Assembly (NCBI GenBank): GCA_022769785.1
Contig: JALEIY010000129.1
Location: forward strand, 1-53,115
Length of the DNA: 53,115 nucleotides
Source: Eubacterium sp.
GTDB taxonomy: Bacteria > Bacillota > Clostridia > Lachnospirales > Lachnospiraceae
Direction: 5' to 3'
In this document: positions 1-53,115 of the stretch, piece by piece
How the letters are laid out: the number at the start of each line of letters is the position of its first letter
Numbering within the stretch: position 1 is the first letter of the stretch
The notes under the pieces: generated by a model
What the model saw: only the letters and a program-made list of their open reading frames with translations
Databases searched by the model: none
What the model was told of the DNA's origin: nothing
Position numbers and translations under genes: made by a program

Positions 1-1
1 T

Positions 2-595
2 CAGGAAGCAATTAAAATCTGGGAAGCAGAACGTGTCGATATGGTGCTTTTGGATATTAACCTTCCTGACGGAAGTGGCTATGAGCTTCTGAAGAAGATT
101 CGTAAGCAGTCGGAGATTCCGGTATTAATGATTACTGCCAATGATATGGAAGTGGATGAGGTTATGGGATTCACACTGGGAGCCGATGACTATATTACGA
201 AGCCCTTCAGTCTGATGGTTCTCCGGGCCCGGGTTGAGCGGATGCGAAAACGTTCCGGAGAAACGAAAAAGCAGGAAATATACCGGGATGAGGTTTATGA
301 TTTTAATTTTGACAAAATGCTTTTCCTGAAAGAGGGAGAAGAAGTGACTCTAAGCAAAACAGAGCAAAAGCTTCTTCGGGTGCTGACGCAGCATCGGGAA
401 CAGACCCTGACCCGTGAACAGCTTATGGATGCAATATGGTCAAATGATGCAGAGTTTGTCGATGAAAATGCGCTGTCTGTTGCAGTGAATCGTCTTCGGC
501 GAAAGCTGGAGAGCAGGCAGGGCGATTGCCCGATTCAGACGGTGTACGGACTGGGATATGTATGGAAGAAAAAAGCAGAAGGGATAACACAATGA
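2..595 (+). CDS. OmpR/PhoB-family response regulator (5'-truncated by window edge)
   Basis: Frame is open from position 2 (QEAIKIWEAERVDMVLLDINLPD). Receiver motifs LLDINLPDG and GADDYITKPF; winged-helix C-terminus VAVNRLRRKL...IQTVYGLGY. Confidence 0.95.
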   Translation, partial: QEAIKIWEAERVDMVLLDINLPDGSGYELLKKIRKQSEIPVLMITANDMEVDEVMGFTLGADDYITKPFSLMVLRARVERMRKRSGETKKQEIYRDEVYDFNFDKMLFLKEGEEVTLSKTEQKLLRVLTQHREQTLTREQLMDAIWSNDAEFVDENALSVAVNRLRRKLESRQGDCPIQTVYGLGYVWKKKAEGITQ

Positions 596-1455
596 TAGAA
601 TTTGGCAGTGGAAAAACTCTGCGAAGACTGGACGAGATGCTTGATGAGGCAATCAATGGCACCTTTGAGGAAAGCAGATATGATGAGACTGAATTGTCGA
701 GGCTGGAAGCAAAGTGGAAACAGTATCTTACCTCTTCCAAAATGTCCATGGAAAAAACGAAACAGGAAAAAGAAAATGTAAAAGCGCTGGTGTCGGATAT
801 CTCCCATCAGACCAAAACTCCTCTGGCAAATATATTGCTTTATGCGCAGCTTCTGGAGGAACAGACAAAGGACAAGGGAGAGAAGGAGCTGGCAGAGCAG
901 ATTGTCCGGCAAACCAAAAAGCTCGAGTTTCTTTTGCAGTCTCTGGTGAAGATGTCCAGACTGGAAACGGAAATGCTTAAAGTAATACCTCAAAAAGAAT
1001 CCGTGAAAAAACTGATACAGAGAGTTCTGTGGGAGATGGAGGAGAAAGCGCAGAAAAAACATATTTCTATTGTCAGCAGAGTGGAAGATGATATTCAGGC
1101 GGTGTTTGATTTAAAATGGACCCAGGAAGCTCTGGGCAATGTAGTGGACAATGCTGTCAAATATTCTCCGGAAAACAGTCGGATTGTAATCGAAGCAAAA
1201 TCCTGGAATTTTTTTGTCTGTATCAGTGTAAGCGATGAGGGAATCGGAATACCGGAAGAAGAACGGGCGCAGATTTTCGGACGATTTTATCGGGGAAGCA
1301 GAGTGACAGGGCAGGAAGGTGTAGGAATTGGTTTATATCTGACAAGAGAAATCTTGCAGCGGGAAGGCGGATATATCAAAGTTTTCTGCCTCAAAAAGGG
1401 GAGTCGGTTTGAATTGTACTTGCCCACGGAACGGGAAATCTGTCAAAACTGTTAG
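592..1455 (+). CDS. Sensor histidine kinase (HisKA + HATPase), no obvious transmembrane segment
   Basis: ATG at 592 overlaps the regulator stop (ATGA). H-box ISHQTKTPL, N-box NVVDNAVKYS, G1 DEGIGI, G2 GVGIGLYL. Confidence 0.93.
   Translation: MIEFGSGKTLRRLDEMLDEAINGTFEESRYDETELSRLEAKWKQYLTSSKMSMEKTKQEKENVKALVSDISHQTKTPLANILLYAQLLEEQTKDKGEKELAEQIVRQTKKLEFLLQSLVKMSRLETEMLKVIPQKESVKKLIQRVLWEMEEKAQKKHISIVSRVEDDIQAVFDLKWTQEALGNVVDNAVKYSPENSRIVIEAKSWNFFVCISVSDEGIGIPEEERAQIFGRFYRGSRVTGQEGVGIGLYLTREILQREGGYIKVFCLKKGSRFELYLPTEREICQNC
1440..1455 (+). promoter_or_regulatory. Possible response-regulator box upstream of the ABC transporter promoter
   Basis: CTGTCA-AAAC-TGTTAG resembles the TNACA-N4-TGTAA boxes of BceR-like systems. 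A TATAGT -10 candidate lies at 1488-1493. Confidence 0.35.
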
Positions 1456-1540
1456 ATTTCAGAAAGGCTCTGGAAAGAATGAAGGAGTATAGTGACCTTA
1501 TGGAAATAATTTCTGTAAGGTCATTATTATATCAGGAGGG

Positions 1541-2245
1541 ATGAAAATGAACGTTTTGCAGACCGAAAATCTGAAAAAATATTATGGCAGTGGTGAAACG
1601 TTGGTAAAAGCCCTGGATGGAATCAGTCTCACAGTGGAGCAGGGAGAATTTGTTTCGATTGTGGGAACCTCCGGAAGTGGAAAATCCACACTTCTTCATA
1701 TGCTGGGCGGTCTGGACTATCCGACCGATGGTACGGTTAAGGTACAAGGCCGGGATATTTCCGGATTAAAAGAGGAGGAACTGACCATATTTCGAAGAAG
1801 AAAGATTGGATTCGTGTTCCAGAGCTACAATCTGGTTCCGGTTTTGAATGTATACGAGAACATCGTTCTTCCGGTGGAACTGGATGGCAATCCGGTGGAT
1901 GCTTCTTTTACGGAAGAAGTAATTAAAATGCTTGGGCTGGAAGAGAAGAAGTTCAGTCTCCCGACCCAGCTTTCCGGTGGGCAGCAACAAAGAGTTGCGA
2001 TTGCCAGAGCGCTAGCGGCAAAACCTGCAATTTTACTGGCCGATGAACCAACGGGCAATCTGGATTCTGCCATGAGTCAGGATGTGTTAAGTCTGCTCAA
2101 GGTCAGCAGTGAGCGATTCGGCCAGACGGTGGTTATGATTACGCACAACGAAGAAATCGCTCAGCTGGCAGACCGTATTGTCCGGATTGAGGACGGAAAA
2201 ATTACATCAGATTCCCGGAATAAAGGCGGTGAAAAGGATGCGTAA
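1541..2245 (+). CDS. ABC transporter ATP-binding protein (LolD/MacB-type)
   Basis: Walker A GTSGSGKS, signature [14 protein letters not shown], Walker [12 protein letters not shown]; RBS AGGAGG. Confidence 0.96.
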
Positions 2246-4856
2246 GGTAAAAAATCATGCTGTAATCCGAAGGCTATCCGAGAAAAGCTTTCGGGCAAAT
2301 CGTGCCAGAAATCGTATTGCCATTTTGGCAATTGCACTTACTGCGATGCTTTTTTCCACCATTTTTACCATTGGAGTCGGGACTATGCAGAGCTTTCAGC
2401 GGGAAACCATGAGACAGTCCGGTGGAGACTGCCACGGGATTTTTAAAAATCTCAGTTGGGAAGAATTTGATACTCTGAAAAAACATCCTCTGCTAACCTA
2501 TAGTGCCCCGTGTATCCCTGTGGCATACGAGGTGAAAAATCCGGAATTTTTAAAGCGGCATCTGGAAGCCTGGTATTATCCGGAAAAGCATTATAAGCAT
2601 TGTTTTATAGAAATTATTGACGGAAAAGCGCCAAAAAAAGCAGAGGAGATTCTTTTGGATGAGGTTTCTTTGGAACTGATGGGGAAAAAACCCCGTGCAG
2701 GGCAGACAGTGACCCTTCAAATGCAGATTCACCCATCCGGAGAAATTCTGCAGCGGACCTTTACGGTAAGTGGAGTGACAAAAGCGGATTCTGCCATGAA
2801 TGTGGGATTTGCCATCATGTCAGAGGCATATCTTAAAAAATATGAGAAGGAGCTTTCTGCCGATACTTCGGAAGATGAGTATTCTGCTGTTGGAAAAATC
2901 CGGATGGATGTACATTTTTCCAACTCCTTTGGAATTCAGAAAAAATTAAATAAGGTGATTGAAGAAAATGGTTATTCCACCGACTCGGAGAGCCCGGATT
3001 ATATTGACTGTAATGCAAATTGGGCCTATGTGTCTGATGGTGCAGAAGCGGACCCGTTGACGGTTGGAGCAATCATTGGTGCTTTGTGTCTGATTCTCCT
3101 TACGGGCTATCTCATTATCTATAATATTTTTCAGATATCGGTTATGAAAGATATTCGATATTATGGACTGCTGAAAACTGTGGGAACCACGGGAAAACAG
3201 ATAAAACAGATTTTAAGAAGACAGGCATTGCTTTTGTGTTTTATGGGAATTCCCCTGGGCCTGCTTGCCGGATTCTTCCTTGGAAAATGGATTGTTCCCA
3301 TGTTTATGAAACTGAGCGCTTATGGCAGTGAGGATGCGGCAGTTTCCTTCCAGGTGTTTATTTTTGCCGGGGCAGCAGCTTTTGCATTGGTGACTGTATT
3401 CATTTCCATTCGAAAACCGGCCAAAATTGCGGCAAAGGTCTCACCGGTGGAGGCCGTTCGTTATACAGAAGGTGACATTCATACAAAAAAAGCAGGAAAA
3501 GAAAAGCTGAAAAAGACAACAGATGGCGGGAAAATATACCGGATGGCTTTGTCCAATCTGGCAAGAAGTAAGAGAAAGACAGCCATTGTCATTGTCTCAC
3601 TTTCTCTGGCAATTGTTCTGTTAAACAGTATTTTTACGGTAACTGCATCCTTCGATATAGATAACTATCTGAAAAAATTTGTGTCCTCCGATTTCTTAAT
3701 CGGTAATGCGAAATATTTTGGGATGGATCACTATTTTGGAATGGATGAGGAGGAAGCAGAAGAGGAAAATCTGTCTGAATCCTTTATCGAAGCCTGTGAA
3801 ACGCAAAAAGGCTTTGAGAAAGGAGGAAGAATTTACGGAACGGAGACAGTGTCGCTTTTTGCAAAAGACTGGAAAGCACCGGAATATCTTAAAAAAGATG
3901 AGAGTGGCAACTATTACCGAAAAGTTATTAAAGAGCCGATGCAAATAGATGAACATGGAGCATATTCAGGCTATACCGCTTTCTATGGATTGGAGGATTT
4001 CCCTTTAAGCGAGGCAGAAGTATATACGGGAGAAGAGAATCCGGATGTGATAAAAGAAAAGCTGGCTTCCGGAAAATATATTTTAAGTGCTGTGCCGGTG
4101 GATGATAACGGAGTGGTCGAAAAAGACTGGGTGGTTCATCAGCCGGGAGATATGGTGACGCTGGTAAATGCGGACGGAACAAAACGTCGTTTTCAGGTAT
4201 TATCCCTCATAAAACAGAACTATTACGGTCTGACAAATCGTATGGGTCATGAATTTATCTATTACACTACTGCCGATGTGTTTAAGGAAATGGCATCGGA
4301 GAAATTTCTGATGAGTTATGCCTTTGACGTAAAAGACAGCGAAGAAACGAGATTTCAGAGATTTCTTGAACAGTATACTACAGAGCAGGAACCTTTTATG
4401 GACTTCGAATCCAAACTGAAATGGGTGGAAGATTTCGAAGGTATGACAAGGCTGTTTACCCTGGTCGGGGGATTACTGACCCTGGTGGTTGGACTCATCG
4501 GTATTTTAAATTATATAAATACCATCCTGACCGGAATTGTGACCAGACAAAAAGAATTTGCTACAATGGAAGCCATCGGGATGACAAAAAAACAGTTAAT
4601 ACGGATGCTGATTCTGGAAGGTCTGTATTACGCCGGATTTACTGTTGTCACTTCCTTTGTGCTCGGTTGCCTGTTTTCGTTTACGGCAGTTCGGACACTT
4701 GCCGAAGGAATGTGGTTTATGAAATATCATTTTGTCCTCTGGCCGATGTTTTTTGTTTATCCGATTCTGTTTTTCATGGGAGCTGCCGTTCCGGCGGTGG
4801 TCTGCCGGACATGGAAAGATCAAAGCCTGGTAGAAATGATACGAAGAAATGAATAA
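2238..4856 (+). CDS. FtsX/MacB-type ABC transporter permease (two FtsX-like repeats)
   Basis: Start MRKVKNH overlaps the ATPase stop. Two hydrophobic repeats with YGLLKTVGTT and EFATMEAIGMT motifs and large extracellular loops. Confidence 0.92.
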   Translation: MRKVKNHAVIRRLSEKSFRANRARNRIAILAIALTAMLFSTIFTIGVGTMQSFQRETMRQSGGDCHGIFKNLSWEEFDTLKKHPLLTYSAPCIPVAYEVKNPEFLKRHLEAWYYPEKHYKHCFIEIIDGKAPKKAEEILLDEVSLELMGKKPRAGQTVTLQMQIHPSGEILQRTFTVSGVTKADSAMNVGFAIMSEAYLKKYEKELSADTSEDEYSAVGKIRMDVHFSNSFGIQKKLNKVIEENGYSTDSESPDYIDCNANWAYVSDGAEADPLTVGAIIGALCLILLTGYLIIYNIFQISVMKDIRYYGLLKTVGTTGKQIKQILRRQALLLCFMGIPLGLLAGFFLGKWIVPMFMKLSAYGSEDAAVSFQVFIFAGAAAFALVTVFISIRKPAKIAAKVSPVEAVRYTEGDIHTKKAGKEKLKKTTDGGKIYRMALSNLARSKRKTAIVIVSLSLAIVLLNSIFTVTASFDIDNYLKKFVSSDFLIGNAKYFGMDHYFGMDEEEAEEENLSESFIEACETQKGFEKGGRIYGTETVSLFAKDWKAPEYLKKDESGNYYRKVIKEPMQIDEHGAYSGYTAFYGLEDFPLSEAEVYTGEENPDVIKEKLASGKYILSAVPVDDNGVVEKDWVVHQPGDMVTLVNADGTKRRFQVLSLIKQNYYGLTNRMGHEFIYYTTADVFKEMASEKFLMSYAFDVKDSEETRFQRFLEQYTTEQEPFMDFESKLKWVEDFEGMTRLFTLVGGLLTLVVGLIGILNYINTILTGIVTRQKEFATMEAIGMTKKQLIRMLILEGLYYAGFTVVTSFVLGCLFSFTAVRTLAEGMWFMKYHFVLWPMFFVYPILFFMGAAVPAVVCRTWKDQSLVEMIRRNE

Positions 4857-4857
4857 A

Positions 4858-4909
4858 TAAAAAAGGGCATTCCGTCGTGACAAAATGTCATGCGGGAATG
4901 CTCTTTTAT
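4858..4909. terminator. Bidirectional intrinsic terminator between the convergent permease and asnA
   Basis: Long stem AAAAGGGCATTCC..CGTGACA-AAA-TGTCATG..GGAATGCTCTTTT with A- and T-tracts on either side. Confidence 0.85.
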
Positions 4910-4911
4910 CT

Positions 4912-5922
4912 TTAAAGAATTGTAATTCCTTTTTGTGCAGCTTCTTCATAAATCTCGTCAGGCCATACAGAAACCTGAATTTCGCCAATGTGTGCTTTCC
5001 GAAGGAAAAACATACAGATTCGTGACTGACCGATGCCGCCGCCGATGGTCTGTGGAAGCTTTCCTTCAAGAAGGGCCTTCTGGAACGGCAGTGCTGCCCG
5101 TTCTTCACATCCGGCTTTCTTTAACTGACTGGCGAGAGTTTCAGCATTTACACGAATTCCCATGGAAGAAAGCTCCAAGGCAATGTCAAGAACCGGATAA
5201 TACACCAGAATATCTCCGTTAAGCTGCCAGTCATCATAGTCCGGTGCCCGGCCGTCGTGCTTTTCTCCGTCAGAGAGGATATCTCCGATTTGCATCAGGA
5301 AAACGGCACCGTGTTTTTTTACGATTTCGTATTCCCTCTCTTTGGCAGAAAGACCCGGGTACTGGTCTAAAAGTTCCTGAGAGGTGATAAATGTAATTTC
5401 CTCCGGAAGGAAACATTCCACGTAGCTGTATTTGTTGGCTACATATTTTTCTGTGATACGAAGTGCTTCGTAAACAGCTTTTACGGTTTCACGAAGTGTC
5501 TGTTCATTTCTGCCCTCCGGGGAAATAATTTTTTCCCAGTCCCACTGATCGACAAAAATCGAATGGATATTATCGGTATCCTCGTCCCGGCGGATGGCAT
5601 TCATATCCGTATAGAGACCTTCGCCCACATCGAAACCATAGCGTTTCAGAGCGAGACGTTTCCATTTGGCAAGAGAATGCACAATCTCAAAAGGACTGTC
5701 ATTTTGTTCCTTTACACCGAAGCTGACCGGACGCTCCACGCCGTTTAAGTTATCGTTGAGTCCGGAATCCGGAGAAACAAAGAGAGGAGCGGAAACCCGT
5801 TTTAAATTAAGCTCCGCTGCAAGCTCTCTCTGAAAAAAATCCTTTACCTGTTTGATGGCAATCTGTGTATCCTTAAGATTCAGAAGAGGGCGGTAACCCT
5901 CCGGAATTGTAATCTGGCTCAT
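4912..5922 (-). CDS. asnA: Aspartate--ammonia ligase
   Basis: LNDNLNGVERPV, EIVHSLAKWKR, HSIFVDQWDWE, RAPDYDDW and TIGGGIGQSR motifs. Confidence 0.97.
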   Translation of the reverse strand: MSQITIPEGYRPLLNLKDTQIAIKQVKDFFQRELAAELNLKRVSAPLFVSPDSGLNDNLNGVERPVSFGVKEQNDSPFEIVHSLAKWKRLALKRYGFDVGEGLYTDMNAIRRDEDTDNIHSIFVDQWDWEKIISPEGRNEQTLRETVKAVYEALRITEKYVANKYSYVECFLPEEITFITSQELLDQYPGLSAKEREYEIVKKHGAVFLMQIGDILSDGEKHDGRAPDYDDWQLNGDILVYYPVLDIALELSSMGIRVNAETLASQLKKAGCEERAALPFQKALLEGKLPQTIGGGIGQSRICMFFLRKAHIGEIQVSVWPDEIYEEAAQKGITIL

Positions 5923-5958
5923 AAATAATCCCCTTTCTTTTCCGACATATAAAACGAA

Positions 5959-7350
5959 TTATAATTCACAGTTATTGACGGTTCTAGGGAATGGAATGAC
6001 ATCACGGATATTGCCCATACCTGTAAGGTACATGACGCAGCGTTCGAAACCGAGACCAAAGCCGGCATGACGGGCGGAGCCGTATTTCCGTAAATCCAGA
6101 TAGAAATCATAATCTTCTTTATTGAGATTGAGCTCATCCATACGGGCAGCCAGTTTATCGTAATCATCCTCACGCTGACTTCCGCCGATAATCTCACCAA
6201 TGCCCGGAACAAGGCAGTCCATAGCGGCAACGGTTTTGTTATCGTCGTTCATTTTCATATAAAAGGCTTTGATTTCTTTTGGATAATCCGTAACGAAAAC
6301 CGGACGTTTGAATTCTTTTTCTGTCAGATAACGCTCATGCTCTGTCTGAAGGTCACATCCCCAGGAAACCTTATATTCAAATTCATCGTTGTGTTTTTCG
6401 AGGATTTCAATGGCTTCGGTGTAAGTAACGTGGGCAAAGTCAGACTGTGCCACATGACGGAGACGTTCAATGAGCCCTTTGTCAACGAAGCGGTTGAAGA
6501 AATCCATTTCTTCCGGAGCATTTTCCAGGACATAGTTGATGATATATTTCAGCATACTTTCGGCGAGAATCATGTCATCGGAAAGGTCTGCAAAGGCCAT
6601 TTCCGGTTCAATCATCCAGAATTCGGCCGCGTGTCTGGTGGTATTGGAGTTTTCCGCACGGAAGGTCGGGCCGAAGGTGTAAATGTTTTTAAATGCCATG
6701 GCATAGGTTTCTCCGTTTAACTGACCGCTGACCGTCAGATTGGTTGGTTTGTTAAAGAAATCTTTGGAGAAATCCACGGTTCCGTCTTCGTTCTTCGGCG
6801 GATTGGACAAATCAAGGGTTGTGACCTGGAACATCTCACCGGCTCCTTCACAGTCACTTCCGGTAATCAGTGGGGTATGCACATAAACGAAATCTCTTTC
6901 CTGGAAGAACTTGTGAATCGCATAGGCAATCAGAGAACGGACACGAAATACTGCCTGGAAAGTATTGGTTCTTGGTCTTAAATGAGAAATCGTCCGGAGA
7001 TATTCAAAGCTGTGCCGTTTTTTCTGCAGCGGATAATCCGGGGCGGAAGGGCCTTCAATGACAACCTCTGCGGCCTGAATCTCAAAAGGCTGCTTTGCCT
7101 GTGGTGTCGGCACAAGCGTTCCTTTGATAATCAGTGCAGCGCCGACGTTCAGCTTACCGATTTCTGCAAAATTATCCAGTGTGTCAGAGTAGACCACCTG
7201 AAGAGGTTCAAAAAATGTTCCGTCATTTATCACAAGGAAACCGAAGGTTTTCGAGTCACGTTTGCTTCTAAGCCAGCCGCCGATGGTCACTTCTTTATTA
7301 TAATAGGACTCACGGCTGTGATATAATTCTTTGATTGCAGTCAATTCCAT
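5959..7350 (-). CDS. asnS: Asparagine--tRNA ligase
   Basis: OB-fold N-terminus, [24 protein letters not shown] and GFGLGFER class II motifs. Confidence 0.97.
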
Positions 7351-7422
7351 TTTGAAAGCTCCTTTGCTTTTTTATTTCATTTTACTCGTTTTGTATCCCG
7401 TTTTTTGAGACACCTAAGCCAT

Positions 7423-7451
7423 AGTCTACTATATTCTGAAAAAATGTGCAA
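7423..7451 (-). promoter_or_regulatory. Putative sigma-A promoter of asnS-asnA
   Basis: Minus strand TTGCAC-17 nt-TAGACT, about 70 nt upstream of asnS. Confidence 0.55.
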
Positions 7452-7498
7452 GAAAATCCACCGACATCATGGAAATTTACGTCAAACAGATTAATTTT

Positions 7499-8011
7499 CT
7501 AAAGTGTTTTTTCCTTTTCAAGCCGAAGCAAATATTCCTTTACGGAAAGGCCACCGCCAAATCCGGTAAGGGAACCGTTCTTTCCCAGGACACGGTGACA
7601 GGGGATAAGAATCAGAAGAGGGTTGTTGTGGCAGGCGCCTCCTACGGCACGGCAGGCTTTTGGATTGCCACATAAAGCGGCGATTTCACTGTAGCTTTTT
7701 GTCCGTCCGTAAGGAATTTGGCAAAGGGCATCCCATACCTTTTGCTGAAATGGAGTGCCTTCCGGACGAAGGGGAAGCTGAAAGCTTTTCCGTTGTCCTT
7801 TAAAATATTCCAGAAGCTGACGGTGGGCTTCGGCGATTAAAACAGTTTCCCGGTAATATTGCATATGTTCTTCCAGAGGAAATGAGTGTTTCTGATAAAG
7901 ATACAGGCCGGTCAGGGCATTTCCGGTTTCTTCAATCCGGATGAGGCCGATGGGAGTATCGTAATGATAATAAAATGGAAGTTCCCGACAGGTTTTTGTA
8001 TTTTCCGACAT
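7499..8011 (-). CDS. ogt: Methylated-DNA--protein-cysteine S-methyltransferase
   Basis: Active-site PCHRV, GTPFQQKVW and RAVGGAC motifs; RBS GAAGGAG before ATG 8011. Confidence 0.95.
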   Translation of the reverse strand: MSENTKTCRELPFYYHYDTPIGLIRIEETGNALTGLYLYQKHSFPLEEHMQYYRETVLIAEAHRQLLEYFKGQRKSFQLPLRPEGTPFQQKVWDALCQIPYGRTKSYSEIAALCGNPKACRAVGGACHNNPLLILIPCHRVLGKNGSLTGFGGGLSVKEYLLRLEKEKTL

Positions 8012-8107
8012 GGCAATTTCTCCTTCCGTTAGATTTGTTTTCATAAGCATAGCATAAAAGGAAGAAAATCGAAAGTTCATCCGGGCAGCAGTACATTTTG
8101 TCAGGAT

Positions 8108-8140
8108 TTGATTGTGGGGAAACTGTTTTTATGATATGAT
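8108..8140 (+). promoter_or_regulatory. Putative sigma-A promoter of the nifH-like/hyp operon
   Basis: Either TTGATT-16-TATGAT (8130-8135) or TTGTGG-17-TATGAT (8135-8140) with an extended TG. Confidence 0.5.
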
Positions 8141-8340
8141 AATGGCAACATATTTTTCTCCCTTTTTTGGGGGATTCATGTAGTCTGTCTGACCGGAAGA
8201 AGACAGTTCTGACCGGAAAGACGTAAGAGACAAAAGAATGAGAAGCATAATTGCGGCTCTGACGGCAAGGTTTGACCAAGCGGGAATAGCTGTGCAAGGC
8301 AGGATATATGGATTCATGTATGCTGCAAGGGGGATAGTGT

Positions 8341-8396
8341 CTCCTTTATTTCACAGTGCCCGGTGTCGGAGTGTTATGAGATAAAGGAGTTTTTTT
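8341..8396 (+). terminator. Attenuator-like hairpin plus U-tract that also sequesters the nifH-like RBS
   Basis: CTCCTTTATTTCA (8341-8353) pairs with TGAGATAAAGGAG (8377-8389). T7 follows, then the ATG at 8397. Confidence 0.75.
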
Positions 8397-9161
8397 ATGT
8401 TAAAAATCGCAATTTACGGAAAAGGCGGTATCGGGAAATCAACTGTCACTGCCAATCTGGCAGCGGCTTTTGCTAGCTTGGGTAAAAAAGTCATACAGAT
8501 TGGCTGTGATCCGAAAGCAGACTCTACCATTAATCTGCTTGGGGGAGAAACACCGATTCCCGTGATGAACTATTTAAGAGAATATGATGAGGCCCCGGAG
8601 ACCATAGAGGAGATTTCCAAAATCGGCTATGGCGGGGTGCTCTGTATTGAGACCGGAGGGCCGACACCGGGTCTTGGATGCGCCGGAAGAGGAATTATTG
8701 CTACCTTCCAGCTTCTGGAGGATATGGAACTTTTTGAGACAAGGAATCCGGATGTTGTGCTTTATGATGTGCTGGGGGATGTGGTTTGCGGCGGATTTGC
8801 TGCTCCGATTCGGGAAGGATATGCCAGTCAGGTTCTTATTGTGACCTCCGGGGAGAAGATGGCTCTTTATGCGGCGGATAATATTAATAAAGCAGTGAAG
8901 AATTTTGAGGACCGAAGCTATGCAAGAGTATACGGCATCGTTTTAAACCATAGAAATGTTGACCGGGAAAGGGAAAAGGTCGAGCAGTTTGCTCACAGTG
9001 CAGGACTCCCCATTGTAGGAGAGATACCGCGAAGTGATGAGATTACCTGTTACGAAGACAGGGGAATGACTGTCGTAGAAGGGAATCCCGATTCGGAGGT
9101 CAGCCGTGCATTTTTGTCTCTGGCAGAAGAATTGCTGACATTGGAGGAGGAAAAAGAATGA
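8397..9161 (+). CDS. Nitrogenase iron protein-like ATP-dependent reductase (NifH/FrxC/CfbC family), copy 1
   Basis: [23 protein letters not shown] (Cys97 equivalent) and DVVCGGF (Cys132 equivalent). Confidence 0.96.
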
Positions 9162-10483
9162 CAGACTGCATAAACAGGAAAGAAGCATTTTCCCTGACCG
9201 CAGAGGAACTGGTGAAGAAAGGAAAAGAAGGGATTCCGGAGGAGATGATTACCGGAAAGCATCTGATTTACAGTTCTCCGGCTACGCTTGCCTACAATTC
9301 ACCGGGGGCTCAGGGCTTTGGGGTAAAAAGAGCCGGTCTGGCGATTCCGGGGTCTGTCATGCTGTTGGTAGCTCCGGGATGCTGTGGAAGGAATACTACG
9401 ATATTAAGTGAGCTGGGTGGATACAGTGACCGTTTTTTCTACCTGCTCATGGATGAGACGGATATTGTTACCGGGAGACATTTAAAAAAGATTCCACAGG
9501 CGGTAGAGGAGATATACGATTCTCTGGATGAGAAACCATCGGTGGTGATGATTTGTATAACCTGCGTGGACGCGCTTCTCGGGACGGATATGGAAAGAAT
9601 CTGCCGAAAAGCGGAGGAAAAAGCCGGGATTCCGGTTTTGCCATGCTATATGTATGCCCTGACAAGGGAGGGAAGGAAGCCGCCTATGGTTCATGTGCGG
9701 CAGTCCATTTATTCATTGCTGCGCCCAAGAAAGAAAAAAAGCACTTCTGTGAACCTGCTTGGATATTTTGCACCACTGATTGAGGATTGTGAGCTTTATG
9801 TGTTGCTAAGACAGATTGGAATTAAAACTGTCCGGGAAATATCCCGATGTGCATCATTTGAGGAATACCTGGATATGGCAGAGGCAAACTTTAATCTTGT
9901 GCTTCATCCGGAAGCACGGTATGCGGCTGCCGATATCAGAAAGCGGCTGGGGATTCCATCCATTGAGCTGCGGCGGCTTTATCAGATTGATAAAATCAGG
10001 AATCAGTATGCTCTTTTTGCTGCAGCACTCGGATATGAGATGGATGACAGTGTTTATTATAAAGAGACAGAAGATGCCATTGCAGCATTCCGGGAGCGAT
10101 ATCCTTCAGTTACTTTTGCCATCGGTGAGGGATGTAATGCCAATGCATTTGAGCTGTCGCTGGCACTTCTGCGTTATGGGTTTGCTGTCTCGGAGATTTT
10201 TGCCTCTGTCGGTGAAGAAGATTTTATTTATCTGGAGAAAATCGCTGCACTGAGTCCGCATACGAGGGTTTATTCTAATCTGGAGCCGACGATGCTTTAT
10301 TATGACTGTCAGGAGTGTCCTGCAGATATTACCATCGGAAAGGATGCGGCTTATTATCATCCGGATGCGGTTCACCTTGAGTGGAGTGATGATATACAGC
10401 CTTTCGGATATGCGGGGGTCAGACATTTTTTCACAGAATGTGAAAAAGTCTTACGGTCTGCTGCCGGAAAGGGGGATGAATGA
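9158..10483 (+). CDS. Nitrogenase component-1-like protein, D/E/BchN-type subunit, copy 1
   Basis: [33 protein letters not shown] and ANFNLVL match the nitrogenase oxidoreductase fold. ATGA-coupled to nifH-like. Confidence 0.88.
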
Positions 10484-11544
10484 TGAAAGGACTGAGAAAA
10501 TTTATTGCACCTTTTGCTCCGGACCAGTCCGGTGCGGCAGCGGTGTTTTGTGAACTGGGAGGACTTGTGATTATCCTGGATGCCGGCGGATGTGCGGGGA
10601 ATATCTGTGGTTTTGATGAACCACGGTGGTTTACCAGCCGAAGTGCAATCTTCAGTGCCGGGCTTCGGGATATGGATGCGATTCTGGGAAGAGATGACAG
10701 GCTGGTTGAAAAGATTTCCAAAGCCTGTAAAAAGGTAAACGGACATTTTGTGGCAGTGATTGGCACGCCGGTTCCGGCGGTCATCGGAACAGATTATCGG
10801 GCACTGGCAAGGATGATTGAAAAAAAGACCGGTCTTCCTGCGGTTGCCATTGACACCAACGGTATGGAGCTTTATGACACAGGAGTGCAAAAAGCACAGA
10901 AGGTATTGTTTGAAGTTTTTACCGGGGAAGAAAAAGAGGGACAGAGCCGGGAGGAAAAACGTCTGGGTATTCTTGGAGCAACACCGATGGATTTTTCCGG
11001 CGATATGGATAAGCTGACGGCATATTACCGCGAAAAAGGCTGGGATAAAATTACCTGTTATGGTATGGGGGCAGGACTTGCGGAAGTAAAATCAGCTTCC
11101 TGCGAAGGGAAAAATATCGTCATTGCTCCTGCCGGTCTGGCGGCCGCACGTTATCTTGAAAAGAAATATGGCATCCCTTATGAAACGGATTATCCGGTGG
11201 AAATTTTATCGGAATGGAAAGAAATTTGTGACTGTATGCCGCAGTGGAAAGGGAAAAAGATATTGATTGTCCATCAGCAGATTCTTGCCAATGCACTTCG
11301 GGATAAACTGGAAAAGATACCGGGAACCATGGTGGATGTAGCCTCATGGTTTATGATGGAAAAACAATGGAAAAGAGAACAGGATGTGCATTTAAAGGAA
11401 GAAGAGCAGTGGAATGAACTGGTAAAAGAGCGGGAGTATGACGTCGTAATAGGCGACAGTCTGTTTCAGAGAGGACTTTCGGGATTTGCCGGTCAGTATG
11501 TGAAACTGCCGCATTTTGCAGTTTCCGGAAAGAGGAGCGAATGA
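10480..11544 (+). CDS. Nitrogenase component-1-like protein, K/N/BchB-type subunit, copy 1
   Basis: DAGGCAG, LRDMDAILG, GTPVPAVIGTD, GILGATP and AARYLEKKYGIPY motifs; ATGA-coupled. Confidence 0.87.
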   Translation: MMKGLRKFIAPFAPDQSGAAAVFCELGGLVIILDAGGCAGNICGFDEPRWFTSRSAIFSAGLRDMDAILGRDDRLVEKISKACKKVNGHFVAVIGTPVPAVIGTDYRALARMIEKKTGLPAVAIDTNGMELYDTGVQKAQKVLFEVFTGEEKEGQSREEKRLGILGATPMDFSGDMDKLTAYYREKGWDKITCYGMGAGLAEVKSASCEGKNIVIAPAGLAAARYLEKKYGIPYETDYPVEILSEWKEICDCMPQWKGKKILIVHQQILANALRDKLEKIPGTMVDVASWFMMEKQWKREQDVHLKEEEQWNELVKEREYDVVIGDSLFQRGLSGFAGQYVKLPHFAVSGKRSE

Positions 11545-13925
11545 AAAAAAGTAAAACGGTTCGAATCCGTGTATTTGGAATAGTACAGGGAGTAGGATTC
11601 CGTCCGACCGTAAGCCGTCATGCAGTGGCATCCCACATTAAAGGGAGCGTCTGCAATAAAGGCTCCTTTGTGGAGATATGGGCACAGGGAACCAAAGAAG
11701 ATATTGATGTTTTTTGCAGGAAGATTCAGAAGGAACCTCCGCAAAGAGCGGTGATCATGAAGATTTCGATTGAGGAAAGGCAGACGGGATTTACGGATTT
11801 TACGGATTTTTCTATTATAGAAAGTGAAAAAAAGAGGGGAGATATTTTTGTTTCTCCGGACATTGGAATCTGCCCCCAGTGTAAAAAAGAACTATATGAC
11901 CGGAATGACCGGAGATACCTGCATCCCTTTATTAATTGTACCTGCTGCGGGCCGAGACTGACGATTCTTGATGCCATGCCTTATGACAGGGAAAGAACCA
12001 GTATGGCCGAGTTTCCGATGTGTCCTTCCTGTGAATGGGAATATACCCACGCAGAAACGAGACGATTTGATGCACAGCCGGTCTGCTGCAATGAATGCGG
12101 ACCTGAGGTATATGTGATTGGAAAAAATATCAGGGGGCCGGAAGCACTCCGTTACGTTCGAAAACTTCTTCGGGATGGAGGGATTGCAGCCATCAAGGGA
12201 ATTGGCGGTTTTCATCTTTGCTGTGATGCCCTTAATGAAAAGACCGTTGCAAGACTGCGGAAAAGCAAAGGGCGCCCGGCAAAGCCTTTTGCGGTAATGA
12301 TGAAAGATATGGATACCGTGAGAAGGGAATGTGAATGCGACGAAGTGAGGCAGGAGCTTCTGGAAGGGTACCAGAAACCGATTCTGCTTCTGGAAAAAAA
12401 GGAGGGGGGAAGGCTTTCCTCTCTGGTTGCACCGGGTAACCCAAAGGTTGGAGTGATGCTTCCTTATGCGCCCCTTCATCATCTTTTATTTGATTACTGT
12501 GATGATACGTCAGTTTCAGATTGTCTGGTTATGACCAGTGCCAATAATTCCGGAGCACCGATTTGCCGGGACGACGAAGATGCAATAGCGGAACTTGGCG
12601 GACTTTGCGATGTAATATTATCCCATAATCGCCTGATTCGCCTTCGGGCGGATGATACAGTGATGGACTTTTTCAGAGACAGGCCGTATATGATTCGACG
12701 TTCCCGAGGATATGCACCGCTTCCGTTTGCGTTGGAGAGAGAATGGAAAGGGGAAGTTTTGGCCATGGGAGGTGAACTGAAAAACACCTTCTGTGTTGGC
12801 AAAAACAGTTTGTTTTATCCCTCTCCTTATATCGGAGACATGAGTGATGTCCGGACGGTTAAGGCACTCGATGAATCGGTGAAGCGGATGACAGGGCTTC
12901 TTGAAGCAAAGCCGGAGGTGGTGGCCTGCGACCTGCATCCGGCATATAATACCTCTGCGCTGGCAGAAAGTATGGGACTTCCTATGATGAAGATTCAGCA
13001 TCATTATGCGCATATTTTATCCTGTATGGCGGAAAACGAATACCCTGGTCCGGTTATTGGTGTTTCCTTTGACGGAACCGGATATGGTACGGATCAAACA
13101 ATATGGGGCGGTGAGTTTCTGGTGTCGGATTATGATGGGTTTTCCCGGGAAGCTTCCGTGCAGTCATTTGTGCAGGTGGGAGGAGATCTGGCGGCAAAAG
13201 AGGGCTGGAGAGTGGCGGTTTCTCTCCTGAAGGCAGTTTATGGAGAAGAAGAAACGCTTCAACTTTCTGAGAAATGGGAACTGTGTACCAGACAGGAGGC
13301 CAGTGTATTATGTAAAATGGCGGACAGAGGAATAAACAGTATCGTTTCTACCAGTGCCGGTCGGCTTTTTGATGCAGTCAGTGCGCTCCTTGGAATTTGC
13401 CGTTTTTCCACTTTTGAGGGAGAGGCTTCAATATCCCTGCAATTTGCGGCACAGGCTTTTGAGAAAAAAGTGTTCCGCAGTGGCGAAGGGAATTTGGGAA
13501 TGCCGGAGGACTGGGATGAAAAAATGCTTTTGACGATTTCTGAAAAAGAAGAAGCAGAACAAAGAAGCTTCTTTCTGAATACTACCGGGCTGTTTTCGTG
13601 GATTGCAGAGCAGAAAAAACAGGGAAAGGCAAGCGAAGAATTAAGCTATGCTTTTCACCGTATTCTGGCTGAGATGATTGTGCAGGGCTGTATCCGTATC
13701 AGAGAAGAGACCAGGATTACGACAGCGGCATTAAGCGGTGGAGTGTTTCAGAATACACTGCTGCTTCGATTATGTGTGAACCGACTGGAAGAAGAGAATT
13801 TTCATATTCTGATACACCACCTGATTCCGCCGAATGACGGAGGAATCTGTCTTGGTCAGGCAGTGGCCGCCATGAATCAATTGCAAAAGAAATATAAGAA
13901 AGAGGGAGAAAATAAATGTGTGTAG
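11541..13925 (+). CDS. hypF: Carbamoyltransferase HypF
   Basis: Acylphosphatase GIVQGVGFRP, two Zn-fingers (CPQC..CTCCGPR; CPSC..CNECGP), KGIGGFHL, QHHYAH, DGTGYG and PPNDGG motifs. Confidence 0.98.
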   Translation: MKKSKTVRIRVFGIVQGVGFRPTVSRHAVASHIKGSVCNKGSFVEIWAQGTKEDIDVFCRKIQKEPPQRAVIMKISIEERQTGFTDFTDFSIIESEKKRGDIFVSPDIGICPQCKKELYDRNDRRYLHPFINCTCCGPRLTILDAMPYDRERTSMAEFPMCPSCEWEYTHAETRRFDAQPVCCNECGPEVYVIGKNIRGPEALRYVRKLLRDGGIAAIKGIGGFHLCCDALNEKTVARLRKSKGRPAKPFAVMMKDMDTVRRECECDEVRQELLEGYQKPILLLEKKEGGRLSSLVAPGNPKVGVMLPYAPLHHLLFDYCDDTSVSDCLVMTSANNSGAPICRDDEDAIAELGGLCDVILSHNRLIRLRADDTVMDFFRDRPYMIRRSRGYAPLPFALEREWKGEVLAMGGELKNTFCVGKNSLFYPSPYIGDMSDVRTVKALDESVKRMTGLLEAKPEVVACDLHPAYNTSALAESMGLPMMKIQHHYAHILSCMAENEYPGPVIGVSFDGTGYGTDQTIWGGEFLVSDYDGFSREASVQSFVQVGGDLAAKEGWRVAVSLLKAVYGEEETLQLSEKWELCTRQEASVLCKMADRGINSIVSTSAGRLFDAVSALLGICRFSTFEGEASISLQFAAQAFEKKVFRSGEGNLGMPEDWDEKMLLTISEKEEAEQRSFFLNTTGLFSWIAEQKKQGKASEELSYAFHRILAEMIVQGCIRIREETRITTAALSGGVFQNTLLLRLCVNRLEEENFHILIHHLIPPNDGGICLGQAVAAMNQLQKKYKKEGENKCV

Positions 13926-14116
13926 GTTTACCAGCAAGAATTGTGACGATGAAAGACGGGATGGCTGTTGTGGATGCTTCCGGCGCGAAAAGAGAGATAT
14001 CCACAGAGCTGATTGAGAATCTGGAGCCGGGAGACTATGTAATGGTTCATGCCGGTATTGCAATCGCCAAAATACAGGAGGAAGAAACAGAAGAAGAGCT
14101 GGAGGAGAAACCATGA
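13916..14116 (+). CDS. hypC: Hydrogenase maturation chaperone HypC
   Basis: N-terminal MCVGLP (Cys2) and GDYVMVHAG. Confidence 0.97.
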   Translation: MCVGLPARIVTMKDGMAVVDASGAKREISTELIENLEPGDYVMVHAGIAIAKIQEEETEEELEEKP

Positions 14117-15168
14117 AGAAAAATATGGAAGAGTTAAAGAACCGTATCATGGCTTATGAAGGACCTCCGGTTCGCATTATGGAGGTCTGCGGGACTCATA
14201 CTCATGAGATTTTTCGCCTCGGAATCCGGAAATTGCTTCCAAAGCAGGTAGAATTGATATCCGGACCCGGCTGTCCGGTCTGTGTCACCCCGGCGGATTA
14301 TATTGATGAAGCTATATGGCTGGCATTAGAGAAAAAGATAACGATTTGTACCTTTGGAGATTTGGTTCGTGTGCCGGGAACTGAGAAAAGTCTTTCAGAT
14401 GCCCGGGCAGAAGGGGCAAAAATACAGATTGTCTATTCCCCAACCGATGCTGCAGATTATGCGAAGAAACATCAGGATGAAGAAGTTGTCTTCTTATCGG
14501 TAGGGTTTGAGACGACAACACCGGCTGCCTGCATTTCATTGAAAATGGCAGAAAAAGAAGGTCTGAAAAATTATTCATTGCTGACGGCGAATAAAACTAT
14601 GCCACAGGCTTATGAAGCACTGAAAGGAAGTGCAGATGTATTCCTTTATCCGGGGCATGTAAATGCGATTACCGGCACGGCTCTTTGTGAAGAACTGGTT
14701 GAAAAGGGAATCAGCGGTGTTGTGGCAGGCTTTGAGGCAGAAGATCTTCTGGAAGCTTTTGCGGTGATTTTAGACCGGTATCCTAAAGGAGAACCTTTTT
14801 TTGTCAATGCATATAAAAGAGTTGTGACAAAAGAAGGAAGCGTACCGGCTGCAAAGCTGGTGGCACAGTGGATGGAAGCCTGTGACAGCGAGTGGAGAGG
14901 ACTTGGAGTCATAAAGGGTTCAGGGCTCAGAATATGTCATCATCCATCGATGTTTGACGCGAGAATAAAATACCAGATTCCAAAGCCGGAAGCAAAGAGC
15001 AACCCGGTCTGCCGCTGCGGAGAGGTGCTGCAGGGGAAATGTCGACCGACGGATTGTCCTGTTTTTGGAACAGCCTGTACACCGCTTCATCCGGTCGGAG
15101 CCTGTATGGTATCGGGAGAAGGAGCCTGTTCAGCATATTATCAATACGGAGGAGAAATCAATGACTGA
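14113..15168 (+). CDS. hypD: Hydrogenase maturation scaffold HypD
   Basis: CGTHTH, GPGCPVC, GFETT, PGHV and C-terminal Fe-S Cys motif CRC..CPVFGTAC..GACMVSGEGAC. Confidence 0.98.
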   Translation: MKKNMEELKNRIMAYEGPPVRIMEVCGTHTHEIFRLGIRKLLPKQVELISGPGCPVCVTPADYIDEAIWLALEKKITICTFGDLVRVPGTEKSLSDARAEGAKIQIVYSPTDAADYAKKHQDEEVVFLSVGFETTTPAACISLKMAEKEGLKNYSLLTANKTMPQAYEALKGSADVFLYPGHVNAITGTALCEELVEKGISGVVAGFEAEDLLEAFAVILDRYPKGEPFFVNAYKRVVTKEGSVPAAKLVAQWMEACDSEWRGLGVIKGSGLRICHHPSMFDARIKYQIPKPEAKSNPVCRCGEVLQGKCRPTDCPVFGTACTPLHPVGACMVSGEGACSAYYQYGGEIND

Positions 15169-16165
15169 GACAGTAACATTGGCACACGGAGCGGGAGGAC
15201 AGCAGACCTCCGAGCTGATTGAACATATTTTTAAGAAACATTTTGAAAATCCGGAGCTGACCGGAGATGATGCGGCTGTTTTGCAGATGGAAGCGGGAAG
15301 ACTTGCCTTTACTACGGATGGTTTTATTGTTTCACCAGCGGAGTTTCCGGGAGGAAATATCGGCAAGCTCAGTATTTGCGGAACGGTAAATGATTTGGCC
15401 TGTATGGGTGCAAAGCCTCTGTATCTCACCTGTGCTTTTGTAATTGAAGAAGGATTTCCGATGGATAAGCTGGAGAAGATTGCACAGTCCATGGAGATTA
15501 CTGCGAAAGAAGCCGGGGTCAGAATTGTGGCAGGAGATACAAAGGTTGCCGGAAAAGGGCAGGTAGACGGAGTATTTATTACGACAACAGGCATAGGCCG
15601 TATTGAGGATGGAGTGTCAACCTCCGGGAAAAATGCCAGACCGGGAGATGTAGTTATCGTCAGCGGAGACGTGGGAAGACATGGATGTACTATTCTCATG
15701 GAAAGAGAAGATTTTGGAATAGAGGCAGAGGTTACCAGTGATTGTGCCCCTCTTTGGGGAACGGTGGAAGCACTTCTTGGTGTGACAAAGGATATTCATG
15801 TGATTCGTGATGCCACAAGGGGCGGTGTGGGAACCGTACTTTATGAGATTGCCGGACAGAGCGGAGTAGGCATCCGGCTAAACAGTGAGGCTATTCCGGT
15901 GCAGGACAATGTAAAAGGAATTTGTGGAATGCTTGGTCTGGAACCGTTGTATCTTGCCTGTGAAGGACGACTGGTGATTGTGGCACCGAAGGAAAAAGCG
16001 GATGACATAATAAAGACACTCCGTACAGGCAAATATTCTGCTGAGGCGGCAGTCATCGGTGAAATTACGGAAGAGATGGCAGGAAGAGTGACAATGGTAA
16101 CCGAAATCGGAGCCCAGACTCTGCTTCCGCAACCGAGAGGAGAACTTTTGCCGAGAATCTGCTGA
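15161..16165 (+). CDS. hypE: Carbamoyl dehydratase HypE
   Basis: HGAGG, GTVNDL, GDTKV and RDATRGG motifs; C-terminal PRIC; RBS GGAGG. Confidence 0.98.
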   Translation: MTETVTLAHGAGGQQTSELIEHIFKKHFENPELTGDDAAVLQMEAGRLAFTTDGFIVSPAEFPGGNIGKLSICGTVNDLACMGAKPLYLTCAFVIEEGFPMDKLEKIAQSMEITAKEAGVRIVAGDTKVAGKGQVDGVFITTTGIGRIEDGVSTSGKNARPGDVVIVSGDVGRHGCTILMEREDFGIEAEVTSDCAPLWGTVEALLGVTKDIHVIRDATRGGVGTVLYEIAGQSGVGIRLNSEAIPVQDNVKGICGMLGLEPLYLACEGRLVIVAPKEKADDIIKTLRTGKYSAEAAVIGEITEEMAGRVTMVTEIGAQTLLPQPRGELLPRIC

Positions 16166-16250
16166 GAACCGGTGGATTTACAGATTTACGACTGAAAAAA
16201 CGAATCTTATCATAACAAAAATATGTGTTGAGATTCGGGGAGGAACTGCT

Positions 16251-16496
16251 ATGGAGACAAGAATTGCCGTTCTATCCATTATTGTGGAGGATAAGGAGCA
16301 GACGGCGCAGTTAAATGATATGATTCATGAATATTCGGAATATGTGGTAGGAAGAATGGGTATTCCCTATCGGGAAAAAGGTATCAGCATTATCAGCCTG
16401 GTGATGGACGCTCCACAAAATGTCATCAGTACACTTTCCGGTCGAATTGGCCGTCTCAGGGGAGTGACATCAAGGGCAACTTACGCAAAGGTTTAA
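16251..16496 (+). CDS. TM1266-family small ACT-like protein ('iron-only hydrogenase system regulator')
   Basis: 81 aa with RIAVLSIIVED..LN..HEY..VGRMGIPYREKG..IISL..LSGRIGRL; RBS GGGGAGG. Confidence 0.85.
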   Translation: METRIAVLSIIVEDKEQTAQLNDMIHEYSEYVVGRMGIPYREKGISIISLVMDAPQNVISTLSGRIGRLRGVTSRATYAKV

Positions 16497-16515
16497 AAAT
16501 GACAGGAGGCGGAAC

Positions 16516-17295
16516 ATGATAAAAATTGCAGTGTACGGAAAAGGAGGAATCGGAAAATCCACTACGGTTTCCAATGTGGCGGCAGCCATGGCACAGCAGG
16601 GGCTTAAGGTAATGCAGATTGGATGCGATCCCAAAGCCGATTCCACTGTACTCCTTCGTCATGGAAATCCAATCAGCACGGTGCTTGATTTAGTTCGAAC
16701 CAGACGAAATGATTTTACCCTTGAGGATATGGTTACGGAAGGGTTTGCCGGGGTGCTTTGTGTTGAGGCGGGCGGACCGGCTCCGGGAATGGGCTGTGCC
16801 GGGCGGGGAATCATTGCGGCTCTGGAGAAATTAAAGGAAAAAGGCGCATATGATGTTTATCGTCCGGATGTCATAATCTATGATGTTTTAGGGGATGTGG
16901 TTTGTGGAGGATTTTCCATGCCAATGAGAGGAGGATATGCCGACAGCGTATTTGTGTTGACTTCCGGAGAAAATATGGCCATTTATGCGGCGGCAAATAT
17001 TGCCACAGCGGTAAATAATTTTAGCGGCCGGGGATACGCAAAGCTGGGAGGGCTGATATTAAACCGTAAAAATGTAAAACGGGAAGAAGAGAAGGTACAG
17101 GAACTGGCAGAAGATATTCACAGTGAAGTTATTTCCCGACTTTCTTACAGTACACTGGTTACGGACGCGGAAGAACGTAAAATGACGGTTATGGAAGCGT
17201 GGCCGGACAGTGAAATGGCGATGGAATACCGCAGTCTTGCAGAAAAGATTCTTTCTGTATGCAGCCGGGATATCGGAGGTGACGACCATGCTTGA
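16516..17295 (+). CDS. Nitrogenase iron protein-like reductase, copy 2
   Basis: [23 protein letters not shown] and DVVCGGF; RBS AGGAGG. Confidence 0.96.
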   Translation: MIKIAVYGKGGIGKSTTVSNVAAAMAQQGLKVMQIGCDPKADSTVLLRHGNPISTVLDLVRTRRNDFTLEDMVTEGFAGVLCVEAGGPAPGMGCAGRGIIAALEKLKEKGAYDVYRPDVIIYDVLGDVVCGGFSMPMRGGYADSVFVLTSGENMAIYAAANIATAVNNFSGRGYAKLGGLILNRKNVKREEEKVQELAEDIHSEVISRLSYSTLVTDAEERKMTVMEAWPDSEMAMEYRSLAEKILSVCSRDIGGDDHA

Positions 17296-18622
17296 GCTGC
17301 TTCATGGAAGTTCTCCGGTACAGTGTGAAAATGAAAGAATACGGATGGGAGATGCAGCGTGGCCTGCACCTTTTCTTCCGGGTCTGGAATATAACAGTCC
17401 CGCTCACGGCACCTGGAATATTGTGCACACAGGTATGCTGATACCGGATTCCCATCAGATTTATGTGTGTGCAGCAAACTGCAACAGAGGAGTTATCCTT
17501 ACGGCAGCGGAAATGAATGCGGTGGATCGTTTTTCTTCCATTGTGATACAGGAAGAGAATCTGATTAATGGGGATATGGAAGAACTGGTCATAGAAGGAG
17601 TGACAGAGATTCTTCTGAAATTAGAGAGAAAGCCATCGGTAGTTCTTCTGTTTACAGTATGTATCCATCATTTTATGGGGTGCGATTTGGGGTATATATA
17701 CAGTACTCTCAGGGAAAGATTCCCAGGTCAGTGCTTTGTGGATTGTTATATGGATCCGATTATGCAAAAAGGAGGAATGACACCGGATGAAAAACTTCGG
17801 ATACGTCTATATGCTCCTCTTGTGAAAAGAAAGAAAAATCGTAGGCAGATTAATATCATTGGGAATGACCTCCCGACCGACCCGGATAGTGATATCCTTG
17901 CTTTTATAAAAGAATCCGGATATGAAGTAAAAGATATTACATCCTGTAATGACTTTGAAGAATATCTTTCCATGGCAGAAAGCTTTTTGAATATTACCAG
18001 TTATCCTTCAGCTAAAAAGGGGGGAGATATTTTATCGAAGCGACTGGAAATGGAACATCTTTATATGCCTCAGTCTTTTTCTTATGAAGAGTTGGACGCT
18101 CAGTTTTTCCGGTTAGCGGATATTCTTGGAACGAATCCCCCGGAAACAGCCCAATTAAAAAAGAAATGTGAGATGTCTTTGGAAAAAGCAAAAGAACAGA
18201 TAGGGGATACCAGGATATCAATTGATGCATCGGCAGTTCCGAGAATTTTAGGACTGACCAGACTTCTTCTTTCCCATGGCTTTCGGGTGTTTCGAATATA
18301 CACGGACGGTTTTTCTCCGGAAGAAGAAGGCGATTATCACTGGCTGCGTGAACATTATCCGGATTTGGAGGTGTGCGCGACAATTCATCCCGGAATGAGG
18401 ATATTTCCACGGAAATCCCAAGAAAAGATTCTTGCAATAGGACAAAAAGCAGCCTATTTCAGCCAGACACCTTATTTTGTAAATATGGTGGAGGGGGGAG
18501 GTCTATTTGGATATTCCGCGATTTGTCGTCTGGCGGAGCGGATGTGTGAGGCCTTTTTTGAGGAAAAAGATACAAAAGATTTGATAGTACGAAAGGGATT
18601 GGGGTGTGAGAGCTGTATATGA
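17288..18622 (+). CDS. Nitrogenase component-1-like protein, D/E/BchN-type subunit, copy 2
   Basis: YNSP, VCAANCNRG, IQEENLING, TVCIHHFMGCD and INIIGN motifs. ATG 17288 follows GGAGG and overlaps the nifH-like stop. Confidence 0.88.
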   Translation: MLELLHGSSPVQCENERIRMGDAAWPAPFLPGLEYNSPAHGTWNIVHTGMLIPDSHQIYVCAANCNRGVILTAAEMNAVDRFSSIVIQEENLINGDMEELVIEGVTEILLKLERKPSVVLLFTVCIHHFMGCDLGYIYSTLRERFPGQCFVDCYMDPIMQKGGMTPDEKLRIRLYAPLVKRKKNRRQINIIGNDLPTDPDSDILAFIKESGYEVKDITSCNDFEEYLSMAESFLNITSYPSAKKGGDILSKRLEMEHLYMPQSFSYEELDAQFFRLADILGTNPPETAQLKKKCEMSLEKAKEQIGDTRISIDASAVPRILGLTRLLLSHGFRVFRIYTDGFSPEEEGDYHWLREHYPDLEVCATIHPGMRIFPRKSQEKILAIGQKAAYFSQTPYFVNMVEGGGLFGYSAICRLAERMCEAFFEEKDTKDLIVRKGLGCESCI

Positions 18623-19803
18623 AGCAGGTATCCGTAAGAATTTCCACATACACGGCAGATGTATCCGGTGTGTGTTCGGCTCTTTATGAGTTGGGGGGAA
18701 TGGTAGTGATTCACGACCCTTCCGGATGTAATTCAACCTATAATACACACGATGAGCCAAGATGGTATGAACAGGACAGTCTGGTGTTTATTTCCGGATT
18801 ATCGGAGATGGATGCCATCATGGGAGATGATGAAAAACTGATTCGGGATATAGTCCGTGCGGTGAAACAATTTGCTCCGCGTTTTATTGCACTTGTGCGT
18901 ACACCGGTGCCGCTGATGATAGGAACGGATTTTGAGGCAATCAGTAAAATAATTGAACAGGAAACCGGGATTCCGGTATTTTATTTTGGAACAACCGGAA
19001 TGCGTTCCTATGTAAAAGGGGTGGAAGAAGCACTTGCTGTTGTGGCGAAACATATGGTAAAGGATGCCAGCCGGTGCATTCCGGAAAAAAAACGGGTGAA
19101 TCTGCTGGGGGTAACCCCTCTGGATTTTTCGGTAAATAAAACGATGGAATCGGTAAAACAATATTTGTGGCAAAACGGATGGGAAATCGTGAGTTGTTTT
19201 GCAATGGGAAGCAGCACAGAAGAACTGTCCGATGCAGGAAATGTCTGTGTGAATCTGGTGCTGTCCGCTTCCGGTCTTGCTGCGGCACGGGTTTTAAAGC
19301 AGCGTTTTGGAATTCCATATGTGGTCGGTTTGCCTTCCGGGGACTTTGGGAAAAAAGTCCTTGATGATTTAAACAAAAGTGCTGCCGATGGAAAAGACCG
19401 GGTGTCGTATTTTTCCTCGGAAGAAATAAACCCGGGAAAAAGAGAGGATGAGAATAGAAAGGTATATTTTATAGGAGAAACGGTGATTTCGAGGTCATTG
19501 GCGGAAACTATGAACATCCGTGAAAAAAGGGAAATTAAGGTGATTTGCCCGTTGGAAACAGACGGAGAACTTCTGGATGAAAAATGTGTTGTAAAATCCG
19601 GTGAAGAAGAGATGAAAGAAGAATTAATGCAGGCGGCAGTCGTCATAGCAGACCCCATGTACCGGCCGATTTGCCCACCGGAATGTCAGTTTATCTCTCT
19701 TCCTCATGAAGCTTTTTCCGGAAGAATTTACCGCAGACAGATTCCGGATTTGACAGAACTGTCCTTTTTATATAGGGAACAGAAAAATTCAGAAAGTTTC
19801 TGA
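18619..19803 (+). CDS. Nitrogenase component-1-like protein, K/N/BchB-type subunit, copy 2
   Basis: HDPSGC, LSEMDAIMGDD, TPVPLMIGTD, VNLLGVTP and FGIPY motifs; ATGA-coupled. Confidence 0.88.
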   Translation: MKQVSVRISTYTADVSGVCSALYELGGMVVIHDPSGCNSTYNTHDEPRWYEQDSLVFISGLSEMDAIMGDDEKLIRDIVRAVKQFAPRFIALVRTPVPLMIGTDFEAISKIIEQETGIPVFYFGTTGMRSYVKGVEEALAVVAKHMVKDASRCIPEKKRVNLLGVTPLDFSVNKTMESVKQYLWQNGWEIVSCFAMGSSTEELSDAGNVCVNLVLSASGLAAARVLKQRFGIPYVVGLPSGDFGKKVLDDLNKSAADGKDRVSYFSSEEINPGKREDENRKVYFIGETVISRSLAETMNIREKREIKVICPLETDGELLDEKCVVKSGEEEMKEELMQAAVVIADPMYRPICPPECQFISLPHEAFSGRIYRRQIPDLTELSFLYREQKNSESF

Positions 19804-19804
19804 A

Positions 19805-20854
19805 ATGAGGAAAGCAATGAATATTATAGAACAATTTATAAATCATCCGGATATGAGCCTCATGGAATATGAGCTTCTTGTGGAACAGGCAGGGAATCCG
19901 GAAGCAGTGAAAAGGCTTCAGGAAGAGGCACTTCGTATCAGAAGGCAATATTATGGTGATAAGGTATATATCAGAGGCTTGATTGAGTTCACAAATTATT
20001 GTAAAAATAACTGTTATTATTGTGGTATCCGAAGAGATAACAAATCTCTTCAGCGCTATCGCCTGACAAAAGAGCAGATTATGGAATGCTGTCAGAATGG
20101 ATATGACTTAGGGTTTCGCACCTTTGTCTTTCAGGGCGGGGAAGACCCATGGTTTACAGAAGACAGAATGGTTTCTCTGGTTCGTTCTGTTCATGAGGCA
20201 TGGCCGGATTGTGCCATTACCCTTTCTGTGGGAGAACTGCCAAAGGAAACCTATCGGGCATTAAAAAAAGCAGGAGCGGACCGATATCTGCTTCGGCATG
20301 AGACTGCCGATAAATCTCATTACGAAAGTCTCCATCCGGAAGGGATGAGCTTTTCAAACCGGATGCAATGCCTTCAGAATCTCAGGGCACTGGGCTATCA
20401 GGTCGGAGCCGGATTTATGGTAGGTTCACCGGGACAAAATAAGTTCCATCTTGCAAAGGAACTGTATTTTCTCAGTCACTTTAAGCCGGATATGGTTGGC
20501 ATAGGGCCTTTTATTCCACACCATAAGACAAGGTATAAAGAGGAACCGGCCGGGGCGGTCTCCATGACCCTGTTTTTATTATCTGTGATTCGTATTTTAC
20601 TTCCCAAAGTATTGCTGCCGGCGACAACGGCATTGGGGACTATAGACCCATACGGCAGAGAAAAGGGGTTATTGGCGGGAGCAAATGTCATAATGCCCAA
20701 TTTATCACCGGAAAAATACAGGAAAAACTATGCTCTCTATGATAACAAAATCTGTATGGGAGAAGAGGCAGCAAAATGTATTCGATGTCTGGAAAAAAGA
20801 GTGGCATCTGTTGGAGCACAGATTGTTGTTGACCGGGGTGACGTATGTAAATAA
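19805..20854 (+). CDS. hydE: HydE-family radical SAM protein ([FeFe]-hydrogenase maturase-like)
   Basis: RGLIEFTNYCKNNCYYC (CX3CX2C), RYLLRHET, GIGPFIPH, LPATTAL, GANVIMPN, YALY and C-terminal CX7CX2C. Confidence 0.88.
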   Translation: MRKAMNIIEQFINHPDMSLMEYELLVEQAGNPEAVKRLQEEALRIRRQYYGDKVYIRGLIEFTNYCKNNCYYCGIRRDNKSLQRYRLTKEQIMECCQNGYDLGFRTFVFQGGEDPWFTEDRMVSLVRSVHEAWPDCAITLSVGELPKETYRALKKAGADRYLLRHETADKSHYESLHPEGMSFSNRMQCLQNLRALGYQVGAGFMVGSPGQNKFHLAKELYFLSHFKPDMVGIGPFIPHHKTRYKEEPAGAVSMTLFLLSVIRILLPKVLLPATTALGTIDPYGREKGLLAGANVIMPNLSPEKYRKNYALYDNKICMGEEAAKCIRCLEKRVASVGAQIVVDRGDVCK

Positions 20855-20867
20855 GTGGAAAATTCTG

Positions 20868-20897
20868 TTGCAGAAAGTATTATGGGTGTAGTAAAAT
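20868..20897 (+). promoter_or_regulatory. Putative sigma-A promoter for the cytidylate-kinase-like gene
   Basis: TTGCAG-18-TAAAAT. It suggests the nif-like operon ends at hydE. Confidence 0.4.
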
Positions 20898-20954
20898 AAA
20901 CAGGCAGGAAGTACTGATAATTTCGAATATATAGATATTGTGGAGGCAGATATC

Positions 20955-21542
20955 ATGAAAAAAAATATCATTACAATAAGCAGAGAGTTCGGAAGTGGCG
21001 GAAGAACGATTGGAAAAAAAGTGGCGGAGAAACTTGGAATAGAATTTTACGACAGAGACCTTATTCGTAAAATGGTAGAAGAATCGGGACTGAAAGAAAA
21101 ATATGTGGAGCAGTATGCGGAATATGCACCATCGGCAGACCGCTTTGCTTATTCTTTTGTTGGTCTGGGTGAGGAAACCGTTTCTCCGCTGATGATTTTA
21201 TGGGAAGCAAAGAAAAAAGTAATTCAGGAATTTGCTCAAAACAGTGCCTGCGTGATTGTAGGAAACTGTGCAGATTATATTTTGAAGGACCGGGATGATT
21301 GCCTTAAGGTATTTCTTTATGCGGATGAAGCAACGAAAGAGAAACGTATTCGGGAAATATACGGAGAAGTTGGCCTGAAACAGAAGAATCATGTTCATGA
21401 CATGGATGTGAAAAGAGGAATCAATTATAATTATTTTACCGGTCAGGAATGGGGGCGTGCCCAAAATTATGATCTGGCTCTTAACAGAGGCTCACTTGGT
21501 ATTGATAAATGCGTAGAACTTATTATTGAGGCAGTAAAATAA
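20955..21542 (+). CDS. Cytidylate kinase-like family protein
   Basis: IITISREFGSGGRTIG, CVIVG, W(G)..NYDL motifs; RBS GGAGG. Confidence 0.88.
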   Translation: MKKNIITISREFGSGGRTIGKKVAEKLGIEFYDRDLIRKMVEESGLKEKYVEQYAEYAPSADRFAYSFVGLGEETVSPLMILWEAKKKVIQEFAQNSACVIVGNCADYILKDRDDCLKVFLYADEATKEKRIREIYGEVGLKQKNHVHDMDVKRGINYNYFTGQEWGRAQNYDLALNRGSLGIDKCVELIIEAVK

Positions 21543-21597
21543 AAGTTGTTGATTGTTTCAGGAAGTCTGGTACATAAAATATTTGTAAAAGGAGATT

Positions 21598-22614
21598 ATG
21601 ATGAAAATACTGGTTACCGGCGGAGCCGGATATATCGGAAGTCATACCTGTGTTGAACTGCTGGAGGCGGATTATGAAGTGGTTGTCGTGGATAATCTCT
21701 CTAATTCCAGTGAGGAAGCATTAAAACGGGTAGAAAAAATAACAGGGAAAACGCTGACATTTTATGAGGGAGATTTGCTCGATGCTCCTTTTCTGGACCG
21801 GGTATTTACAGCAGAGAAACCGGATGCGGTCATTCATTTTGCCGGATATAAGGCAGTTGGTGAATCTGTTGAAAAGCCTTTGGAATATTATCATAATAAT
21901 ATAACCGGAACACTTCTTCTTTGTGATGCCATGAGAAAGGCAGACTGTAAGAAAATAGTATTCAGTTCTTCGGCCACTGTATATGGGGATCCTGCCTTTG
22001 TACCGATTACGGAGGATTGCCCGAAGGGTGTGATAACCAATCCATACGGACAGACAAAAAGTATGATTGAGCAGATTCTTACAGATTTATGGGTGAGTGA
22101 CCAGGAATGGAATGTGACACTGCTTCGCTATTTTAATCCGATTGGGGCGCATAGTTCAGGGTTGATTGGGGAGGATCCGAAAGGAATTCCGAATAACCTT
22201 GTGCCGTATATTGCGAGAGTTGCAGTAGGAAAGCTGGAAAAGCTGGGGGTTTTTGGAGATGATTATGATACACCGGACGGTACCGGAGTCAGGGATTATA
22301 TTCATGTGACAGATTTGGCAGCCGGTCATGTCAGTGCACTTGCACATATGAAGAAGGGTGTGGAAGTATATAATCTGGGAACCGGATGTGGATACAGTGT
22401 ATTGGATGTGGTAAAAGCATATGGGAAGGCCTGCGGCAAAGAGATTCCGTATGAGATAAAAGACAGACGGCCTGGGGATATTGCCGTATGCTATTCCGAC
22501 CCGTCAAAAGCAGAAAGAGAGCTTGGATGGAATGCAATCCGGGGTATTGAGCAGATGTGTATAGATTCCTATCACTGGCAGTCCCTGAACCCGGATGGTT
22601 ATCAGACAAAATAA
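21598..22614 (+). CDS. galE: UDP-glucose 4-epimerase
   Basis: [30 protein letters not shown] and RDYIHV motifs. Confidence 0.97.
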
Positions 22615-22632
22615 AATGCACATTGGAATTCC

Positions 22633-22693
22633 GGCAGCCCTGCTTGCCAAACAGGCTGTATGAAAGCATGTATTGTGTTTTGCCGGGCTGCGG
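22633..22693. terminator. Imperfect hairpin between convergent galE and SDR genes
   Basis: GCAGCCC..AAACA pairs with TGTTT..GGGCTGC. Confidence 0.45.
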
Positions 22694-22712
22694 TTGTTTC
22701 CTTTGTGAGTTC

Positions 22713-23435
22713 TTATATCCATCCACCATCAAAACGCAGAATCTGCCCTGTAAGGTAAGAAGGAGACTCTGTAACCTGATAACAGAATTCGGCAGCTTCT
22801 TCCGGTGATGCAAAGCGTCCAAAAGGGATTTCCTCCATAAGTGTCCGGCGTTCTTCTTCTGTGAAGCACCGGTTCATTTCTGTATCAATTACGCCGAAGC
22901 TTACGGCATTTACTGAAATATCAGAGGGGGCAAGCTCTTTGGCAAGTGCTTTTGTCAGGGCATTAACCGCACCTTTTGAAGCGGAATACGCTGCCTCGCA
23001 GGAGGCTCCGACTTCGCCCCATACGGAAGAGATATTTAATATTTTCCCCTGATGGCGATGCACCATGGAAGGGATGACGGCACGACAGGTATAAAAAACG
23101 GAATCCAGATTCGTCTGCATGAGGGTATGCCACTGCGCAGAGGTCATTTCTGATAACAGACCAATGTGAGAGATACCGGCATTATTAATGAGCAAATCAA
23201 TTTGCCCAAAACGATTTTGGGCAATCTGGGCTAAACGGAATGCTGTTGCTTCGTCTCCTGCGTTACCAAAGCAGGCTTCAATCTGTGTCAGTGAGGAGAG
23301 CTCCCTGGCAGTGTCAAAAAGCGCCTGCTCATTGTGACCGCTGTTTATGATAAGATTCCAGCCCTTTTTTGCGTAAAGTCTGGCAATGGCATAGCCTATG
23401 CCTCTGGAAGCACCTGTGATTATGGCGGTTTTCAT
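22713..23435 (-). CDS. SDR-family oxidoreductase, FabG/YmfI-like
   Basis: TGASRGIG, NNAG and NISSVWG..GASCEAAYSASK (YxxxK). Confidence 0.9.
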   Translation of the reverse strand: MKTAIITGASRGIGYAIARLYAKKGWNLIINSGHNEQALFDTARELSSLTQIEACFGNAGDEATAFRLAQIAQNRFGQIDLLINNAGISHIGLLSEMTSAQWHTLMQTNLDSVFYTCRAVIPSMVHRHQGKILNISSVWGEVGASCEAAYSASKGAVNALTKALAKELAPSDISVNAVSFGVIDTEMNRCFTEEERRTLMEEIPFGRFASPEEAAEFCYQVTESPSYLTGQILRFDGGWI

Positions 23436-23658
23436 TTTTGTATCCTTCTTTCTATCATGGAATTATTCAGAGAACATCTGAAATACTGTTGTTCTACGAT
23501 GGGTATCCATACAAAAACTATATAATTATCTGTACAGATTTATAGATGATTATATAAGGTTTGTATTACTTTTTCCAGTTATTTTAGTGCTTTTGTCCTT
23601 GTTTAGAGAATTATAGGTCTGAGAATAAGGGCCTGAGAGACGGAATTACTGTAAAAAC

Positions 23659-23687
23659 TTGCAAATAAAAGAGAACTTTGATATACT
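23659..23687 (+). promoter_or_regulatory. Sigma-A promoter of the LCP gene
   Basis: TTGCAA-17-TATACT with extended TGn. Confidence 0.7.
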
Positions 23688-23715
23688 AAACAGATAAAAT
23701 TGGTATAGGAGGGCT

Positions 23716-25158
23716 ATGATGAAAAAGCCGAGTTTGATAAAACGCTTCTTCTCTTTTCTGTTAAAGATAGTCGTAGTGCTTGTTCTGATGGTTTTGATTG
23801 CGGTTGGTTCCTTTGAAGGAGTCACATACTATCTGACAGGAAGTCTGTATGATTTAAGAGATTTGGCAAAACAGGAAATCGAAGCGGAAAATCCCGCTGG
23901 GACAGAGACGGAAAGTGAAACAGAGGTAAATAATAAAAACATAAAATGCAGTGTATTGTTTGTAGAGAATGAAAATGGGACAGATGATTATTCTATTCTG
24001 AGTATGATAAATACAAAGTCCGGTGCGACAGATTTTATTCTGATTCCACTCCATGTCCAGGTGACGGTGGGAGGAGATTTGTTAAAGGATATTCAGGAAA
24101 AGATTCCGGAAGTAGGCAGTACAATAGATACGGATGATGTATCAAGAGTGTTTGGTGAAGAAAAATATCAGATGTTAACCCGGATTTATGAGAATATGAC
24201 CGGATTAACCATTGACCAATATAATGTGCTGACACAGAAAAAATTTGTCAGTCTTCTTAATATTGTCGGTGATGTAACTTATCAGTTGGATTCTGACCTT
24301 TCCTACAGGGATTCCGATAAAGTTCTTCACAGTATGGAAAAAGGAGAACACTCTTTGGATGGTGAGGATGCCATGATTATCATGAGCTATCATGATGGCT
24401 CGGATAAACAGGAGTCTGCCCGATTGGAAAGGAGTGCTGCTTATCTCGAAACATGGCTGAATAAACTGGTTGAACAGGGAAAAGGCGAAGAGTTCATTGA
24501 AAAGATTGAGAAATCTTCCGATGCCAGCGAAGGCAGAGACTATACGGAAGAGAAAAAAATATGGGAGAACATAAATGAAGACGGAATCACAGTACGAATC
24601 CTGCAGGGAGCAGAGACAAATGGAGTATTTACTATTGATACCCAGAAGGCAAAACTGCAGATTGCAACCCTGATAAAACAGGGAGAGGAATATAACAAGA
24701 CCAGTGATGATGGAGATTCTGTTATGTCAGAAGATGATGATTCCGATACGGCGGCCAGCTCGAGAGGATATTCCATAGAGCTCTATAATGCGGCTTATGT
24801 GTCCGGGCTTGCCGGAGAATGGGAAGATTTCCTGGAAGAACAGGGATACAGTATCAGCCTGATTGATTCTTATCAGGACGAAGGTCCGATTTCTCAGACA
24901 AGAATTATTGTCAGCCAGGAAGGACTGGGACAAGACCTGCTGAAGTATTTCCCGAATGCGGACATTCAGACCGGAGATATTGATACCGGTGGAGATATTC
25001 AGGTATATATTGGCACAGACAGCACGACTGTCGGAGGAGAGTCCGGTCAGAAGTATACCGGAGAAGATCAGGAAGACGAAGAGGACGAGGATCAGACGGA
25101 CAGCACACAAAATGGTGATTCATCCGGTTCATACAGCTTCGATACAGATTCTGAATAA
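23716..25158 (+). CDS. Membrane-anchored LCP (LytR-CpsA-Psr)-like protein with LytR C-terminal domain
   Basis: N-terminal TM helix; LCP-like core (FILIP, LLNIVGDV, GEHSLDGEDA); C-terminal IELYNAAYVSGLAG..GY..DIQVYIGTD; acidic tail. Confidence 0.72.
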   Translation: MMKKPSLIKRFFSFLLKIVVVLVLMVLIAVGSFEGVTYYLTGSLYDLRDLAKQEIEAENPAGTETESETEVNNKNIKCSVLFVENENGTDDYSILSMINTKSGATDFILIPLHVQVTVGGDLLKDIQEKIPEVGSTIDTDDVSRVFGEEKYQMLTRIYENMTGLTIDQYNVLTQKKFVSLLNIVGDVTYQLDSDLSYRDSDKVLHSMEKGEHSLDGEDAMIIMSYHDGSDKQESARLERSAAYLETWLNKLVEQGKGEEFIEKIEKSSDASEGRDYTEEKKIWENINEDGITVRILQGAETNGVFTIDTQKAKLQIATLIKQGEEYNKTSDDGDSVMSEDDDSDTAASSRGYSIELYNAAYVSGLAGEWEDFLEEQGYSISLIDSYQDEGPISQTRIIVSQEGLGQDLLKYFPNADIQTGDIDTGGDIQVYIGTDSTTVGGESGQKYTGEDQEDEEDEDQTDSTQNGDSSGSYSFDTDSE

Positions 25159-25189
25159 GTCCGGCTGGACGCACAGAAAGGACCAGGAT

Positions 25190-26011
25190 ATGAAAGAGCA
25201 TAATTACAAAAAAATTAATGTCCTTGGCATAGATGTGTCAGTAATGCGCCCGGAAAAAGCAGCGATTCTTTCCATGGATTTGATAAAAAACAGAGGATTG
25301 CATCGAGTATTTTTTCTTTCGGCCGGTGGTTCCCTATTTTGCCAGAATAATGCCTGGGCGGAGGAACTGGTACAGGCATCTGACATTGTGCTGACAGGAG
25401 ACAGGCATACGGAAATGGCAACCGCTCATCAACCATACAGTCAGTCGGAGGACGATGACCCCGGCAGGTTTGCGGATGAGTATTTCAAAAAGCTGTTTCA
25501 CCGGTTAAACAGAGAATATCGGGAAATATTTGCGGTGATGGAAACTTCGGAATATTTGGAGGCATTTCAGGATTATCTGAAAGAACAGTATCCGGGCATT
25601 TCTTTCCAGGGAATTGTGTATGAAGGAGAAACAGATGCGGAGTTTGGTAAGGTTGTCAATGAAATTAACGCATTAATCCCCGATGTAGTATTATTTTGTC
25701 TGCCGGTGGAGCAACAACTCCTATTTGTCCGGGACTATTTTACCATGATGAATACCCGATTATGTATTTGTATCGAATCTATGCATACACTTTTGCATAA
25801 AATGATTGGTTTCATACCGGGATGGGTAAGTGCTTTGCATCTGGAGCCTTTGTATCACAGGTTTACAGGCACCAGGAAAATACAGGATTTTATCATCGGT
25901 TCAATTTTTAAAAAGAAAGTTATGGACGATTCCGGTTCAGAATTTCAGCAAGATATCAGTAGAGAGGATATACAGGAACCAGAGGTTCCGGAAGAGAAAA
26001 AAGAAGATTAA
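25190..26011 (+). CDS. Divergent WecB/TagA/CpsF-family glycosyltransferase-like protein
   Basis: INVLGIDV, ASDIVL, YPGI, VVNEINALIPDVV and PGWVSALHLEPLY follow the TagA scaffold; RBS GAAAGGA. Confidence 0.7.
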   Translation: MKEHNYKKINVLGIDVSVMRPEKAAILSMDLIKNRGLHRVFFLSAGGSLFCQNNAWAEELVQASDIVLTGDRHTEMATAHQPYSQSEDDDPGRFADEYFKKLFHRLNREYREIFAVMETSEYLEAFQDYLKEQYPGISFQGIVYEGETDAEFGKVVNEINALIPDVVLFCLPVEQQLLFVRDYFTMMNTRLCICIESMHTLLHKMIGFIPGWVSALHLEPLYHRFTGTRKIQDFIIGSIFKKKVMDDSGSEFQQDISREDIQEPEVPEEKKED

Positions 26012-26268
26012 AGAAATATACTGCCGCAGAAGAACGAAGACACAGTAAAAAGTTGTCTCAGATATTCTGTGGCAGTTCATTTATCTATGAAATAAAATGT
26101 ATATGGGCAATTTGACGAAAAACGGATTTTATTTAGAAAAAATAAGAAATCAATAGCACTTTTTTATATATTTCCTCTTTTTTTTTTAGCTTTTTTGTAT
26201 TAGAATAACAAATAAGTCACAAACGAATCGGGAGTGAGACGAAGAGGAGAGAGAACAGGAGTGATATT

Positions 26269-27357
26269 ATGATTTCAAATCAGATTTTGCAGGATACTAT
26301 CGATGGCATTAAAGCGATTACGAGAATAGACCTTTGCGTGATGGATACCGAAGGAAAACCACTGGCTTCCACACTGGATGCAGTGGAAGAATATAAAGAA
26401 GCAGTTCTTGTGTTTGCGGAATCACTGGCAGAGAGTCAGATGCTGCAGGGGTATCAGTTCTTTAAAGTATTTGATGAGAATCAACTGGAATACATTATAT
26501 TAGTGAAGGGCGAGACTGACGATGTATATATGATTGGAAAAATGGCCGCCTTTCAGATTCAGAATCTTCTTGTGGCATATAAGGAGAGATTTGATAAAGA
26601 CAATTTCATTAAGAACCTGTTGCTCGACAATCTGCTGCTTGTTGACATTTATAATCGGGCAAAGAAGCTTCACATTGATGTAGATGTTCGACGCTCTGTT
26701 TTCATTATTGAAACACAGAATGATAAGGATAATAATGTATTTGAGACAGTACGTAATATTTTCTCGACCAAAACAAGAGATTTTATTACCGCGGTTGATG
26801 AAAAAAATATCATCCTGGTGAAAGAAGTAAAGAACGGAGAAGGATATCCGGAACTGAACAAGACGGCAGAAGCCATTGTGGACATGTTAAGAACGGAAGC
26901 CATGACAAAGGTACGGGTAGCATATGGTACGATTGTCAGTGAGATTAAAGAAGTATCCCGTTCCTATAAGGAAGCAAAGATGGCCATGGATGTCGGAAAG
27001 ATTTTCTATCCGGAGAATAATGTGGTGGCCTATAATCGCCTGGGAATCGGCCGACTGATTTATCAGCTTCCGCTTCCGCTGTGTAAAATGTTCATCAAGG
27101 AGATTTTTGAAGGACGCTCACCGGATGAATTTGATGAAGAAACTCTGACAACGATTAATAAATTTTTTGAGAACAGCCTGAATGTTTCTGAGACATCCAG
27201 ACAACTCTATATTCATAGAAATACTCTTGTTTATCGTCTGGATAAGCTTCAAAAGAGTACCAATCTGGACCTTAGAGTATTCGAGGATGCCATCACATTT
27301 AAAATTGCATTGATGGTTGTCAAATATATGAAATATATGGAAAGTATAGAATACTAA
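26269..27357 (+). CDS. CdaR/PucR-family transcriptional regulator
   Basis: C-terminal HTH NSLNVSETSRQLYIHRNTLVYRLDK. Confidence 0.92.
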   Translation: MISNQILQDTIDGIKAITRIDLCVMDTEGKPLASTLDAVEEYKEAVLVFAESLAESQMLQGYQFFKVFDENQLEYIILVKGETDDVYMIGKMAAFQIQNLLVAYKERFDKDNFIKNLLLDNLLLVDIYNRAKKLHIDVDVRRSVFIIETQNDKDNNVFETVRNIFSTKTRDFITAVDEKNIILVKEVKNGEGYPELNKTAEAIVDMLRTEAMTKVRVAYGTIVSEIKEVSRSYKEAKMAMDVGKIFYPENNVVAYNRLGIGRLIYQLPLPLCKMFIKEIFEGRSPDEFDEETLTTINKFFENSLNVSETSRQLYIHRNTLVYRLDKLQKSTNLDLRVFEDAITFKIALMVVKYMKYMESIEY

Positions 27358-27358
27358 A

Positions 27359-28606
27359 ATGAATGAAAATGAAATCACAGAAGTAAAAGTTGAAGAGAAA
27401 GAAGAAACAAAGAAAAAAAAGAAACCAGGGCGGATAAAAAAGCTGATACTGACGCTTCTTGTTCTGGCAGTTGGTTTTTCAGGTGGGCTATTATTCGCTT
27501 ATTCGGGAGTATTGAGCGGAGGTTCTCTGAATTATGTTTCCGTAATCAAAAAGCTTAATATGTTACAGGAGTATATTGATGCATATTATCTGGATGATTA
27601 TGAGCAGGAGAATCTGGAAAGCGGACTGCTTAACGGCTTTATGTCCGGACTTGGTGACCCATATTCCTGTTATTATACGAAAGAGGACTATCAGTCTCTG
27701 ACGGAGGAAGATTCCGGAGAATACAAAGGAATCGGTATTACCGTTATGCAGGATTCGCTGACAGGAGAGGTAGTCATCGAACAGGTGATGAAAGACCAGC
27801 CGGCTTATAAAGCAGGGATAGAAAGCGGAGATGTTATAACGGCCGTAGACAATGAGAAGGTTGAGGGCCTGCGGCTCAATGAAGTTGTTCACCGTATTAA
27901 ACATTCCAAAGACGAGAAAGTGAAGATATCGATTTCTCGTGAAGAAAAAGAACTGGAGTTTCTGGTTGATAAAGCCAATATCGTGATTCAGTCCGTAGAA
28001 AGTGAAATGAAAGAAGGAACAATCGGATATATTTCCGTTTCTCAATTCATTGAAAACACGGATGAACAGTTTATAGAAGCCGTAGACAAACTGGAAAAAG
28101 AAGGAATGACCGGTCTGGTTCTGGATCTTCGGGACAACGGAGGAGGATTGGTAGATTCCTGCGTGAATATGGTGTCCAGAATTATTCCGGAAGGCGACCT
28201 GATTGTATATACGGAAGACAAGAATGGCGGCAAAATAGAATATAACAGCAATTCGGACAAGGTTCTTGATGTGCCGATTGTTATTCTTGTCAATGAAGAT
28301 ACCGCCAGTGCATCTGAAATTATGACCGGATGTCTGAAAGATTACGGACTTGCCGAAGTACTTGGAACCCAAACCTTTGGAAAAGGAATAGTACAAAGTA
28401 TTGTTCCGTTTGTGGATGGAAGCGCAATGAAGCTGACTGTGGCCAAATACTATACACCGAAAGGAAATGATATCCACAAGGTGGGAATAGAACCGGATAT
28501 AAAGATGGAAATCAGTGAAACAGAATGGAAGGCTGCTCAGAAGAATCCTGAAAAAGATACCCAGTTGAAAAAAGCAATCCGTTTACTGCAACAAAAAAAT
28601 AAATAA
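27359..28606 (+). CDS. S41-family C-terminal processing peptidase (PDZ)
   Basis: TM anchor, LGDPYS, GIGI PDZ, DLRDNGGG, TASASEI and TFGKG motifs. Confidence 0.95.
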   Translation: MNENEITEVKVEEKEETKKKKKPGRIKKLILTLLVLAVGFSGGLLFAYSGVLSGGSLNYVSVIKKLNMLQEYIDAYYLDDYEQENLESGLLNGFMSGLGDPYSCYYTKEDYQSLTEEDSGEYKGIGITVMQDSLTGEVVIEQVMKDQPAYKAGIESGDVITAVDNEKVEGLRLNEVVHRIKHSKDEKVKISISREEKELEFLVDKANIVIQSVESEMKEGTIGYISVSQFIENTDEQFIEAVDKLEKEGMTGLVLDLRDNGGGLVDSCVNMVSRIIPEGDLIVYTEDKNGGKIEYNSNSDKVLDVPIVILVNEDTASASEIMTGCLKDYGLAEVLGTQTFGKGIVQSIVPFVDGSAMKLTVAKYYTPKGNDIHKVGIEPDIKMEISETEWKAAQKNPEKDTQLKKAIRLLQQKNK

Positions 28607-28614
28607 TAACACTT

Positions 28615-28649
28615 CAGGGAATCTGCATCAGCAGATTCCCTGTTCTTTT
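28615..28649 (+). terminator. Intrinsic terminator of the S41 gene, overlapping the convergent gene's stop
   Basis: Perfect 12-bp stem CAGGGAATCTGC-ATCA-GCAGATTCCCTG followed by TTCTTTT. Confidence 0.85.
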
Positions 28650-29104
28650 AGAAATGAAGTAAGATGGTCGGTTACGGAATGCTCCAGGGATTTATCCAGA
28701 GAAAAAGTACGGTAGGATATTCCGCTGGTAAGACGCAAATTCCCAGGCTCAAAAAGAATATTCAGATAAATCCCTTCAATGTCTTCCGGAGAAAAAGGAC
28801 TATTACTTTCTTTTAAAAGAAAAGCCTTGGAAGAGTCTGGAAGGGCAAGGACAATACGGCAGCCGAGAGGAAGCTGTTTGCCCTTGATAATTTGAAATAA
28901 AAAAGGCTTTGCTTCCTTCCAGAAGCAATAATCTCTGTGAATTTCCATATCGGTGGAATAAAAGTCTTTGTTCAGATGGCCGTCCAGGTGATAAGAGATT
29001 CCCATTCGGACAGAAGCCTCCACAAGATAAAACCGGTCGAAGGTCTCGCCGGACAGAAGGCAATTCATAAAATGTTTAATATCAGTTATCTGTAAGGAAA
29101 GCAT
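28628..29104 (-). CDS. Conserved clostridial hypothetical protein (DUF5721-like)
   Basis: IKHFMNCLL..FDRFYLVEA..IKGK..P..SYRTFSLDKSLE pattern; RBS AGGAGG. Confidence 0.75.
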   Translation of the reverse strand: MLSLQITDIKHFMNCLLSGETFDRFYLVEASVRMGISYHLDGHLNKDFYSTDMEIHRDYCFWKEAKPFLFQIIKGKQLPLGCRIVLALPDSSKAFLLKESNSPFSPEDIEGIYLNILFEPGNLRLTSGISYRTFSLDKSLEHSVTDHLTSFLKEQGIC

Positions 29105-29218
29105 ATTCTTCCTCCTGATTGATTGCAATAATAGTAGTTCTGTACTAAAATATAATAATATCCAATGTCTGGATTATATTGTAGCACAGGAAAATATATT
29201 TGAAAAGGATACAGATTT

Positions 29219-30493
29219 ATGAATACATTGACAGAATGCTTAAAAAAAGGAACTGCGCCGGTTCAGGTAATTTCTTTTGCAAAACAATACCTGCAAAATG
29301 AAGGCTTTGAAGAACTTTGTTATGATAAACTTTTCGGTCCGCAGTTAAAAGGAAAATATTATATCACCCCATTTAAAGATGTACTGTTTGCGTTCACCAT
29401 GGGGGCAAAGAGAAACTTTATTCAGTCGGTTCGTATGGCGTTTGCTCATGTGGATCAGCCCTGTTTTAAAATTAAAGGCAGGCCGGAAATAAAAAGTATG
29501 GGCTGTGCTCAGCTTAATGTGGAGGTTTATGGAGGTATGATGGACCATACCTGGTTTGACAGACCGCTGGGGATGGCAGGTACGGTCATGCTTCGGGGAG
29601 AAAATGCATTTACTCCGGAAGAAAGACAATATGAAAGCGGAAGACCGGTGGCCATTATACCTGGTATTGCCATTCATATGCAGAGAAATGCCAACAGTGG
29701 CTGGGAGATAGACCGCCAGAGAGAACTCATACCGGTCGTCGGGCTGGTCGGTGGCCAGTGGACGGAAAACTCCTTTACAGAATTTCTGGCAAAAGAGCTG
29801 GAAGTGGATGAGTCTGAAATATTAAGCTGGGATTTGAATCTTTATAATTATGATGCCCCAATGCTTCTCGGATTGGAAAATGAACTGATTTCCAGTCCAA
29901 GGCTGGATAATCTGGCTTCAGTGGCCGCATTGCTTGAAGCAATTACAGAGGGAGAAAGAAGCAATGGTATCAATCTGATTGGTCTGTTCAATCACGAAGA
30001 GGTGGGAAGTGTCAGCAAATCCGGTGCCGATTCCGAACTATTGACCAATGTACTGAAAGGGATTTTCGGTGCAATGGGGTGTCCCGATGAGGTGTTTCGG
30101 GCTTCTATGGCACAAAGCTTTTATCTGTCAGTAGATGGAGCCCACGGTGCCCATCCGAATTATACAGACCGCTGCGATATTACGACCAGGGCCTACGTGG
30201 GACAGGGTGCGGCAATCAAAGCCAGCGGAACCTGTAAATATGCTTCTGATTGCCGGATGCAGGCAATTTTAAAAGCATTGTCGGAAAAATATGATGTGCC
30301 ACTGCAGACAATCAATGACCGGAATACGATTCGGGGAGGTTCAACACTAGGGCCGATGATTGGTTCCCATCTGCCAATGACAGGCTGTGATGTGGGAATT
30401 CCGATGTGGGCCATGCATTCTGCCAGAGAAACCATGGCGATTTCCGATTATGAAGCCTTATGTCAGATTGTCACCGCTTTTTTCGCAGATTGA
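29219..30493 (+). CDS. M18-family (aspartyl) aminopeptidase
   Basis: AHVD, WFDRPL, RLDNL, HEEVGS, GSTLGP and MHSARE motifs. Confidence 0.93.
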   Translation: MNTLTECLKKGTAPVQVISFAKQYLQNEGFEELCYDKLFGPQLKGKYYITPFKDVLFAFTMGAKRNFIQSVRMAFAHVDQPCFKIKGRPEIKSMGCAQLNVEVYGGMMDHTWFDRPLGMAGTVMLRGENAFTPEERQYESGRPVAIIPGIAIHMQRNANSGWEIDRQRELIPVVGLVGGQWTENSFTEFLAKELEVDESEILSWDLNLYNYDAPMLLGLENELISSPRLDNLASVAALLEAITEGERSNGINLIGLFNHEEVGSVSKSGADSELLTNVLKGIFGAMGCPDEVFRASMAQSFYLSVDGAHGAHPNYTDRCDITTRAYVGQGAAIKASGTCKYASDCRMQAILKALSEKYDVPLQTINDRNTIRGGSTLGPMIGSHLPMTGCDVGIPMWAMHSARETMAISDYEALCQIVTAFFAD

Positions 30494-30506
30494 GAACGGT
30501 CAGAGG

Positions 30507-30534
30507 TCTAAATATTCTCCCTCCCGCATATACT
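30507..30534 (+). promoter_or_regulatory. Putative sigma-E (mother-cell) promoter of spoIVA
   Basis: TCTAAA-14-CATATACT upstream of spoIVA fits the sigma-E pattern. Confidence 0.6.
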
Positions 30535-30559
30535 GCATTAGTATTGGGGAGGGATTTTC

Positions 30560-32029
30560 ATGGAAAAACAAAACATATATCAGGACATATCCATCCGAAC
30601 CGGAGGAGAAATCTATCTGGGCGTGGTCGGACCGGTGAGAAGCGGAAAATCCACATTTATCAAGCGATTTATGGAAATGATGGTGCTCCCGGAAATCCTT
30701 GACGAAAACGAGAGAAAAAGAACTTTTGATGAACTTCCGCAAAGCGGGACCGGAAAAACCATAATGACGACAGAACCCAAATTCATACCCAAAGAGGCAG
30801 TAGAGCTTCCAATGGAAGATATGAAAATAAAAATCCGGCTGATTGACTGCGTAGGCTTTATGGTAAAGGGAGCCGGCGGGCATCTGGAGAACGGACAGGA
30901 GCGTCTGGTGAAAACCCCGTGGTTTGAATACGAGGTTCCATTTACAAAAGCCGCGGAATACGGAACCCGAAAAGTCATCAGAGACCATTCCACCATAGGA
31001 ATCATCGTAACCACAGACGGAAGCTTTGGGGAAATACCGAGAGATGCCTATGTGGAAGCAGAAAAGAAAACCGTAGATGAGTTGACACAAATCGGGAAAC
31101 CATTTCTGATGCTCTTAAACAGTGACCGCCCTTATTCAAGAACTACCAGAAATCTTGCGCAGGCACTCAGCAAAGAGTACCATACCTCCGTCATTCCGGT
31201 AAACTGCGATCAGTTAAGACAGGAGGATATCCTGGAAATATTAAAAAATGTATTATTGGAATTCCCGTTATCTTCGGTGGGATTTTATCTTCCAAAATGG
31301 GTAGAAACCTTAAAAGACGACCACTGGATGAAAAAATCCATCCTGGACCTGGTTCGCGGGTTCATGGCAGACCGGGTGAAAATGAAAGATATTTATCAGA
31401 AATCCATTCCGGACAACGAATATATCGAATCAGGTAAAATCGAAAAGATACATATGGATACCGGAGAAGTCGATGTCAAAATTCAAATCAGAGATTCCTA
31501 TTATTATGAGATACTCTCTGATTTAACCGGGATACCGATTCGGAGTGAATATCATCTGATTCGGACGCTCAAAGAACTGGCGGGGCGGAAAAAAGAATTT
31601 CAGGAGGTCTCGCAGGCTCTGAAGGATGCCAGAGAACGGGGATATGGAGTGATGAAGCCGGTACCCTCAGAAATTGTACTTTCAGAGCCGGAGGTAGTCA
31701 AACATGGAAGTAAATTCGGGGTAAAAATCAGAGCCGAAGCACCATCGATTCATCTAATCCGTGCTAATCTGTCTACAGAAGTTGCACCGATTGTCGGTAC
31801 ACAGATGCAGGCAGAAGACCTCATAACCTATATCAGAGAGCAGGCGGGAGAAGACCCGAAAGAAATATGGAATGTCAATATATTCGGGAAAACACTGGAA
31901 CAGCTGGTGGATGACGGAATATCAGGAAAAGTAACAAAAATCAACGAAGACAGTCAGGAAAAACTGCAGAGTGCCATGGAAAAAATCGTAAACGAAAGCA
32001 GTGGAGGCCTGATTTGCATTATTATATAA
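30560..32029 (+). CDS. spoIVA: Stage IV sporulation protein A
   Basis: IYLGVVGPVRSGKSTFIKRFM, TIMTTEPKF and C-terminal GGLICIII. Confidence 0.98.
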   Translation: MEKQNIYQDISIRTGGEIYLGVVGPVRSGKSTFIKRFMEMMVLPEILDENERKRTFDELPQSGTGKTIMTTEPKFIPKEAVELPMEDMKIKIRLIDCVGFMVKGAGGHLENGQERLVKTPWFEYEVPFTKAAEYGTRKVIRDHSTIGIIVTTDGSFGEIPRDAYVEAEKKTVDELTQIGKPFLMLLNSDRPYSRTTRNLAQALSKEYHTSVIPVNCDQLRQEDILEILKNVLLEFPLSSVGFYLPKWVETLKDDHWMKKSILDLVRGFMADRVKMKDIYQKSIPDNEYIESGKIEKIHMDTGEVDVKIQIRDSYYYEILSDLTGIPIRSEYHLIRTLKELAGRKKEFQEVSQALKDARERGYGVMKPVPSEIVLSEPEVVKHGSKFGVKIRAEAPSIHLIRANLSTEVAPIVGTQMQAEDLITYIREQAGEDPKEIWNVNIFGKTLEQLVDDGISGKVTKINEDSQEKLQSAMEKIVNESSGGLICIII

Positions 32030-32162
32030 TCAGAGAAAAATACAAAAAACCGGCGTGGTTTTGTCGTAGAAAAGAGAAAAAACCGGCTGTCACAGACTGC
32101 GGACCGGAGTCTGCATTTTGGGACAGCCGAATTTGACGTGGCGTCAGCATACAGGAGGAAAC

Positions 32163-32642
32163 ATGAAAGTAATCATATATACAGACGGAGCGGCCAAAGG
32201 CAATCCCGACGGTCCGGGTGGGTATGGAACCGTATTGCTTTATACCGATGCAAAAGGAAATTGTCACCGGAGAGAATACAGCGGTGGATACAAAAAAACA
32301 ACCAATAACCGAATGGAGCTGATGGCGGCCATTATCGGGCTGGAGGCGTTGATTCGTCCCTGCCAGGTGGAGCTTTATTCCGACTCCCAGTATCTGGTCA
32401 AAGCATTTAAGGAGCACTGGATAGAAAGCTGGCAGAAAAAAAACTGGACCAGAGGAAAAAATCAGCCGGTGAAAAACGTCGATTTGTGGAAGCGGCTGCT
32501 AAAAGCCATGGAGCCCCACGAAGTCGAATTTCACTGGGTAAAAGGTCATGCCGGTCATGAAGAAAATGAGCGGTGCGACCAGCTGGCGGTTTCTGCTGCC
32601 ATGGGAGAAAACCTCATGGAAGATCCGGGTGTCGCAGTTTAG
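32163..32642 (+). CDS. rnhA: Ribonuclease HI
   Basis: [17 protein letters not shown] and WVKGHAG..NERCD; RBS AGGAGG. Confidence 0.97.
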
Positions 32643-32771
32643 TATAATGGAAACAATTATACAGGGAAAATGCGAAGAAAAAAGTGTATTTTCAGTCAGA
32701 GTATGGTATACTAAAGCTATAAAAGCGGAAAAGCCATACCTGAAGGCGTAATTGAATTTGGGGGTGATTGT

Positions 32772-33575
32772 GTGGAAATACAACTTTGGCGGGAACTGCT
32801 GGATCCTTATCAACTTGCCGTGGACGAGCTTCTGGTGAAGTTCAATCATATTATTACGGAACACAGAAACAGAGGGCTGTATTCCCCGATTGAATTCGTT
32901 GATGGCAGAGTAAAAAGTATAGAGAGCATATTGGAGAAGATGTGCCGTAAAGATGTTTCCATGAATGACATCGAAGAGAAGATTGAGGATATTGCGGGAA
33001 TCAGAATCACCTGTCAGTTTGTGGAGGATATCGACCGTGTGGTTAATATCATAAAACAGCGTACAGACATGAAGGTGAAACAGGAGAAAGATTATATCAA
33101 TCATATGAAAGCCAGCGGATATCGCAGTTATCATATGATTATTGTCTATCCGGTGAATACAATCGAAGGATGCCGTGAAATCAATGCGGAGATTCAGATT
33201 CGCACCATGGCCATGAATTTCTGGGCCACCATTGAGCATTCACTGCAGTACAAATATAAAGAAAATATTCCGGATTACATACAGCAAAAGCTGATGCATG
33301 CTTCCGAGGCCATTATTGAGATTGACAAGGCCATGTCGGATGTCCGGGATGAGATTATGGATGCGCAGAATTCTCACAGGAAAAAAGAGAATCTTGTGAA
33401 AGACATTCTTAATAATATCCAGAACCTCTACAAAGTGGCAAGTAAACGGGAAGTAACCAGAATTCAGGATGAGTTTTATAAAGTGTACCAGATGGATGAT
33501 ATGATGCAGCTGCAGCATTTTTCCAAGCAGCTTGACATTATTTCGGAAGGATACCGGGCGCAGAGTCTTCAGTAA
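32772..33575 (+). CDS. Small alarmone synthetase / GTP pyrophosphokinase (RelP/RelQ/YjbM-like)
   Basis: GRVK, DIAGIR, SGYRSYH, EIQIRT and WATIEH motifs; GTG start. Confidence 0.93.
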   Translation: MEIQLWRELLDPYQLAVDELLVKFNHIITEHRNRGLYSPIEFVDGRVKSIESILEKMCRKDVSMNDIEEKIEDIAGIRITCQFVEDIDRVVNIIKQRTDMKVKQEKDYINHMKASGYRSYHMIIVYPVNTIEGCREINAEIQIRTMAMNFWATIEHSLQYKYKENIPDYIQQKLMHASEAIIEIDKAMSDVRDEIMDAQNSHRKKENLVKDILNNIQNLYKVASKREVTRIQDEFYKVYQMDDMMQLQHFSKQLDIISEGYRAQSLQ

Positions 33576-33600
33576 AAGACAAAACGGCTGAGAAAAGAAA

Positions 33601-34998
33601 ATGGAGAAAATCATGGAATTACCGAAAGCATTTCAGGAAAAAATGAAAAACCTACTGGGCAATGATTATGATAATTATCTTTTGAGCTTTTCCGAAAAAT
33701 ACGGACAGACACTGAGAATCAATCAGTTGAAAGCAAAACCGGCGGAAGTATTCCGCCGGTTTATTTGCGATGGGGACAGAAAAAAAGAAGAAGGCTCCGA
33801 TTTTGCACCGGTACCCTGGTGTGAAAACGGTTTTTATTATAAAGGAGAAGAAAGACTGTCCATGCATCCGGCCTATTATGGAGGGGCCTATTATCTGCAG
33901 GAGCCTTCTGCCATGGCACCGGCCGCTTTTTTACCGGTAGAACCGGGAGAAAAAGTGCTTGACCTTTGTGCCGCACCGGGAGGGAAAACGACGGCTCTTG
34001 CAGGCAAAATGAACGGAGAGGGTGTACTGGTAGCCAATGACATCAGTATTTCCCGCTGTCGGGCTCTTCTGAAAAATGTGGAGCTGTCCGGTGCAAAAAA
34101 TGTGGTAATCACCTGTGCGGAGCCGGAAAAGCTGGCCGTTTGTTTTTCGGAATATTTCGACAAGATTCTGATAGACGCACCCTGTTCCGGCGAGGGAATG
34201 TTTCGAAAAGAACCATCCATGGCAAAAAACTGGTCTCCGGAAGAAGTGGAGAAATACAGCATAATTCAGAAAAATATACTTAGCCAGGCTGTCAAAATGC
34301 TGAAACCGGGCGGCTGCCTTTTATATTCCACCTGCACCTATTCTCCGGAAGAGAACGAACAGGTAGTGGAAACCTTACTGGAATCCGGGGAATATAAGCT
34401 TCTGCCGCTGCCGGAGTACGAAGGGGTGGCAAAGGGATGCCCGGAATGGAGTAAAACCGGAGAAAAAAGTCTGGAAAACTGCCGGCGTTTCTGGAATCAC
34501 AGAGTAAAAGGAGAAGGACAGTTCGCGGCACTGATAAAAAAAATGCCCGGAGAACAGAGAAAAAAAGCGACCTCTAAACCTGTAAAAACAAAACTGCCGG
34601 AAGAACTGAAAGAATTTCTTCGTCACATAAAAGCAGATTTTCCGCAGGAGAGAATTGTCATGATAAAAGAACGGGCGTTTCTCGTGCCGGAAGGGTTGCC
34701 GGAATTAAAAGGACTTCGGATTGTCAGCTCCGGACTTCATCTGGGAGACTGCAAAAAGAACCGTTTTGAGCCGGGAGCAGCCCTGGCTCTGGCTTTAAAA
34801 CCAGAAGAATATGACAATGTAATTTCCCTGGAATTGTCCGATGTCCGTGTCGATAAATATTTACGATGTGAAACCGTGTTTGCAAAAGCAAAAGATGGAT
34901 GGGCTCTTATATGTGCCGATGAATTTCCGCTGGGATGGGGAAAGGTAAAAAACGAAACAGTAAAAAATAAATACCCTGCCGGATGGAGGAAAGGATAA
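33601..34998 (+). CDS. RsmF/NOL1/NOP2-family RNA m5C methyltransferase
   Basis: YYLQEPSAM, DLCAAPGGK, DAPCSGEGMFRK and YSTCT motifs. Confidence 0.93.
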   Translation: MEKIMELPKAFQEKMKNLLGNDYDNYLLSFSEKYGQTLRINQLKAKPAEVFRRFICDGDRKKEEGSDFAPVPWCENGFYYKGEERLSMHPAYYGGAYYLQEPSAMAPAAFLPVEPGEKVLDLCAAPGGKTTALAGKMNGEGVLVANDISISRCRALLKNVELSGAKNVVITCAEPEKLAVCFSEYFDKILIDAPCSGEGMFRKEPSMAKNWSPEEVEKYSIIQKNILSQAVKMLKPGGCLLYSTCTYSPEENEQVVETLLESGEYKLLPLPEYEGVAKGCPEWSKTGEKSLENCRRFWNHRVKGEGQFAALIKKMPGEQRKKATSKPVKTKLPEELKEFLRHIKADFPQERIVMIKERAFLVPEGLPELKGLRIVSSGLHLGDCKKNRFEPGAALALALKPEEYDNVISLELSDVRVDKYLRCETVFAKAKDGWALICADEFPLGWGKVKNETVKNKYPAGWRKG

Positions 34999-35001
34999 CC
35001 C

Positions 35002-35721
35002 ATGAAACCCATGAGACTGGACAAATATCTGACAAAAGTACATAATATGAGTCGTTCCGAGGCAAAACAATTTATAAAAAAAGGCCGTGTTCGGATAAAC
35101 GGTGTGGTGGAAAAACGCGCAGAGTGTAAAATTGATGCCGACGTGGCCAGAGTCGAGCTGGACGGAGAAAGGTGTGTTTTTGAGGAACACATCTATCGGA
35201 TGCTCAATAAACCGGCGGGGGTGGTCACCGCCACAAAGGATGCGGAAGAAAAGACCGTGATGGACTGCCTGGAGTCTTCCAATCGTTCCCTGTTTCCTGT
35301 GGGAAGGCTGGACAAGGATACCGAAGGCCTGCTTTTGATTACCGACGATGGGGAACTGGCACATAATCTGCTTTCTCCCGTCAAACATATCGATAAATGT
35401 TATTTTGCCCTTCTGGACGGTCCGGTGGGCGAGAAAGAGGAAAAACTGTTTCAGGAAGGTCTTGACATCGGGGATGACAAGAAAACATTGCCTGCCCGGC
35501 TTGTGCCGGCAGGGGAGCAGACCGGAGGATTTGGAGTATATATCACCATACAGGAAGGCAGATATCATCAGGTAAAGCGGATGGCAAAAGCAATCGGAAG
35601 AGAAGTACTGTATTTAAAACGTATTTCTATGGGAAGTCTGAAGCTGGATGAAGAACTGAAACCGGGACAGTCACGTCCCCTGACCAGAGAGGAAATTGAC
35701 GGATTAAAAAACAGAGTGTAA
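35002..35721 (+). CDS. rsuA: RsuA-family pseudouridine synthase
   Basis: S4 domain MRLDKYL, GRLDKDTEG and EGRYHQVKRM. Confidence 0.9.
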   Translation: MKPMRLDKYLTKVHNMSRSEAKQFIKKGRVRINGVVEKRAECKIDADVARVELDGERCVFEEHIYRMLNKPAGVVTATKDAEEKTVMDCLESSNRSLFPVGRLDKDTEGLLLITDDGELAHNLLSPVKHIDKCYFALLDGPVGEKEEKLFQEGLDIGDDKKTLPARLVPAGEQTGGFGVYITIQEGRYHQVKRMAKAIGREVLYLKRISMGSLKLDEELKPGQSRPLTREEIDGLKNRV

Positions 35722-35751
35722 ATCGCCGGACGAAACAGATGGAGAAAAAAT

Positions 35752-37719
35752 ATGCGAAATAAAACGGGATTTTTGCCCATGAATCAAAAAGAAATGAAAG
35801 AAAGAGGCTGGGAACAGGCCGATTTTGTCTACATTTCAGGAGATGCCTATGTGGACCATCCTTCCTTTGGCATGGCAATCATTACAAGACTTTTAGAAAG
35901 CAGAGGATATAAGGTGGCTGTCATAGCACAGCCGGACTGGAAAGATGAAAAAAGTATCACAGTGTGCGGGGAACCGCGGCTGGCCTTCCTGGTGTCCGGA
36001 GGAAATATGGATTCCATGGTGAACCATTATACCTCCTCAAAAAAGAGAAGGCACCAGGATGCATATACACCCGGCGGGGGATTTTCCCGGCGTCCGGACA
36101 GAGCTTCTGTAGTCTACGCTAATCTGATACGAAAGAGCTACAAAAAAACCCCGATTTTACTGGGAGGCATTGAAGCCTCTTTACGCCGGATGGCTCATTA
36201 TGATTACTGGAGTGACAAAGTGAAACGTTCCATTTTACTGGATTCCGGTGCAGACCTTTTAATGTATGGAATGGGAGAGCATTCCGTTTTGGAAATTGCA
36301 GAAGCATTGGACAGTGGAATTGATGTAAAAGATATTACTTATGTAAGGGGCACTGTATTTAAAACACGCAATCTCAGTGAACTGGAGGGAGAATATGAAT
36401 TACTCCCATCTTATCCGGAAATATTAGAATCCAAAGAGGTATTTGCAAAAAGCTATTATCGCCAGTATGTAAATACCGATGCCATTACAGCAAAAAGACT
36501 GGTGGAGCCTTATAAAGAGAGTGAGTATATTGTGCAGAATCCGCCGGCTCTGCCGTTGTCAACGGAAGAAATGGACGAGGTATACGGACTTCCGTATATG
36601 AGAACCTGGCATCCTTCCTATGAGAAAGAAGGAGGCGTACCGGCCCTGCAGGAAGTGCGCTTTTCCCTGGTCAGCAACCGGGGCTGCTTTGGTGGCTGCA
36701 GCTTTTGTGCCCTGACTTTTCATCAGGGAAGACGGGTTCAGGCAAGAAGTCATGAATCGATTATAAGAGAAGCAGAGGAAATGACAAAAGACCCGGAATT
36801 TAAAGGGTATATCCACGATGTGGGAGGCCCTACGGCAGACTTCCGGTATCCGGCCTGTAAGAAACAGGTGGAAAAAGGAGTCTGCGCCGAAAGGCAGTGC
36901 CTGTTTCCAAAAACCTGCCCGAACCTGCGCAGTGACCACAGCGACTATATCCGGCTGTTGAAAAAGCTTCGCAATATTCCAGGGGTAAAAAAGGTATTTA
37001 TCCGGTCGGGGATTCGTTTTGACTATGTGCTTGCCGATAAAAATAAAGATTTCCTGGAAGAATTATGCCGTTATCATGTGAGCGGACAGTTGAAAGTAGC
37101 GCCGGAGCACATTTGTGACGCTGTTCTTACCATGATGGGAAAGCCATCGAACGATGTTTATGAACGCTTTGTGGAGCAATATCATGAGATGAACAAAAAG
37201 CTTGGGAAAAAACAGTATCTGGTGCCATACCTCATGTCTTCCCATCCAGGCTCCGGTCTGAAAGAAGCGGTGGCCCTGGCAGAATACGTCAGGGATTTGG
37301 GATATATGCCGGAGCAGGTACAGGATTTTTATCCGACTCCGGGAACCATTTCCACCTGTATGTATTATACCGGACTGGACCCGAGAACCATGAAGCCGGT
37401 GTATGTTCCCGTTACCATGGAAGAAAAACAGCTGCAAAGAGCACTCATTCAGTACCGGAATCCGAACAATTACCAACTGGTAAAAAAGGCACTTCTCCGG
37501 GCGGGCAGAGAGGATTTAATAGGGTTTGATAAAAAATGTCTGATTCGTCCCCGGGAAAACGCCGCACAGAAAAATCAGAAGGGAAAAACCGCAGCATTTT
37601 CTGGACAGGAGAACCGGAGAACTGCCGCAAAAAAAGGCAGAGGCGGTGAACAAACCGTTGCTGGAATGAAAAATAAAAAGAAAACAATCCGAAATGTCCA
37701 TAAAAAGAAAAAAAGCTGA
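35752..37719 (+). CDS. YgiQ-family radical SAM protein
   Basis: GDAYVDHPSFG, RGCFGGCSFC and QVQDFYPTP motifs. Confidence 0.93.
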   Translation: MRNKTGFLPMNQKEMKERGWEQADFVYISGDAYVDHPSFGMAIITRLLESRGYKVAVIAQPDWKDEKSITVCGEPRLAFLVSGGNMDSMVNHYTSSKKRRHQDAYTPGGGFSRRPDRASVVYANLIRKSYKKTPILLGGIEASLRRMAHYDYWSDKVKRSILLDSGADLLMYGMGEHSVLEIAEALDSGIDVKDITYVRGTVFKTRNLSELEGEYELLPSYPEILESKEVFAKSYYRQYVNTDAITAKRLVEPYKESEYIVQNPPALPLSTEEMDEVYGLPYMRTWHPSYEKEGGVPALQEVRFSLVSNRGCFGGCSFCALTFHQGRRVQARSHESIIREAEEMTKDPEFKGYIHDVGGPTADFRYPACKKQVEKGVCAERQCLFPKTCPNLRSDHSDYIRLLKKLRNIPGVKKVFIRSGIRFDYVLADKNKDFLEELCRYHVSGQLKVAPEHICDAVLTMMGKPSNDVYERFVEQYHEMNKKLGKKQYLVPYLMSSHPGSGLKEAVALAEYVRDLGYMPEQVQDFYPTPGTISTCMYYTGLDPRTMKPVYVPVTMEEKQLQRALIQYRNPNNYQLVKKALLRAGREDLIGFDKKCLIRPRENAAQKNQKGKTAAFSGQENRRTAAKKGRGGEQTVAGMKNKKKTIRNVHKKKKS

Positions 37720-37734
37720 GAAGGAAGGGATCGC

Positions 37735-38511
37735 ATGAAAATTGGAATTATCACCGGCGCATCTTCCGGTATGGGAAAAGAATTTGTGAAGCTGACCATG
37801 AACGAAGAGGCAAAACTGGATGAAATCTGGGTGATTGCCCGTCGCAAAGAGCGACTTGAAGCATGGCCGAGACTCTATCGGAATCAGACCTTTCGTATTT
37901 TGCCCATGGATTTGCAAAAGGCAGAAGATTTAAAAAAGCTTCGTAATGAACTGGAGGATGTCCGACCGGAGATTTCCCTGTTTATTCATTGTGCCGGTTT
38001 TGGAATCATGGGGCGAATTGACGAGCTTTCCTGCGAAGAACAGGAGGAGATGGTCGACATAAACTGTAAAAGCGTAGTCAGTCTGACGACCATGGTTTTG
38101 CCATATATGTCGAAAGGTGCAAGGATGATTTATCTGGCCTCGGCCTCCGCATTCATGCCACAGCCGGGGTTTGCCGTATATGCAGCGACCAAAGCCTTTG
38201 CCTTAAGTTTTCTGCGCAGTTTGCGGGCGGAGCTTCGGGGACGCGGCATAAAAATAACCATCGTCTGTCCCGGCGCTGTAAAAACAGAGTTTTTTTCCCG
38301 GGCAGCGGGAAAAAATCATTTGCCTGCCTACAAAAAAATGGTGATGGCAGATCCCAAAAAAGTAGTAAAAAAAGCCTGGAAGGATAATCAGAATGACAAA
38401 GAAATCTCGGTTTACGGACGAATGATGCAGATGTTCCATGGGGTATCAAAAATCATCCCGCATAAAGTGATTCTTTATTTTATGGGCGGTGACAGGGAGT
38501 CGGAAATATGA
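37735..38511 (+). CDS. SDR-family oxidoreductase
   Basis: TGASSGMG and YAATK motifs. Confidence 0.9.
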   Translation: MKIGIITGASSGMGKEFVKLTMNEEAKLDEIWVIARRKERLEAWPRLYRNQTFRILPMDLQKAEDLKKLRNELEDVRPEISLFIHCAGFGIMGRIDELSCEEQEEMVDINCKSVVSLTTMVLPYMSKGARMIYLASASAFMPQPGFAVYAATKAFALSFLRSLRAELRGRGIKITIVCPGAVKTEFFSRAAGKNHLPAYKKMVMADPKKVVKKAWKDNQNDKEISVYGRMMQMFHGVSKIIPHKVILYFMGGDRESEI

Positions 38512-39545
38512 GAGAACTGGTGATTACAAAAAGAGAAGAGGGACAGAGACTGGACCGCTTTCTTTGCAAATATCTTCCGGAAGCACCATCCGGCTTTCTT
38601 CACAAAATGCTTCGGAAGAAAAATATCAAGCTGAATGATGGTAAGGCCGCAGGAAATGAAAAAATAAAGCAGGGAGACCGGATTCAGATTTATTTTTCCG
38701 AAGAAACCCTGGATAAATTTACGGGAAGGAATTCAAAGAAAGAAAAGACAACCCGGGCTCTCACACAAAAGCAAAAAGAACTTCGCGGTCAGGTAAAGGT
38801 TCTTTATGCCACGGAGGATGTGCTGATTTTGCATAAACCGGCGGGAATGCTTACGCAGAAAGCGGAAAAAGAAGACGATTCATTAAATGATTATCTGATC
38901 GATTATTGTCTGGAAAAAGGAATTCTTACGGAAGAAGGACTTACGGTCTTTCGGCCTTCCGTGGCAAACCGTCTGGACCGGAATACAAGCGGCATCGTCC
39001 TTTGCGGGATTTCCATGGCAGGTCTTCAGGCCCTCGGGCGGCTGATGAAGGAAAGAAACCTCGAAAAATATTATTTATGTCTGGTACACGGCCGGGTGGA
39101 ACAGGACCGGAAGCTGAAAGGCTGGCTGTTAAAGGATGAAAAAACAAACCGGGTGCGCCTCTTTTCCAAACCGGTAGAGGGAGCGGCTCCCATTGAGACC
39201 TGGTATCAGGTGCTGGAAAAAAGAGAAGAGGTCTCTCTTTTGAAAATTCGTCTGATTACCGGAAAAAGTCATCAGATTCGTGCACATCTGGCATCGGTGG
39301 GCCATCCGATTCTCGGAGACGGGAAATATGCATCCGGCAAGATGAATCAGGAAATGAAAAAAGAAGGAATCCGTTATCAGCTTTTACACAGTTATGAACT
39401 GAAGGTGCCGGATAATGTAAAAGGACTGCCGGAGGAACTTTCGGGGCTTCATATTACCGCGCCTTTGCCGTCAGAATTTCTGACAATAATGAAAAAGAAG
39501 GGTTTTTCAGAAGCACTGGTGAAACAGGAAGGACGCAGAAGATAA
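38508..39545 (+). CDS. RluA/RluC-family pseudouridine synthase
   Basis: QRLDRFL S4 domain, NRLDRNTSG, TGKSHQIR and PILGD motifs. Confidence 0.93.
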   Translation: MRELVITKREEGQRLDRFLCKYLPEAPSGFLHKMLRKKNIKLNDGKAAGNEKIKQGDRIQIYFSEETLDKFTGRNSKKEKTTRALTQKQKELRGQVKVLYATEDVLILHKPAGMLTQKAEKEDDSLNDYLIDYCLEKGILTEEGLTVFRPSVANRLDRNTSGIVLCGISMAGLQALGRLMKERNLEKYYLCLVHGRVEQDRKLKGWLLKDEKTNRVRLFSKPVEGAAPIETWYQVLEKREEVSLLKIRLITGKSHQIRAHLASVGHPILGDGKYASGKMNQEMKKEGIRYQLLHSYELKVPDNVKGLPEELSGLHITAPLPSEFLTIMKKKGFSEALVKQEGRRR

Positions 39546-39546
39546 A

Positions 39547-40113
39547 ATGGGGACATGGAATTCAAGAGGACTCCGGGGCTCAGTACTGGAGGAAATGATA
39601 AACTTTACCAATCAGAAATACCGGGAAAAAAATCTGGCATTGCTTCAGAAGGTGCCAACACCAATTACCCCGGTCCGTTTTGACAAGGAAAGCCGACATA
39701 TTACTCTTGCCTATTTTGAAAAAAAAAGTACGGTGGATTATATTGGTGCGGTTCAGGGGATTCCTGTCTGCTTTGATGCCAAAGAATGTGCGGTCGATAC
39801 TTTCCCCCTTCAAAATATACATACTCATCAGGTTGAATTTATGAAAGCCTTTGAAAAACAGGGAGGTATCAGCTTTCTGCTCATCTATTTTACCCACAGA
39901 CAGGAGTGCTATTACCTTCGTTTTCATGAAATGATACATTACTGGGAGCGGATGAAGGCAGGAGGGAAAAAGCATTTCAAATACGAAGAGCTTTCTTCGG
40001 AGTATTTTGTTCCGTCGGGGGGCGGCGTGATGCTTCATTATCTGGAATGTATGAAAAAAGACCTGGCTGACCGGGATAAAAGAGGGGAACAGGAAACCGC
40101 CTTTTTTGATTGA
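39547..40113 (+). CDS. recU: Holliday junction resolvase
   Basis: RG..LE, KVPTP, STVDY and FDAKE motifs. Confidence 0.93.
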   Translation: MGTWNSRGLRGSVLEEMINFTNQKYREKNLALLQKVPTPITPVRFDKESRHITLAYFEKKSTVDYIGAVQGIPVCFDAKECAVDTFPLQNIHTHQVEFMKAFEKQGGISFLLIYFTHRQECYYLRFHEMIHYWERMKAGGKKHFKYEELSSEYFVPSGGGVMLHYLECMKKDLADRDKRGEQETAFFD

Positions 40114-40138
40114 CGAAGTGATACTTTTCCGATATAAT
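40110..40138 (+). promoter_or_regulatory. Sigma-A promoter of yloC-remA-gmk-rpoZ
   Basis: TTGACG-17-TATAAT. Confidence 0.8.
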
Positions 40139-40172
40139 AAAATTCTATTATTTTGCATTTGAGGTGAGAAAA

Positions 40173-41051
40173 GTGATAAAAAGCATGACGGGATTTGGCC
40201 GCAGCGAGATTGCCACGGAAGAATGTAAGATTGCCGTGGAAATAAAAGCAGTCAATCACAGATACTGTGACTTAAGTATTAAGCTGCCCAAAAAGCTGAA
40301 TGCGCTGGAAGCGGCGGTACGCGGGCAGGTAAAGCAGGCAGTGGGTCGTGGAAAGATTGATATATATATCAGCTATGAGGATTTGACGGAGCATAACAGT
40401 ACGGTACGACTGAATGAAAGTCTGGGATGCGAGTACAAAAGAGCCATTGAGGCGTTGGGACAGCTCCTTGAGGTTCCCGATGATGTAACTGCGATGAAGA
40501 TTGCGAGACTTCCGGAAGTAATGACCCTGGAAGAAACCGCCAGAGATTTGGAAGGGGTTGCCAGAACCCTGGAAGAAGCGGTTGCACAGGCGCTTGTTCA
40601 GTTTTCGGAAAGCCGTCGGAAAGAGGGAGAGCATCTGAAACTGGATATTCTGTCCAAGCTGGAGGATATGGATAAGAATATTACAGAGATTGAAAAGAGA
40701 TACCCGGCGATTGTCAGCGAATACAGAAAGAAGCTGGAGGATAAGGTGCATAATCTTCTGGAGGATGCCGGGGTTGATGAGAGCCGGCTGGCGACAGAGG
40801 TCGTGATTTATGCAGATAAGATTTGTGTGGATGAGGAGACCGTAAGACTTCGCAGTCACACAAAAAATATGACAGACGAGCTTCAAAAAGGAGGCAGCGT
40901 CGGAAGAAAGCTTGATTTTATCGCACAGGAAATGAACCGTGAAGCCAATACCATTTTGTCAAAGGCCAACGACATTGAGATTTCCAACTGTGCCATCGAG
41001 CTGAAAACTGAGATTGAAAAAATCCGTGAACAGGTTCAGAATATAGAATAA
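40173..41051 (+). CDS. yloC: YicC/YloC-family endoribonuclease
   Basis: SMTGFG, VNHRY, GRKLDF..QEMNREANT and REQVQNIE; GTG start after GAGGTG. Confidence 0.94.
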   Translation: MIKSMTGFGRSEIATEECKIAVEIKAVNHRYCDLSIKLPKKLNALEAAVRGQVKQAVGRGKIDIYISYEDLTEHNSTVRLNESLGCEYKRAIEALGQLLEVPDDVTAMKIARLPEVMTLEETARDLEGVARTLEEAVAQALVQFSESRRKEGEHLKLDILSKLEDMDKNITEIEKRYPAIVSEYRKKLEDKVHNLLEDAGVDESRLATEVVIYADKICVDEETVRLRSHTKNMTDELQKGGSVGRKLDFIAQEMNREANTILSKANDIEISNCAIELKTEIEKIREQVQNIE

Positions 41052-41066
41052 AAGAATGGGGACAAT

Positions 41067-41339
41067 ATGGCTCATTTGATTAATATTGGATTTGGGAATA
41101 TGGTAAACGGAGACAAAATTGTCTCCATGGTCAGTACCGAAGCCGCCCCGATAAAGCGGATGATTCAGACATCCCGGGATGAGGGAAAGGCAGTGGATGC
41201 CACCTGCGGACGAAGAACCCGGACCGCCCTTGTGATGGAAAGCGGCCATGTGGTATTGTCGGCACTTACCACAGAGACCATCGCCGCCCGGTGCTTTGAC
41301 CGGAAAAATGAGGCGAGAGAGGAAGAAAATCATGGATAA
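41067..41339 (+). CDS. remA: RemA/DUF370-family protein
   Basis: LINIGFGN, APIKR and DATCGRRTR; position before gmk. Confidence 0.92.
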   Translation: MAHLINIGFGNMVNGDKIVSMVSTEAAPIKRMIQTSRDEGKAVDATCGRRTRTALVMESGHVVLSALTTETIAARCFDRKNEAREEENHG

Positions 41340-41958
41340 AAAAGGTATGTTGGTTGTCATTTCCGGTTTTTCCGGTGTCGGGAAAGGAACGGTTTCCAGA
41401 GCCCTTGTGGAAAAATACGGTTACAGTCTGTCCGTTTCTGCCACAACAAGGCAGCCGAGAAAAGGGGAAGTAGACGGAAAAGATTATTATTTTAAATCAG
41501 AAGAAGATTTTCTTCGTCTGATTGATTATAATGGATTTATCGAATACGCACAGTATGTGGAACACTATTACGGTACGCCGAGAAAATTCGTGGAAGACGA
41601 GCTGGCGGCCGGTCATGTGGTTATCCTGGAGATTGAAGTGCAGGGTGCCATGAAGATTAAAGAGCAGTATCCGAATGCGGTGTTATTATTTGTGACAGCG
41701 CCTTCTATCGGAGAACTGAAAGCCCGTCTTGAGGGCAGAGGCACCGAGGAAGCTGCAGTAATTGAAAAGAGAATGCGTCGTGCCGCAGAAGAAGCGGAAA
41801 GCATTTCCTGTTATGAGTATCTCGTCTGTAACGAAGACGGTCAACTGGAAAAATGCATGGACACGATTCATTCCATTATTGAGAAAGAATCCTGTCGTGT
41901 TTCGGCACAGGCAGAATTTGTAAAAAGCTTAAAAGAAGGTCTGAAAGATTATCTTTAA
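41332..41958 (+). CDS. gmk: Guanylate kinase
   Basis: SGFSGVGKGT, SATTR.PR.GE and YYGT motifs. Confidence 0.96.
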   Translation: MDKKGMLVVISGFSGVGKGTVSRALVEKYGYSLSVSATTRQPRKGEVDGKDYYFKSEEDFLRLIDYNGFIEYAQYVEHYYGTPRKFVEDELAAGHVVILEIEVQGAMKIKEQYPNAVLLFVTAPSIGELKARLEGRGTEEAAVIEKRMRRAAEEAESISCYEYLVCNEDGQLEKCMDTIHSIIEKESCRVSAQAEFVKSLKEGLKDYL

Positions 41959-41994
41959 AGACATGGAATAGAATGTGCAGAAAGGAGCATAATT

Positions 41995-42300
41995 ATGTTA
42001 CATCCATCCTATACAGAACTTATGGACAAAATTAACGGAGAAGAAAACAGAGGGGAAGAGCCGGCAATTAACAGCCGCTATTCTATTGTTATTGCCACAT
42101 CAAAACGGGCGAGAGAGCTGATTGCCGGAAAAGAACCGCTGGAAGATAACATGGAAGGAGAGAAGCCTCTCTCTATCGCAGTACGCGAGCTTTATGACTC
42201 AAAGATTAAGATTCTTCCGGAAAGTGAGGAAGAGTTTGATGAGGATATTCTTGACTATGAAGAACTGCCGGAGGAAGAACCGGAAAGCGAAGATTTTTAA
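41995..42300 (+). CDS. rpoZ: RNA polymerase omega subunit
   Basis: MLHPS, SRYSIVIATSKRAR and KPLSIA motifs; follows gmk. Confidence 0.94.
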   Translation: MLHPSYTELMDKINGEENRGEEPAINSRYSIVIATSKRARELIAGKEPLEDNMEGEKPLSIAVRELYDSKIKILPESEEEFDEDILDYEELPEEEPESEDF

Positions 42301-42310
42301 ACAAGTATAG

Positions 42311-42367
42311 AGAAAAAGGATTGCCGCAAACATATATATTTCCATTTGCCGCAGTCCTTTTTTCTTT
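42311..42367 (+). terminator. Intrinsic terminator after rpoZ
   Basis: AAAAAGGATTGC-C-GCAAA...TTTGC-C-GCAGTCCTTTTTT. Confidence 0.7.
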
Positions 42368-42426
42368 CATAATGAAAGGAAAAACAGACGGAAGGCTTTT
42401 TCGTCTGTAAGAATAAAAAAGAAGCA

Positions 42427-42993
42427 ATGAAACAAAACAGGGTAACAGGACAATTTATATTTTATATGCTGACGCTACTTGCAGTGTTGGTGATGCTTAT
42501 GGTTATTTTCGGTTTTTCCGCGGAAAATGCCGTACTCTCTTCGGAAAGAAGCGGAAGCATTACCATGAGAATTTTAGATGCAGCCAGCCGGTGGTTTCAC
42601 ATAAAAATCAGTCAGTCAGCGGCAAGGGGCTGGCAGAAGATTCTGGAAACGCCCCTTCGAAAGAGTGCGCATTTTATGGAATATGCACTGCTGTCATATC
42701 TTGTAAACTGGCATATGCTGGCGAGAAAGATGTATAAAGAACCGGATTTTTTCATGAAAAACCGGAAGCAGGCGATAACAATTCTTAAAAGAGAACTTTG
42801 CCTCGGCCTTTTGTTTTGTGTATGCTATGCCATAAGTGACGAGCTCCATCAGCTTTTTGTTCCGGGACGCGCAGGAAGATTATTTGATGTCTGTGTGGAC
42901 GGAGCGGGGGCCTGCTTTGGAATGGTAATATTCTTGACGATGCCGTTGCAAAAGGTTACAATGATTAGGAAAGAAAGGAAGGATGCTTTATGA
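42427..42993 (+). CDS. VanZ-family membrane protein
   Basis: IFGFSA, RKSAHFMEY and YAISDELHQLFVPGR..DV..D motifs. Confidence 0.9.
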   Translation: MKQNRVTGQFIFYMLTLLAVLVMLMVIFGFSAENAVLSSERSGSITMRILDAASRWFHIKISQSAARGWQKILETPLRKSAHFMEYALLSYLVNWHMLARKMYKEPDFFMKNRKQAITILKRELCLGLLFCVCYAISDELHQLFVPGRAGRLFDVCVDGAGACFGMVIFLTMPLQKVTMIRKERKDAL

Positions 42994-44450
42994 AGTGCAG
43001 TAAATTATTAGAGAATTTAACATATAAAGTATTAAGTGGAAGTACAGAAACTGAGATTTGTGCAGTGGTCAATGATTCCAGAAAACTGGAAGAGGGATGT
43101 CTTTTTATCTGCGTTCGCGGTGCCTCTTTTGACGGACACAGCTTTGCGGCAGAAGCAGTAAAAAAGGGTGCTGCCGCTCTTTTGGTAGAAGAGCCGGTGG
43201 AGGTTCCGGAGAATGTGACTGTCATTCAGGTGGAGAATACCCGCTATGCCATGGCTCTTGTTTCTGCAGCCTGGTTTGGCTGCCCGGACAGGGAGCTTAC
43301 CACCATTGCAGTTACGGGAACAAAAGGAAAGACAACAACCACATATATGATTCGTTCCCTGCTGGAACAGGCAGGCCACAAGGTCGGAGTCATCGGTACT
43401 ATCGAGGTGGTCATCGGGGACGAGCATATTCCGGTAAATAATACAACACCGGAATCCTATGACATTCACAGATATTTCAGACAGATGGTGGATGCCGGCT
43501 GTGATGCCGTAGTAATGGAAGCATCCTCCCAGGGCTTTAAGCTGGACAGAACCGCAGGTATTATTTTTGATTACGGCCTGTTTACCAATCTGTCTCCGGA
43601 CCATATCGGACCGAACGAGCACGCAGATTTCGCAGAATATTTAAGCTGTAAGGCGAAGCTGTTTACCCAGTGTAAAAAGGGATTTGCCAATATAGATGAT
43701 GAGCATTACGAGGAAGTGACAAAAGGAGCCCTCTGTCCTGTTTCCACCTTTGGTCTGGCCGAAAGAGCGGATTTGCGGGCGACAGATATCGAGCTGACAA
43801 GAGATACGGATTTTCTCGGTGTGGATTTTAACTTAAGCGGTACCCTGGAAGGAAAGGTATCCTGTGGTGTGCCGGGAACCTTTAATGTTCACAATGCCCT
43901 CGGAGCAATCAGTGTCGTGGCGGATATGGGTGTTTCTCTTTCTGACATTTGTCAGGTGCTTAAGAACTTTACGGTAAAAGGCCGTGTACAGATTATTCCG
44001 ACAGGATATGACTATACACTGATTGTGGATTATGCCCATAATGCAGTGGCTTTGGAGAGTATTTTACATACCCTTCGGGCATATCATCCGGCAAGGCTTA
44101 TCAGTCTGTTTGGCTGTGGCGGCAATCGTTCGAAGCTGCGCAGATTTGAGATGGGCGAGGTGTCCGGCAATCTGGCAGACCTTACGGTAATTACTTCAGA
44201 TAACCCAAGATTTGAAGAACCGCAGGCTATCATTGATGATATCTTAACCGGAATCAAAAAGACGGATGGCGAATATATTTCCATTATCGACCGCCGGGAA
44301 GCGATTTCCTACGTTATGCATCATGCGCAGCCGGGAGATATTGTTGTTCTGGCAGGAAAAGGTCATGAGACCTATCAGGAGATTGAAGGAAAGAAATATC
44401 ACATGAGCGAGGAAGAAATCGTTGCGGATGTTTTGAACGGAAAATATTAA
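42990..44450 (+). CDS. murE: UDP-MurNAc-L-Ala-D-Glu:meso-DAP ligase
   Basis: GTKGKTT, DYAHN, FGCGG, SDNPR (DAP-specific DNPR) and AGKGHE motifs. Confidence 0.96.
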   Translation: MKCSKLLENLTYKVLSGSTETEICAVVNDSRKLEEGCLFICVRGASFDGHSFAAEAVKKGAAALLVEEPVEVPENVTVIQVENTRYAMALVSAAWFGCPDRELTTIAVTGTKGKTTTTYMIRSLLEQAGHKVGVIGTIEVVIGDEHIPVNNTTPESYDIHRYFRQMVDAGCDAVVMEASSQGFKLDRTAGIIFDYGLFTNLSPDHIGPNEHADFAEYLSCKAKLFTQCKKGFANIDDEHYEEVTKGALCPVSTFGLAERADLRATDIELTRDTDFLGVDFNLSGTLEGKVSCGVPGTFNVHNALGAISVVADMGVSLSDICQVLKNFTVKGRVQIIPTGYDYTLIVDYAHNAVALESILHTLRAYHPARLISLFGCGGNRSKLRRFEMGEVSGNLADLTVITSDNPRFEEPQAIIDDILTGIKKTDGEYISIIDRREAISYVMHHAQPGDIVVLAGKGHETYQEIEGKKYHMSEEEIVADVLNGKY

Positions 44451-44471
44451 ACTGTTTTAAAGGGAAAATAT

Positions 44472-46703
44472 ATGGGACAATTATTTGCAGATATAATTAT
44501 TGATATTTCTCATGAGGCACTTGACCGGGTATTTGAGTACAGAGTGCCTTTTTCCCTGTCCGGGCAGATTGCACCCGGATGTCGGGTATGCGTTCCCTTC
44601 GGTCAGGGAAACCGTGAGACAGAAGGCTATGTCGTTGCTCTCAAAACAGAACCGGAATATGCACCGGAAAAGATTAAAGAGATTCTTTCGGTGGTGGCAG
44701 ACAGCGTTTCTGTGGAATCTCAGCTCATAAAAGTGGCTGATTTCTTACGAAAACGATATGGTTCCTCCATGATTCAGGCCCTTCGCACCGTTCTTCCGGT
44801 GAAAAAGAAGGTGCGCCATAAAGAAGAAGAATGGATTTCTCTCTGCCTGGAAAATGCTCAGGCGGAAGAACTTCTTGCCAATTGGGAAAAAAGGCACTGG
44901 AGTGCCAGAAGCCGGCTTCTTACGATGCTGTTAAAGGAAAAAACAATTTCCGCTCAGGATGCCTTAAAACAATGTAAAGTTGCCAGAAAAGACCTGAAAA
45001 AACTGGAGGAACAGGGAGTCCTGTGTTTTGCTGCAAAGCAGAAAAAAGACTTTGTGCCGGACCCTTCGAAGATTCCTGTGCTCAATCCGGAACAGAAAAA
45101 TGTGGTGGAGCATTTTCTGGAAGATTATGACCGGGGGGAGCGGAAAACCTATCTTTTGTACGGAGTCACCGGCAGCGGAAAGACAGAAGTCTATCTTAAT
45201 CTGCTGGAACATATTTTAAAAGAAGGAAAAACAGGAATTGTGTTAATTCCGGAGATTTCACTCACCTTTCAGACGGTAAGACGTTTTCGGGAGAGGTTTG
45301 GAGAACGTATTGCCCTGCTTCATTCCCGGATGTCCGGAGGAGAACGGACGCAGGCGATAGAACGTATTGCTTCCGGGGAAGCGGATGTGGTCATCGGTCC
45401 ACGGTCTGCACTTTTTGCGCCGCTGAAAAATCTGGGAATAATTATTATGGATGAAGAGCATGATGGCGCTTACAAAAGTGATACCACTCCCAAATACCAT
45501 GCCAGAGAAACTGCGATTTACCGGGCGAAGCTGGCCGGAGCCAGTGTGGTACTAGGATCTGCCACACCGTCAGTGGAAAGCTATTCCAGGGCATTAAGCG
45601 GTGAATATGTTCTCCTTACCCTGAAAAAAAGGGCGGGAGATGCCAGACTTCCTCTGGTAGAGACGGTGGATTTACGGGAAGAATTTAAAGAAGGAAACCG
45701 CTCGATGTTCAGCCGCAGACTGCGGGAAGAAATCAATCGCTGTCTTGCCAGAAAAGAACAGATTATGCTGTTTTTAAACCGGCGGGGCTTTGCGGGCTTT
45801 GTTTCCTGCAGGAGCTGCGGACATGTGATAAAATGTCCCCACTGTGATGTCTCCCTGACCTATCACCGAAACGGCAGCTTACGATGCCATTATTGCGGCT
45901 TCGAAACGCAGTATATCCGGCAGTGTCCGGTCTGCAAAAGCCCTCATGTGGCAGCCTTTGGCCTTGGGACAGAGAAGGTGGAGGCGGCCATTAAGAAAGA
46001 ATTTCCGGAAGCGGGAGTGCTCCGGATGGATATGGATACCACGAGAAAAAAACATTCCCATGAAGAGATTCTTTCTGCCTTTTCCAGAAAAGAGGCTGAT
46101 ATTTTGCTGGGAACCCAGATGATTGTCAAGGGGCATGATTATGCCAATGTGACTCTGGTGGGCATTCTGGCAGCGGATATGTCTCTTCACGGGCCGGATT
46201 ACCGGAGCGGAGAGCGTACCTTTCAGCTTCTTTGTCAGGCGGCCGGACGGGCAGGAAGAGGAGAAAAGGAAGGAAAGGTTATTATACAGACCTATAACCC
46301 GGAACATTATGCCCTGCAGGCAGCGGCCCATCATTCTTATGAAGAATTTTACAGAGAAGAATATGCTTACCGCAGGCTGATGGGGTATCCGCCCTGTGCG
46401 CATTTTCTGGTGATTTTAATACAGAGTGGAGACGAATCTCAGGCTGTGCTTGCTGCCGGAAGGATTCAGAAAATGATTGAAAAAAGCCAGGAGAAAGAAG
46501 AAGACCGGGTGCTCATCTTAAATCCCGGGCAGGCCGTGATTGCAAAAATGCGGGATGTATACCGGCAGGTGATTTACGTAAGACACGAGTCGGAACAGAG
46601 ACTTTTGTCTCTCAGAGAACGGCTGGAGCCGGTACTGGCTTCCCATCCGGTTTTTGCCGGGATACAGGTGCAGTATGACCTGGACCCGATGAATTTTATG
46701 TAA
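44472..46703 (+). CDS. priA: Primosomal protein N'
   Basis: GVTGSGKT, DEEH, SATPS, four CxxC motifs and QAAGRAGR. Confidence 0.97.
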   Translation: MGQLFADIIIDISHEALDRVFEYRVPFSLSGQIAPGCRVCVPFGQGNRETEGYVVALKTEPEYAPEKIKEILSVVADSVSVESQLIKVADFLRKRYGSSMIQALRTVLPVKKKVRHKEEEWISLCLENAQAEELLANWEKRHWSARSRLLTMLLKEKTISAQDALKQCKVARKDLKKLEEQGVLCFAAKQKKDFVPDPSKIPVLNPEQKNVVEHFLEDYDRGERKTYLLYGVTGSGKTEVYLNLLEHILKEGKTGIVLIPEISLTFQTVRRFRERFGERIALLHSRMSGGERTQAIERIASGEADVVIGPRSALFAPLKNLGIIIMDEEHDGAYKSDTTPKYHARETAIYRAKLAGASVVLGSATPSVESYSRALSGEYVLLTLKKRAGDARLPLVETVDLREEFKEGNRSMFSRRLREEINRCLARKEQIMLFLNRRGFAGFVSCRSCGHVIKCPHCDVSLTYHRNGSLRCHYCGFETQYIRQCPVCKSPHVAAFGLGTEKVEAAIKKEFPEAGVLRMDMDTTRKKHSHEEILSAFSRKEADILLGTQMIVKGHDYANVTLVGILAADMSLHGPDYRSGERTFQLLCQAAGRAGRGEKEGKVIIQTYNPEHYALQAAAHHSYEEFYREEYAYRRLMGYPPCAHFLVILIQSGDESQAVLAAGRIQKMIEKSQEKEEDRVLILNPGQAVIAKMRDVYRQVIYVRHESEQRLLSLRERLEPVLASHPVFAGIQVQYDLDPMNFM

Positions 46704-46895
46704 GGCTCCGGCAGATGGAATCGAAAATTTTTATACATTTAGGGATAAGATAAGCCGGAATTGCCTGCTTTACGAAGACAGGATTCCTGTGGTATTATAA
46801 TATGATGCATGATTAACAGAGAAAACAACGATGCTCATCCCGCCGAAAGCCGGGGAGTATTACAGTAAAAATAAAAGAAAAATCAGGAGGAAATT

Positions 46896-47381
46896 ATGGC
46901 TATTCGAAAGATTCGTTACATTGGCGATCCGTGTCTGCAGAAAGTATGTAAACCGGTGACCAAAATAACACCGTCAATAAGAGAACTGGTAGAGGATATG
47001 TTTGACACCATGTATGAGGCAAGAGGAGTGGGACTTGCTGCTCCGCAGGTAGGTATTTTACGCCGGATTTGTGTAGTGGATGTTATGGATGATGATCCGA
47101 TTTTACTGATTAATCCGGAAGTGGTGGAAGCGACTGGAGAACAGACCGATGATGAGGGCTGCTTAAGCGTACCGGGCAAATGTGCAAAAGTGACAAGAGC
47201 AGACCATGTAGTCGTGAAATCCCTGGATCTTGACATGAATGAAGTGATTTATGAAGGAGACGGCCTCCGGGCGAGAGCCATTCTTCATGAGATGGACCAT
47301 CTGAACGGCGTTCTTTACGGAGAACGTGCCAGCGAGCCATACAGAGATTTGGATGAAGAGGAAGACTGGGAAGAAGAATGA
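46896..47381 (+). CDS. def: Peptide deformylase
   Basis: GVGLAAPQ, EGCLS and HEMDH motifs. Confidence 0.97.
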   Translation: MAIRKIRYIGDPCLQKVCKPVTKITPSIRELVEDMFDTMYEARGVGLAAPQVGILRRICVVDVMDDDPILLINPEVVEATGEQTDDEGCLSVPGKCAKVTRADHVVVKSLDLDMNEVIYEGDGLRARAILHEMDHLNGVLYGERASEPYRDLDEEEDWEEE

Positions 47382-48310
47382 GAATCGTATTTATGGGAAC
47401 GCCGGATTTTGCCGTTCCGGCGCTGGAAAAACTGATAGAGGCACATGAAGTTGTTGCGGTGGTCACTCAGCCGGATAAAAGAAAAGGAAGAGGAAAAGCC
47501 ATGGCCTTTCCTCCGGTAAAAGAGGCGGCTCTTGCTCATGATATTCCGGTTTATCAGCCGTTAAAAGTGAAGGAAGAAGAGTTTCAGAAAGAACTGTTTG
47601 CGCTGGCTCCGGACGTAATCGTTGTGGCAGCTTTTGGACAGATTCTTCCGGAGTCCATCCTGAACCTGCCAAAATACGGCTGTATCAATATCCATGCTTC
47701 TCTGCTGCCGAAATATCGTGGCGCAGCCCCGATTCAGTGGGCAGTCATTAACGGAGAAAAAGAGAGTGGAATCACCACAATGTATATGGCGAAAGGGCTG
47801 GATACCGGAGATATGCTGGAAAAGGTAACCGTTCCTCTTACCGAAGAGGAAACCGGTGACAGTCTTCATGATAAACTGGCGGCACTGGGCGGAGATTTAA
47901 TACTGTCTACTCTTGAAAAACTGGAAAATGGAACGGCAGTGAGAACGGTACAGGATGATTCCTTAAGCTGTTATGCCAGAATGCTGACCAAGGAAATGGG
48001 GGAAATCGACTGGAATCAGGATGCGGTTTCCATTGAACGCAAAATCCGGGGACTGAATTCCTGGCCGAGCGCCTATACCCATCTGGGAGACAAAACATTA
48101 AAAATCTGGAAAGCGCAGGTGGAAGAAACCACACCGGAGACGGAAGAGGCCGCACCGGGAACCATTGTCCGGGTGGAAAAAGACAGCTTTGCCGTAAAAA
48201 CAGGAAGCAATCTTCTGAAAGTGACGGAAGTACAGCTTCAGGGAAAGAAAAGAATGCCGGTGCAGGCATTTTTACTGGGATATAAATTAGAAGAAGGCAC
48301 CAGCCTCTGA
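47378..48310 (+). CDS. fmt: Methionyl-tRNA formyltransferase
   Basis: FMGTPDFA and HASLLPKYRGAAP motifs. Confidence 0.97.
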   Translation: MRIVFMGTPDFAVPALEKLIEAHEVVAVVTQPDKRKGRGKAMAFPPVKEAALAHDIPVYQPLKVKEEEFQKELFALAPDVIVVAAFGQILPESILNLPKYGCINIHASLLPKYRGAAPIQWAVINGEKESGITTMYMAKGLDTGDMLEKVTVPLTEEETGDSLHDKLAALGGDLILSTLEKLENGTAVRTVQDDSLSCYARMLTKEMGEIDWNQDAVSIERKIRGLNSWPSAYTHLGDKTLKIWKAQVEETTPETEEAAPGTIVRVEKDSFAVKTGSNLLKVTEVQLQGKKRMPVQAFLLGYKLEEGTSL

Positions 48311-48321
48311 AAGGAAAGATT

Positions 48322-49674
48322 ATGGCGGAACGAACCGATATGAGAGAAGCGGCTCTTGACACCCTGATTGATATGGAAAAAAACGGAAAGCTCTCCCATG
48401 TTGCCATCGGAGAAGCGCTGATGCGGCTGCAGTATGCGCCAAAGCAGGACCGGGCATTTTTTACCCGTCTTTGTGAAGGCGTCATGGAAAAACGGATTTA
48501 CCTTGACTATATTCTGGACAGCTACTCCAAAATAAAAATGAAAAAATGCAAGCCCTTCATCCGCAATCTTTTGCGGTTGTCTGCCTACCAGATTCTGTGT
48601 ATGAATGTGAGGGATGCGGCAGCCTGCAGTGAGGCCGTGGCACTGGCAAAAAAGAGGGGATTTCGCAATCTTTCCGGCTTTGTCAACGGAGTGCTTCGAA
48701 CCGTGGCAAGACAGAAGGGAAACCTTCCTCTGCCGGAGAGAGAAAAAGACCCTTTACAGTGGGCCAGCGTGAATTATTCCATGCCGGTCTGGCTCACGGA
48801 GCTTTTTATAAAGCAGTACGGAGAAGAAAAAGCGGTACAGATACTGGATTCCTTTTTGCAGGTGCGGCCGGTTTCCATTCGGACAAACTGTGCAAAAATC
48901 ACTCCGGAACGACTCCATGAACTTTTAAAGGAAGAAAAAGTATCCGTAGAACCGGGAAAATATTTCTCCTATGCCTTCCGTATCGGAGATTTTAATTATC
49001 TGGGTAAGCTTTCTGCTTTTCAGAAAGGATATTTTTCCGTACAGGATGAAAGCTCCATGTTTCCGGTGGAGATGGCAGGAATTCGCCCGGGTCAGATCAT
49101 TCTTGATGTCTGTGCTGCTCCCGGAGGAAAAACCTTCCATGCCGCAGACCGGACAGGAGAACAGGGATGTGTCATCGCAAGAGATTTGACAGAGTATAAG
49201 ACAGAATTCATTAAAGAAAATAACGACAGAATTGGATATAATCAGATAGAGATACAGGAGTGGGATGCCACGGTCTTCGATGAGAGTATGGAAGAAAAGG
49301 CAGACGTAGTCCTGGCGGACCTTCCATGCAGCGGCCTTGGAATTATGGGACGCAAAAATGACATAAAATATCATGTGACAAAGGAGCAGCTTTCCGAGCT
49401 TCAGGCTTTACAGAGAAAAATACTGTCTGTGGTCTGGAAATATGTAAAACCGGGCGGCATACTTGTCTATTCCACCTGCACTTTAAACCGGGGAGAAAAC
49501 GAGGAAAATGTCCGCTGGATTGAAGAAAACACACCACTTCGTGCCGTATCTCTCGAAGAAAGCCTGCCGGAGGCGCTTCGGGGAAGAACCGGGGAAAAGG
49601 GATATCTTACCCTTCTTCCGGGAGTGGATGATACAGATGGTTTCTTTGTCTCAAAATTTGTGAGGGAAAAATAA
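48322..49674 (+). CDS. rsmB: 16S rRNA m5C967 methyltransferase
   Basis: NusB-like N-terminus (FVNGVLR), CAAPGGK, DLPCSG and YSTCT motifs. Confidence 0.95.
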   Translation: MAERTDMREAALDTLIDMEKNGKLSHVAIGEALMRLQYAPKQDRAFFTRLCEGVMEKRIYLDYILDSYSKIKMKKCKPFIRNLLRLSAYQILCMNVRDAAACSEAVALAKKRGFRNLSGFVNGVLRTVARQKGNLPLPEREKDPLQWASVNYSMPVWLTELFIKQYGEEKAVQILDSFLQVRPVSIRTNCAKITPERLHELLKEEKVSVEPGKYFSYAFRIGDFNYLGKLSAFQKGYFSVQDESSMFPVEMAGIRPGQIILDVCAAPGGKTFHAADRTGEQGCVIARDLTEYKTEFIKENNDRIGYNQIEIQEWDATVFDESMEEKADVVLADLPCSGLGIMGRKNDIKYHVTKEQLSELQALQRKILSVVWKYVKPGGILVYSTCTLNRGENEENVRWIEENTPLRAVSLEESLPEALRGRTGEKGYLTLLPGVDDTDGFFVSKFVREK

Positions 49675-50724
49675 ATGGCAGAATGGACAGATTTAAGATC
49701 CATGAATATGGAGGAGCTTTCGCAGTGCCTCCTGGAAAACGGAGAGAAACGCTTCCGTGCAAAGCAGATTTATGAATGGCTGCATAAAAAGCTGGTGAGA
49801 ACACCGGAAGAAATGAAAAACGTCCCGGCAAAATGCAGGGAGAAGCTTATTTTGGAGCATCCCCTGTATGGTGTGACGGAGGTGGAACGCTATGTTTCCA
49901 AAATTGACGGAACCATGAAGTTCCTTTTTGCACTTCATGACGGAAATATGATTGAAAGCGTTCTGATGAAATATAAACATGGTAATTCCGTATGTATTTC
50001 CTCACAGGCCGGCTGCAGGATGGGCTGCCGCTTTTGTGCTTCCACACTGATGGGACTGGCAAGAAATCTTTATCCCTCCGAAATGCTTGACCAGATTTAT
50101 GCCATACAGAAAGCCACAGGAGAAAGGGTCTCCCATGTGGTGGTTATGGGAACCGGGGAACCTTTTGACAATTTTGATGCCTTAAGCCGTATGATTGAGA
50201 TGCTCTGCGACTCCGACGGATTAAATATCGGTCACAGAAATATTACCGTTTCAACCTGCGGGATTGTCCCAAAGATTTATGAGTTTGCCGATACCCATCC
50301 GCAGATTACCCTGGCTATTTCCCTTCATGCGCCGGATGATGCATTAAGAAAAACGCTTATGCCGATTGCAAACCGGTATTCCATGGAAGAACTGATGAAA
50401 GCGGCCCGGTATTATGTCAGTCGGACCGGGCGTCGAATCACCTTTGAATACAGTCTGGTAAAAGATGTAAACGATAAAAAGGAACACGCCGATAAGCTGA
50501 CTGCTCTTGTAAAAGGAATGAACTGTCATATTAATCTGATTCCGGTGAATCCGGTGAAAGAGAGAGGATATCAGCAGTCAGAACAGAATAATGTGGCTGC
50601 ATTTATGCATATGTTAAAGCAGCAGCATATTCAGGTGACGGTGCGTCGGGAGATGGGAAGAGACATTTCCGCCGCCTGCGGACAGCTCAGAAAGCGTTAT
50701 AAAGAAAGGAGTGAGGAGGAATGA
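49675..50724 (+). CDS. rlmN: 23S rRNA m2A2503 radical SAM methyltransferase
   Basis: CISSQAGCRMGCRFC, MGTGEP and AACGQL motifs. Confidence 0.96.
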   Translation: MAEWTDLRSMNMEELSQCLLENGEKRFRAKQIYEWLHKKLVRTPEEMKNVPAKCREKLILEHPLYGVTEVERYVSKIDGTMKFLFALHDGNMIESVLMKYKHGNSVCISSQAGCRMGCRFCASTLMGLARNLYPSEMLDQIYAIQKATGERVSHVVVMGTGEPFDNFDALSRMIEMLCDSDGLNIGHRNITVSTCGIVPKIYEFADTHPQITLAISLHAPDDALRKTLMPIANRYSMEELMKAARYYVSRTGRRITFEYSLVKDVNDKKEHADKLTALVKGMNCHINLIPVNPVKERGYQQSEQNNVAAFMHMLKQQHIQVTVRREMGRDISAACGQLRKRYKERSEEE

Positions 50725-51452
50725 TATCTTACGGAGCGACAGATATAGGAAGAAGACGCAAAATCAATCAGGATGCCCTGTTTTTTTCTGACAAGCCGGT
50801 AGGATGCTTTCCAAATCTTTATATAGTAGCCGATGGAATGGGAGGCCATAAAGCCGGAGATAAGGCATCCTCCTATGCAGTTTCCCGCTTTGTGGAGCTG
50901 GCAAAGACAACCGAAAAAACCATGCCATTGATGGTGATGGAGAAGCTGATTTGTCAGGTAAATAAAGAAGTTTACCAAATGTCTGAGAGTCAGGAAGAAT
51001 ATGCCGGTATGGGAACGACCTTTGTGGCGGCAACGGTCATCGGAAGCACGGTTTATGTGATGAATATCGGAGACAGCCGGTTGTATTATTTTGGAGAGCA
51101 ATTAAAACAGGTGACCATGGACCATTCGCTGGTAGAGGAACTGGTGCGGGCCGGAGAACTGGACCGGGAAAAAAGCCGCAATCACCCACAGAAAAATATT
51201 ATCACGAGAGCAGTGGGTGTGACACAAACCGTGGAACCGGATTATTTTATGCTGGAGCTTTCAGAAAAAGAGGAAATTCTTCTTTGTTCCGATGGCCTTT
51301 CCAATATGGTAGAGGATGAACGCCTCGAGGAGATTCTTGCTGCTGTTGACGATATCAAAGAAGCGGTGGAGATGTGTATTGATGAGGCTCTATTTTACGG
51401 AGGCAGTGATAACATCGCAGTCATCATCGCCCGGTGTGATAACGGGAGGTGA
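50721..51452 (+). CDS. stp: PP2C-type Ser/Thr phosphatase (Stp1/PrpC)
   Basis: VADGMGGH, GMGTT, GDSR, CSDGL and GSDN motifs. Confidence 0.95.
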   Translation: MISYGATDIGRRRKINQDALFFSDKPVGCFPNLYIVADGMGGHKAGDKASSYAVSRFVELAKTTEKTMPLMVMEKLICQVNKEVYQMSESQEEYAGMGTTFVAATVIGSTVYVMNIGDSRLYYFGEQLKQVTMDHSLVEELVRAGELDREKSRNHPQKNIITRAVGVTQTVEPDYFMLELSEKEEILLCSDGLSNMVEDERLEEILAAVDDIKEAVEMCIDEALFYGGSDNIAVIIARCDNGR

Positions 51453-51457
51453 CAGGG

Positions 51458-53115
51458 ATGATACAGAGCGGTACCATATTAAATGGAAGATATGAGATAC
51501 TGGAACATATTGGCTCCGGTGGTATGGCAGATGTGTACAGAGCAAGATGCCATAAGGAGAATCGGTTTGTTGCCGTAAAGATATTACGCCAGGAGTATAA
51601 TGACGACGAGGCATTTGTACGAAAGTTTATCCGTGAGGCGCAGTCCACTGCCGAACTGCATCATCCGAATCTCGTGGATATCTACGATGCGGGAAATGAA
51701 AATGGGATTCATTATATCGTCATGGAACTGGCCGAGGGTATGACGCTGAAACGGTATATTCGCCGGTATGGAAGGCTCAGCGCCAGAGAAACGGTGGATT
51801 TTGCCATTCAGATTGCCGGTGCGATTTCCGTTGCCCATAAAAACGGAATTGTCCATCGGGACATCAAGCCTCAGAATATCCTGGTGTCTGACCGTGGCGT
51901 TATCAAGGTGACAGATTTCGGAATCGCAAAGGCGGCAACGGGAGACACCGTTTCTGCCAATACGATGGGGTCTGTGCGCTATCTTTCTCCGGAACAGGCA
52001 AGAGGCGGATATTCAGACAGCAGAAGTGACATTTACTCTCTGGGAATTACAATTTATGAGATGGCAACGGGAAGAGTTCCTTTTGACGGGGATAATGCGG
52101 TGGCGATCGCCCTGATGCATCTTCAGGAGGAAATCACTCCGCCGCGCTGCTTTTTCCCGGATATTCCGGTCAGCCTGGAAAATATTATTTTAAAATGTAC
52201 CATGAAGCATCCGGAAGAACGTTATCAGACAGCCCAGCAGCTGATTGATGATTTGAAACAGGTATTTGATTCTCCGGACGGCACTTATGTTTATGTCAAT
52301 CCGGTAGTGGATGATTGCCCGACCAGAAAACGGACGGAAGAGGATATGGAAGCAATCCGCCAGTCTCTGGGAAAAAGCAGTAAAGAAACCGTTACCGGAC
52401 AGGATACCATTTCTGCTGCACAAAGAGAAGATGCGGAAGATTATGAGGATGAAGAAGATGACGAACATGTCGGACCAAAAATGCAGAAGGTTGCGATGCT
52501 TATCACAATCGTTCTGGGGGTTCTTCTGGCCTGCTTTATCATTTTCTTCCTTGGCAGATCGTTAAGACGACTGGGTTCCGAAGGAAATACGACGGAAAAG
52601 GCATCCACTGAAATATCCACGGAGAAAACAACAGAGGAAACCGTTAAGGTAAAAGTTCCGAGTTTCCTTGGCCTTTCCATGGAAAAAGCAAAGGAAAGAG
52701 CGCAGCATCATTCTCTGAAGGCAGAATTTGAATACGATGATAATATTGACGATGAGGTGAAGGAAGACGACCTTGTCGTAATTAAGCAGCAGTATGATTC
52801 CGGAAAAGAAGTGGAGGAGGGAGCCACAGTGCTTCTGACTCTTGGCATGGACGAAGCATCCACACAGCCGGAGAGGATTGAAGTGCCGGTTCTTATGAAT
52901 TACACCGAGGAACAGGCGCAGCAGATATTAGAGCAGGCTGGTCTTAAGATGAAATAGATATATGCCGACAGCTCTACCGTAAAAGAAAATTATGTAATCC
53001 GGCAGAATCCGACAGCCGGAAGCATTGTAGACAAAGGCTTTACCGTCACAGTGACAATCAGCCGTGGCGTAAAACAGGTTCGGGTGCCGTCCTTAAGCGG
53101 GCTTACCCAGGAGGC
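51458..53115 (+). CDS. pknB: PASTA-domain Ser/Thr kinase (PknB/PrkC/Stk1); in-frame TAG at 52955-52957; frame runs off the window
   Basis: GSGGMA, VAVK, HRDIKPQN, DFGIA and SPEQ motifs, TM helix and PASTA repeats. The reading frame continues as PASTA sequence after the TAG. Confidence 0.93.

Follow-up and report, generated by a model that had tools for sequence, protein, structure and literature searches.

The operon and its genomic setting

The window analysed here is the whole of a 53,115-nucleotide stretch from a Eubacterium sp. of the Lachnospiraceae. It contains an operon (8397-20854) in which two sets of nitrogenase-like genes are combined with hydrogenase maturation genes in the order nifHDK-like, hypF, hypC, hypD, hypE, TM1266, a second nifHDK-like set and hydE, with no hypAB. 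The genes are the following:

8397..9161, + strand: NifH-like protein 1 (Fer4_NifH; below the nifH and CfbC cut-offs)
9158..10483, + strand: NifD/E-like protein 1, nflD1 (Oxidored_nitro)
10480..11544, + strand: NifK/N-like protein 1 (Oxidored_nitro)
11541..13925, + strand: HypF carbamoyltransferase (TIGR00143, over cut-off)
13916..14116, + strand: HypC (PF01455)
14113..15168, + strand: HypD (TIGR00075, over cut-off)
15065..16165, + strand: HypE (TIGR02124, over cut-off, matched from residue 37; the true start is probably about 100 nt further in)
16251..16496, + strand: TM1266-family protein of 81 aa, candidate hairpin reader (TIGR03959, PF21699; fold of PDB 2nzc and of the NikR C-terminal domain)
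16516..19803, + strand: second NifH/D/K-like set, by profile matches (16516-17295, 17210-18622 and 18619-19803)
19805..20854, + strand: HydE radical-SAM maturase (TIGR03956, 548.6 bits, cut-off 254.6)

The nif-like proteins do not class as a true nitrogenase or CfbCD, since all of them fall below the NCBIfam cut-offs for nifH, nifD, nifK, CfbC and CfbD. A divergent gene for an ogt-like methylated-DNA-protein-cysteine methyltransferase (7499-8080, - strand) is not kept beside the operon in relatives and is ordinary.

The genome that carries the window is 89.7% complete and encodes HydF, HydE and two Fe_hyd_lg_C proteins; searches of it gave no HydG over cut-off and neither a NiFe large subunit nor HypA. 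In a sample of 301 genomes of the order, HydG is present in none of the 11 with nflD1, against 157 of the 290 others. Within the genus, 35 of the 36 genomes have an nflD1 match (two via a distant paralogue only), and the sole genome without one, G011, is also the sole one with HydG; its hydG locus has no hairpin match of the kind described below. HydF occurs in 34 of these 36 genomes. Three further nflD1 carriers at the class level have HydF and no HydG, and hydF lies directly downstream of the operon in G121 and G529. As described in the accessible text of PMC9431212, HypCDEF build Fe(CN)2CO and HydG makes the Fe(CO)2CN unit for HydE and HydF. Since both routes yield CO/CN-iron units, replacement of HydG by the operon is chemically sensible. 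The distribution of the two suggests, by a small balance, that the operon does replace HydG, providing the H-cluster's CO/CN-iron unit in a different way. A NiFe-type large subunit is present in 8 of the 36 genus genomes, where the Hyp proteins may therefore have a second use. The nflH2D2K2 set stands alone in the HydG-bearing genome G515 (L302) and in G156 (L303), which has hydE nearby and no HydG, so the two nfl sets may have separate jobs.

The hairpins and the terminator of the leader

The region ahead of the first nifH-like gene contains these features:

8108..8140, + strand: promoter candidate, TTGATT-16-TATGAT (8108-8135) or TTGTGG-17-TGnTATGAT (8112-8140), from a consensus scan, the second form by eye
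8157..8174, + strand: local hairpin at the leader start, in minimum-energy folds
8185..8222, + strand: hairpin A (distal), with UGA-CCG-GAA on both strands, two tandem G·A modules and a fold of -13.5 kcal/mol
8254..8292, + strand: hairpin B (proximal, the conserved core), 39 nt, made of P1 (8254-8258/8288-8292), U-A and tandem G·A, a 4-position stem, a 2x2 purine loop, GG/CC and a variable loop
8256..8267, + strand: 5' strand of hairpin B, the predicted 5' strand of an antiterminator (-16.8 kcal/mol as a duplex, with p=0.02 in comparisons to shuffles and to 93 terminators of the same genome)
8327..8334, + strand: purine run of an earlier note on this DNA; with 8340-8347 it gives, in this species only, a helper helix of the predicted ON fold
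8341..8396, + strand: terminator-like hairpin with U7, holding the antiterminator 3' strand (8357-8360, 8365-8372) and the Shine-Dalgarno sequence (8384-8389), from folding and shuffles

The putative promoter, a consensus match only, would place the start of the leader near 8142-8147; the same kind of match occurs five times in 1.6 kb, where 2.2 are expected. None of 200 shuffles folds as well as the leader as a whole (z -3.8). None of the covariance models of Rfam 15, which include SAM, TPP, FMN, Moco, T-box, cobalamin, NiCo and PyrR, matches at its gathering score in the window, and a search of 8000-8500 to E=10 returns just two chance matches. The earlier note, whose positions are all correct on re-reading the sequence, had likewise been unable to assign the upstream part of the leader to SAM-I, TPP, FMN, Moco, T-box, cobalamin or NiCo, and Rfam bears it out.

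Both hairpins have the same design. The motif YGA-N4-RAR on both strands of hairpin B creates two tandem G·A modules about a pseudo-twofold axis, and hairpin A is the cleaner form of this design. In alignment A1, which comprises 105 hairpin B sequences and is the basis for the pair counts and for covariance model R1, 86% of the pairs are standard, against 26-46% in slid registers; the sequences were chosen by a pattern that fixes many positions, and their genomes are kin rather than independent. Double changes are found at 10 of the 12 pairs (for example AU 71, GC 21 and GU 9; CG 102 and UA 2; GC 103 and AU 2). Two pairs are weak, one of them the middle pair of the stem, and are standard in 33 and 41 of the 105 sequences, respectively. 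The loop varies base by base between 4 and 9 nt. The earlier note had named a lack of structural conservation in homologues as a refutation of its reading; a structured element is kept among them, and its pairs covary. By itself hairpin B folds weakly (z -1.4). A distal copy of the hairpin A type is recognised by pattern in 6 of 108 homologous leaders. A kink-turn is defined by a three-nucleotide bulge beside tandem G·A pairs. The element is not a kink-turn or box C/D motif, because in alignments A1 and A3 the tandem G·A pairs have U-A and C-G as their immediate neighbours, with no such bulge.

The distribution of hairpin B follows the operon. In the genome collection, a search pattern for the element has 120 matches of an estimated 170 or so, and 95 of the 120 precede genes of this operon. 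The flanking CT..AG, which lies outside the search pattern, is present in 96 matches. In 92 of these the first gene downstream is an operon gene (88 nifH-like, 2 hypC, 1 TM1266 and 1 hydE), and the remaining 4 have no operon gene within the 71-300 nt of downstream DNA available. Three further matches with altered flanks precede nifH-like genes, and two of them preserve the flanking pair by a double change. The 21 matches with no operon gene downstream look like chance. The pattern-match loci are labelled mostly Lachnospiraceae, Oscillospiraceae and Saccharofermentans. When loci are anchored on the gene instead, the element is present in all 26 of the same-genus loci with upstream DNA (22 by a first scan, 3 by closer scans and 1 by eye), from a set of 30 in which it is truncated by a contig end in L007 and diverged in L030. 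Among metagenome loci, 23 of 24 distinct upstream regions contain it, two nifH2 rows being excluded. The closest named nifH-like proteins are from Anaerobutyricum records, with 86-89% identity. In the genome that carries the window, model R1 has a single match, at 8251-8295.

The terminator lies immediately before the coding region. The hairpin at 8341-8389 has a folding energy of -21.8 kcal/mol (z -5.4, with 0 of 200 shuffles as good); T7 follows at 8390-8396 and the ATG at 8397, and AAGGAG (8384-8389) is inside the 3' arm. The 13-bp stem (8341-8353/8377-8389) that the earlier note had seen burying this Shine-Dalgarno sequence ahead of T7 is indeed present, with one G-U pair, as the base of a longer hairpin. 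Between the element and the ATG, which are 62-350 nt apart in homologous leaders, a terminator (-8 kcal/mol or better, with a U run) is predicted in 102 of 115 distinct leaders.

The pairing that would compete with this terminator is a different one from that proposed before. The earlier note had paired the purine run AAGGGGGA (8327-8334) with TCTCCTTT (8340-8347); this helix can form (-7.8 kcal/mol), but as a conserved antiterminator it is rejected, as only 3 of 102 leaders show pairing above 95% of shuffles between the 26 nt ahead of the terminator and its 5' arm (p=0.06 in the window). An AGGGG within 30 nt upstream of the terminator is found in 4 of the 102. The complementarity that the note had also seen between AAGGGGGA and TCTCCCTT (8157-8164) gives a duplex of -10.5 kcal/mol and is not a conserved switch, since TCTCCCTT is taken up by local folding: in minimum-energy folds it pairs with 8169-8174, in a hairpin of which none was seen by eye in homologous leaders. 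What the note had missed are the conserved hairpins at 8185-8222 and 8254-8292 and the long-range pairing 8256-8263/8365-8372. The latter, together with 8264-8267/8357-8360, forms the predicted antiterminator of the window, in which the 5' strand of hairpin B would pair with the terminator interior.

In 52 of 102 leaders a hairpin strand pairs with the terminator interior above 95% of shuffles, 44 by the 5' strand and 8 by the 3' strand, where about 5 of each are expected; against the 93 own-genome terminators instead of shuffles the numbers are 34 and 6. The other 50 leaders have no significant antiterminator. Whether the 5' or the 3' strand is used, the logic is the same: when the hairpin is kept, the terminator forms and the genes are off. 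Folding energies in the window fit this order of events. With hairpin B kept, the fold with the AAGGGGGA helix reaches -45.5 kcal/mol and that with the terminator -50.2. For the fragment ending at 8376, the ON fold, including the AAGGGGGA helix, is better than the fold with hairpin B kept by 5.3 kcal/mol, and with the full terminator present, the fold of hairpin B plus terminator leads by 4 kcal/mol. Along the growing RNA of 100 leaders, the pair probability of P1 is 0.91, then 0.64 before the terminator, 0.09 just before its closure and 0.56 after it. This probability is 0.11, against 0.39 with the terminator part shuffled, in 63 leaders; in the window alone, 7 of 8 shuffled terminator parts likewise opened hairpin B. 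In RNA run X6 the leader is matched at high identity with the variant T8372C, which strengthens both the ON and the OFF fold and so does not discriminate between them; the contigs of runs X1, X2 and X4, from small shares of each run, leave the hairpins uncovered. Some Blautia-labelled loci (L031, L040, L047 and others) have a terminator loop that repeats the hairpin 5' strand CUGACGG and could trade places with it; the duplex test is not significant there. Judged from sequence and predicted folds, this uncatalogued leader RNA very probably works as an OFF attenuator.

The hairpin family and the TM1266 protein

Across Clostridia, related hairpins and terminators are seen in regions upstream of TM1266 genes. 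A class-wide scan of 151 genomes with model R1 gave 3 matches, so the model is too narrow. It matches the leaders of TM1266-hydG operons (L153, with 31.6 bits, L179 and L187). Hand-made descriptors found 19 of 60 and 30 of 60 loci when tuned and the latter version 6 of 40 held-out loci, and are therefore overfitted. A second covariance model, R2, was built from 20 hairpins at 18 other TM1266 loci, with no nfl operon included. In this training family double changes occur at 7 of 9 pairs, with a covariation of 0.58 against 0.18. The best R2 match in the 53-kb window is hairpin A (24.2 bits, E 0.002); hairpin B is not matched at E<=5. Rfam on 20 TM1266 loci finds one tRNA and nothing else.

At scores of at least 18 bits, R2 matches 43 of 100 TM1266 loci. 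Among loci outside the training set it matches 24 of 52 in which TM1266 is next to hydE, hydF or hydG, against 2 of 31 in which TM1266 has other neighbours; 28 of 69 TM1266-hyd loci have no match of at least 18 bits. All 55 of the 55 matches at this level are on the sense strand, one of them, inside hydG, probably being false. Fourteen R2 matches end 2-14 nt ahead of the hydG start codon, over or against the ribosome site. At L202:1420-1456, L212:1733-1770, L267:312-348 and 11 more, the hairpin sits at the hydG Shine-Dalgarno sequence without a terminator, and from this position the bare hairpin is likely a translational operator. The earlier note had suggested that the ligand or binding protein of the element could reveal the operon's substrate. 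This was right in spirit, as the hairpin ties the nitrogenase-like operon to [FeFe]-hydrogenase maturation.

Several variants of these loci were observed. At L175 the hairpin upstream of TM1266 seems by eye to hold a loop insertion of about 70 nt with both halves intact. At L186:940-1464 and 1833-1912, L169, L248, L257 and L210:356-1450, TM1266 paralogues, some with a hairpin leader, head an ECF S-component gene (PF12822 in L186) or, in L210, a gene for an NMT1-like binding protein. At L177, L178 and L182, TM1266 is followed by what we take, from its N-terminus, to be a dapF-like gene, and the leader hairpin is absent.

Gene and hairpin are also linked in their losses. TM1266 is present in all 11 nflD1 genomes of the order sample and in all 33 metagenome loci that span hypE to nflD2. 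Among hydG loci from genomes scored as TM1266-negative, R2 matches 1 of 27, and the genome of that one has a broken TM1266; the TM1266-positive and TM1266-negative sets differ in length and anchor. In the first 20 of the negative loci, most have, by eye, a promoter-like stretch near the ATG. In G366 (L292/L293, G366:C14:30528-30751), TM1266 is split in two with a stop and the hairpin still stands ahead of hydG. One genome, G079 (100% complete), has the operon without TM1266, and none was found elsewhere in it (best E 0.04); at its locus L301 (G079:C4:56000-74000) the nfl-hyp operon is complete but for TM1266, which is deleted between hypE and nifH2. Its leader has a weak hairpin-like element (R1 11.7 bits, R2 14.5 bits) and a terminator.

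The TM1266 protein has TM-scores of 0.93 to 2nzc and 0.80-0.88 to NikR domains. It is not itself a NikR, because its 81 aa match the C-terminal domain only and the N-terminal ribbon-helix-helix DNA-binding domain is lacking. In 101 sequences, R4, R35, K43, K65 and K75 are 96-100% Lys or Arg, P39-Y40 is also kept, one His is conserved at 85% and there is no conserved Cys. The net charge is near zero. From the distribution of gene and hairpin, TM1266 is probably the protein that reads the leader RNA.

A proposed mechanism, its rivals and known systems

On the sense strand, the sequence ahead of nifH-like gene 1 contains hairpin A, hairpin B and the terminator, in that order. With no ligand, by the time the polymerase passes about 8372, the terminator interior (8357-8372) would pair with 8256-8267, the 5' strand of hairpin B, and in this species 8327-8334/8340-8347 would help; the terminator could then not close, the Shine-Dalgarno sequence would be free and the operon is predicted to be ON. 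TM1266, a stand-alone oligomer of the NikR-C-terminal/ACT fold with invariant basic residues and no DNA-binding domain, may bind the pseudo-twofold YGA-N3/4-RAR hairpin. Hairpin B would then stay shut and the terminator would form, turning the operon OFF, and in any read-through RNA the ribosome site would be buried. The signal might be an excess of TM1266, perhaps carrying a pathway product such as an Fe-CO/CN unit or a [2Fe] precursor. Such feedback, in which the operon's own TM1266 binds the hairpins and switches the operon off, is the reading we consider probable.

A riboswitch, in which hairpin B binds a small molecule or metal (for example Fe2+, an Fe-CO/CN unit, SAM or an amino acid) that favours the terminator, is unlikely, even though its OFF-type expression platform would be the same, nucleotide conservation is high within the nfl subfamily and G079 retains a hairpin-like leader without TM1266. 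Across Clostridia, the conservation shrinks to CUGA/RAAG and the second G·A module of an unbranched symmetric hairpin; the hairpin is mostly lost along with TM1266, is used bare at the hydG ribosome site and has no Rfam match. A short pseudo-symmetric hairpin, its association with the TM1266 gene and its solo use at ribosome sites make an operator read by a protein likelier than a riboswitch. The earlier note's reading is supported as regards a conserved cis-acting RNA with a terminator/antiterminator layout and no Rfam match; the antiterminator that it chose is the wrong one, and a small-molecule riboswitch is the less likely form of its proposal.

The same attenuator could be read by another protein, such as HydF, HydE, the apo-hydrogenase or a general binder of G·A helices, with TM1266 riding along or serving as an adaptor. 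The G079 leader again speaks for this, as do the near-zero net charge of TM1266 and its fold, which is that of a ligand-binding regulatory domain. We regard it as quite improbable: HydF is present in G079 and HydG in the TM1266-negative hydG genomes, yet the hairpin is missing from 26 of 27 hydG loci of the latter, and at L186 it precedes TM1266 and an ECF S-component gene, where no hyd gene comes next.

It is very improbable that the element acts as DNA, as a direct repeat (TGA-N-GAA twice) to which a transcription factor binds, with a terminator that merely damps read-through. Hairpin A does contain TCTGACCGGAA twice, 20 nt apart, at 8188 and 8208, and TM1266 is annotated as a putative regulator, but the halves covary as base pairs across a loop of changing length, strong matches are strand-specific and TM1266 has no DNA-binding domain. 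Leader-peptide attenuation via the 48-codon ORF at 8238-8384, which overlaps hairpin B and the terminator, is hardly credible, given the variable distance from hairpin to ATG and the single-base variation of the loop.

If TM1266 feedback holds, it gives a structural-genomics orphan a testable function and would show, as a first case in Clostridia, control of [FeFe]-hydrogenase maturation at the RNA level. The mutual exclusion of operon and hydG marks a candidate HydG-free pathway to the H-cluster and points to how hydrogen-producing Clostridia with HydE and HydF and no HydG make it; a nitrogenase-like/Hyp route, if true, would be new metallocluster chemistry, useful for hydrogenase production. 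A wider synthesis is rather doubtful: TM1266 might be a NikR-derived RNA-binding sensor of an H-cluster precursor that shuts maturation genes via a symmetric tandem-G·A operator, and the operon a second, HydG-free pathway of common gut bacteria, where the CO/CN-iron unit for the [FeFe]-hydrogenase cofactor would be made by Hyp proteins of the NiFe type together with two nitrogenase-like reductases.

Parts of this picture touch on published observations. In Coprococcus catus and other gut Firmicutes, according to the accessible text of PMC3464626, hydrogenase maturation genes are accompanied by two linked NifHEN-like sets, with a proposed role in assembly of an active-site metallocluster; this accessible text names no leader RNA, TM1266 or exclusion of HydG, and 'hyde' does not occur in the main text. 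Acetogens without HydG and with orphan HypCDEF are noted and left unexplained in the accessible text of PMC9431212. In that of PMC8457756, TM1266 is listed among the Rex regulon and called a putative regulator. Candidate RNAs HMP2_12891, HMP2_1424 and HMP2_15789, which are in the accessible tables of PMC8040213 as unannotated, 42-44 nt long and no more than 5 kb from hydG, with TM1266 also near one of them, may, judged by their table rows, belong to the window's hairpin family; these rows give no function or structure, and no row there has hypF or Oxidored_nitro. The main texts of PMC5737381, PMC2965389, PMC11109978 and PMC8632094 contain no hydrogenase motif, although the supplements of PMC5737381 and PMC11109978 may hold it, and the readable supplements of PMC8632094 and PMC6429828 have no match. 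A literature search, with large supplements outside its range, found no description of the hairpin RNA or of a HydG-free route.

Protein-dependent attenuators of Firmicutes include PyrR on the pyr leader, ribosomal-protein leaders, HutP and TRAP. As for the proposed reader, TM1266 shares its fold with the NikR C-terminal domain and with the TM1266 protein of PDB 2nzc, but its family lacks the ribbon-helix-helix domain and a conserved Cys and has invariant Arg, Lys and Tyr residues instead, and it is not known as an RNA-binding protein. The leader resembles OFF-type transcriptional riboswitches in having a conserved structured element followed by an intrinsic terminator with mutually exclusive pairing; it differs from them in that there is no complex aptamer, the conservation resides in two G·A modules and the element is tied to a protein gene. 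The proposed model is similar to the PyrR, ribosomal-protein, HutP and TRAP systems: an operon-encoded protein binds a hairpin of the leader, the hairpin serves as an anti-antiterminator, and such a site can also be used at the ribosome site. The window's RNA has no Rfam match, and what sets it apart from the leaders of PyrR, HutP and TRAP is a hairpin built as a pseudo-twofold double tandem-G·A helix.

Follow-up and report, generated by a model that had tools for sequence, protein, structure and literature searches.

What do genes for [NiFe]-hydrogenase maturation do when they lie between two nitrogenase-like gene trios, next to a maturase gene of [FeFe]-hydrogenases? This question is raised by positions 8397..20854 of contig JALEIY010000129.1 (assembly GCA_022769785.1) from a Lachnospiraceae Eubacterium sp., where twelve intact genes on the + strand follow each other in the order H1-D1-K1-hypF-hypC-hypD-hypE-TM1266-H2-D2-K2-hydE. 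Judged from sequence, we consider it probable that HypFCDE makes Fe(CN)2CO and that the nitrogenase-like pairs convert this unit into the substrate of HydE, with the operon replacing HydG. This route would likely serve the H-cluster of [FeFe]-hydrogenases encoded elsewhere in the genome.

All twelve genes start with ATG and contain no internal stop. Recomputing the successive junctions (-4, -4, -4, -10, -4, -8, +85, +19, -8, -4 and +1 nt) bore out the original prediction of a co-oriented operon, including every overlap it had listed; the sole real intergenic gaps are the 85 nt upstream of TM1266 and the 19 nt upstream of H2. No hydrogenase subunit is encoded in the window, the whole 53,115-nt stretch that was analysed, which is also what had been predicted, and the transporter nearest to the operon is an FtsX/MacB-type ABC system (1541-4856) at a distance of 3.5 kb. 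The GC content of the operon (0.46) compares with 0.44-0.45 in the flanks, and contigs from three public runs cover 28-30 of 30 bins, with no one piece spanning the operon. Promoter and terminator scans stayed at chance level (21 versus 20.9 and 11 versus 13.0, respectively), and Rfam returned zero matches at gathering score for the whole window. A listing of RNA holders gave none with the operon, which has no bearing on its expression. A neighbourhood search had been proposed as a check for joint occurrence beyond one genome, and the arrangement indeed recurs in relatives: as hypF directly follows D1-K1 in 43 of 44 informative loci (47 were retrieved, three of which were ended by contig ends), the gene order is not due to chance. 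These loci include records labelled Bacillota and Actinomycetota, and in the single exception, locus L037, D1-K1 has no adjoining hypF. Among the carriers is Anaerobutyricum hallii DSM 3353, a commensal in culture (locus L013).

In known Hyp chemistry, carbamoyl phosphate is the source of the cyanide formed on HypE, and HypC-HypD is where Fe(CN)2CO is put together. All four Hyp proteins of the operon exceed their family cut-offs and have intact motifs. The carbamoyltransferase HypF (794 aa, 11541..13925; TIGR00143, 755.9 bits against a cut-off of 466.1) comprises acylphosphatase, zinc-finger, YrdC and Kae1 domains, and the iron carrier HypC (66 aa, 13916..14116; TIGR00074, 71.9 against 48) has a Cys2 and a His45 that are kept in 51/51 sequences. 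In the Fe(CN)2CO scaffold HypD (351 aa, 14113..15168; TIGR00075, 393.3 against 192.8) the CGTH, GPGCPVC, GFETT and PGHV motifs and the C-terminal cysteines align with the solved HypD 2z1d, and the C-terminal PRIC of the carbamoyl dehydratase HypE (334 aa, 15161..16165; TIGR02124, 431.3 against 251.6) is kept in at least 95% of 49 sequences.

What is missing is the usual client. A search of this genome, which is 89.7% complete, found neither a [NiFe] large subunit nor HypA. The large subunit occurs in 2/13 family and 3/47 further operon genomes compared to 15/16 other hypD genomes, and HypA in 4/13 and 9/47 compared to 14/16, so that the suspicion of hyp genes without a [NiFe] client holds for this genome and for most carriers. 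Besides, operon HypD forms a clade of its own (support 99) with nine fixed differences, and Y179, S201 and G202 are fixed changes beside the PGHV motif; the two family operon genomes with a [NiFe] enzyme have an extra hypD, which falls in the other clade. One might still argue from the incomplete assembly, from the five operon genomes that do possess a large subunit and from locus L037 that the hyp genes serve a missed [NiFe]-hydrogenase and that unrelated operons came together in the cluster by chance. We regard this as highly improbable and already largely refuted by the order kept in nearly all loci, the separate HypD clade, the failure to find a large subunit in 11/13 and 44/47 operon genomes and a fusion of K1 with HypF in one locus.

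By their Fe-protein P-loop, two cluster cysteines and component-1 fold, the H, D and K proteins are assigned to the nitrogenase superfamily. H1 (254 aa, 8397..9161; PF00142, E 5e-86) and H2 (259 aa, 16516..17295; PF00142, E 2e-90) are NifH-family Fe proteins with 51% identity to each other; the P-loop and the cluster cysteines C95 and C131 of H1 are kept in 54/54 homologues, the cluster cysteines C94 and C130 of H2 are invariant, and gene maps of relatives lack H2 in many operon copies. The Hyp-linked pair consists of the alpha-like component-1 subunit D1 (441 aa, 9158..10483; PF00148), in which C75, C76 and C136 are invariant among 54 orthologues, and the beta-like K1 (354 aa, 10480..11544; PF00148), in which C38 and C43 are invariant in 54 sequences and which is fused to D1 in 10 loci. 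In the HydE/HydF-linked pair, alpha-like D2 (444 aa, 17288..18622; PF00148) has 25% identity to D1 and conserves C61 (53/55), C65 (55/55), C125 (55/55), H127 (50/55) and C440 (42/55), and beta-like K2 (394 aa, 18619..19803; PF00148) has one conserved cysteine, C37 (45/45). The structure model of D1 (pLDDT 85.6) adopts the nitrogenase fold, and the component-1 match reaches a Foldseek probability of 1.00 with a TM score of 0.58-0.69 by query length.

None of these proteins reaches the cut-off of a known nitrogenase-like enzyme. H1 and H2 score 301 and 329 bits against 394 for NifH, and the CfbC scores are 301 and 324 against 402. The BchL match has 206 against 345. D1 scores 37 against 654 for NifD, BchB matches stay at or below 46 against 490, and D1, K1, D2 and K2 all lie far under the NifD/K/E/N, Bch and Cfb cut-offs. 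The set of six P-cluster cysteines plus the FeMo-co cysteine of nitrogenase is not present in the DK pairs; D1 His250 (consensus Asn) aligns opposite NifE Cys250, which we take to be the equivalent of alpha-Cys275, and K1 Pro97 opposite the NifE TC cysteine. A NifB-type radical SAM enzyme was not found in the whole genome at 89.7% completeness (best match 26 bits against a cut-off of 343.65), and profile searches of the window gave no tetrapyrrole genes. Although the trios appear to share with NifH-NifEN and CfbCD/DPOR the fold, NifE as best sequence profile and the principle of an Fe protein that works, driven by ATP, on a component-1 scaffold, they differ by the lack of NifB, of a cysteine at the NifE L-cluster position and of tetrapyrrole genes, by an identity of just 14-20% to the listed solved chains and by a predicted substrate that would be an organometallic iron unit. 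The small cysteine set resembles that of the single-cluster enzymes, and one simple iron-sulfur cluster is predicted at the interface of each DK pair rather than a P-cluster or FeMo-type cofactor.

The remaining genes point to [FeFe]-hydrogenase. TM1266 (81 aa, 16251..16496; TIGR03959, 109.5 bits against 60.8) belongs to a family of putative regulators of [FeFe]-hydrogenase maturation loci and is also the first gene in many hydE-hydG-hydF loci of relatives. The radical SAM maturase HydE (349 aa, 19805..20854; TIGR03956, 548.6 against 254.6) has T. maritima HydE as its best solved match (E 8e-92) and is the only copy found in the genome by tblastn; HydF (564.8 bits) and two HydA proteins, group A (406.6, cut-off 405.95) and group B1 (592.8, cut-off 450), are encoded elsewhere. 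HydG was not found in this genome (89.7% complete), the best match being a ThiH that scores 180 bits where the cut-off is 312; the corresponding radical SAM gene lies among thiamine genes and was rejected as a divergent HydG. Operon HydE itself looks ordinary: it has 93 conserved sites in common with HydG-linked HydE and three divergent ones, and its M230 aligns with M224 of T. maritima HydE, presumably the iron-binding methionine. In the HydE and HydF trees the operon and HydG-linked groups interleave, and the starred branches force only two origins of operon HydE and one of operon HydF.

The CO and cyanide ligands of the H-cluster are ascribed to HydG, whose distribution carries our main argument. 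In a family sample of 200 genomes, one per genus and each at least 90% complete, we detected HydF in 113 and HydG in 93, of which 92 exceed the cut-off and one is partial; 13 contain D1 and 20 a D2 orthologue. Among the 113 HydF genomes, HydG occurs in 0/13 with D1 but in 92/100 without it, and in 0/19 with D2 but in 92/94 without it; in other words, 19 of the 21 HydF genomes without HydG carry D2, the exceptions being G148 and G199, in which neither was detected. The 87 genomes without HydF contain no D1 and one D2 orthologue. Among 47 further D1 genomes, whose completeness is unstated, HydG exceeds the cut-off in none and HydF is present in 45, which brings D1 to 60 distinct genomes, all without HydG. 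A class-wide sample, scored without genome G341, agrees (HydG 0/6 and HydF 6/6 operon or importer genomes). The sampled genomes are mostly incomplete assemblies, and Fisher p-values for these counts are overstated because the genomes are related. We set aside the presence of group A HydA as support for HydG replacement, since 4/9 HydF-less controls have it too; together with its score under the threshold in 2/13 and 7/43 operon genomes, this indicates that maturation routes apart from the operon may exist.

In many loci D2-K2 adjoin hydE or hydF. A second gene form separates the two trios. Here, H2-D2-K2 are combined with hydE and hydF, an iron-complex importer of the Fec/Btu class replaces the hyp genes and H1-D1-K1, and D2-K2 sit between hydE and hydF, at the position of hydG in relatives. 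Genomes with this form are without HydG, HypD and D1 (HypF was not found in 5/5 tested) and keep HydE, HydF and group A HydA; in one of them, G195, HydF was not detected. Importer-linked D2 lies near the base of a quick alpha-subunit tree, midpoint-rooted and without bootstrap, which hints that import came first. More distant H-D-K-importer paralogues (26-32% identity to D2) occur in three genomes with HydG and five without HydF, so that the wider family has a job that is not tied to HydG loss; a search of nine genomes around G480 gave such a distant paralogue only.

The original prediction had left two readings, a stand-alone reductase that carries a CO/CN-ligated iron centre and assembly enzymes for such a centre. 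Our data support the latter and weaken the former, since hydE tracks hydF and hydA located elsewhere and keeps ordinary HydE sites, and the operon excludes HydG. The DK pairs could still be end-user reductases whose CO/CN-iron cofactor is built by HypFCDE, HydE and HydF, with HydA matured by another route. The distant paralogues beside HydG or without HydF and the group A HydA of the HydF-less controls would fit, and characterised nitrogenase-like systems include catabolic reductases according to the available text of a recent review (PMC13474568). We consider this unlikely, as it leaves unexplained why HydG is found in 0/60 D1 genomes against 92/100 other HydF genomes and why D2-K2 occupy the place of hydG; moreover, HydE has no operon-specific fixed site, and the flanks of related loci show no conserved gene that would relate to a substrate.

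If the operon replaces HydG, the pathway may run as follows. HypFCDE would build Fe(CN)2CO by the known chemistry. In the absence of a [NiFe] large subunit, HypC would pass the unit to D1K1 with H1 as the driving Fe protein, and D2K2, with H2 or H1 in this role, would convert it to a complex-B-like [Fe(cysteinate)(CO)2(CN)] species. Finally, HydE and HydF would carry out their known steps, i.e. dimerisation, addition of the dithiolate bridge and delivery to HydA. This order of the two middle steps is suggested by the importer form, which retains H2-D2-K2 alone and substitutes an importer for the genes of the earlier steps. In the accessible part of the work on complex B, the synthetic compound replaces HydG fully in vitro, which implies that HydE requires nothing from HydG beyond a small iron complex (PMC11256358). 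The ligand ratio of Fe(CN)2CO, which is wrong for complex B, speaks against the replacement; one cyanide would have to be swapped for a carbonyl from some CO source.

A different division of labour would have the operon replace HydG while Hyp gives CN, CO and iron directly to HydE/HydF, leaving the DK pairs a subsidiary task, for instance the reductive liberation of iron or sulfur, or CO formation from CO2. As far as the available texts go, co-expressed HydF and HydE reach about 1% activation when HydG is left out, a value that free CO or CN doubles (PMC9431212), and Fe proteins alone can reduce CO2 (PMC9571451); the Fec/Btu class of the importer would also agree. We give this slightly less credence still than the end-user reading, because the importer-form genomes are without HydG, HypD and D1, and HypF was not found in those tested, yet they keep HydE/HydF and group A HydA, and CN and CO must there come via the importer and D2K2.

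The same genomes lead to a tentative and rather doubtful extension: gut and rumen anaerobes might trade a stable iron-carbonyl-cyanide precursor, with HypFCDE plus H1-D1-K1 in producers, a Fec/Btu-type importer in scavengers and H2-D2-K2 in both to form the HydE substrate.

How much of this is new? The claim of an undescribed system stands only for the role, as the association of these genes was already described in 2012: in the part of the paper available, Dos Santos et al. report NifHEN-like pairs of gut Firmicutes beside hydrogenase maturation genes, whose alpha-like subunit has two cysteines at P-cluster positions and whose beta-like subunit has one, and add a single speculative sentence on metallocluster assembly (PMC3464626). 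The operon likewise has two linked H-alpha-beta sets, adjoining hydrogenase maturation genes and a reduced, compatible core cysteine pattern; D1, K1 and D2 contain further conserved cysteines. As Dorea records are among our homologues, both are very probably the same family, likened by description; in contrast to our account, the available text names no Hyp or Hyd gene and no link to HydG absence. A role in place of HydG was not found in the searched literature. In its accessible text, a 2022 survey of eight acetogenic Clostridium species left two observations unexplained, namely that hydG was not found in five and that five had hypCDEF without hypAB (PMC9431212). C. autoethanogenum is reported to possess a plausible HydG and may be a counter-example. 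In the portion available of a 2026 review, a hydrogenase maturation role is assigned to none of the nitrogenase-like systems listed, and unassigned clades are named as a main open problem (PMC13474568).

Although every part comes from a known family, we regard the operon as new at the system level, since it fits into none of the known systems. With HydG-HydE-HydF maturation by the complex B route (PMC11256358, as far as available) it shares ordinary HydE and HydF, the TM1266 gene and group A and B HydA clients, but ten unrelated genes (HypFCDE and the two trios) stand in place of HydG, so that carbamoyl phosphate instead of tyrosine would supply the cyanide. With HypABCDEF it shares HypF, C, D and E with their catalytic motifs, but HypA and the large subunit were not found here or in most carriers, and HypD is set apart. 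MarHDK and IsrHDK (groups IV-C and IV-F), as described in the available text of the review, also combine H-D-K trios with ABC importers adjoining in places; they have a NifB-like partner and a sulfur-metabolism context, whereas the operon has neither, and the importer of the second gene form belongs to the iron-complex class (PMC13474568).

If the replacement reading is true, it would provide a tyrosine-free route to the H-cluster, the first client of Hyp proteins that is not a [NiFe] enzyme and a reaction of a type new to nitrogenase-like proteins; if precursor trade were also true, [NiFe] maturation, [FeFe] maturation and nitrogenase-like catalysis would be joined as one pathway. With the D2 module in 19 of the 113 HydF-bearing genera sampled, the finding bears on how common gut and rumen bacteria produce hydrogen.

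The twelve genes of the operon (H1-D1-K1-hypF-hypC-hypD-hypE-TM1266-H2-D2-K2-hydE) are all intact and share the forward strand from 8397 to 20854, as originally predicted, with junctions, in order, of -4, -4, -4, -10, -4, -8, +85, +19, -8, -4 and +1 nt. HypF, HypC, HypD, HypE, HydE and TM1266, a putative regulator family of [FeFe]-hydrogenase maturation loci, exceed their NCBIfam cut-offs. H1 and H2 belong to the Fe-protein family and score under the cut-offs of both NifH and CfbC. The alpha- and beta-like component-1 subunits D1, K1, D2 and K2 match PF00148 and reach no named family. The predicted model of D1 (pLDDT 85.6) folds like nitrogenase component 1 and is 14-20% identical to the solved chains among the matches listed. 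Contigs of three public sequencing runs reach 28-30 of the 30 bins across the operon region, and no contig spans it. Two copies of an 11-base direct repeat stand 20 bases apart upstream of H1 (8188-8218), and the flanks (1-8100 and 20900-53115) hold ordinary Clostridia housekeeping genes: a two-component system with ABC exporter, asnA, asnS, ogt, galE, spoIVA, priA, def, fmt, rsmB and rlmN.

The neighbourhood is also conserved beyond this genome. A scan of species genomes for D1 relatives gave 47 loci, 44 of which extend far enough to judge the position of hypF, and hypF directly follows D1-K1 in 43 of these 44, the sole exception being L037. Ten loci have a D1-K1 fusion and one has a K1-HypF fusion (L029:6048-9503, a continuous frame of 1151 residues, known from one genome assembly that may contain an error here). 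H2 is absent from many operon copies, and hydF or hydE adjoins the operon in many carriers; a profile search scored 7999 proteins, of which 2615, possibly including paralogues, reach E 1e-40 or better. One operon locus has hydF and hydE separated by an aspartate ammonia-lyase gene (L031:3817-5178); ammonia-lyases in dithiolate synthesis are the topic of PMC11736057. The operon is real, conserved and uncharacterised. Two linked NifHEN-like sets were described in Coprococcus catus and Dorea longicatena, with a suggested role in metallocluster assembly (Dos Santos et al., 2012; PMC3464626). HydE and HydG are nowhere mentioned in a 2026 review (PMC13474568), and our literature search, with most subscription papers outside its coverage, found no published proposal that this system substitutes for HydG.

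The Hyp proteins of the operon seem to have no nickel client. Among hypD genomes, the [NiFe] large subunit occurs in 15 of 16 without D1 versus 2/13 and 3/47 with D1, and HypA in 14/16 versus 4/13 and 9/47. No hydrogenase subunit had been noted in or near the cluster, and a search of the whole genome carrying the operon (G000, 89.7% complete) found no [NiFe] large subunit, HypA or NifB. In a tree of 30 of the 54 operon HypD sequences and all 17 others, the operon sequences group together in a single clade (support 99), and G076 and G094 have one copy in each of two clades. Nine fixed differences, including Y179 beside PGHV, separate operon from other HypD, and all four Hyp proteins retain their catalytic motifs.

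G000 encodes a group B1 HydA and a group A HydA, the latter adjoining a CooS-type CO dehydrogenase with hydA directly downstream of CooS (L001:1282-3871 on contig C121; TIGR01702, 492.6 bits, cut-off 478); this CooS is a possible CO source or partner. The window hydE is the only one found in G000, and hydF lies on a different contig. HydG was not found in G000: the top match is ThiH, judging from its low score (180 bits, cut-off 312) and its thiamine gene neighbours. The importer permease and binding protein discussed below have no homologue above 60 bits in this genome.

For the distribution of HydG, we used the same 200 family genomes in every search (one per genus, at least 90% complete, mostly drafts). 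HydG occurs in 93 (92 above the cut-off, G054 partial), HydF in 113, HypD in 29 and D1 in 13; of 25 genomes with D2-like genes, 20 were counted as carrying orthologues and five, at 26-32% identity, as carrying distant paralogues, in agreement with the tree. Among HydF-bearing genomes, HydG is present in 0/13 with D1 versus 92/100 without, and in 0/19 with D2 versus 92/94 without. In the 107 HydG-less genomes, HydF is present in 19/20 with D2 versus 2/87 without; since the sampled genomes are kin, p-values for all these counts are overstated. Within the 47 genomes behind the D1 loci, HydF occurs in 45 and HydG above the cut-off in none (16 matches at 168-208 bits, the ThiH level). A class-wide sample of 250 genomes, all but one of them scored, brought four more operon genomes and two with an importer form, which keeps H2-D2-K2 with hydE/hydF and has an iron-complex importer where hyp and H1-D1-K1 would be; HydF was found in all six and HydG in none. 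After removal of duplicates with identical coordinates (G245=G114, G227=G104, G238=G440, G242=G465), 60 distinct D1-carrying genomes remain, G000 not counted. Based on these patterns, the operon probably replaces HydG. HydE and HydF of operon genomes seem to be of the ordinary kind. Between 15 HydE sequences linked to HydG and 9 from operons, intermediate sites uncounted, 93 sites are conserved at ≥90% in both groups, three HydG-type sites drop to ≤50% in the operon group and no site is operon-specific. Both groups interleave in the HydE and HydF trees, where starred branches force just two origins for operon HydE and one for operon HydF.

Eight HydF-bearing family genomes lack HydG, D1 and HypD. 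Five of them (G007, G043, G131, G143, G149) have the importer form, with H2-D2-K2 beside hydF, a FecCD-type permease, an ABC ATPase and a periplasmic binding protein, and in three of the five loci also hydE; all five encode group A HydA, and HypF was found in none of the five. In G007, G043 and G131, hydE and hydF flank the H2-D2-K2 and importer genes. Of 23 HydG loci, most picked for hydF adjoining hydG, 16 have hydE ahead of hydG, and TM1266 often stands in front of hydE. Because of this gene content and order, H2-D2-K2 appears to travel with HydE and HydF; the combination of H1-D1-K1 and Hyp appears exchangeable for the importer. Further cases of the importer form are G195 (93% complete, HydF not found), G342 and G481; in G185, TM1266-H2-D2 stands where a contig ends. 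Two importer ATPases are fused to a C-terminal TM1266-like domain (L059:2613-3704, L061:5865-6959), which suggests that TM1266 adjusts uptake in response to a small ligand. G148 and G199 have HydF, and neither HydG nor D2 was found in them. In G199, hydF comes directly after TM1266 and an ABC importer of the sulfonate/taurine type (L065:6218-10300), possibly a third way of supplying precursor. G148 (98% complete) has hydE and hydF beside a multi-gene hydrogenase cluster (L062/L093), and its HydE is the nearest relative of the window HydE (support 99).

In orthologue alignments, C75, C76 and C136 are retained in D1, as are C38 and C43 in K1; the D1 residue opposite NifE Cys250 is not a cysteine, and K1 carries a proline where NifE has the TC cysteine. 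D2 keeps C61, C65, C125 and H127 (C440 in 42/55) and K2 keeps C37, in alignment sets that include a few distant paralogues. With this ligand set and no NifB found, each D/K pair is predicted to hold one simple interface cluster and an open substrate site. HypCDEF build Fe(CN)2CO (PMC9431212), the HydG product is [Fe(cysteinate)(CO)2(CN)], and a synthetic analogue of this product fully replaces HydG, with HydE and HydF (PMC11256358). In the proposed route, HypC would pass Fe(CN)2CO to D1K1, and ATP-driven reduction there and then at D2K2 would swap one cyanide for carbonyl and add cysteine, before D2K2 hands its product to HydE. The two-module pattern is the reason for placing D1K1 upstream of D2K2. 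Candidate sources of the extra CO are CO2 reduction by an Fe protein (PMC9571451) and the CooS of G000. This exact division of labour is tentative, and we would put its chances somewhat short of even.

Group A HydA is present in 11/13 and 36/43 operon genomes and 8/8 importer genomes. It also scores above the cut-off in 4/9 HydF-less family controls tested (87/200 family genomes lack HydF), which suggests that maturation routes outside the operon may exist; the same argument is made for archaea in PMC11216029. Distant H-D-K loci with binding protein, permease and ATPase occur in eight genomes, three with HydG and five without HydF, and a similar locus lies on the Treponema saccharophilum plasmid pTS1 (together L080-L084, L120-L122 and L123:6223-12519). 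Their occurrence regardless of HydG and HydF suggests that the ancestral H-D-K family does something else or more general. For the operon itself, gene content and distribution point to a likely HydG-free route to the H-cluster that uses two nitrogenase-like reductases together with Hyp proteins.

What the first reader, a model, noticed from the sequence alone, without database searches (positions are those of the whole stretch)
19805..20854. hydE without hydG/hydF: could HypCDEF replace HydG as the Fe-CO/CN donor?
Seen: a HydE-like radical SAM protein with CX3CX2C and auxiliary CX7CX2C ends the operon; no hydG, hydF or hydA is in the window. Known: HydE acts on the Fe(CO)2(CN)-cysteinate synthon made by HydG, and HypCD builds a chemically related Fe(CN)2CO unit. 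Inference (speculative): a hybrid pathway in which a Hyp-made synthon is processed by HydE and delivered to a nitrogenase-fold protein, so HydE would take the radical SAM slot that NifB fills in nif/mar clusters.
Basis: inference. Interest (0 to 1): 0.78.

Follow-up and report, generated by a model that had tools for sequence, protein, structure and literature searches.

The report
Hydrogenase cofactor route without HydG
This ordinary hydrogenase-helper gene (hydE) ends an operon of cyanide/CO-iron assembly genes and two nitrogenase-like enzymes that occurs in bacteria keeping iron-only hydrogenases but lacking the standard CO/cyanide-making enzyme HydG, so the operon likely builds that enzyme's iron-CO-cyanide active site by an undescribed route, and some relatives likely import the precursor instead.

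Summary
In detail: 19805-20854 is an intact HydE. It is no special paralog: it is the genome's only hydE, with hydF and two [FeFe]-hydrogenases elsewhere; no hydG, [NiFe] large subunit, hypA or nifB was found (genome 90% complete). In 200 family genomes, all 13 carrying the nitrogenase-like/hypFCDE cluster have hydE, hydF and hydA but no hydG; 0 of 92 hydG genomes carry it; 0 of 55 further carriers have hydG. The second nitrogenase-like module also occurs without hyp, beside hydF and an iron-chelate ABC importer (5 genomes), suggesting precursor uptake. The same gene order exists in Clostridium autoethanogenum; related acetogens are a published 'missing hydG' puzzle. Best reading (0.8): Hyp plus the two modules replace HydG and feed canonical HydE, HydF, HydA; the chemistry is inferred, untested. 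Possible counterexamples exist (C. drakei, C. scatologenes, G638). The adjacency was noted in 2012; I found no paper proposing HydG replacement. The scan reached this idea before on other genomes.

The parts
8397..9161 (+). NifH-like Fe protein, module 1 (P-loop, Cys95/Cys131, Arg98 invariant)
9158..10483 (+). Nitrogenase component-1-like alpha-type subunit NflD1 (invariant Cys75, Cys76, Cys133, Cys136)
10480..11544 (+). Nitrogenase component-1-like beta-type subunit NflK1 (invariant Cys38, Cys43); fused to NflD1 in several relatives
11541..13925 (+). HypF carbamoyltransferase
   Evidence: TIGR00143 755.9 bits, cut-off 466.1
13916..14116 (+). HypC (Cys2 and His45 invariant; acidic tail typical of the cluster type)
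14113..15168 (+). HypD scaffold, cluster-specific clade, catalytic motifs intact
15161..16165 (+). HypE with C-terminal PRIC cysteine
16251..16496 (+). TM1266-family iron-only hydrogenase system regulator, normally heading TM1266-hydE-hydG-hydF
16516..17295 (+). NifH-like Fe protein, module 2
17288..18622 (+). NflD2 (invariant Cys61, Cys65, Cys125; His47, His127 near-invariant); clade shared with ABC-importer loci beside hydF
18619..19803 (+). NflK2 (invariant Cys37; His32, His44)
19805..20854 (+). HydE radical SAM maturase, the genome's only copy (the finding)

Best explanation
The gene is the genome's single canonical HydE, and the operon in front of it (hypFCDE plus two nitrogenase-like NifH/D/K sets) likely replaces HydG as the source of the iron-CO-cyanide unit for the [FeFe]-hydrogenase H-cluster. 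Proposed steps. (1) HypF/HypE make cyanide from carbamoyl phosphate and HypCD builds Fe(CN)2(CO): known chemistry, motifs shown intact here, activity untested. (2) Module 1, which always travels with hypF, takes the unit from HypC and/or supplies ATP-driven low-potential electrons, giving a stable small Fe-CO-CN complex X: inferred. (3) Module 2, which travels with TM1266, hydE and hydF, turns X into HydE's normal substrate, Fe(CO)2(CN)(cysteinate) or an equivalent (one CN out, one CO and cysteine in): inferred. In genomes without hyp, an iron-chelate ABC importer next to module 2 would bring X in from outside: inferred. (4) HydE, then HydF, then HydA as in the standard route: known chemistry, genes shown present. 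Odds: 0.8 that the operon replaces HydG in H-cluster synthesis; about 0.4 for this exact division of labour.
For: Own genome: one hydE, hydF, group A and group B1 hydrogenases over their cut-offs with H-cluster motifs; best HydG hit is ThiH in a thiamine operon; no [NiFe] large subunit, HypA or NifB found. Family sample of 200 genomes, one per genus: cluster in 13; these have hydF 13 of 13, hydE 13 of 13, hydA 13 of 13, hydG 0 of 13, [NiFe] large subunit 2 of 13, both with a second hyp set. Cluster in 0 of 92 hydG genomes and 0 of 86 genomes with neither hydF nor hydG; of 22 genomes with hydF but no hydG, 19 have module 2 and 13 the whole cluster. hydG over cut-off in 0 of 47 further module-1 genomes and 0 of 8 from three other families. 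One locus holds hydA-nifH1-D1-K1-hypFCDE-TM1266-D2-K2-hydF-hydE in a row (L104); hydE or hydF lies in 16 of 57 cluster loci. In G043 and G007 module 2 sits between hydE and hydF, where hydG normally sits. Cluster HypD forms one clade (59 rows, support 99) apart from 18 [NiFe]-type HypDs. HydF of HydG-less genomes is interleaved with canonical HydF, at least 3 forced changes, so the swap likely happened more than once. C. autoethanogenum has the same ten genes in the same order; NflD1 orthologs are in C. ljungdahlii, ragsdalei, coskatii, carboxidivorans, sp. AWRP, the five species in which PMC9431212 found hydE and hydF but no hydG. In the published transposon table the ten genes carry fewer insertions than 78 neighbouring genes, like hydE and hydF and unlike the [NiFe] genes. 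A synthetic complex B fully replaces HydG in vitro (PMC11256358), so any other source of that complex would suffice.
Against: Most genomes are draft assemblies (own 89.7% complete; completeness of the 47 not given) and related, so p-values overstate. C. drakei and C. scatologenes have an NflD1 ortholog and a HydG candidate in PMC9431212, which also proposes a HydG for C. autoethanogenum and atypical candidates in the others; I could not test those sequences. G638 has module 2 with an importer protein and a full hydG. Three genomes have hydF without hydG and without module 2 (G054, G148, G199; G054 also lacks hydE and hydA), and G195 has module 2 without a hydF found. In the transposon table 8 of 10 cluster genes, hydE and hydF are called non-essential in both conditions, and neighbouring genes are not independent. 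HypCD makes Fe(CN)2CO, not Fe(CO)2CN, and no known nitrogenase-like enzyme swaps such ligands. More distant relatives of both modules sit with the same kind of importer in genomes that have hydG or lack hydF, so the wider family has other uses.
Confidence: 0.8

Rival explanations
1. One reading: HydE processes a Hyp-made synthon and delivers a new metallocofactor to a nitrogenase-fold enzyme, taking the role of NifB; the nitrogenase-like protein is the end client.
For: Two D/K pairs resemble the enzyme-plus-scaffold layout of nifDK/nifEN; no NifB in the genome; hydE follows nflK2 by one base.
Against: Only hydE of a genome with hydF and two hydA; sequence not distinct from canonical HydE; hydE is in only 9 of 57 cluster loci while hydF is in 12; it does not explain why hydG is missing in 13 of 13, 47 of 47 and 8 of 8 carriers nor why all tested carriers keep hydF; module 2 occurs without hyp.
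Confidence: 0.06
2. Same overall role (replacing HydG) but other chemistry: the Hyp proteins supply only cyanide or Fe-CN, and the NifH/NflDK sets act as ATP-driven CO2-to-CO reductases or electron donors to HypD and HydF; HydE may receive free ligands or a different Fe species, and the importer carries plain iron chelates. This lies inside the 0.8 of the best explanation.
For: PMC8454700 states that the electron source for CO formation on HypCD is unknown and needs about -530 mV, citing nitrogenase Fe proteins as CO2 reducers. PMC9431212 cites weak HydA activation by HydE plus HydF with free CO or cyanide. The importer is of the generic FecCD/Peripla_BP_2 class.
Against: Does not explain how hyp-less genomes with module 2 and the importer obtain cyanide, nor why two separate, conserved D/K clades are kept.
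Confidence: 0.3
3. A divergent HydG (or ThiH) below the profile cut-off does the normal job; the cluster serves an unrelated purpose such as an unrecognised [NiFe] enzyme or metal-chelate processing, and the exclusion reflects shared ancestry.
For: PMC9431212 proposes atypical radical SAM candidates in acetogens; C. autoethanogenum has [NiFe] genes; sub-cut-off HydG hits of 174-197 bits occur in 7 of 8 phylum carriers and I verified the ThiH identity only in the own genome.
Against: The own genome's only candidate is ThiH by score and operon and G423 has no hit at 1e-40; 11 of 13 carriers have no [NiFe] large subunit; hydE, hydF, hydA and TM1266 are physically joined to the cluster in several lineages; carriers span several families and two phyla.
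Confidence: 0.1
4. The nitrogenase-like modules make the aminomethyl (azadithiolate bridge) donor, for example by reducing cyanide, replacing the glycine cleavage system.
For: No GcvH in the own genome; Hyp makes one cyanide more per iron than the H-cluster needs (established stoichiometry).
Against: GcvH is as rare in hydG genomes (15 of 92) as in carriers (3 of 13), Fisher p 0.69; C. autoethanogenum has both the cluster and glycine cleavage genes.
Confidence: 0.05

Closest known systems
Canonical H-cluster maturation HydG/HydE/HydF (TM1266-hydE-hydG-hydF; review PMC11256358)
   Same: HydE, HydF, TM1266 and HydA present and sequence-normal.
   Different: No HydG; module 2 can occupy hydG's place between hydE and hydF; CO and CN would come from Hyp chemistry or uptake, not tyrosine.
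HypCDEF Fe(CN)2CO assembly for [NiFe]-hydrogenases (PMC8454700)
   Same: All four genes over curated cut-offs, catalytic motifs shared with [NiFe]-type Hyp.
   Different: Separate HypD clade; no HypA and no [NiFe] large subunit in this genome; translationally coupled to nitrogenase-like genes; genomes with a [NiFe] enzyme keep a second hyp set.
Group IV nitrogenase-like proteins, 'red clade' of Dos Santos et al. 2012 (PMC3464626: Coprococcus catus, Dorea longicatena)
   Same: Two linked NifHEN-like copies beside hydrogenase maturation genes, few conserved Cys, no FeMoco ligands; the authors guessed a role in metallocluster assembly.
   Different: That paper names no hydE, does not note the missing hydG, and separates no modules or importer form.
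NifEN, MarHDK, CfbCD, DPOR, IsrHDK (review PMC13474568)
   Same: Component-1 fold and an intact NifH partner.
   Different: Only 9-19% identity to the listed solved structures; no NifB; no full P-cluster Cys set; the review has no mention of HypF or HydE.
HydG-less acetogenic clostridia (Di Leonardo et al. 2022, PMC9431212)
   Same: hydE and hydF without hydG, hypCDEF without hypAB; these species carry NflD1 orthologs.
   Different: The authors treated the two gaps separately, gave no straightforward explanation and did not link them or mention the flanking nitrogenase-like genes in the passages and section read.

Membership tests
HydE ([FeFe]-hydrogenase maturase) | TIGR03956 above cut-off and better than PylB, BioB, HydG, HmdB | tested here: met
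   548.6 bits against cut-off 254.6; next best PylB 169
HydE ([FeFe]-hydrogenase maturase) | CX3CX2C radical SAM motif; optional C-terminal CX7CX2C | tested here: met
   C66 and C317 motifs; the second is in 16 of 23 HydEs from hydG genomes and 14 of 17 from cluster genomes
HydE ([FeFe]-hydrogenase maturase) | Conserved barrel residues shared with canonical HydE | tested here: met
   132 of 151 columns conserved in 23 canonical HydEs are kept, no column diagnostic for 23 HydG-less HydEs; RHET, GIGPFIPH, PATTA, NVIMPN align with T. maritima HydE. A published pocket-residue list was not checked one by one.
HydE ([FeFe]-hydrogenase maturase) | Adenosylates complex B and matures HydA | not testable with these tools
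   needs enzyme assay
Canonical HydEFG system | hydF and hydA in the genome | tested here: met
Canonical HydEFG system | hydG in the genome | tested here: not met
   best hit is ThiH; genome 89.7% complete, but the same gap in 13 of 13, 47 of 47 and 8 of 8 carriers
[NiFe]-hydrogenase maturation (HypABCDEF plus client) | HypCDEF with catalytic motifs | tested here: met
[NiFe]-hydrogenase maturation (HypABCDEF plus client) | HypA and a [NiFe] large subunit | tested here: not met
   neither found in the genome; HypB not searched
Nitrogenase / MAR-type systems with NifB | NifB or MarB in the genome | tested here: not met
   best hit 26 bits against cut-off 343.65
Nitrogenase / MAR-type systems with NifB | Three P-cluster Cys in each subunit and FeMoco Cys/His ligands | tested here: not met
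   K subunits have one or two invariant Cys, all invariant D-subunit Cys lie before residue 165, all scores far below nifD/nifE/nifK cut-offs; Nif numbering assigned by recalled motif, not by alignment to a NifD sequence
Group IV nitrogenase-like proteins (function unknown) | PF00148 fold, NifH-like partner, no FeMoco ligands | tested here: met
   subgroup letter (D, E, F) not assigned

The most novel reading that the evidence does not exclude
Gut and acetogenic anaerobes run a second, HydG-free route to the H-cluster that borrows the [NiFe] Hyp machinery and two nitrogenase-like ATP-driven enzymes, and the iron-CO-cyanide intermediate between the two modules is a diffusible 'organometallic vitamin': producers (hyp plus both modules) release it, and auxotrophs (module 2 plus a TM1266-gated iron-chelate ABC importer beside hydE/hydF) take it up to mature their hydrogenases.
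Probability: 0.35. Interest if true: 0.96.

Novelty: new variant of a known kind. Interest (0 to 1): 0.86.

Why it matters
HydG is treated as indispensable for [FeFe]-hydrogenase maturation, and the two hydrogenase classes are taught as having unrelated cofactor pathways. A Hyp-fed route would join them, give a function to an uncharacterised nitrogenase-like clade (a new reaction type for that fold), and explain a published puzzle: industrial gas-fermenting clostridia with hydE and hydF but no recognisable hydG and with hypCDEF but no hypAB. It is directly testable in genetically tractable C. autoethanogenum or C. ljungdahlii and in the cultured gut bacterium Anaerobutyricum hallii. It bears on engineering hydrogenase expression without HydG and, if the importer form is right, on cofactor cross-feeding in gut hydrogen metabolism.

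Tried and rejected
HydE as dedicated paralog: rejected. The C85 radical SAM gene as HydG: rejected, it is ThiH. Nitrogenase-like modules as replacement of glycine cleavage: no enrichment. Complex prediction NflD1+NflK1+HypC: no answer, used neither for nor against. RNA runs: no RNA holder listed. Promoter and terminator scan: counts at chance level. Fold searches gave only the general component-1 fold, no close solved relative. The 1307-aa ORF around hydF in G094 has no further Pfam domain and was not treated as a fusion. The careful HydE tree did not finish; the quick tree was used, and its starred branches do not exclude one origin for canonical HydEs. hydE was searched in 80 of the 108 hydG-negative genomes only, and not genome-wide in the 92 hydG genomes. 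Literature: ten searches found no paper proposing Hyp or nitrogenase-like proteins as HydG replacement; the library lacks most subscription journals and patents. One search found no paper on hydrogenase activity in A. hallii among the 15 listed.

Full report
Observation. The ORF at 19805-20854 is a 349-aa HydE: TIGR03956 548.6 bits (cut-off 254.6), far above PylB, BioB, HydG and HmdB, with E 8e-92 to T. maritima HydE structures and both Cys motifs. It closes a run of twelve same-strand genes: nifH1-nflD1-nflK1-hypF-hypC-hypD-hypE-TM1266-nifH2-nflD2-nflK2-hydE. Eight of the eleven junctions overlap by 4-10 bases; the others are gaps of 85, 19 and 1. A cytidylate-kinase-like gene follows after 100 bases; no terminator was found.

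The genome. The assembly (2.33 Mb, 89.7% complete) has one hydE, one hydF on another contig, and a group A and a group B1 [FeFe]-hydrogenase with H-cluster motifs. The best HydG hit is ThiH in a thiamine operon. No [NiFe] large subunit, HypA, NifB or GcvH was found. But hydG is not elsewhere, and the hyp genes have no client.

Profile in the family. I searched the same 200 genomes (one per genus, at least 90% complete) for hypD, hydG, hydF, NflD2 and gcvH. hypD is in 29. Mapping those loci split them into 13 genomes with the nitrogenase-linked cluster and 16 with only [NiFe]-type hyp. All 13 have hydF, hydE and hydA, none has hydG, and 11 have no [NiFe] large subunit; the two that do keep a second hyp set beside it. 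hydG is in 92 genomes, 91 of them with hydF; none has the cluster. None of the 86 genomes with neither hydF nor hydG has it. Of 22 genomes with hydF but no hydG, 13 have the cluster and 19 have module 2. Related genomes are not independent, so I rest on pattern, not on p-values.

Wider test. A scan of species genomes with NflD1 gave 47 loci, among them Anaerobutyricum hallii DSM 3353, Faecalicatena contorta, Oscillospiraceae and Coriobacteriia. hypF follows in 43; three of the other four end at a contig edge and one (L092) does not show it. hydG was found in 0 of these 47 genomes (completeness not given). In 400 phylum genomes, 8 have a module-1 ortholog, in three other families; 0 of 8 have hydG over the cut-off, 7 have ThiH-level hits that I did not inspect, and 8 of 8 have hydA. 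One of them (G318) has only hypF in the cluster and two hypD genes elsewhere. In L104 hydA, the cluster, hydF and hydE form one run. Within the stretches fetched, hydE is in 9 and hydF in 12 of 57 cluster loci (a few loci are near-copies).

Two modules and an importer form. NflD1 and NflD2 are 25% identical and form separate clades (support 98 and 100). Module 1 stays with hypF. Module 2 stays with TM1266, hydE and hydF and also occurs without hyp: in G007, G043, G131, G143 and G149 it lies beside hydF with parts of a FecCD/Peripla_BP_2 ABC importer, with hydE adjacent in three. In G043 and G007 it sits between hydE and hydF, the place of hydG in the canonical TM1266-hydE-hydG-hydF operon. In G043 and G143 the importer ATPase carries a fused TM1266 domain, which suggests feedback gating (inference). 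More distant nfl-plus-importer operons occur in genomes with hydG or without hydF, so the wider family is a general import-and-process unit from which these two modules likely arose.

Are the parts intact and are HydE/HydF altered? HypD keeps CGTH, GPGCPVC, GFETT and its C-terminal Cys; HypE keeps PRIC; HypC keeps Cys2 and His45; 59 cluster HypDs form one clade against 18 [NiFe]-type. Both NifH copies keep the P-loop and cluster Cys; the D/K subunits have few invariant Cys. Models are confident (pLDDT 90.6 and 87.8) and match nitrogenase component 1 at 9-19% identity, with no close solved relative. HydE from 23 HydG-less and 23 hydG genomes is interleaved in a quick tree with no diagnostic residue; HydF likewise, with at least three forced label changes and the Fe-S motif in 28 of 28 HydG-less copies. 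Unchanged HydE argues for an unchanged substrate.

Literature. Dos Santos 2012 (PMC3464626; passages and section 11 read) noted two linked NifHEN-like copies beside hydrogenase maturation genes in Coprococcus catus and guessed metallocluster assembly. [quoted passage not shown] NflD1 orthologs of 69-70% identity are named from seven of these species. Woods 2022 (PMC9004356; passages and parts of Table S1) shows the ten-gene order in C. autoethanogenum and no gene described as HydG; the cluster's median insertion index is 0.011 against 0.019 (heterotrophic) and 0.0048 against 0.0105 (CO) for 78 following genes, hydE and hydF are similarly low, and the three [NiFe] genes are near the middle. I saw 88 consecutive rows plus search hits out of about 4000; 8 of the 10 genes, hydE and hydF are called non-essential, so this is weak support. 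A review reports an isolated [FeFe]-hydrogenase complex from this organism (PMC6288185, passages). PMC11256358 (passages) shows synthetic complex B replaces HydG and is HydE's substrate. PMC8454700 (passages) gives the Hyp chemistry and its unknown electron donor. The 2026 review of nitrogenase-like systems (PMC13474568; passages and section 2.4) never mentions HypF or HydE. PMC4022347: passages only. Ten searches found no proposal of HydG replacement; supplements of PMC3464626 and PMC9431212 were not read and may bear on this.

Mechanism. Shown: gene content, linkage, intact motifs, mutual exclusion with hydG. Known: Hyp makes Fe(CN)2CO; HydE needs Fe(CO)2(CN)(cysteinate). Inferred: module 1 receives or reduces the Hyp product to a transferable complex; module 2 converts that complex, home-made or imported, into HydE's substrate; HydF and HydA follow as usual.

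Against. No biochemistry; draft genomes; exceptions G054, G148, G199, G195, G638 and the two clostridia with HydG candidates; the ligand swap has no precedent.

Verdict. The hydE gene is ordinary; the system around it is a likely undescribed route to a known cofactor. Earlier agents of this scan reached the same core idea on other genomes; my reading was written down before that look-up and rests on the tests above. Interest 0.86.

Noticed in passing
L044:1897-10621 (G043), L047:224-8056 (G143), L046:9398-18123 (G131), L043, L049: Module 2 with an iron-chelate ABC importer next to hydF/hydE in genomes with neither hydG nor hypD; the ABC ATPase has a fused TM1266 domain in G043 and G143.
   Followed up: partly
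Family sample: 77 of 92 genomes with hydG have no gcvH found, although the glycine cleavage H-protein is the accepted donor for the H-cluster bridge; the donor in these bacteria is unexplained.
   Followed up: partly
G000:C121:5497-8815 (L010): The group A [FeFe]-hydrogenase gene directly follows an anaerobic CO dehydrogenase catalytic subunit gene; a possible CO source or a CO/H2 redox module.
   Followed up: no
L112-L116, L173-L176: More distant nifH-nflD-nflK operons with the same importer type, some beside CobW/HypB-like GTPases, in genomes with hydG or without hydF: a wider uncharacterised family.
   Followed up: partly
L051:6579-10675 (G199); L048 (G148): hydE and hydF without hydG, hyp or module 2; G199 has TM1266 and an NMT1-type ABC transporter in front of hydF, perhaps a third supply route or an assembly gap.
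   Followed up: partly
L024, L017, L169-L172: NflD1-NflK1 fusions of about 770-890 aa in several carriers.
   Followed up: no
L169 (G318): Cluster with hypF only; two hypD genes lie elsewhere in the complete genome.
   Followed up: partly
window:20955-21542: Cytidylate-kinase-like gene after hydE; in L063 and L073 it follows nflK2 directly, with no hydE between.
   Followed up: no
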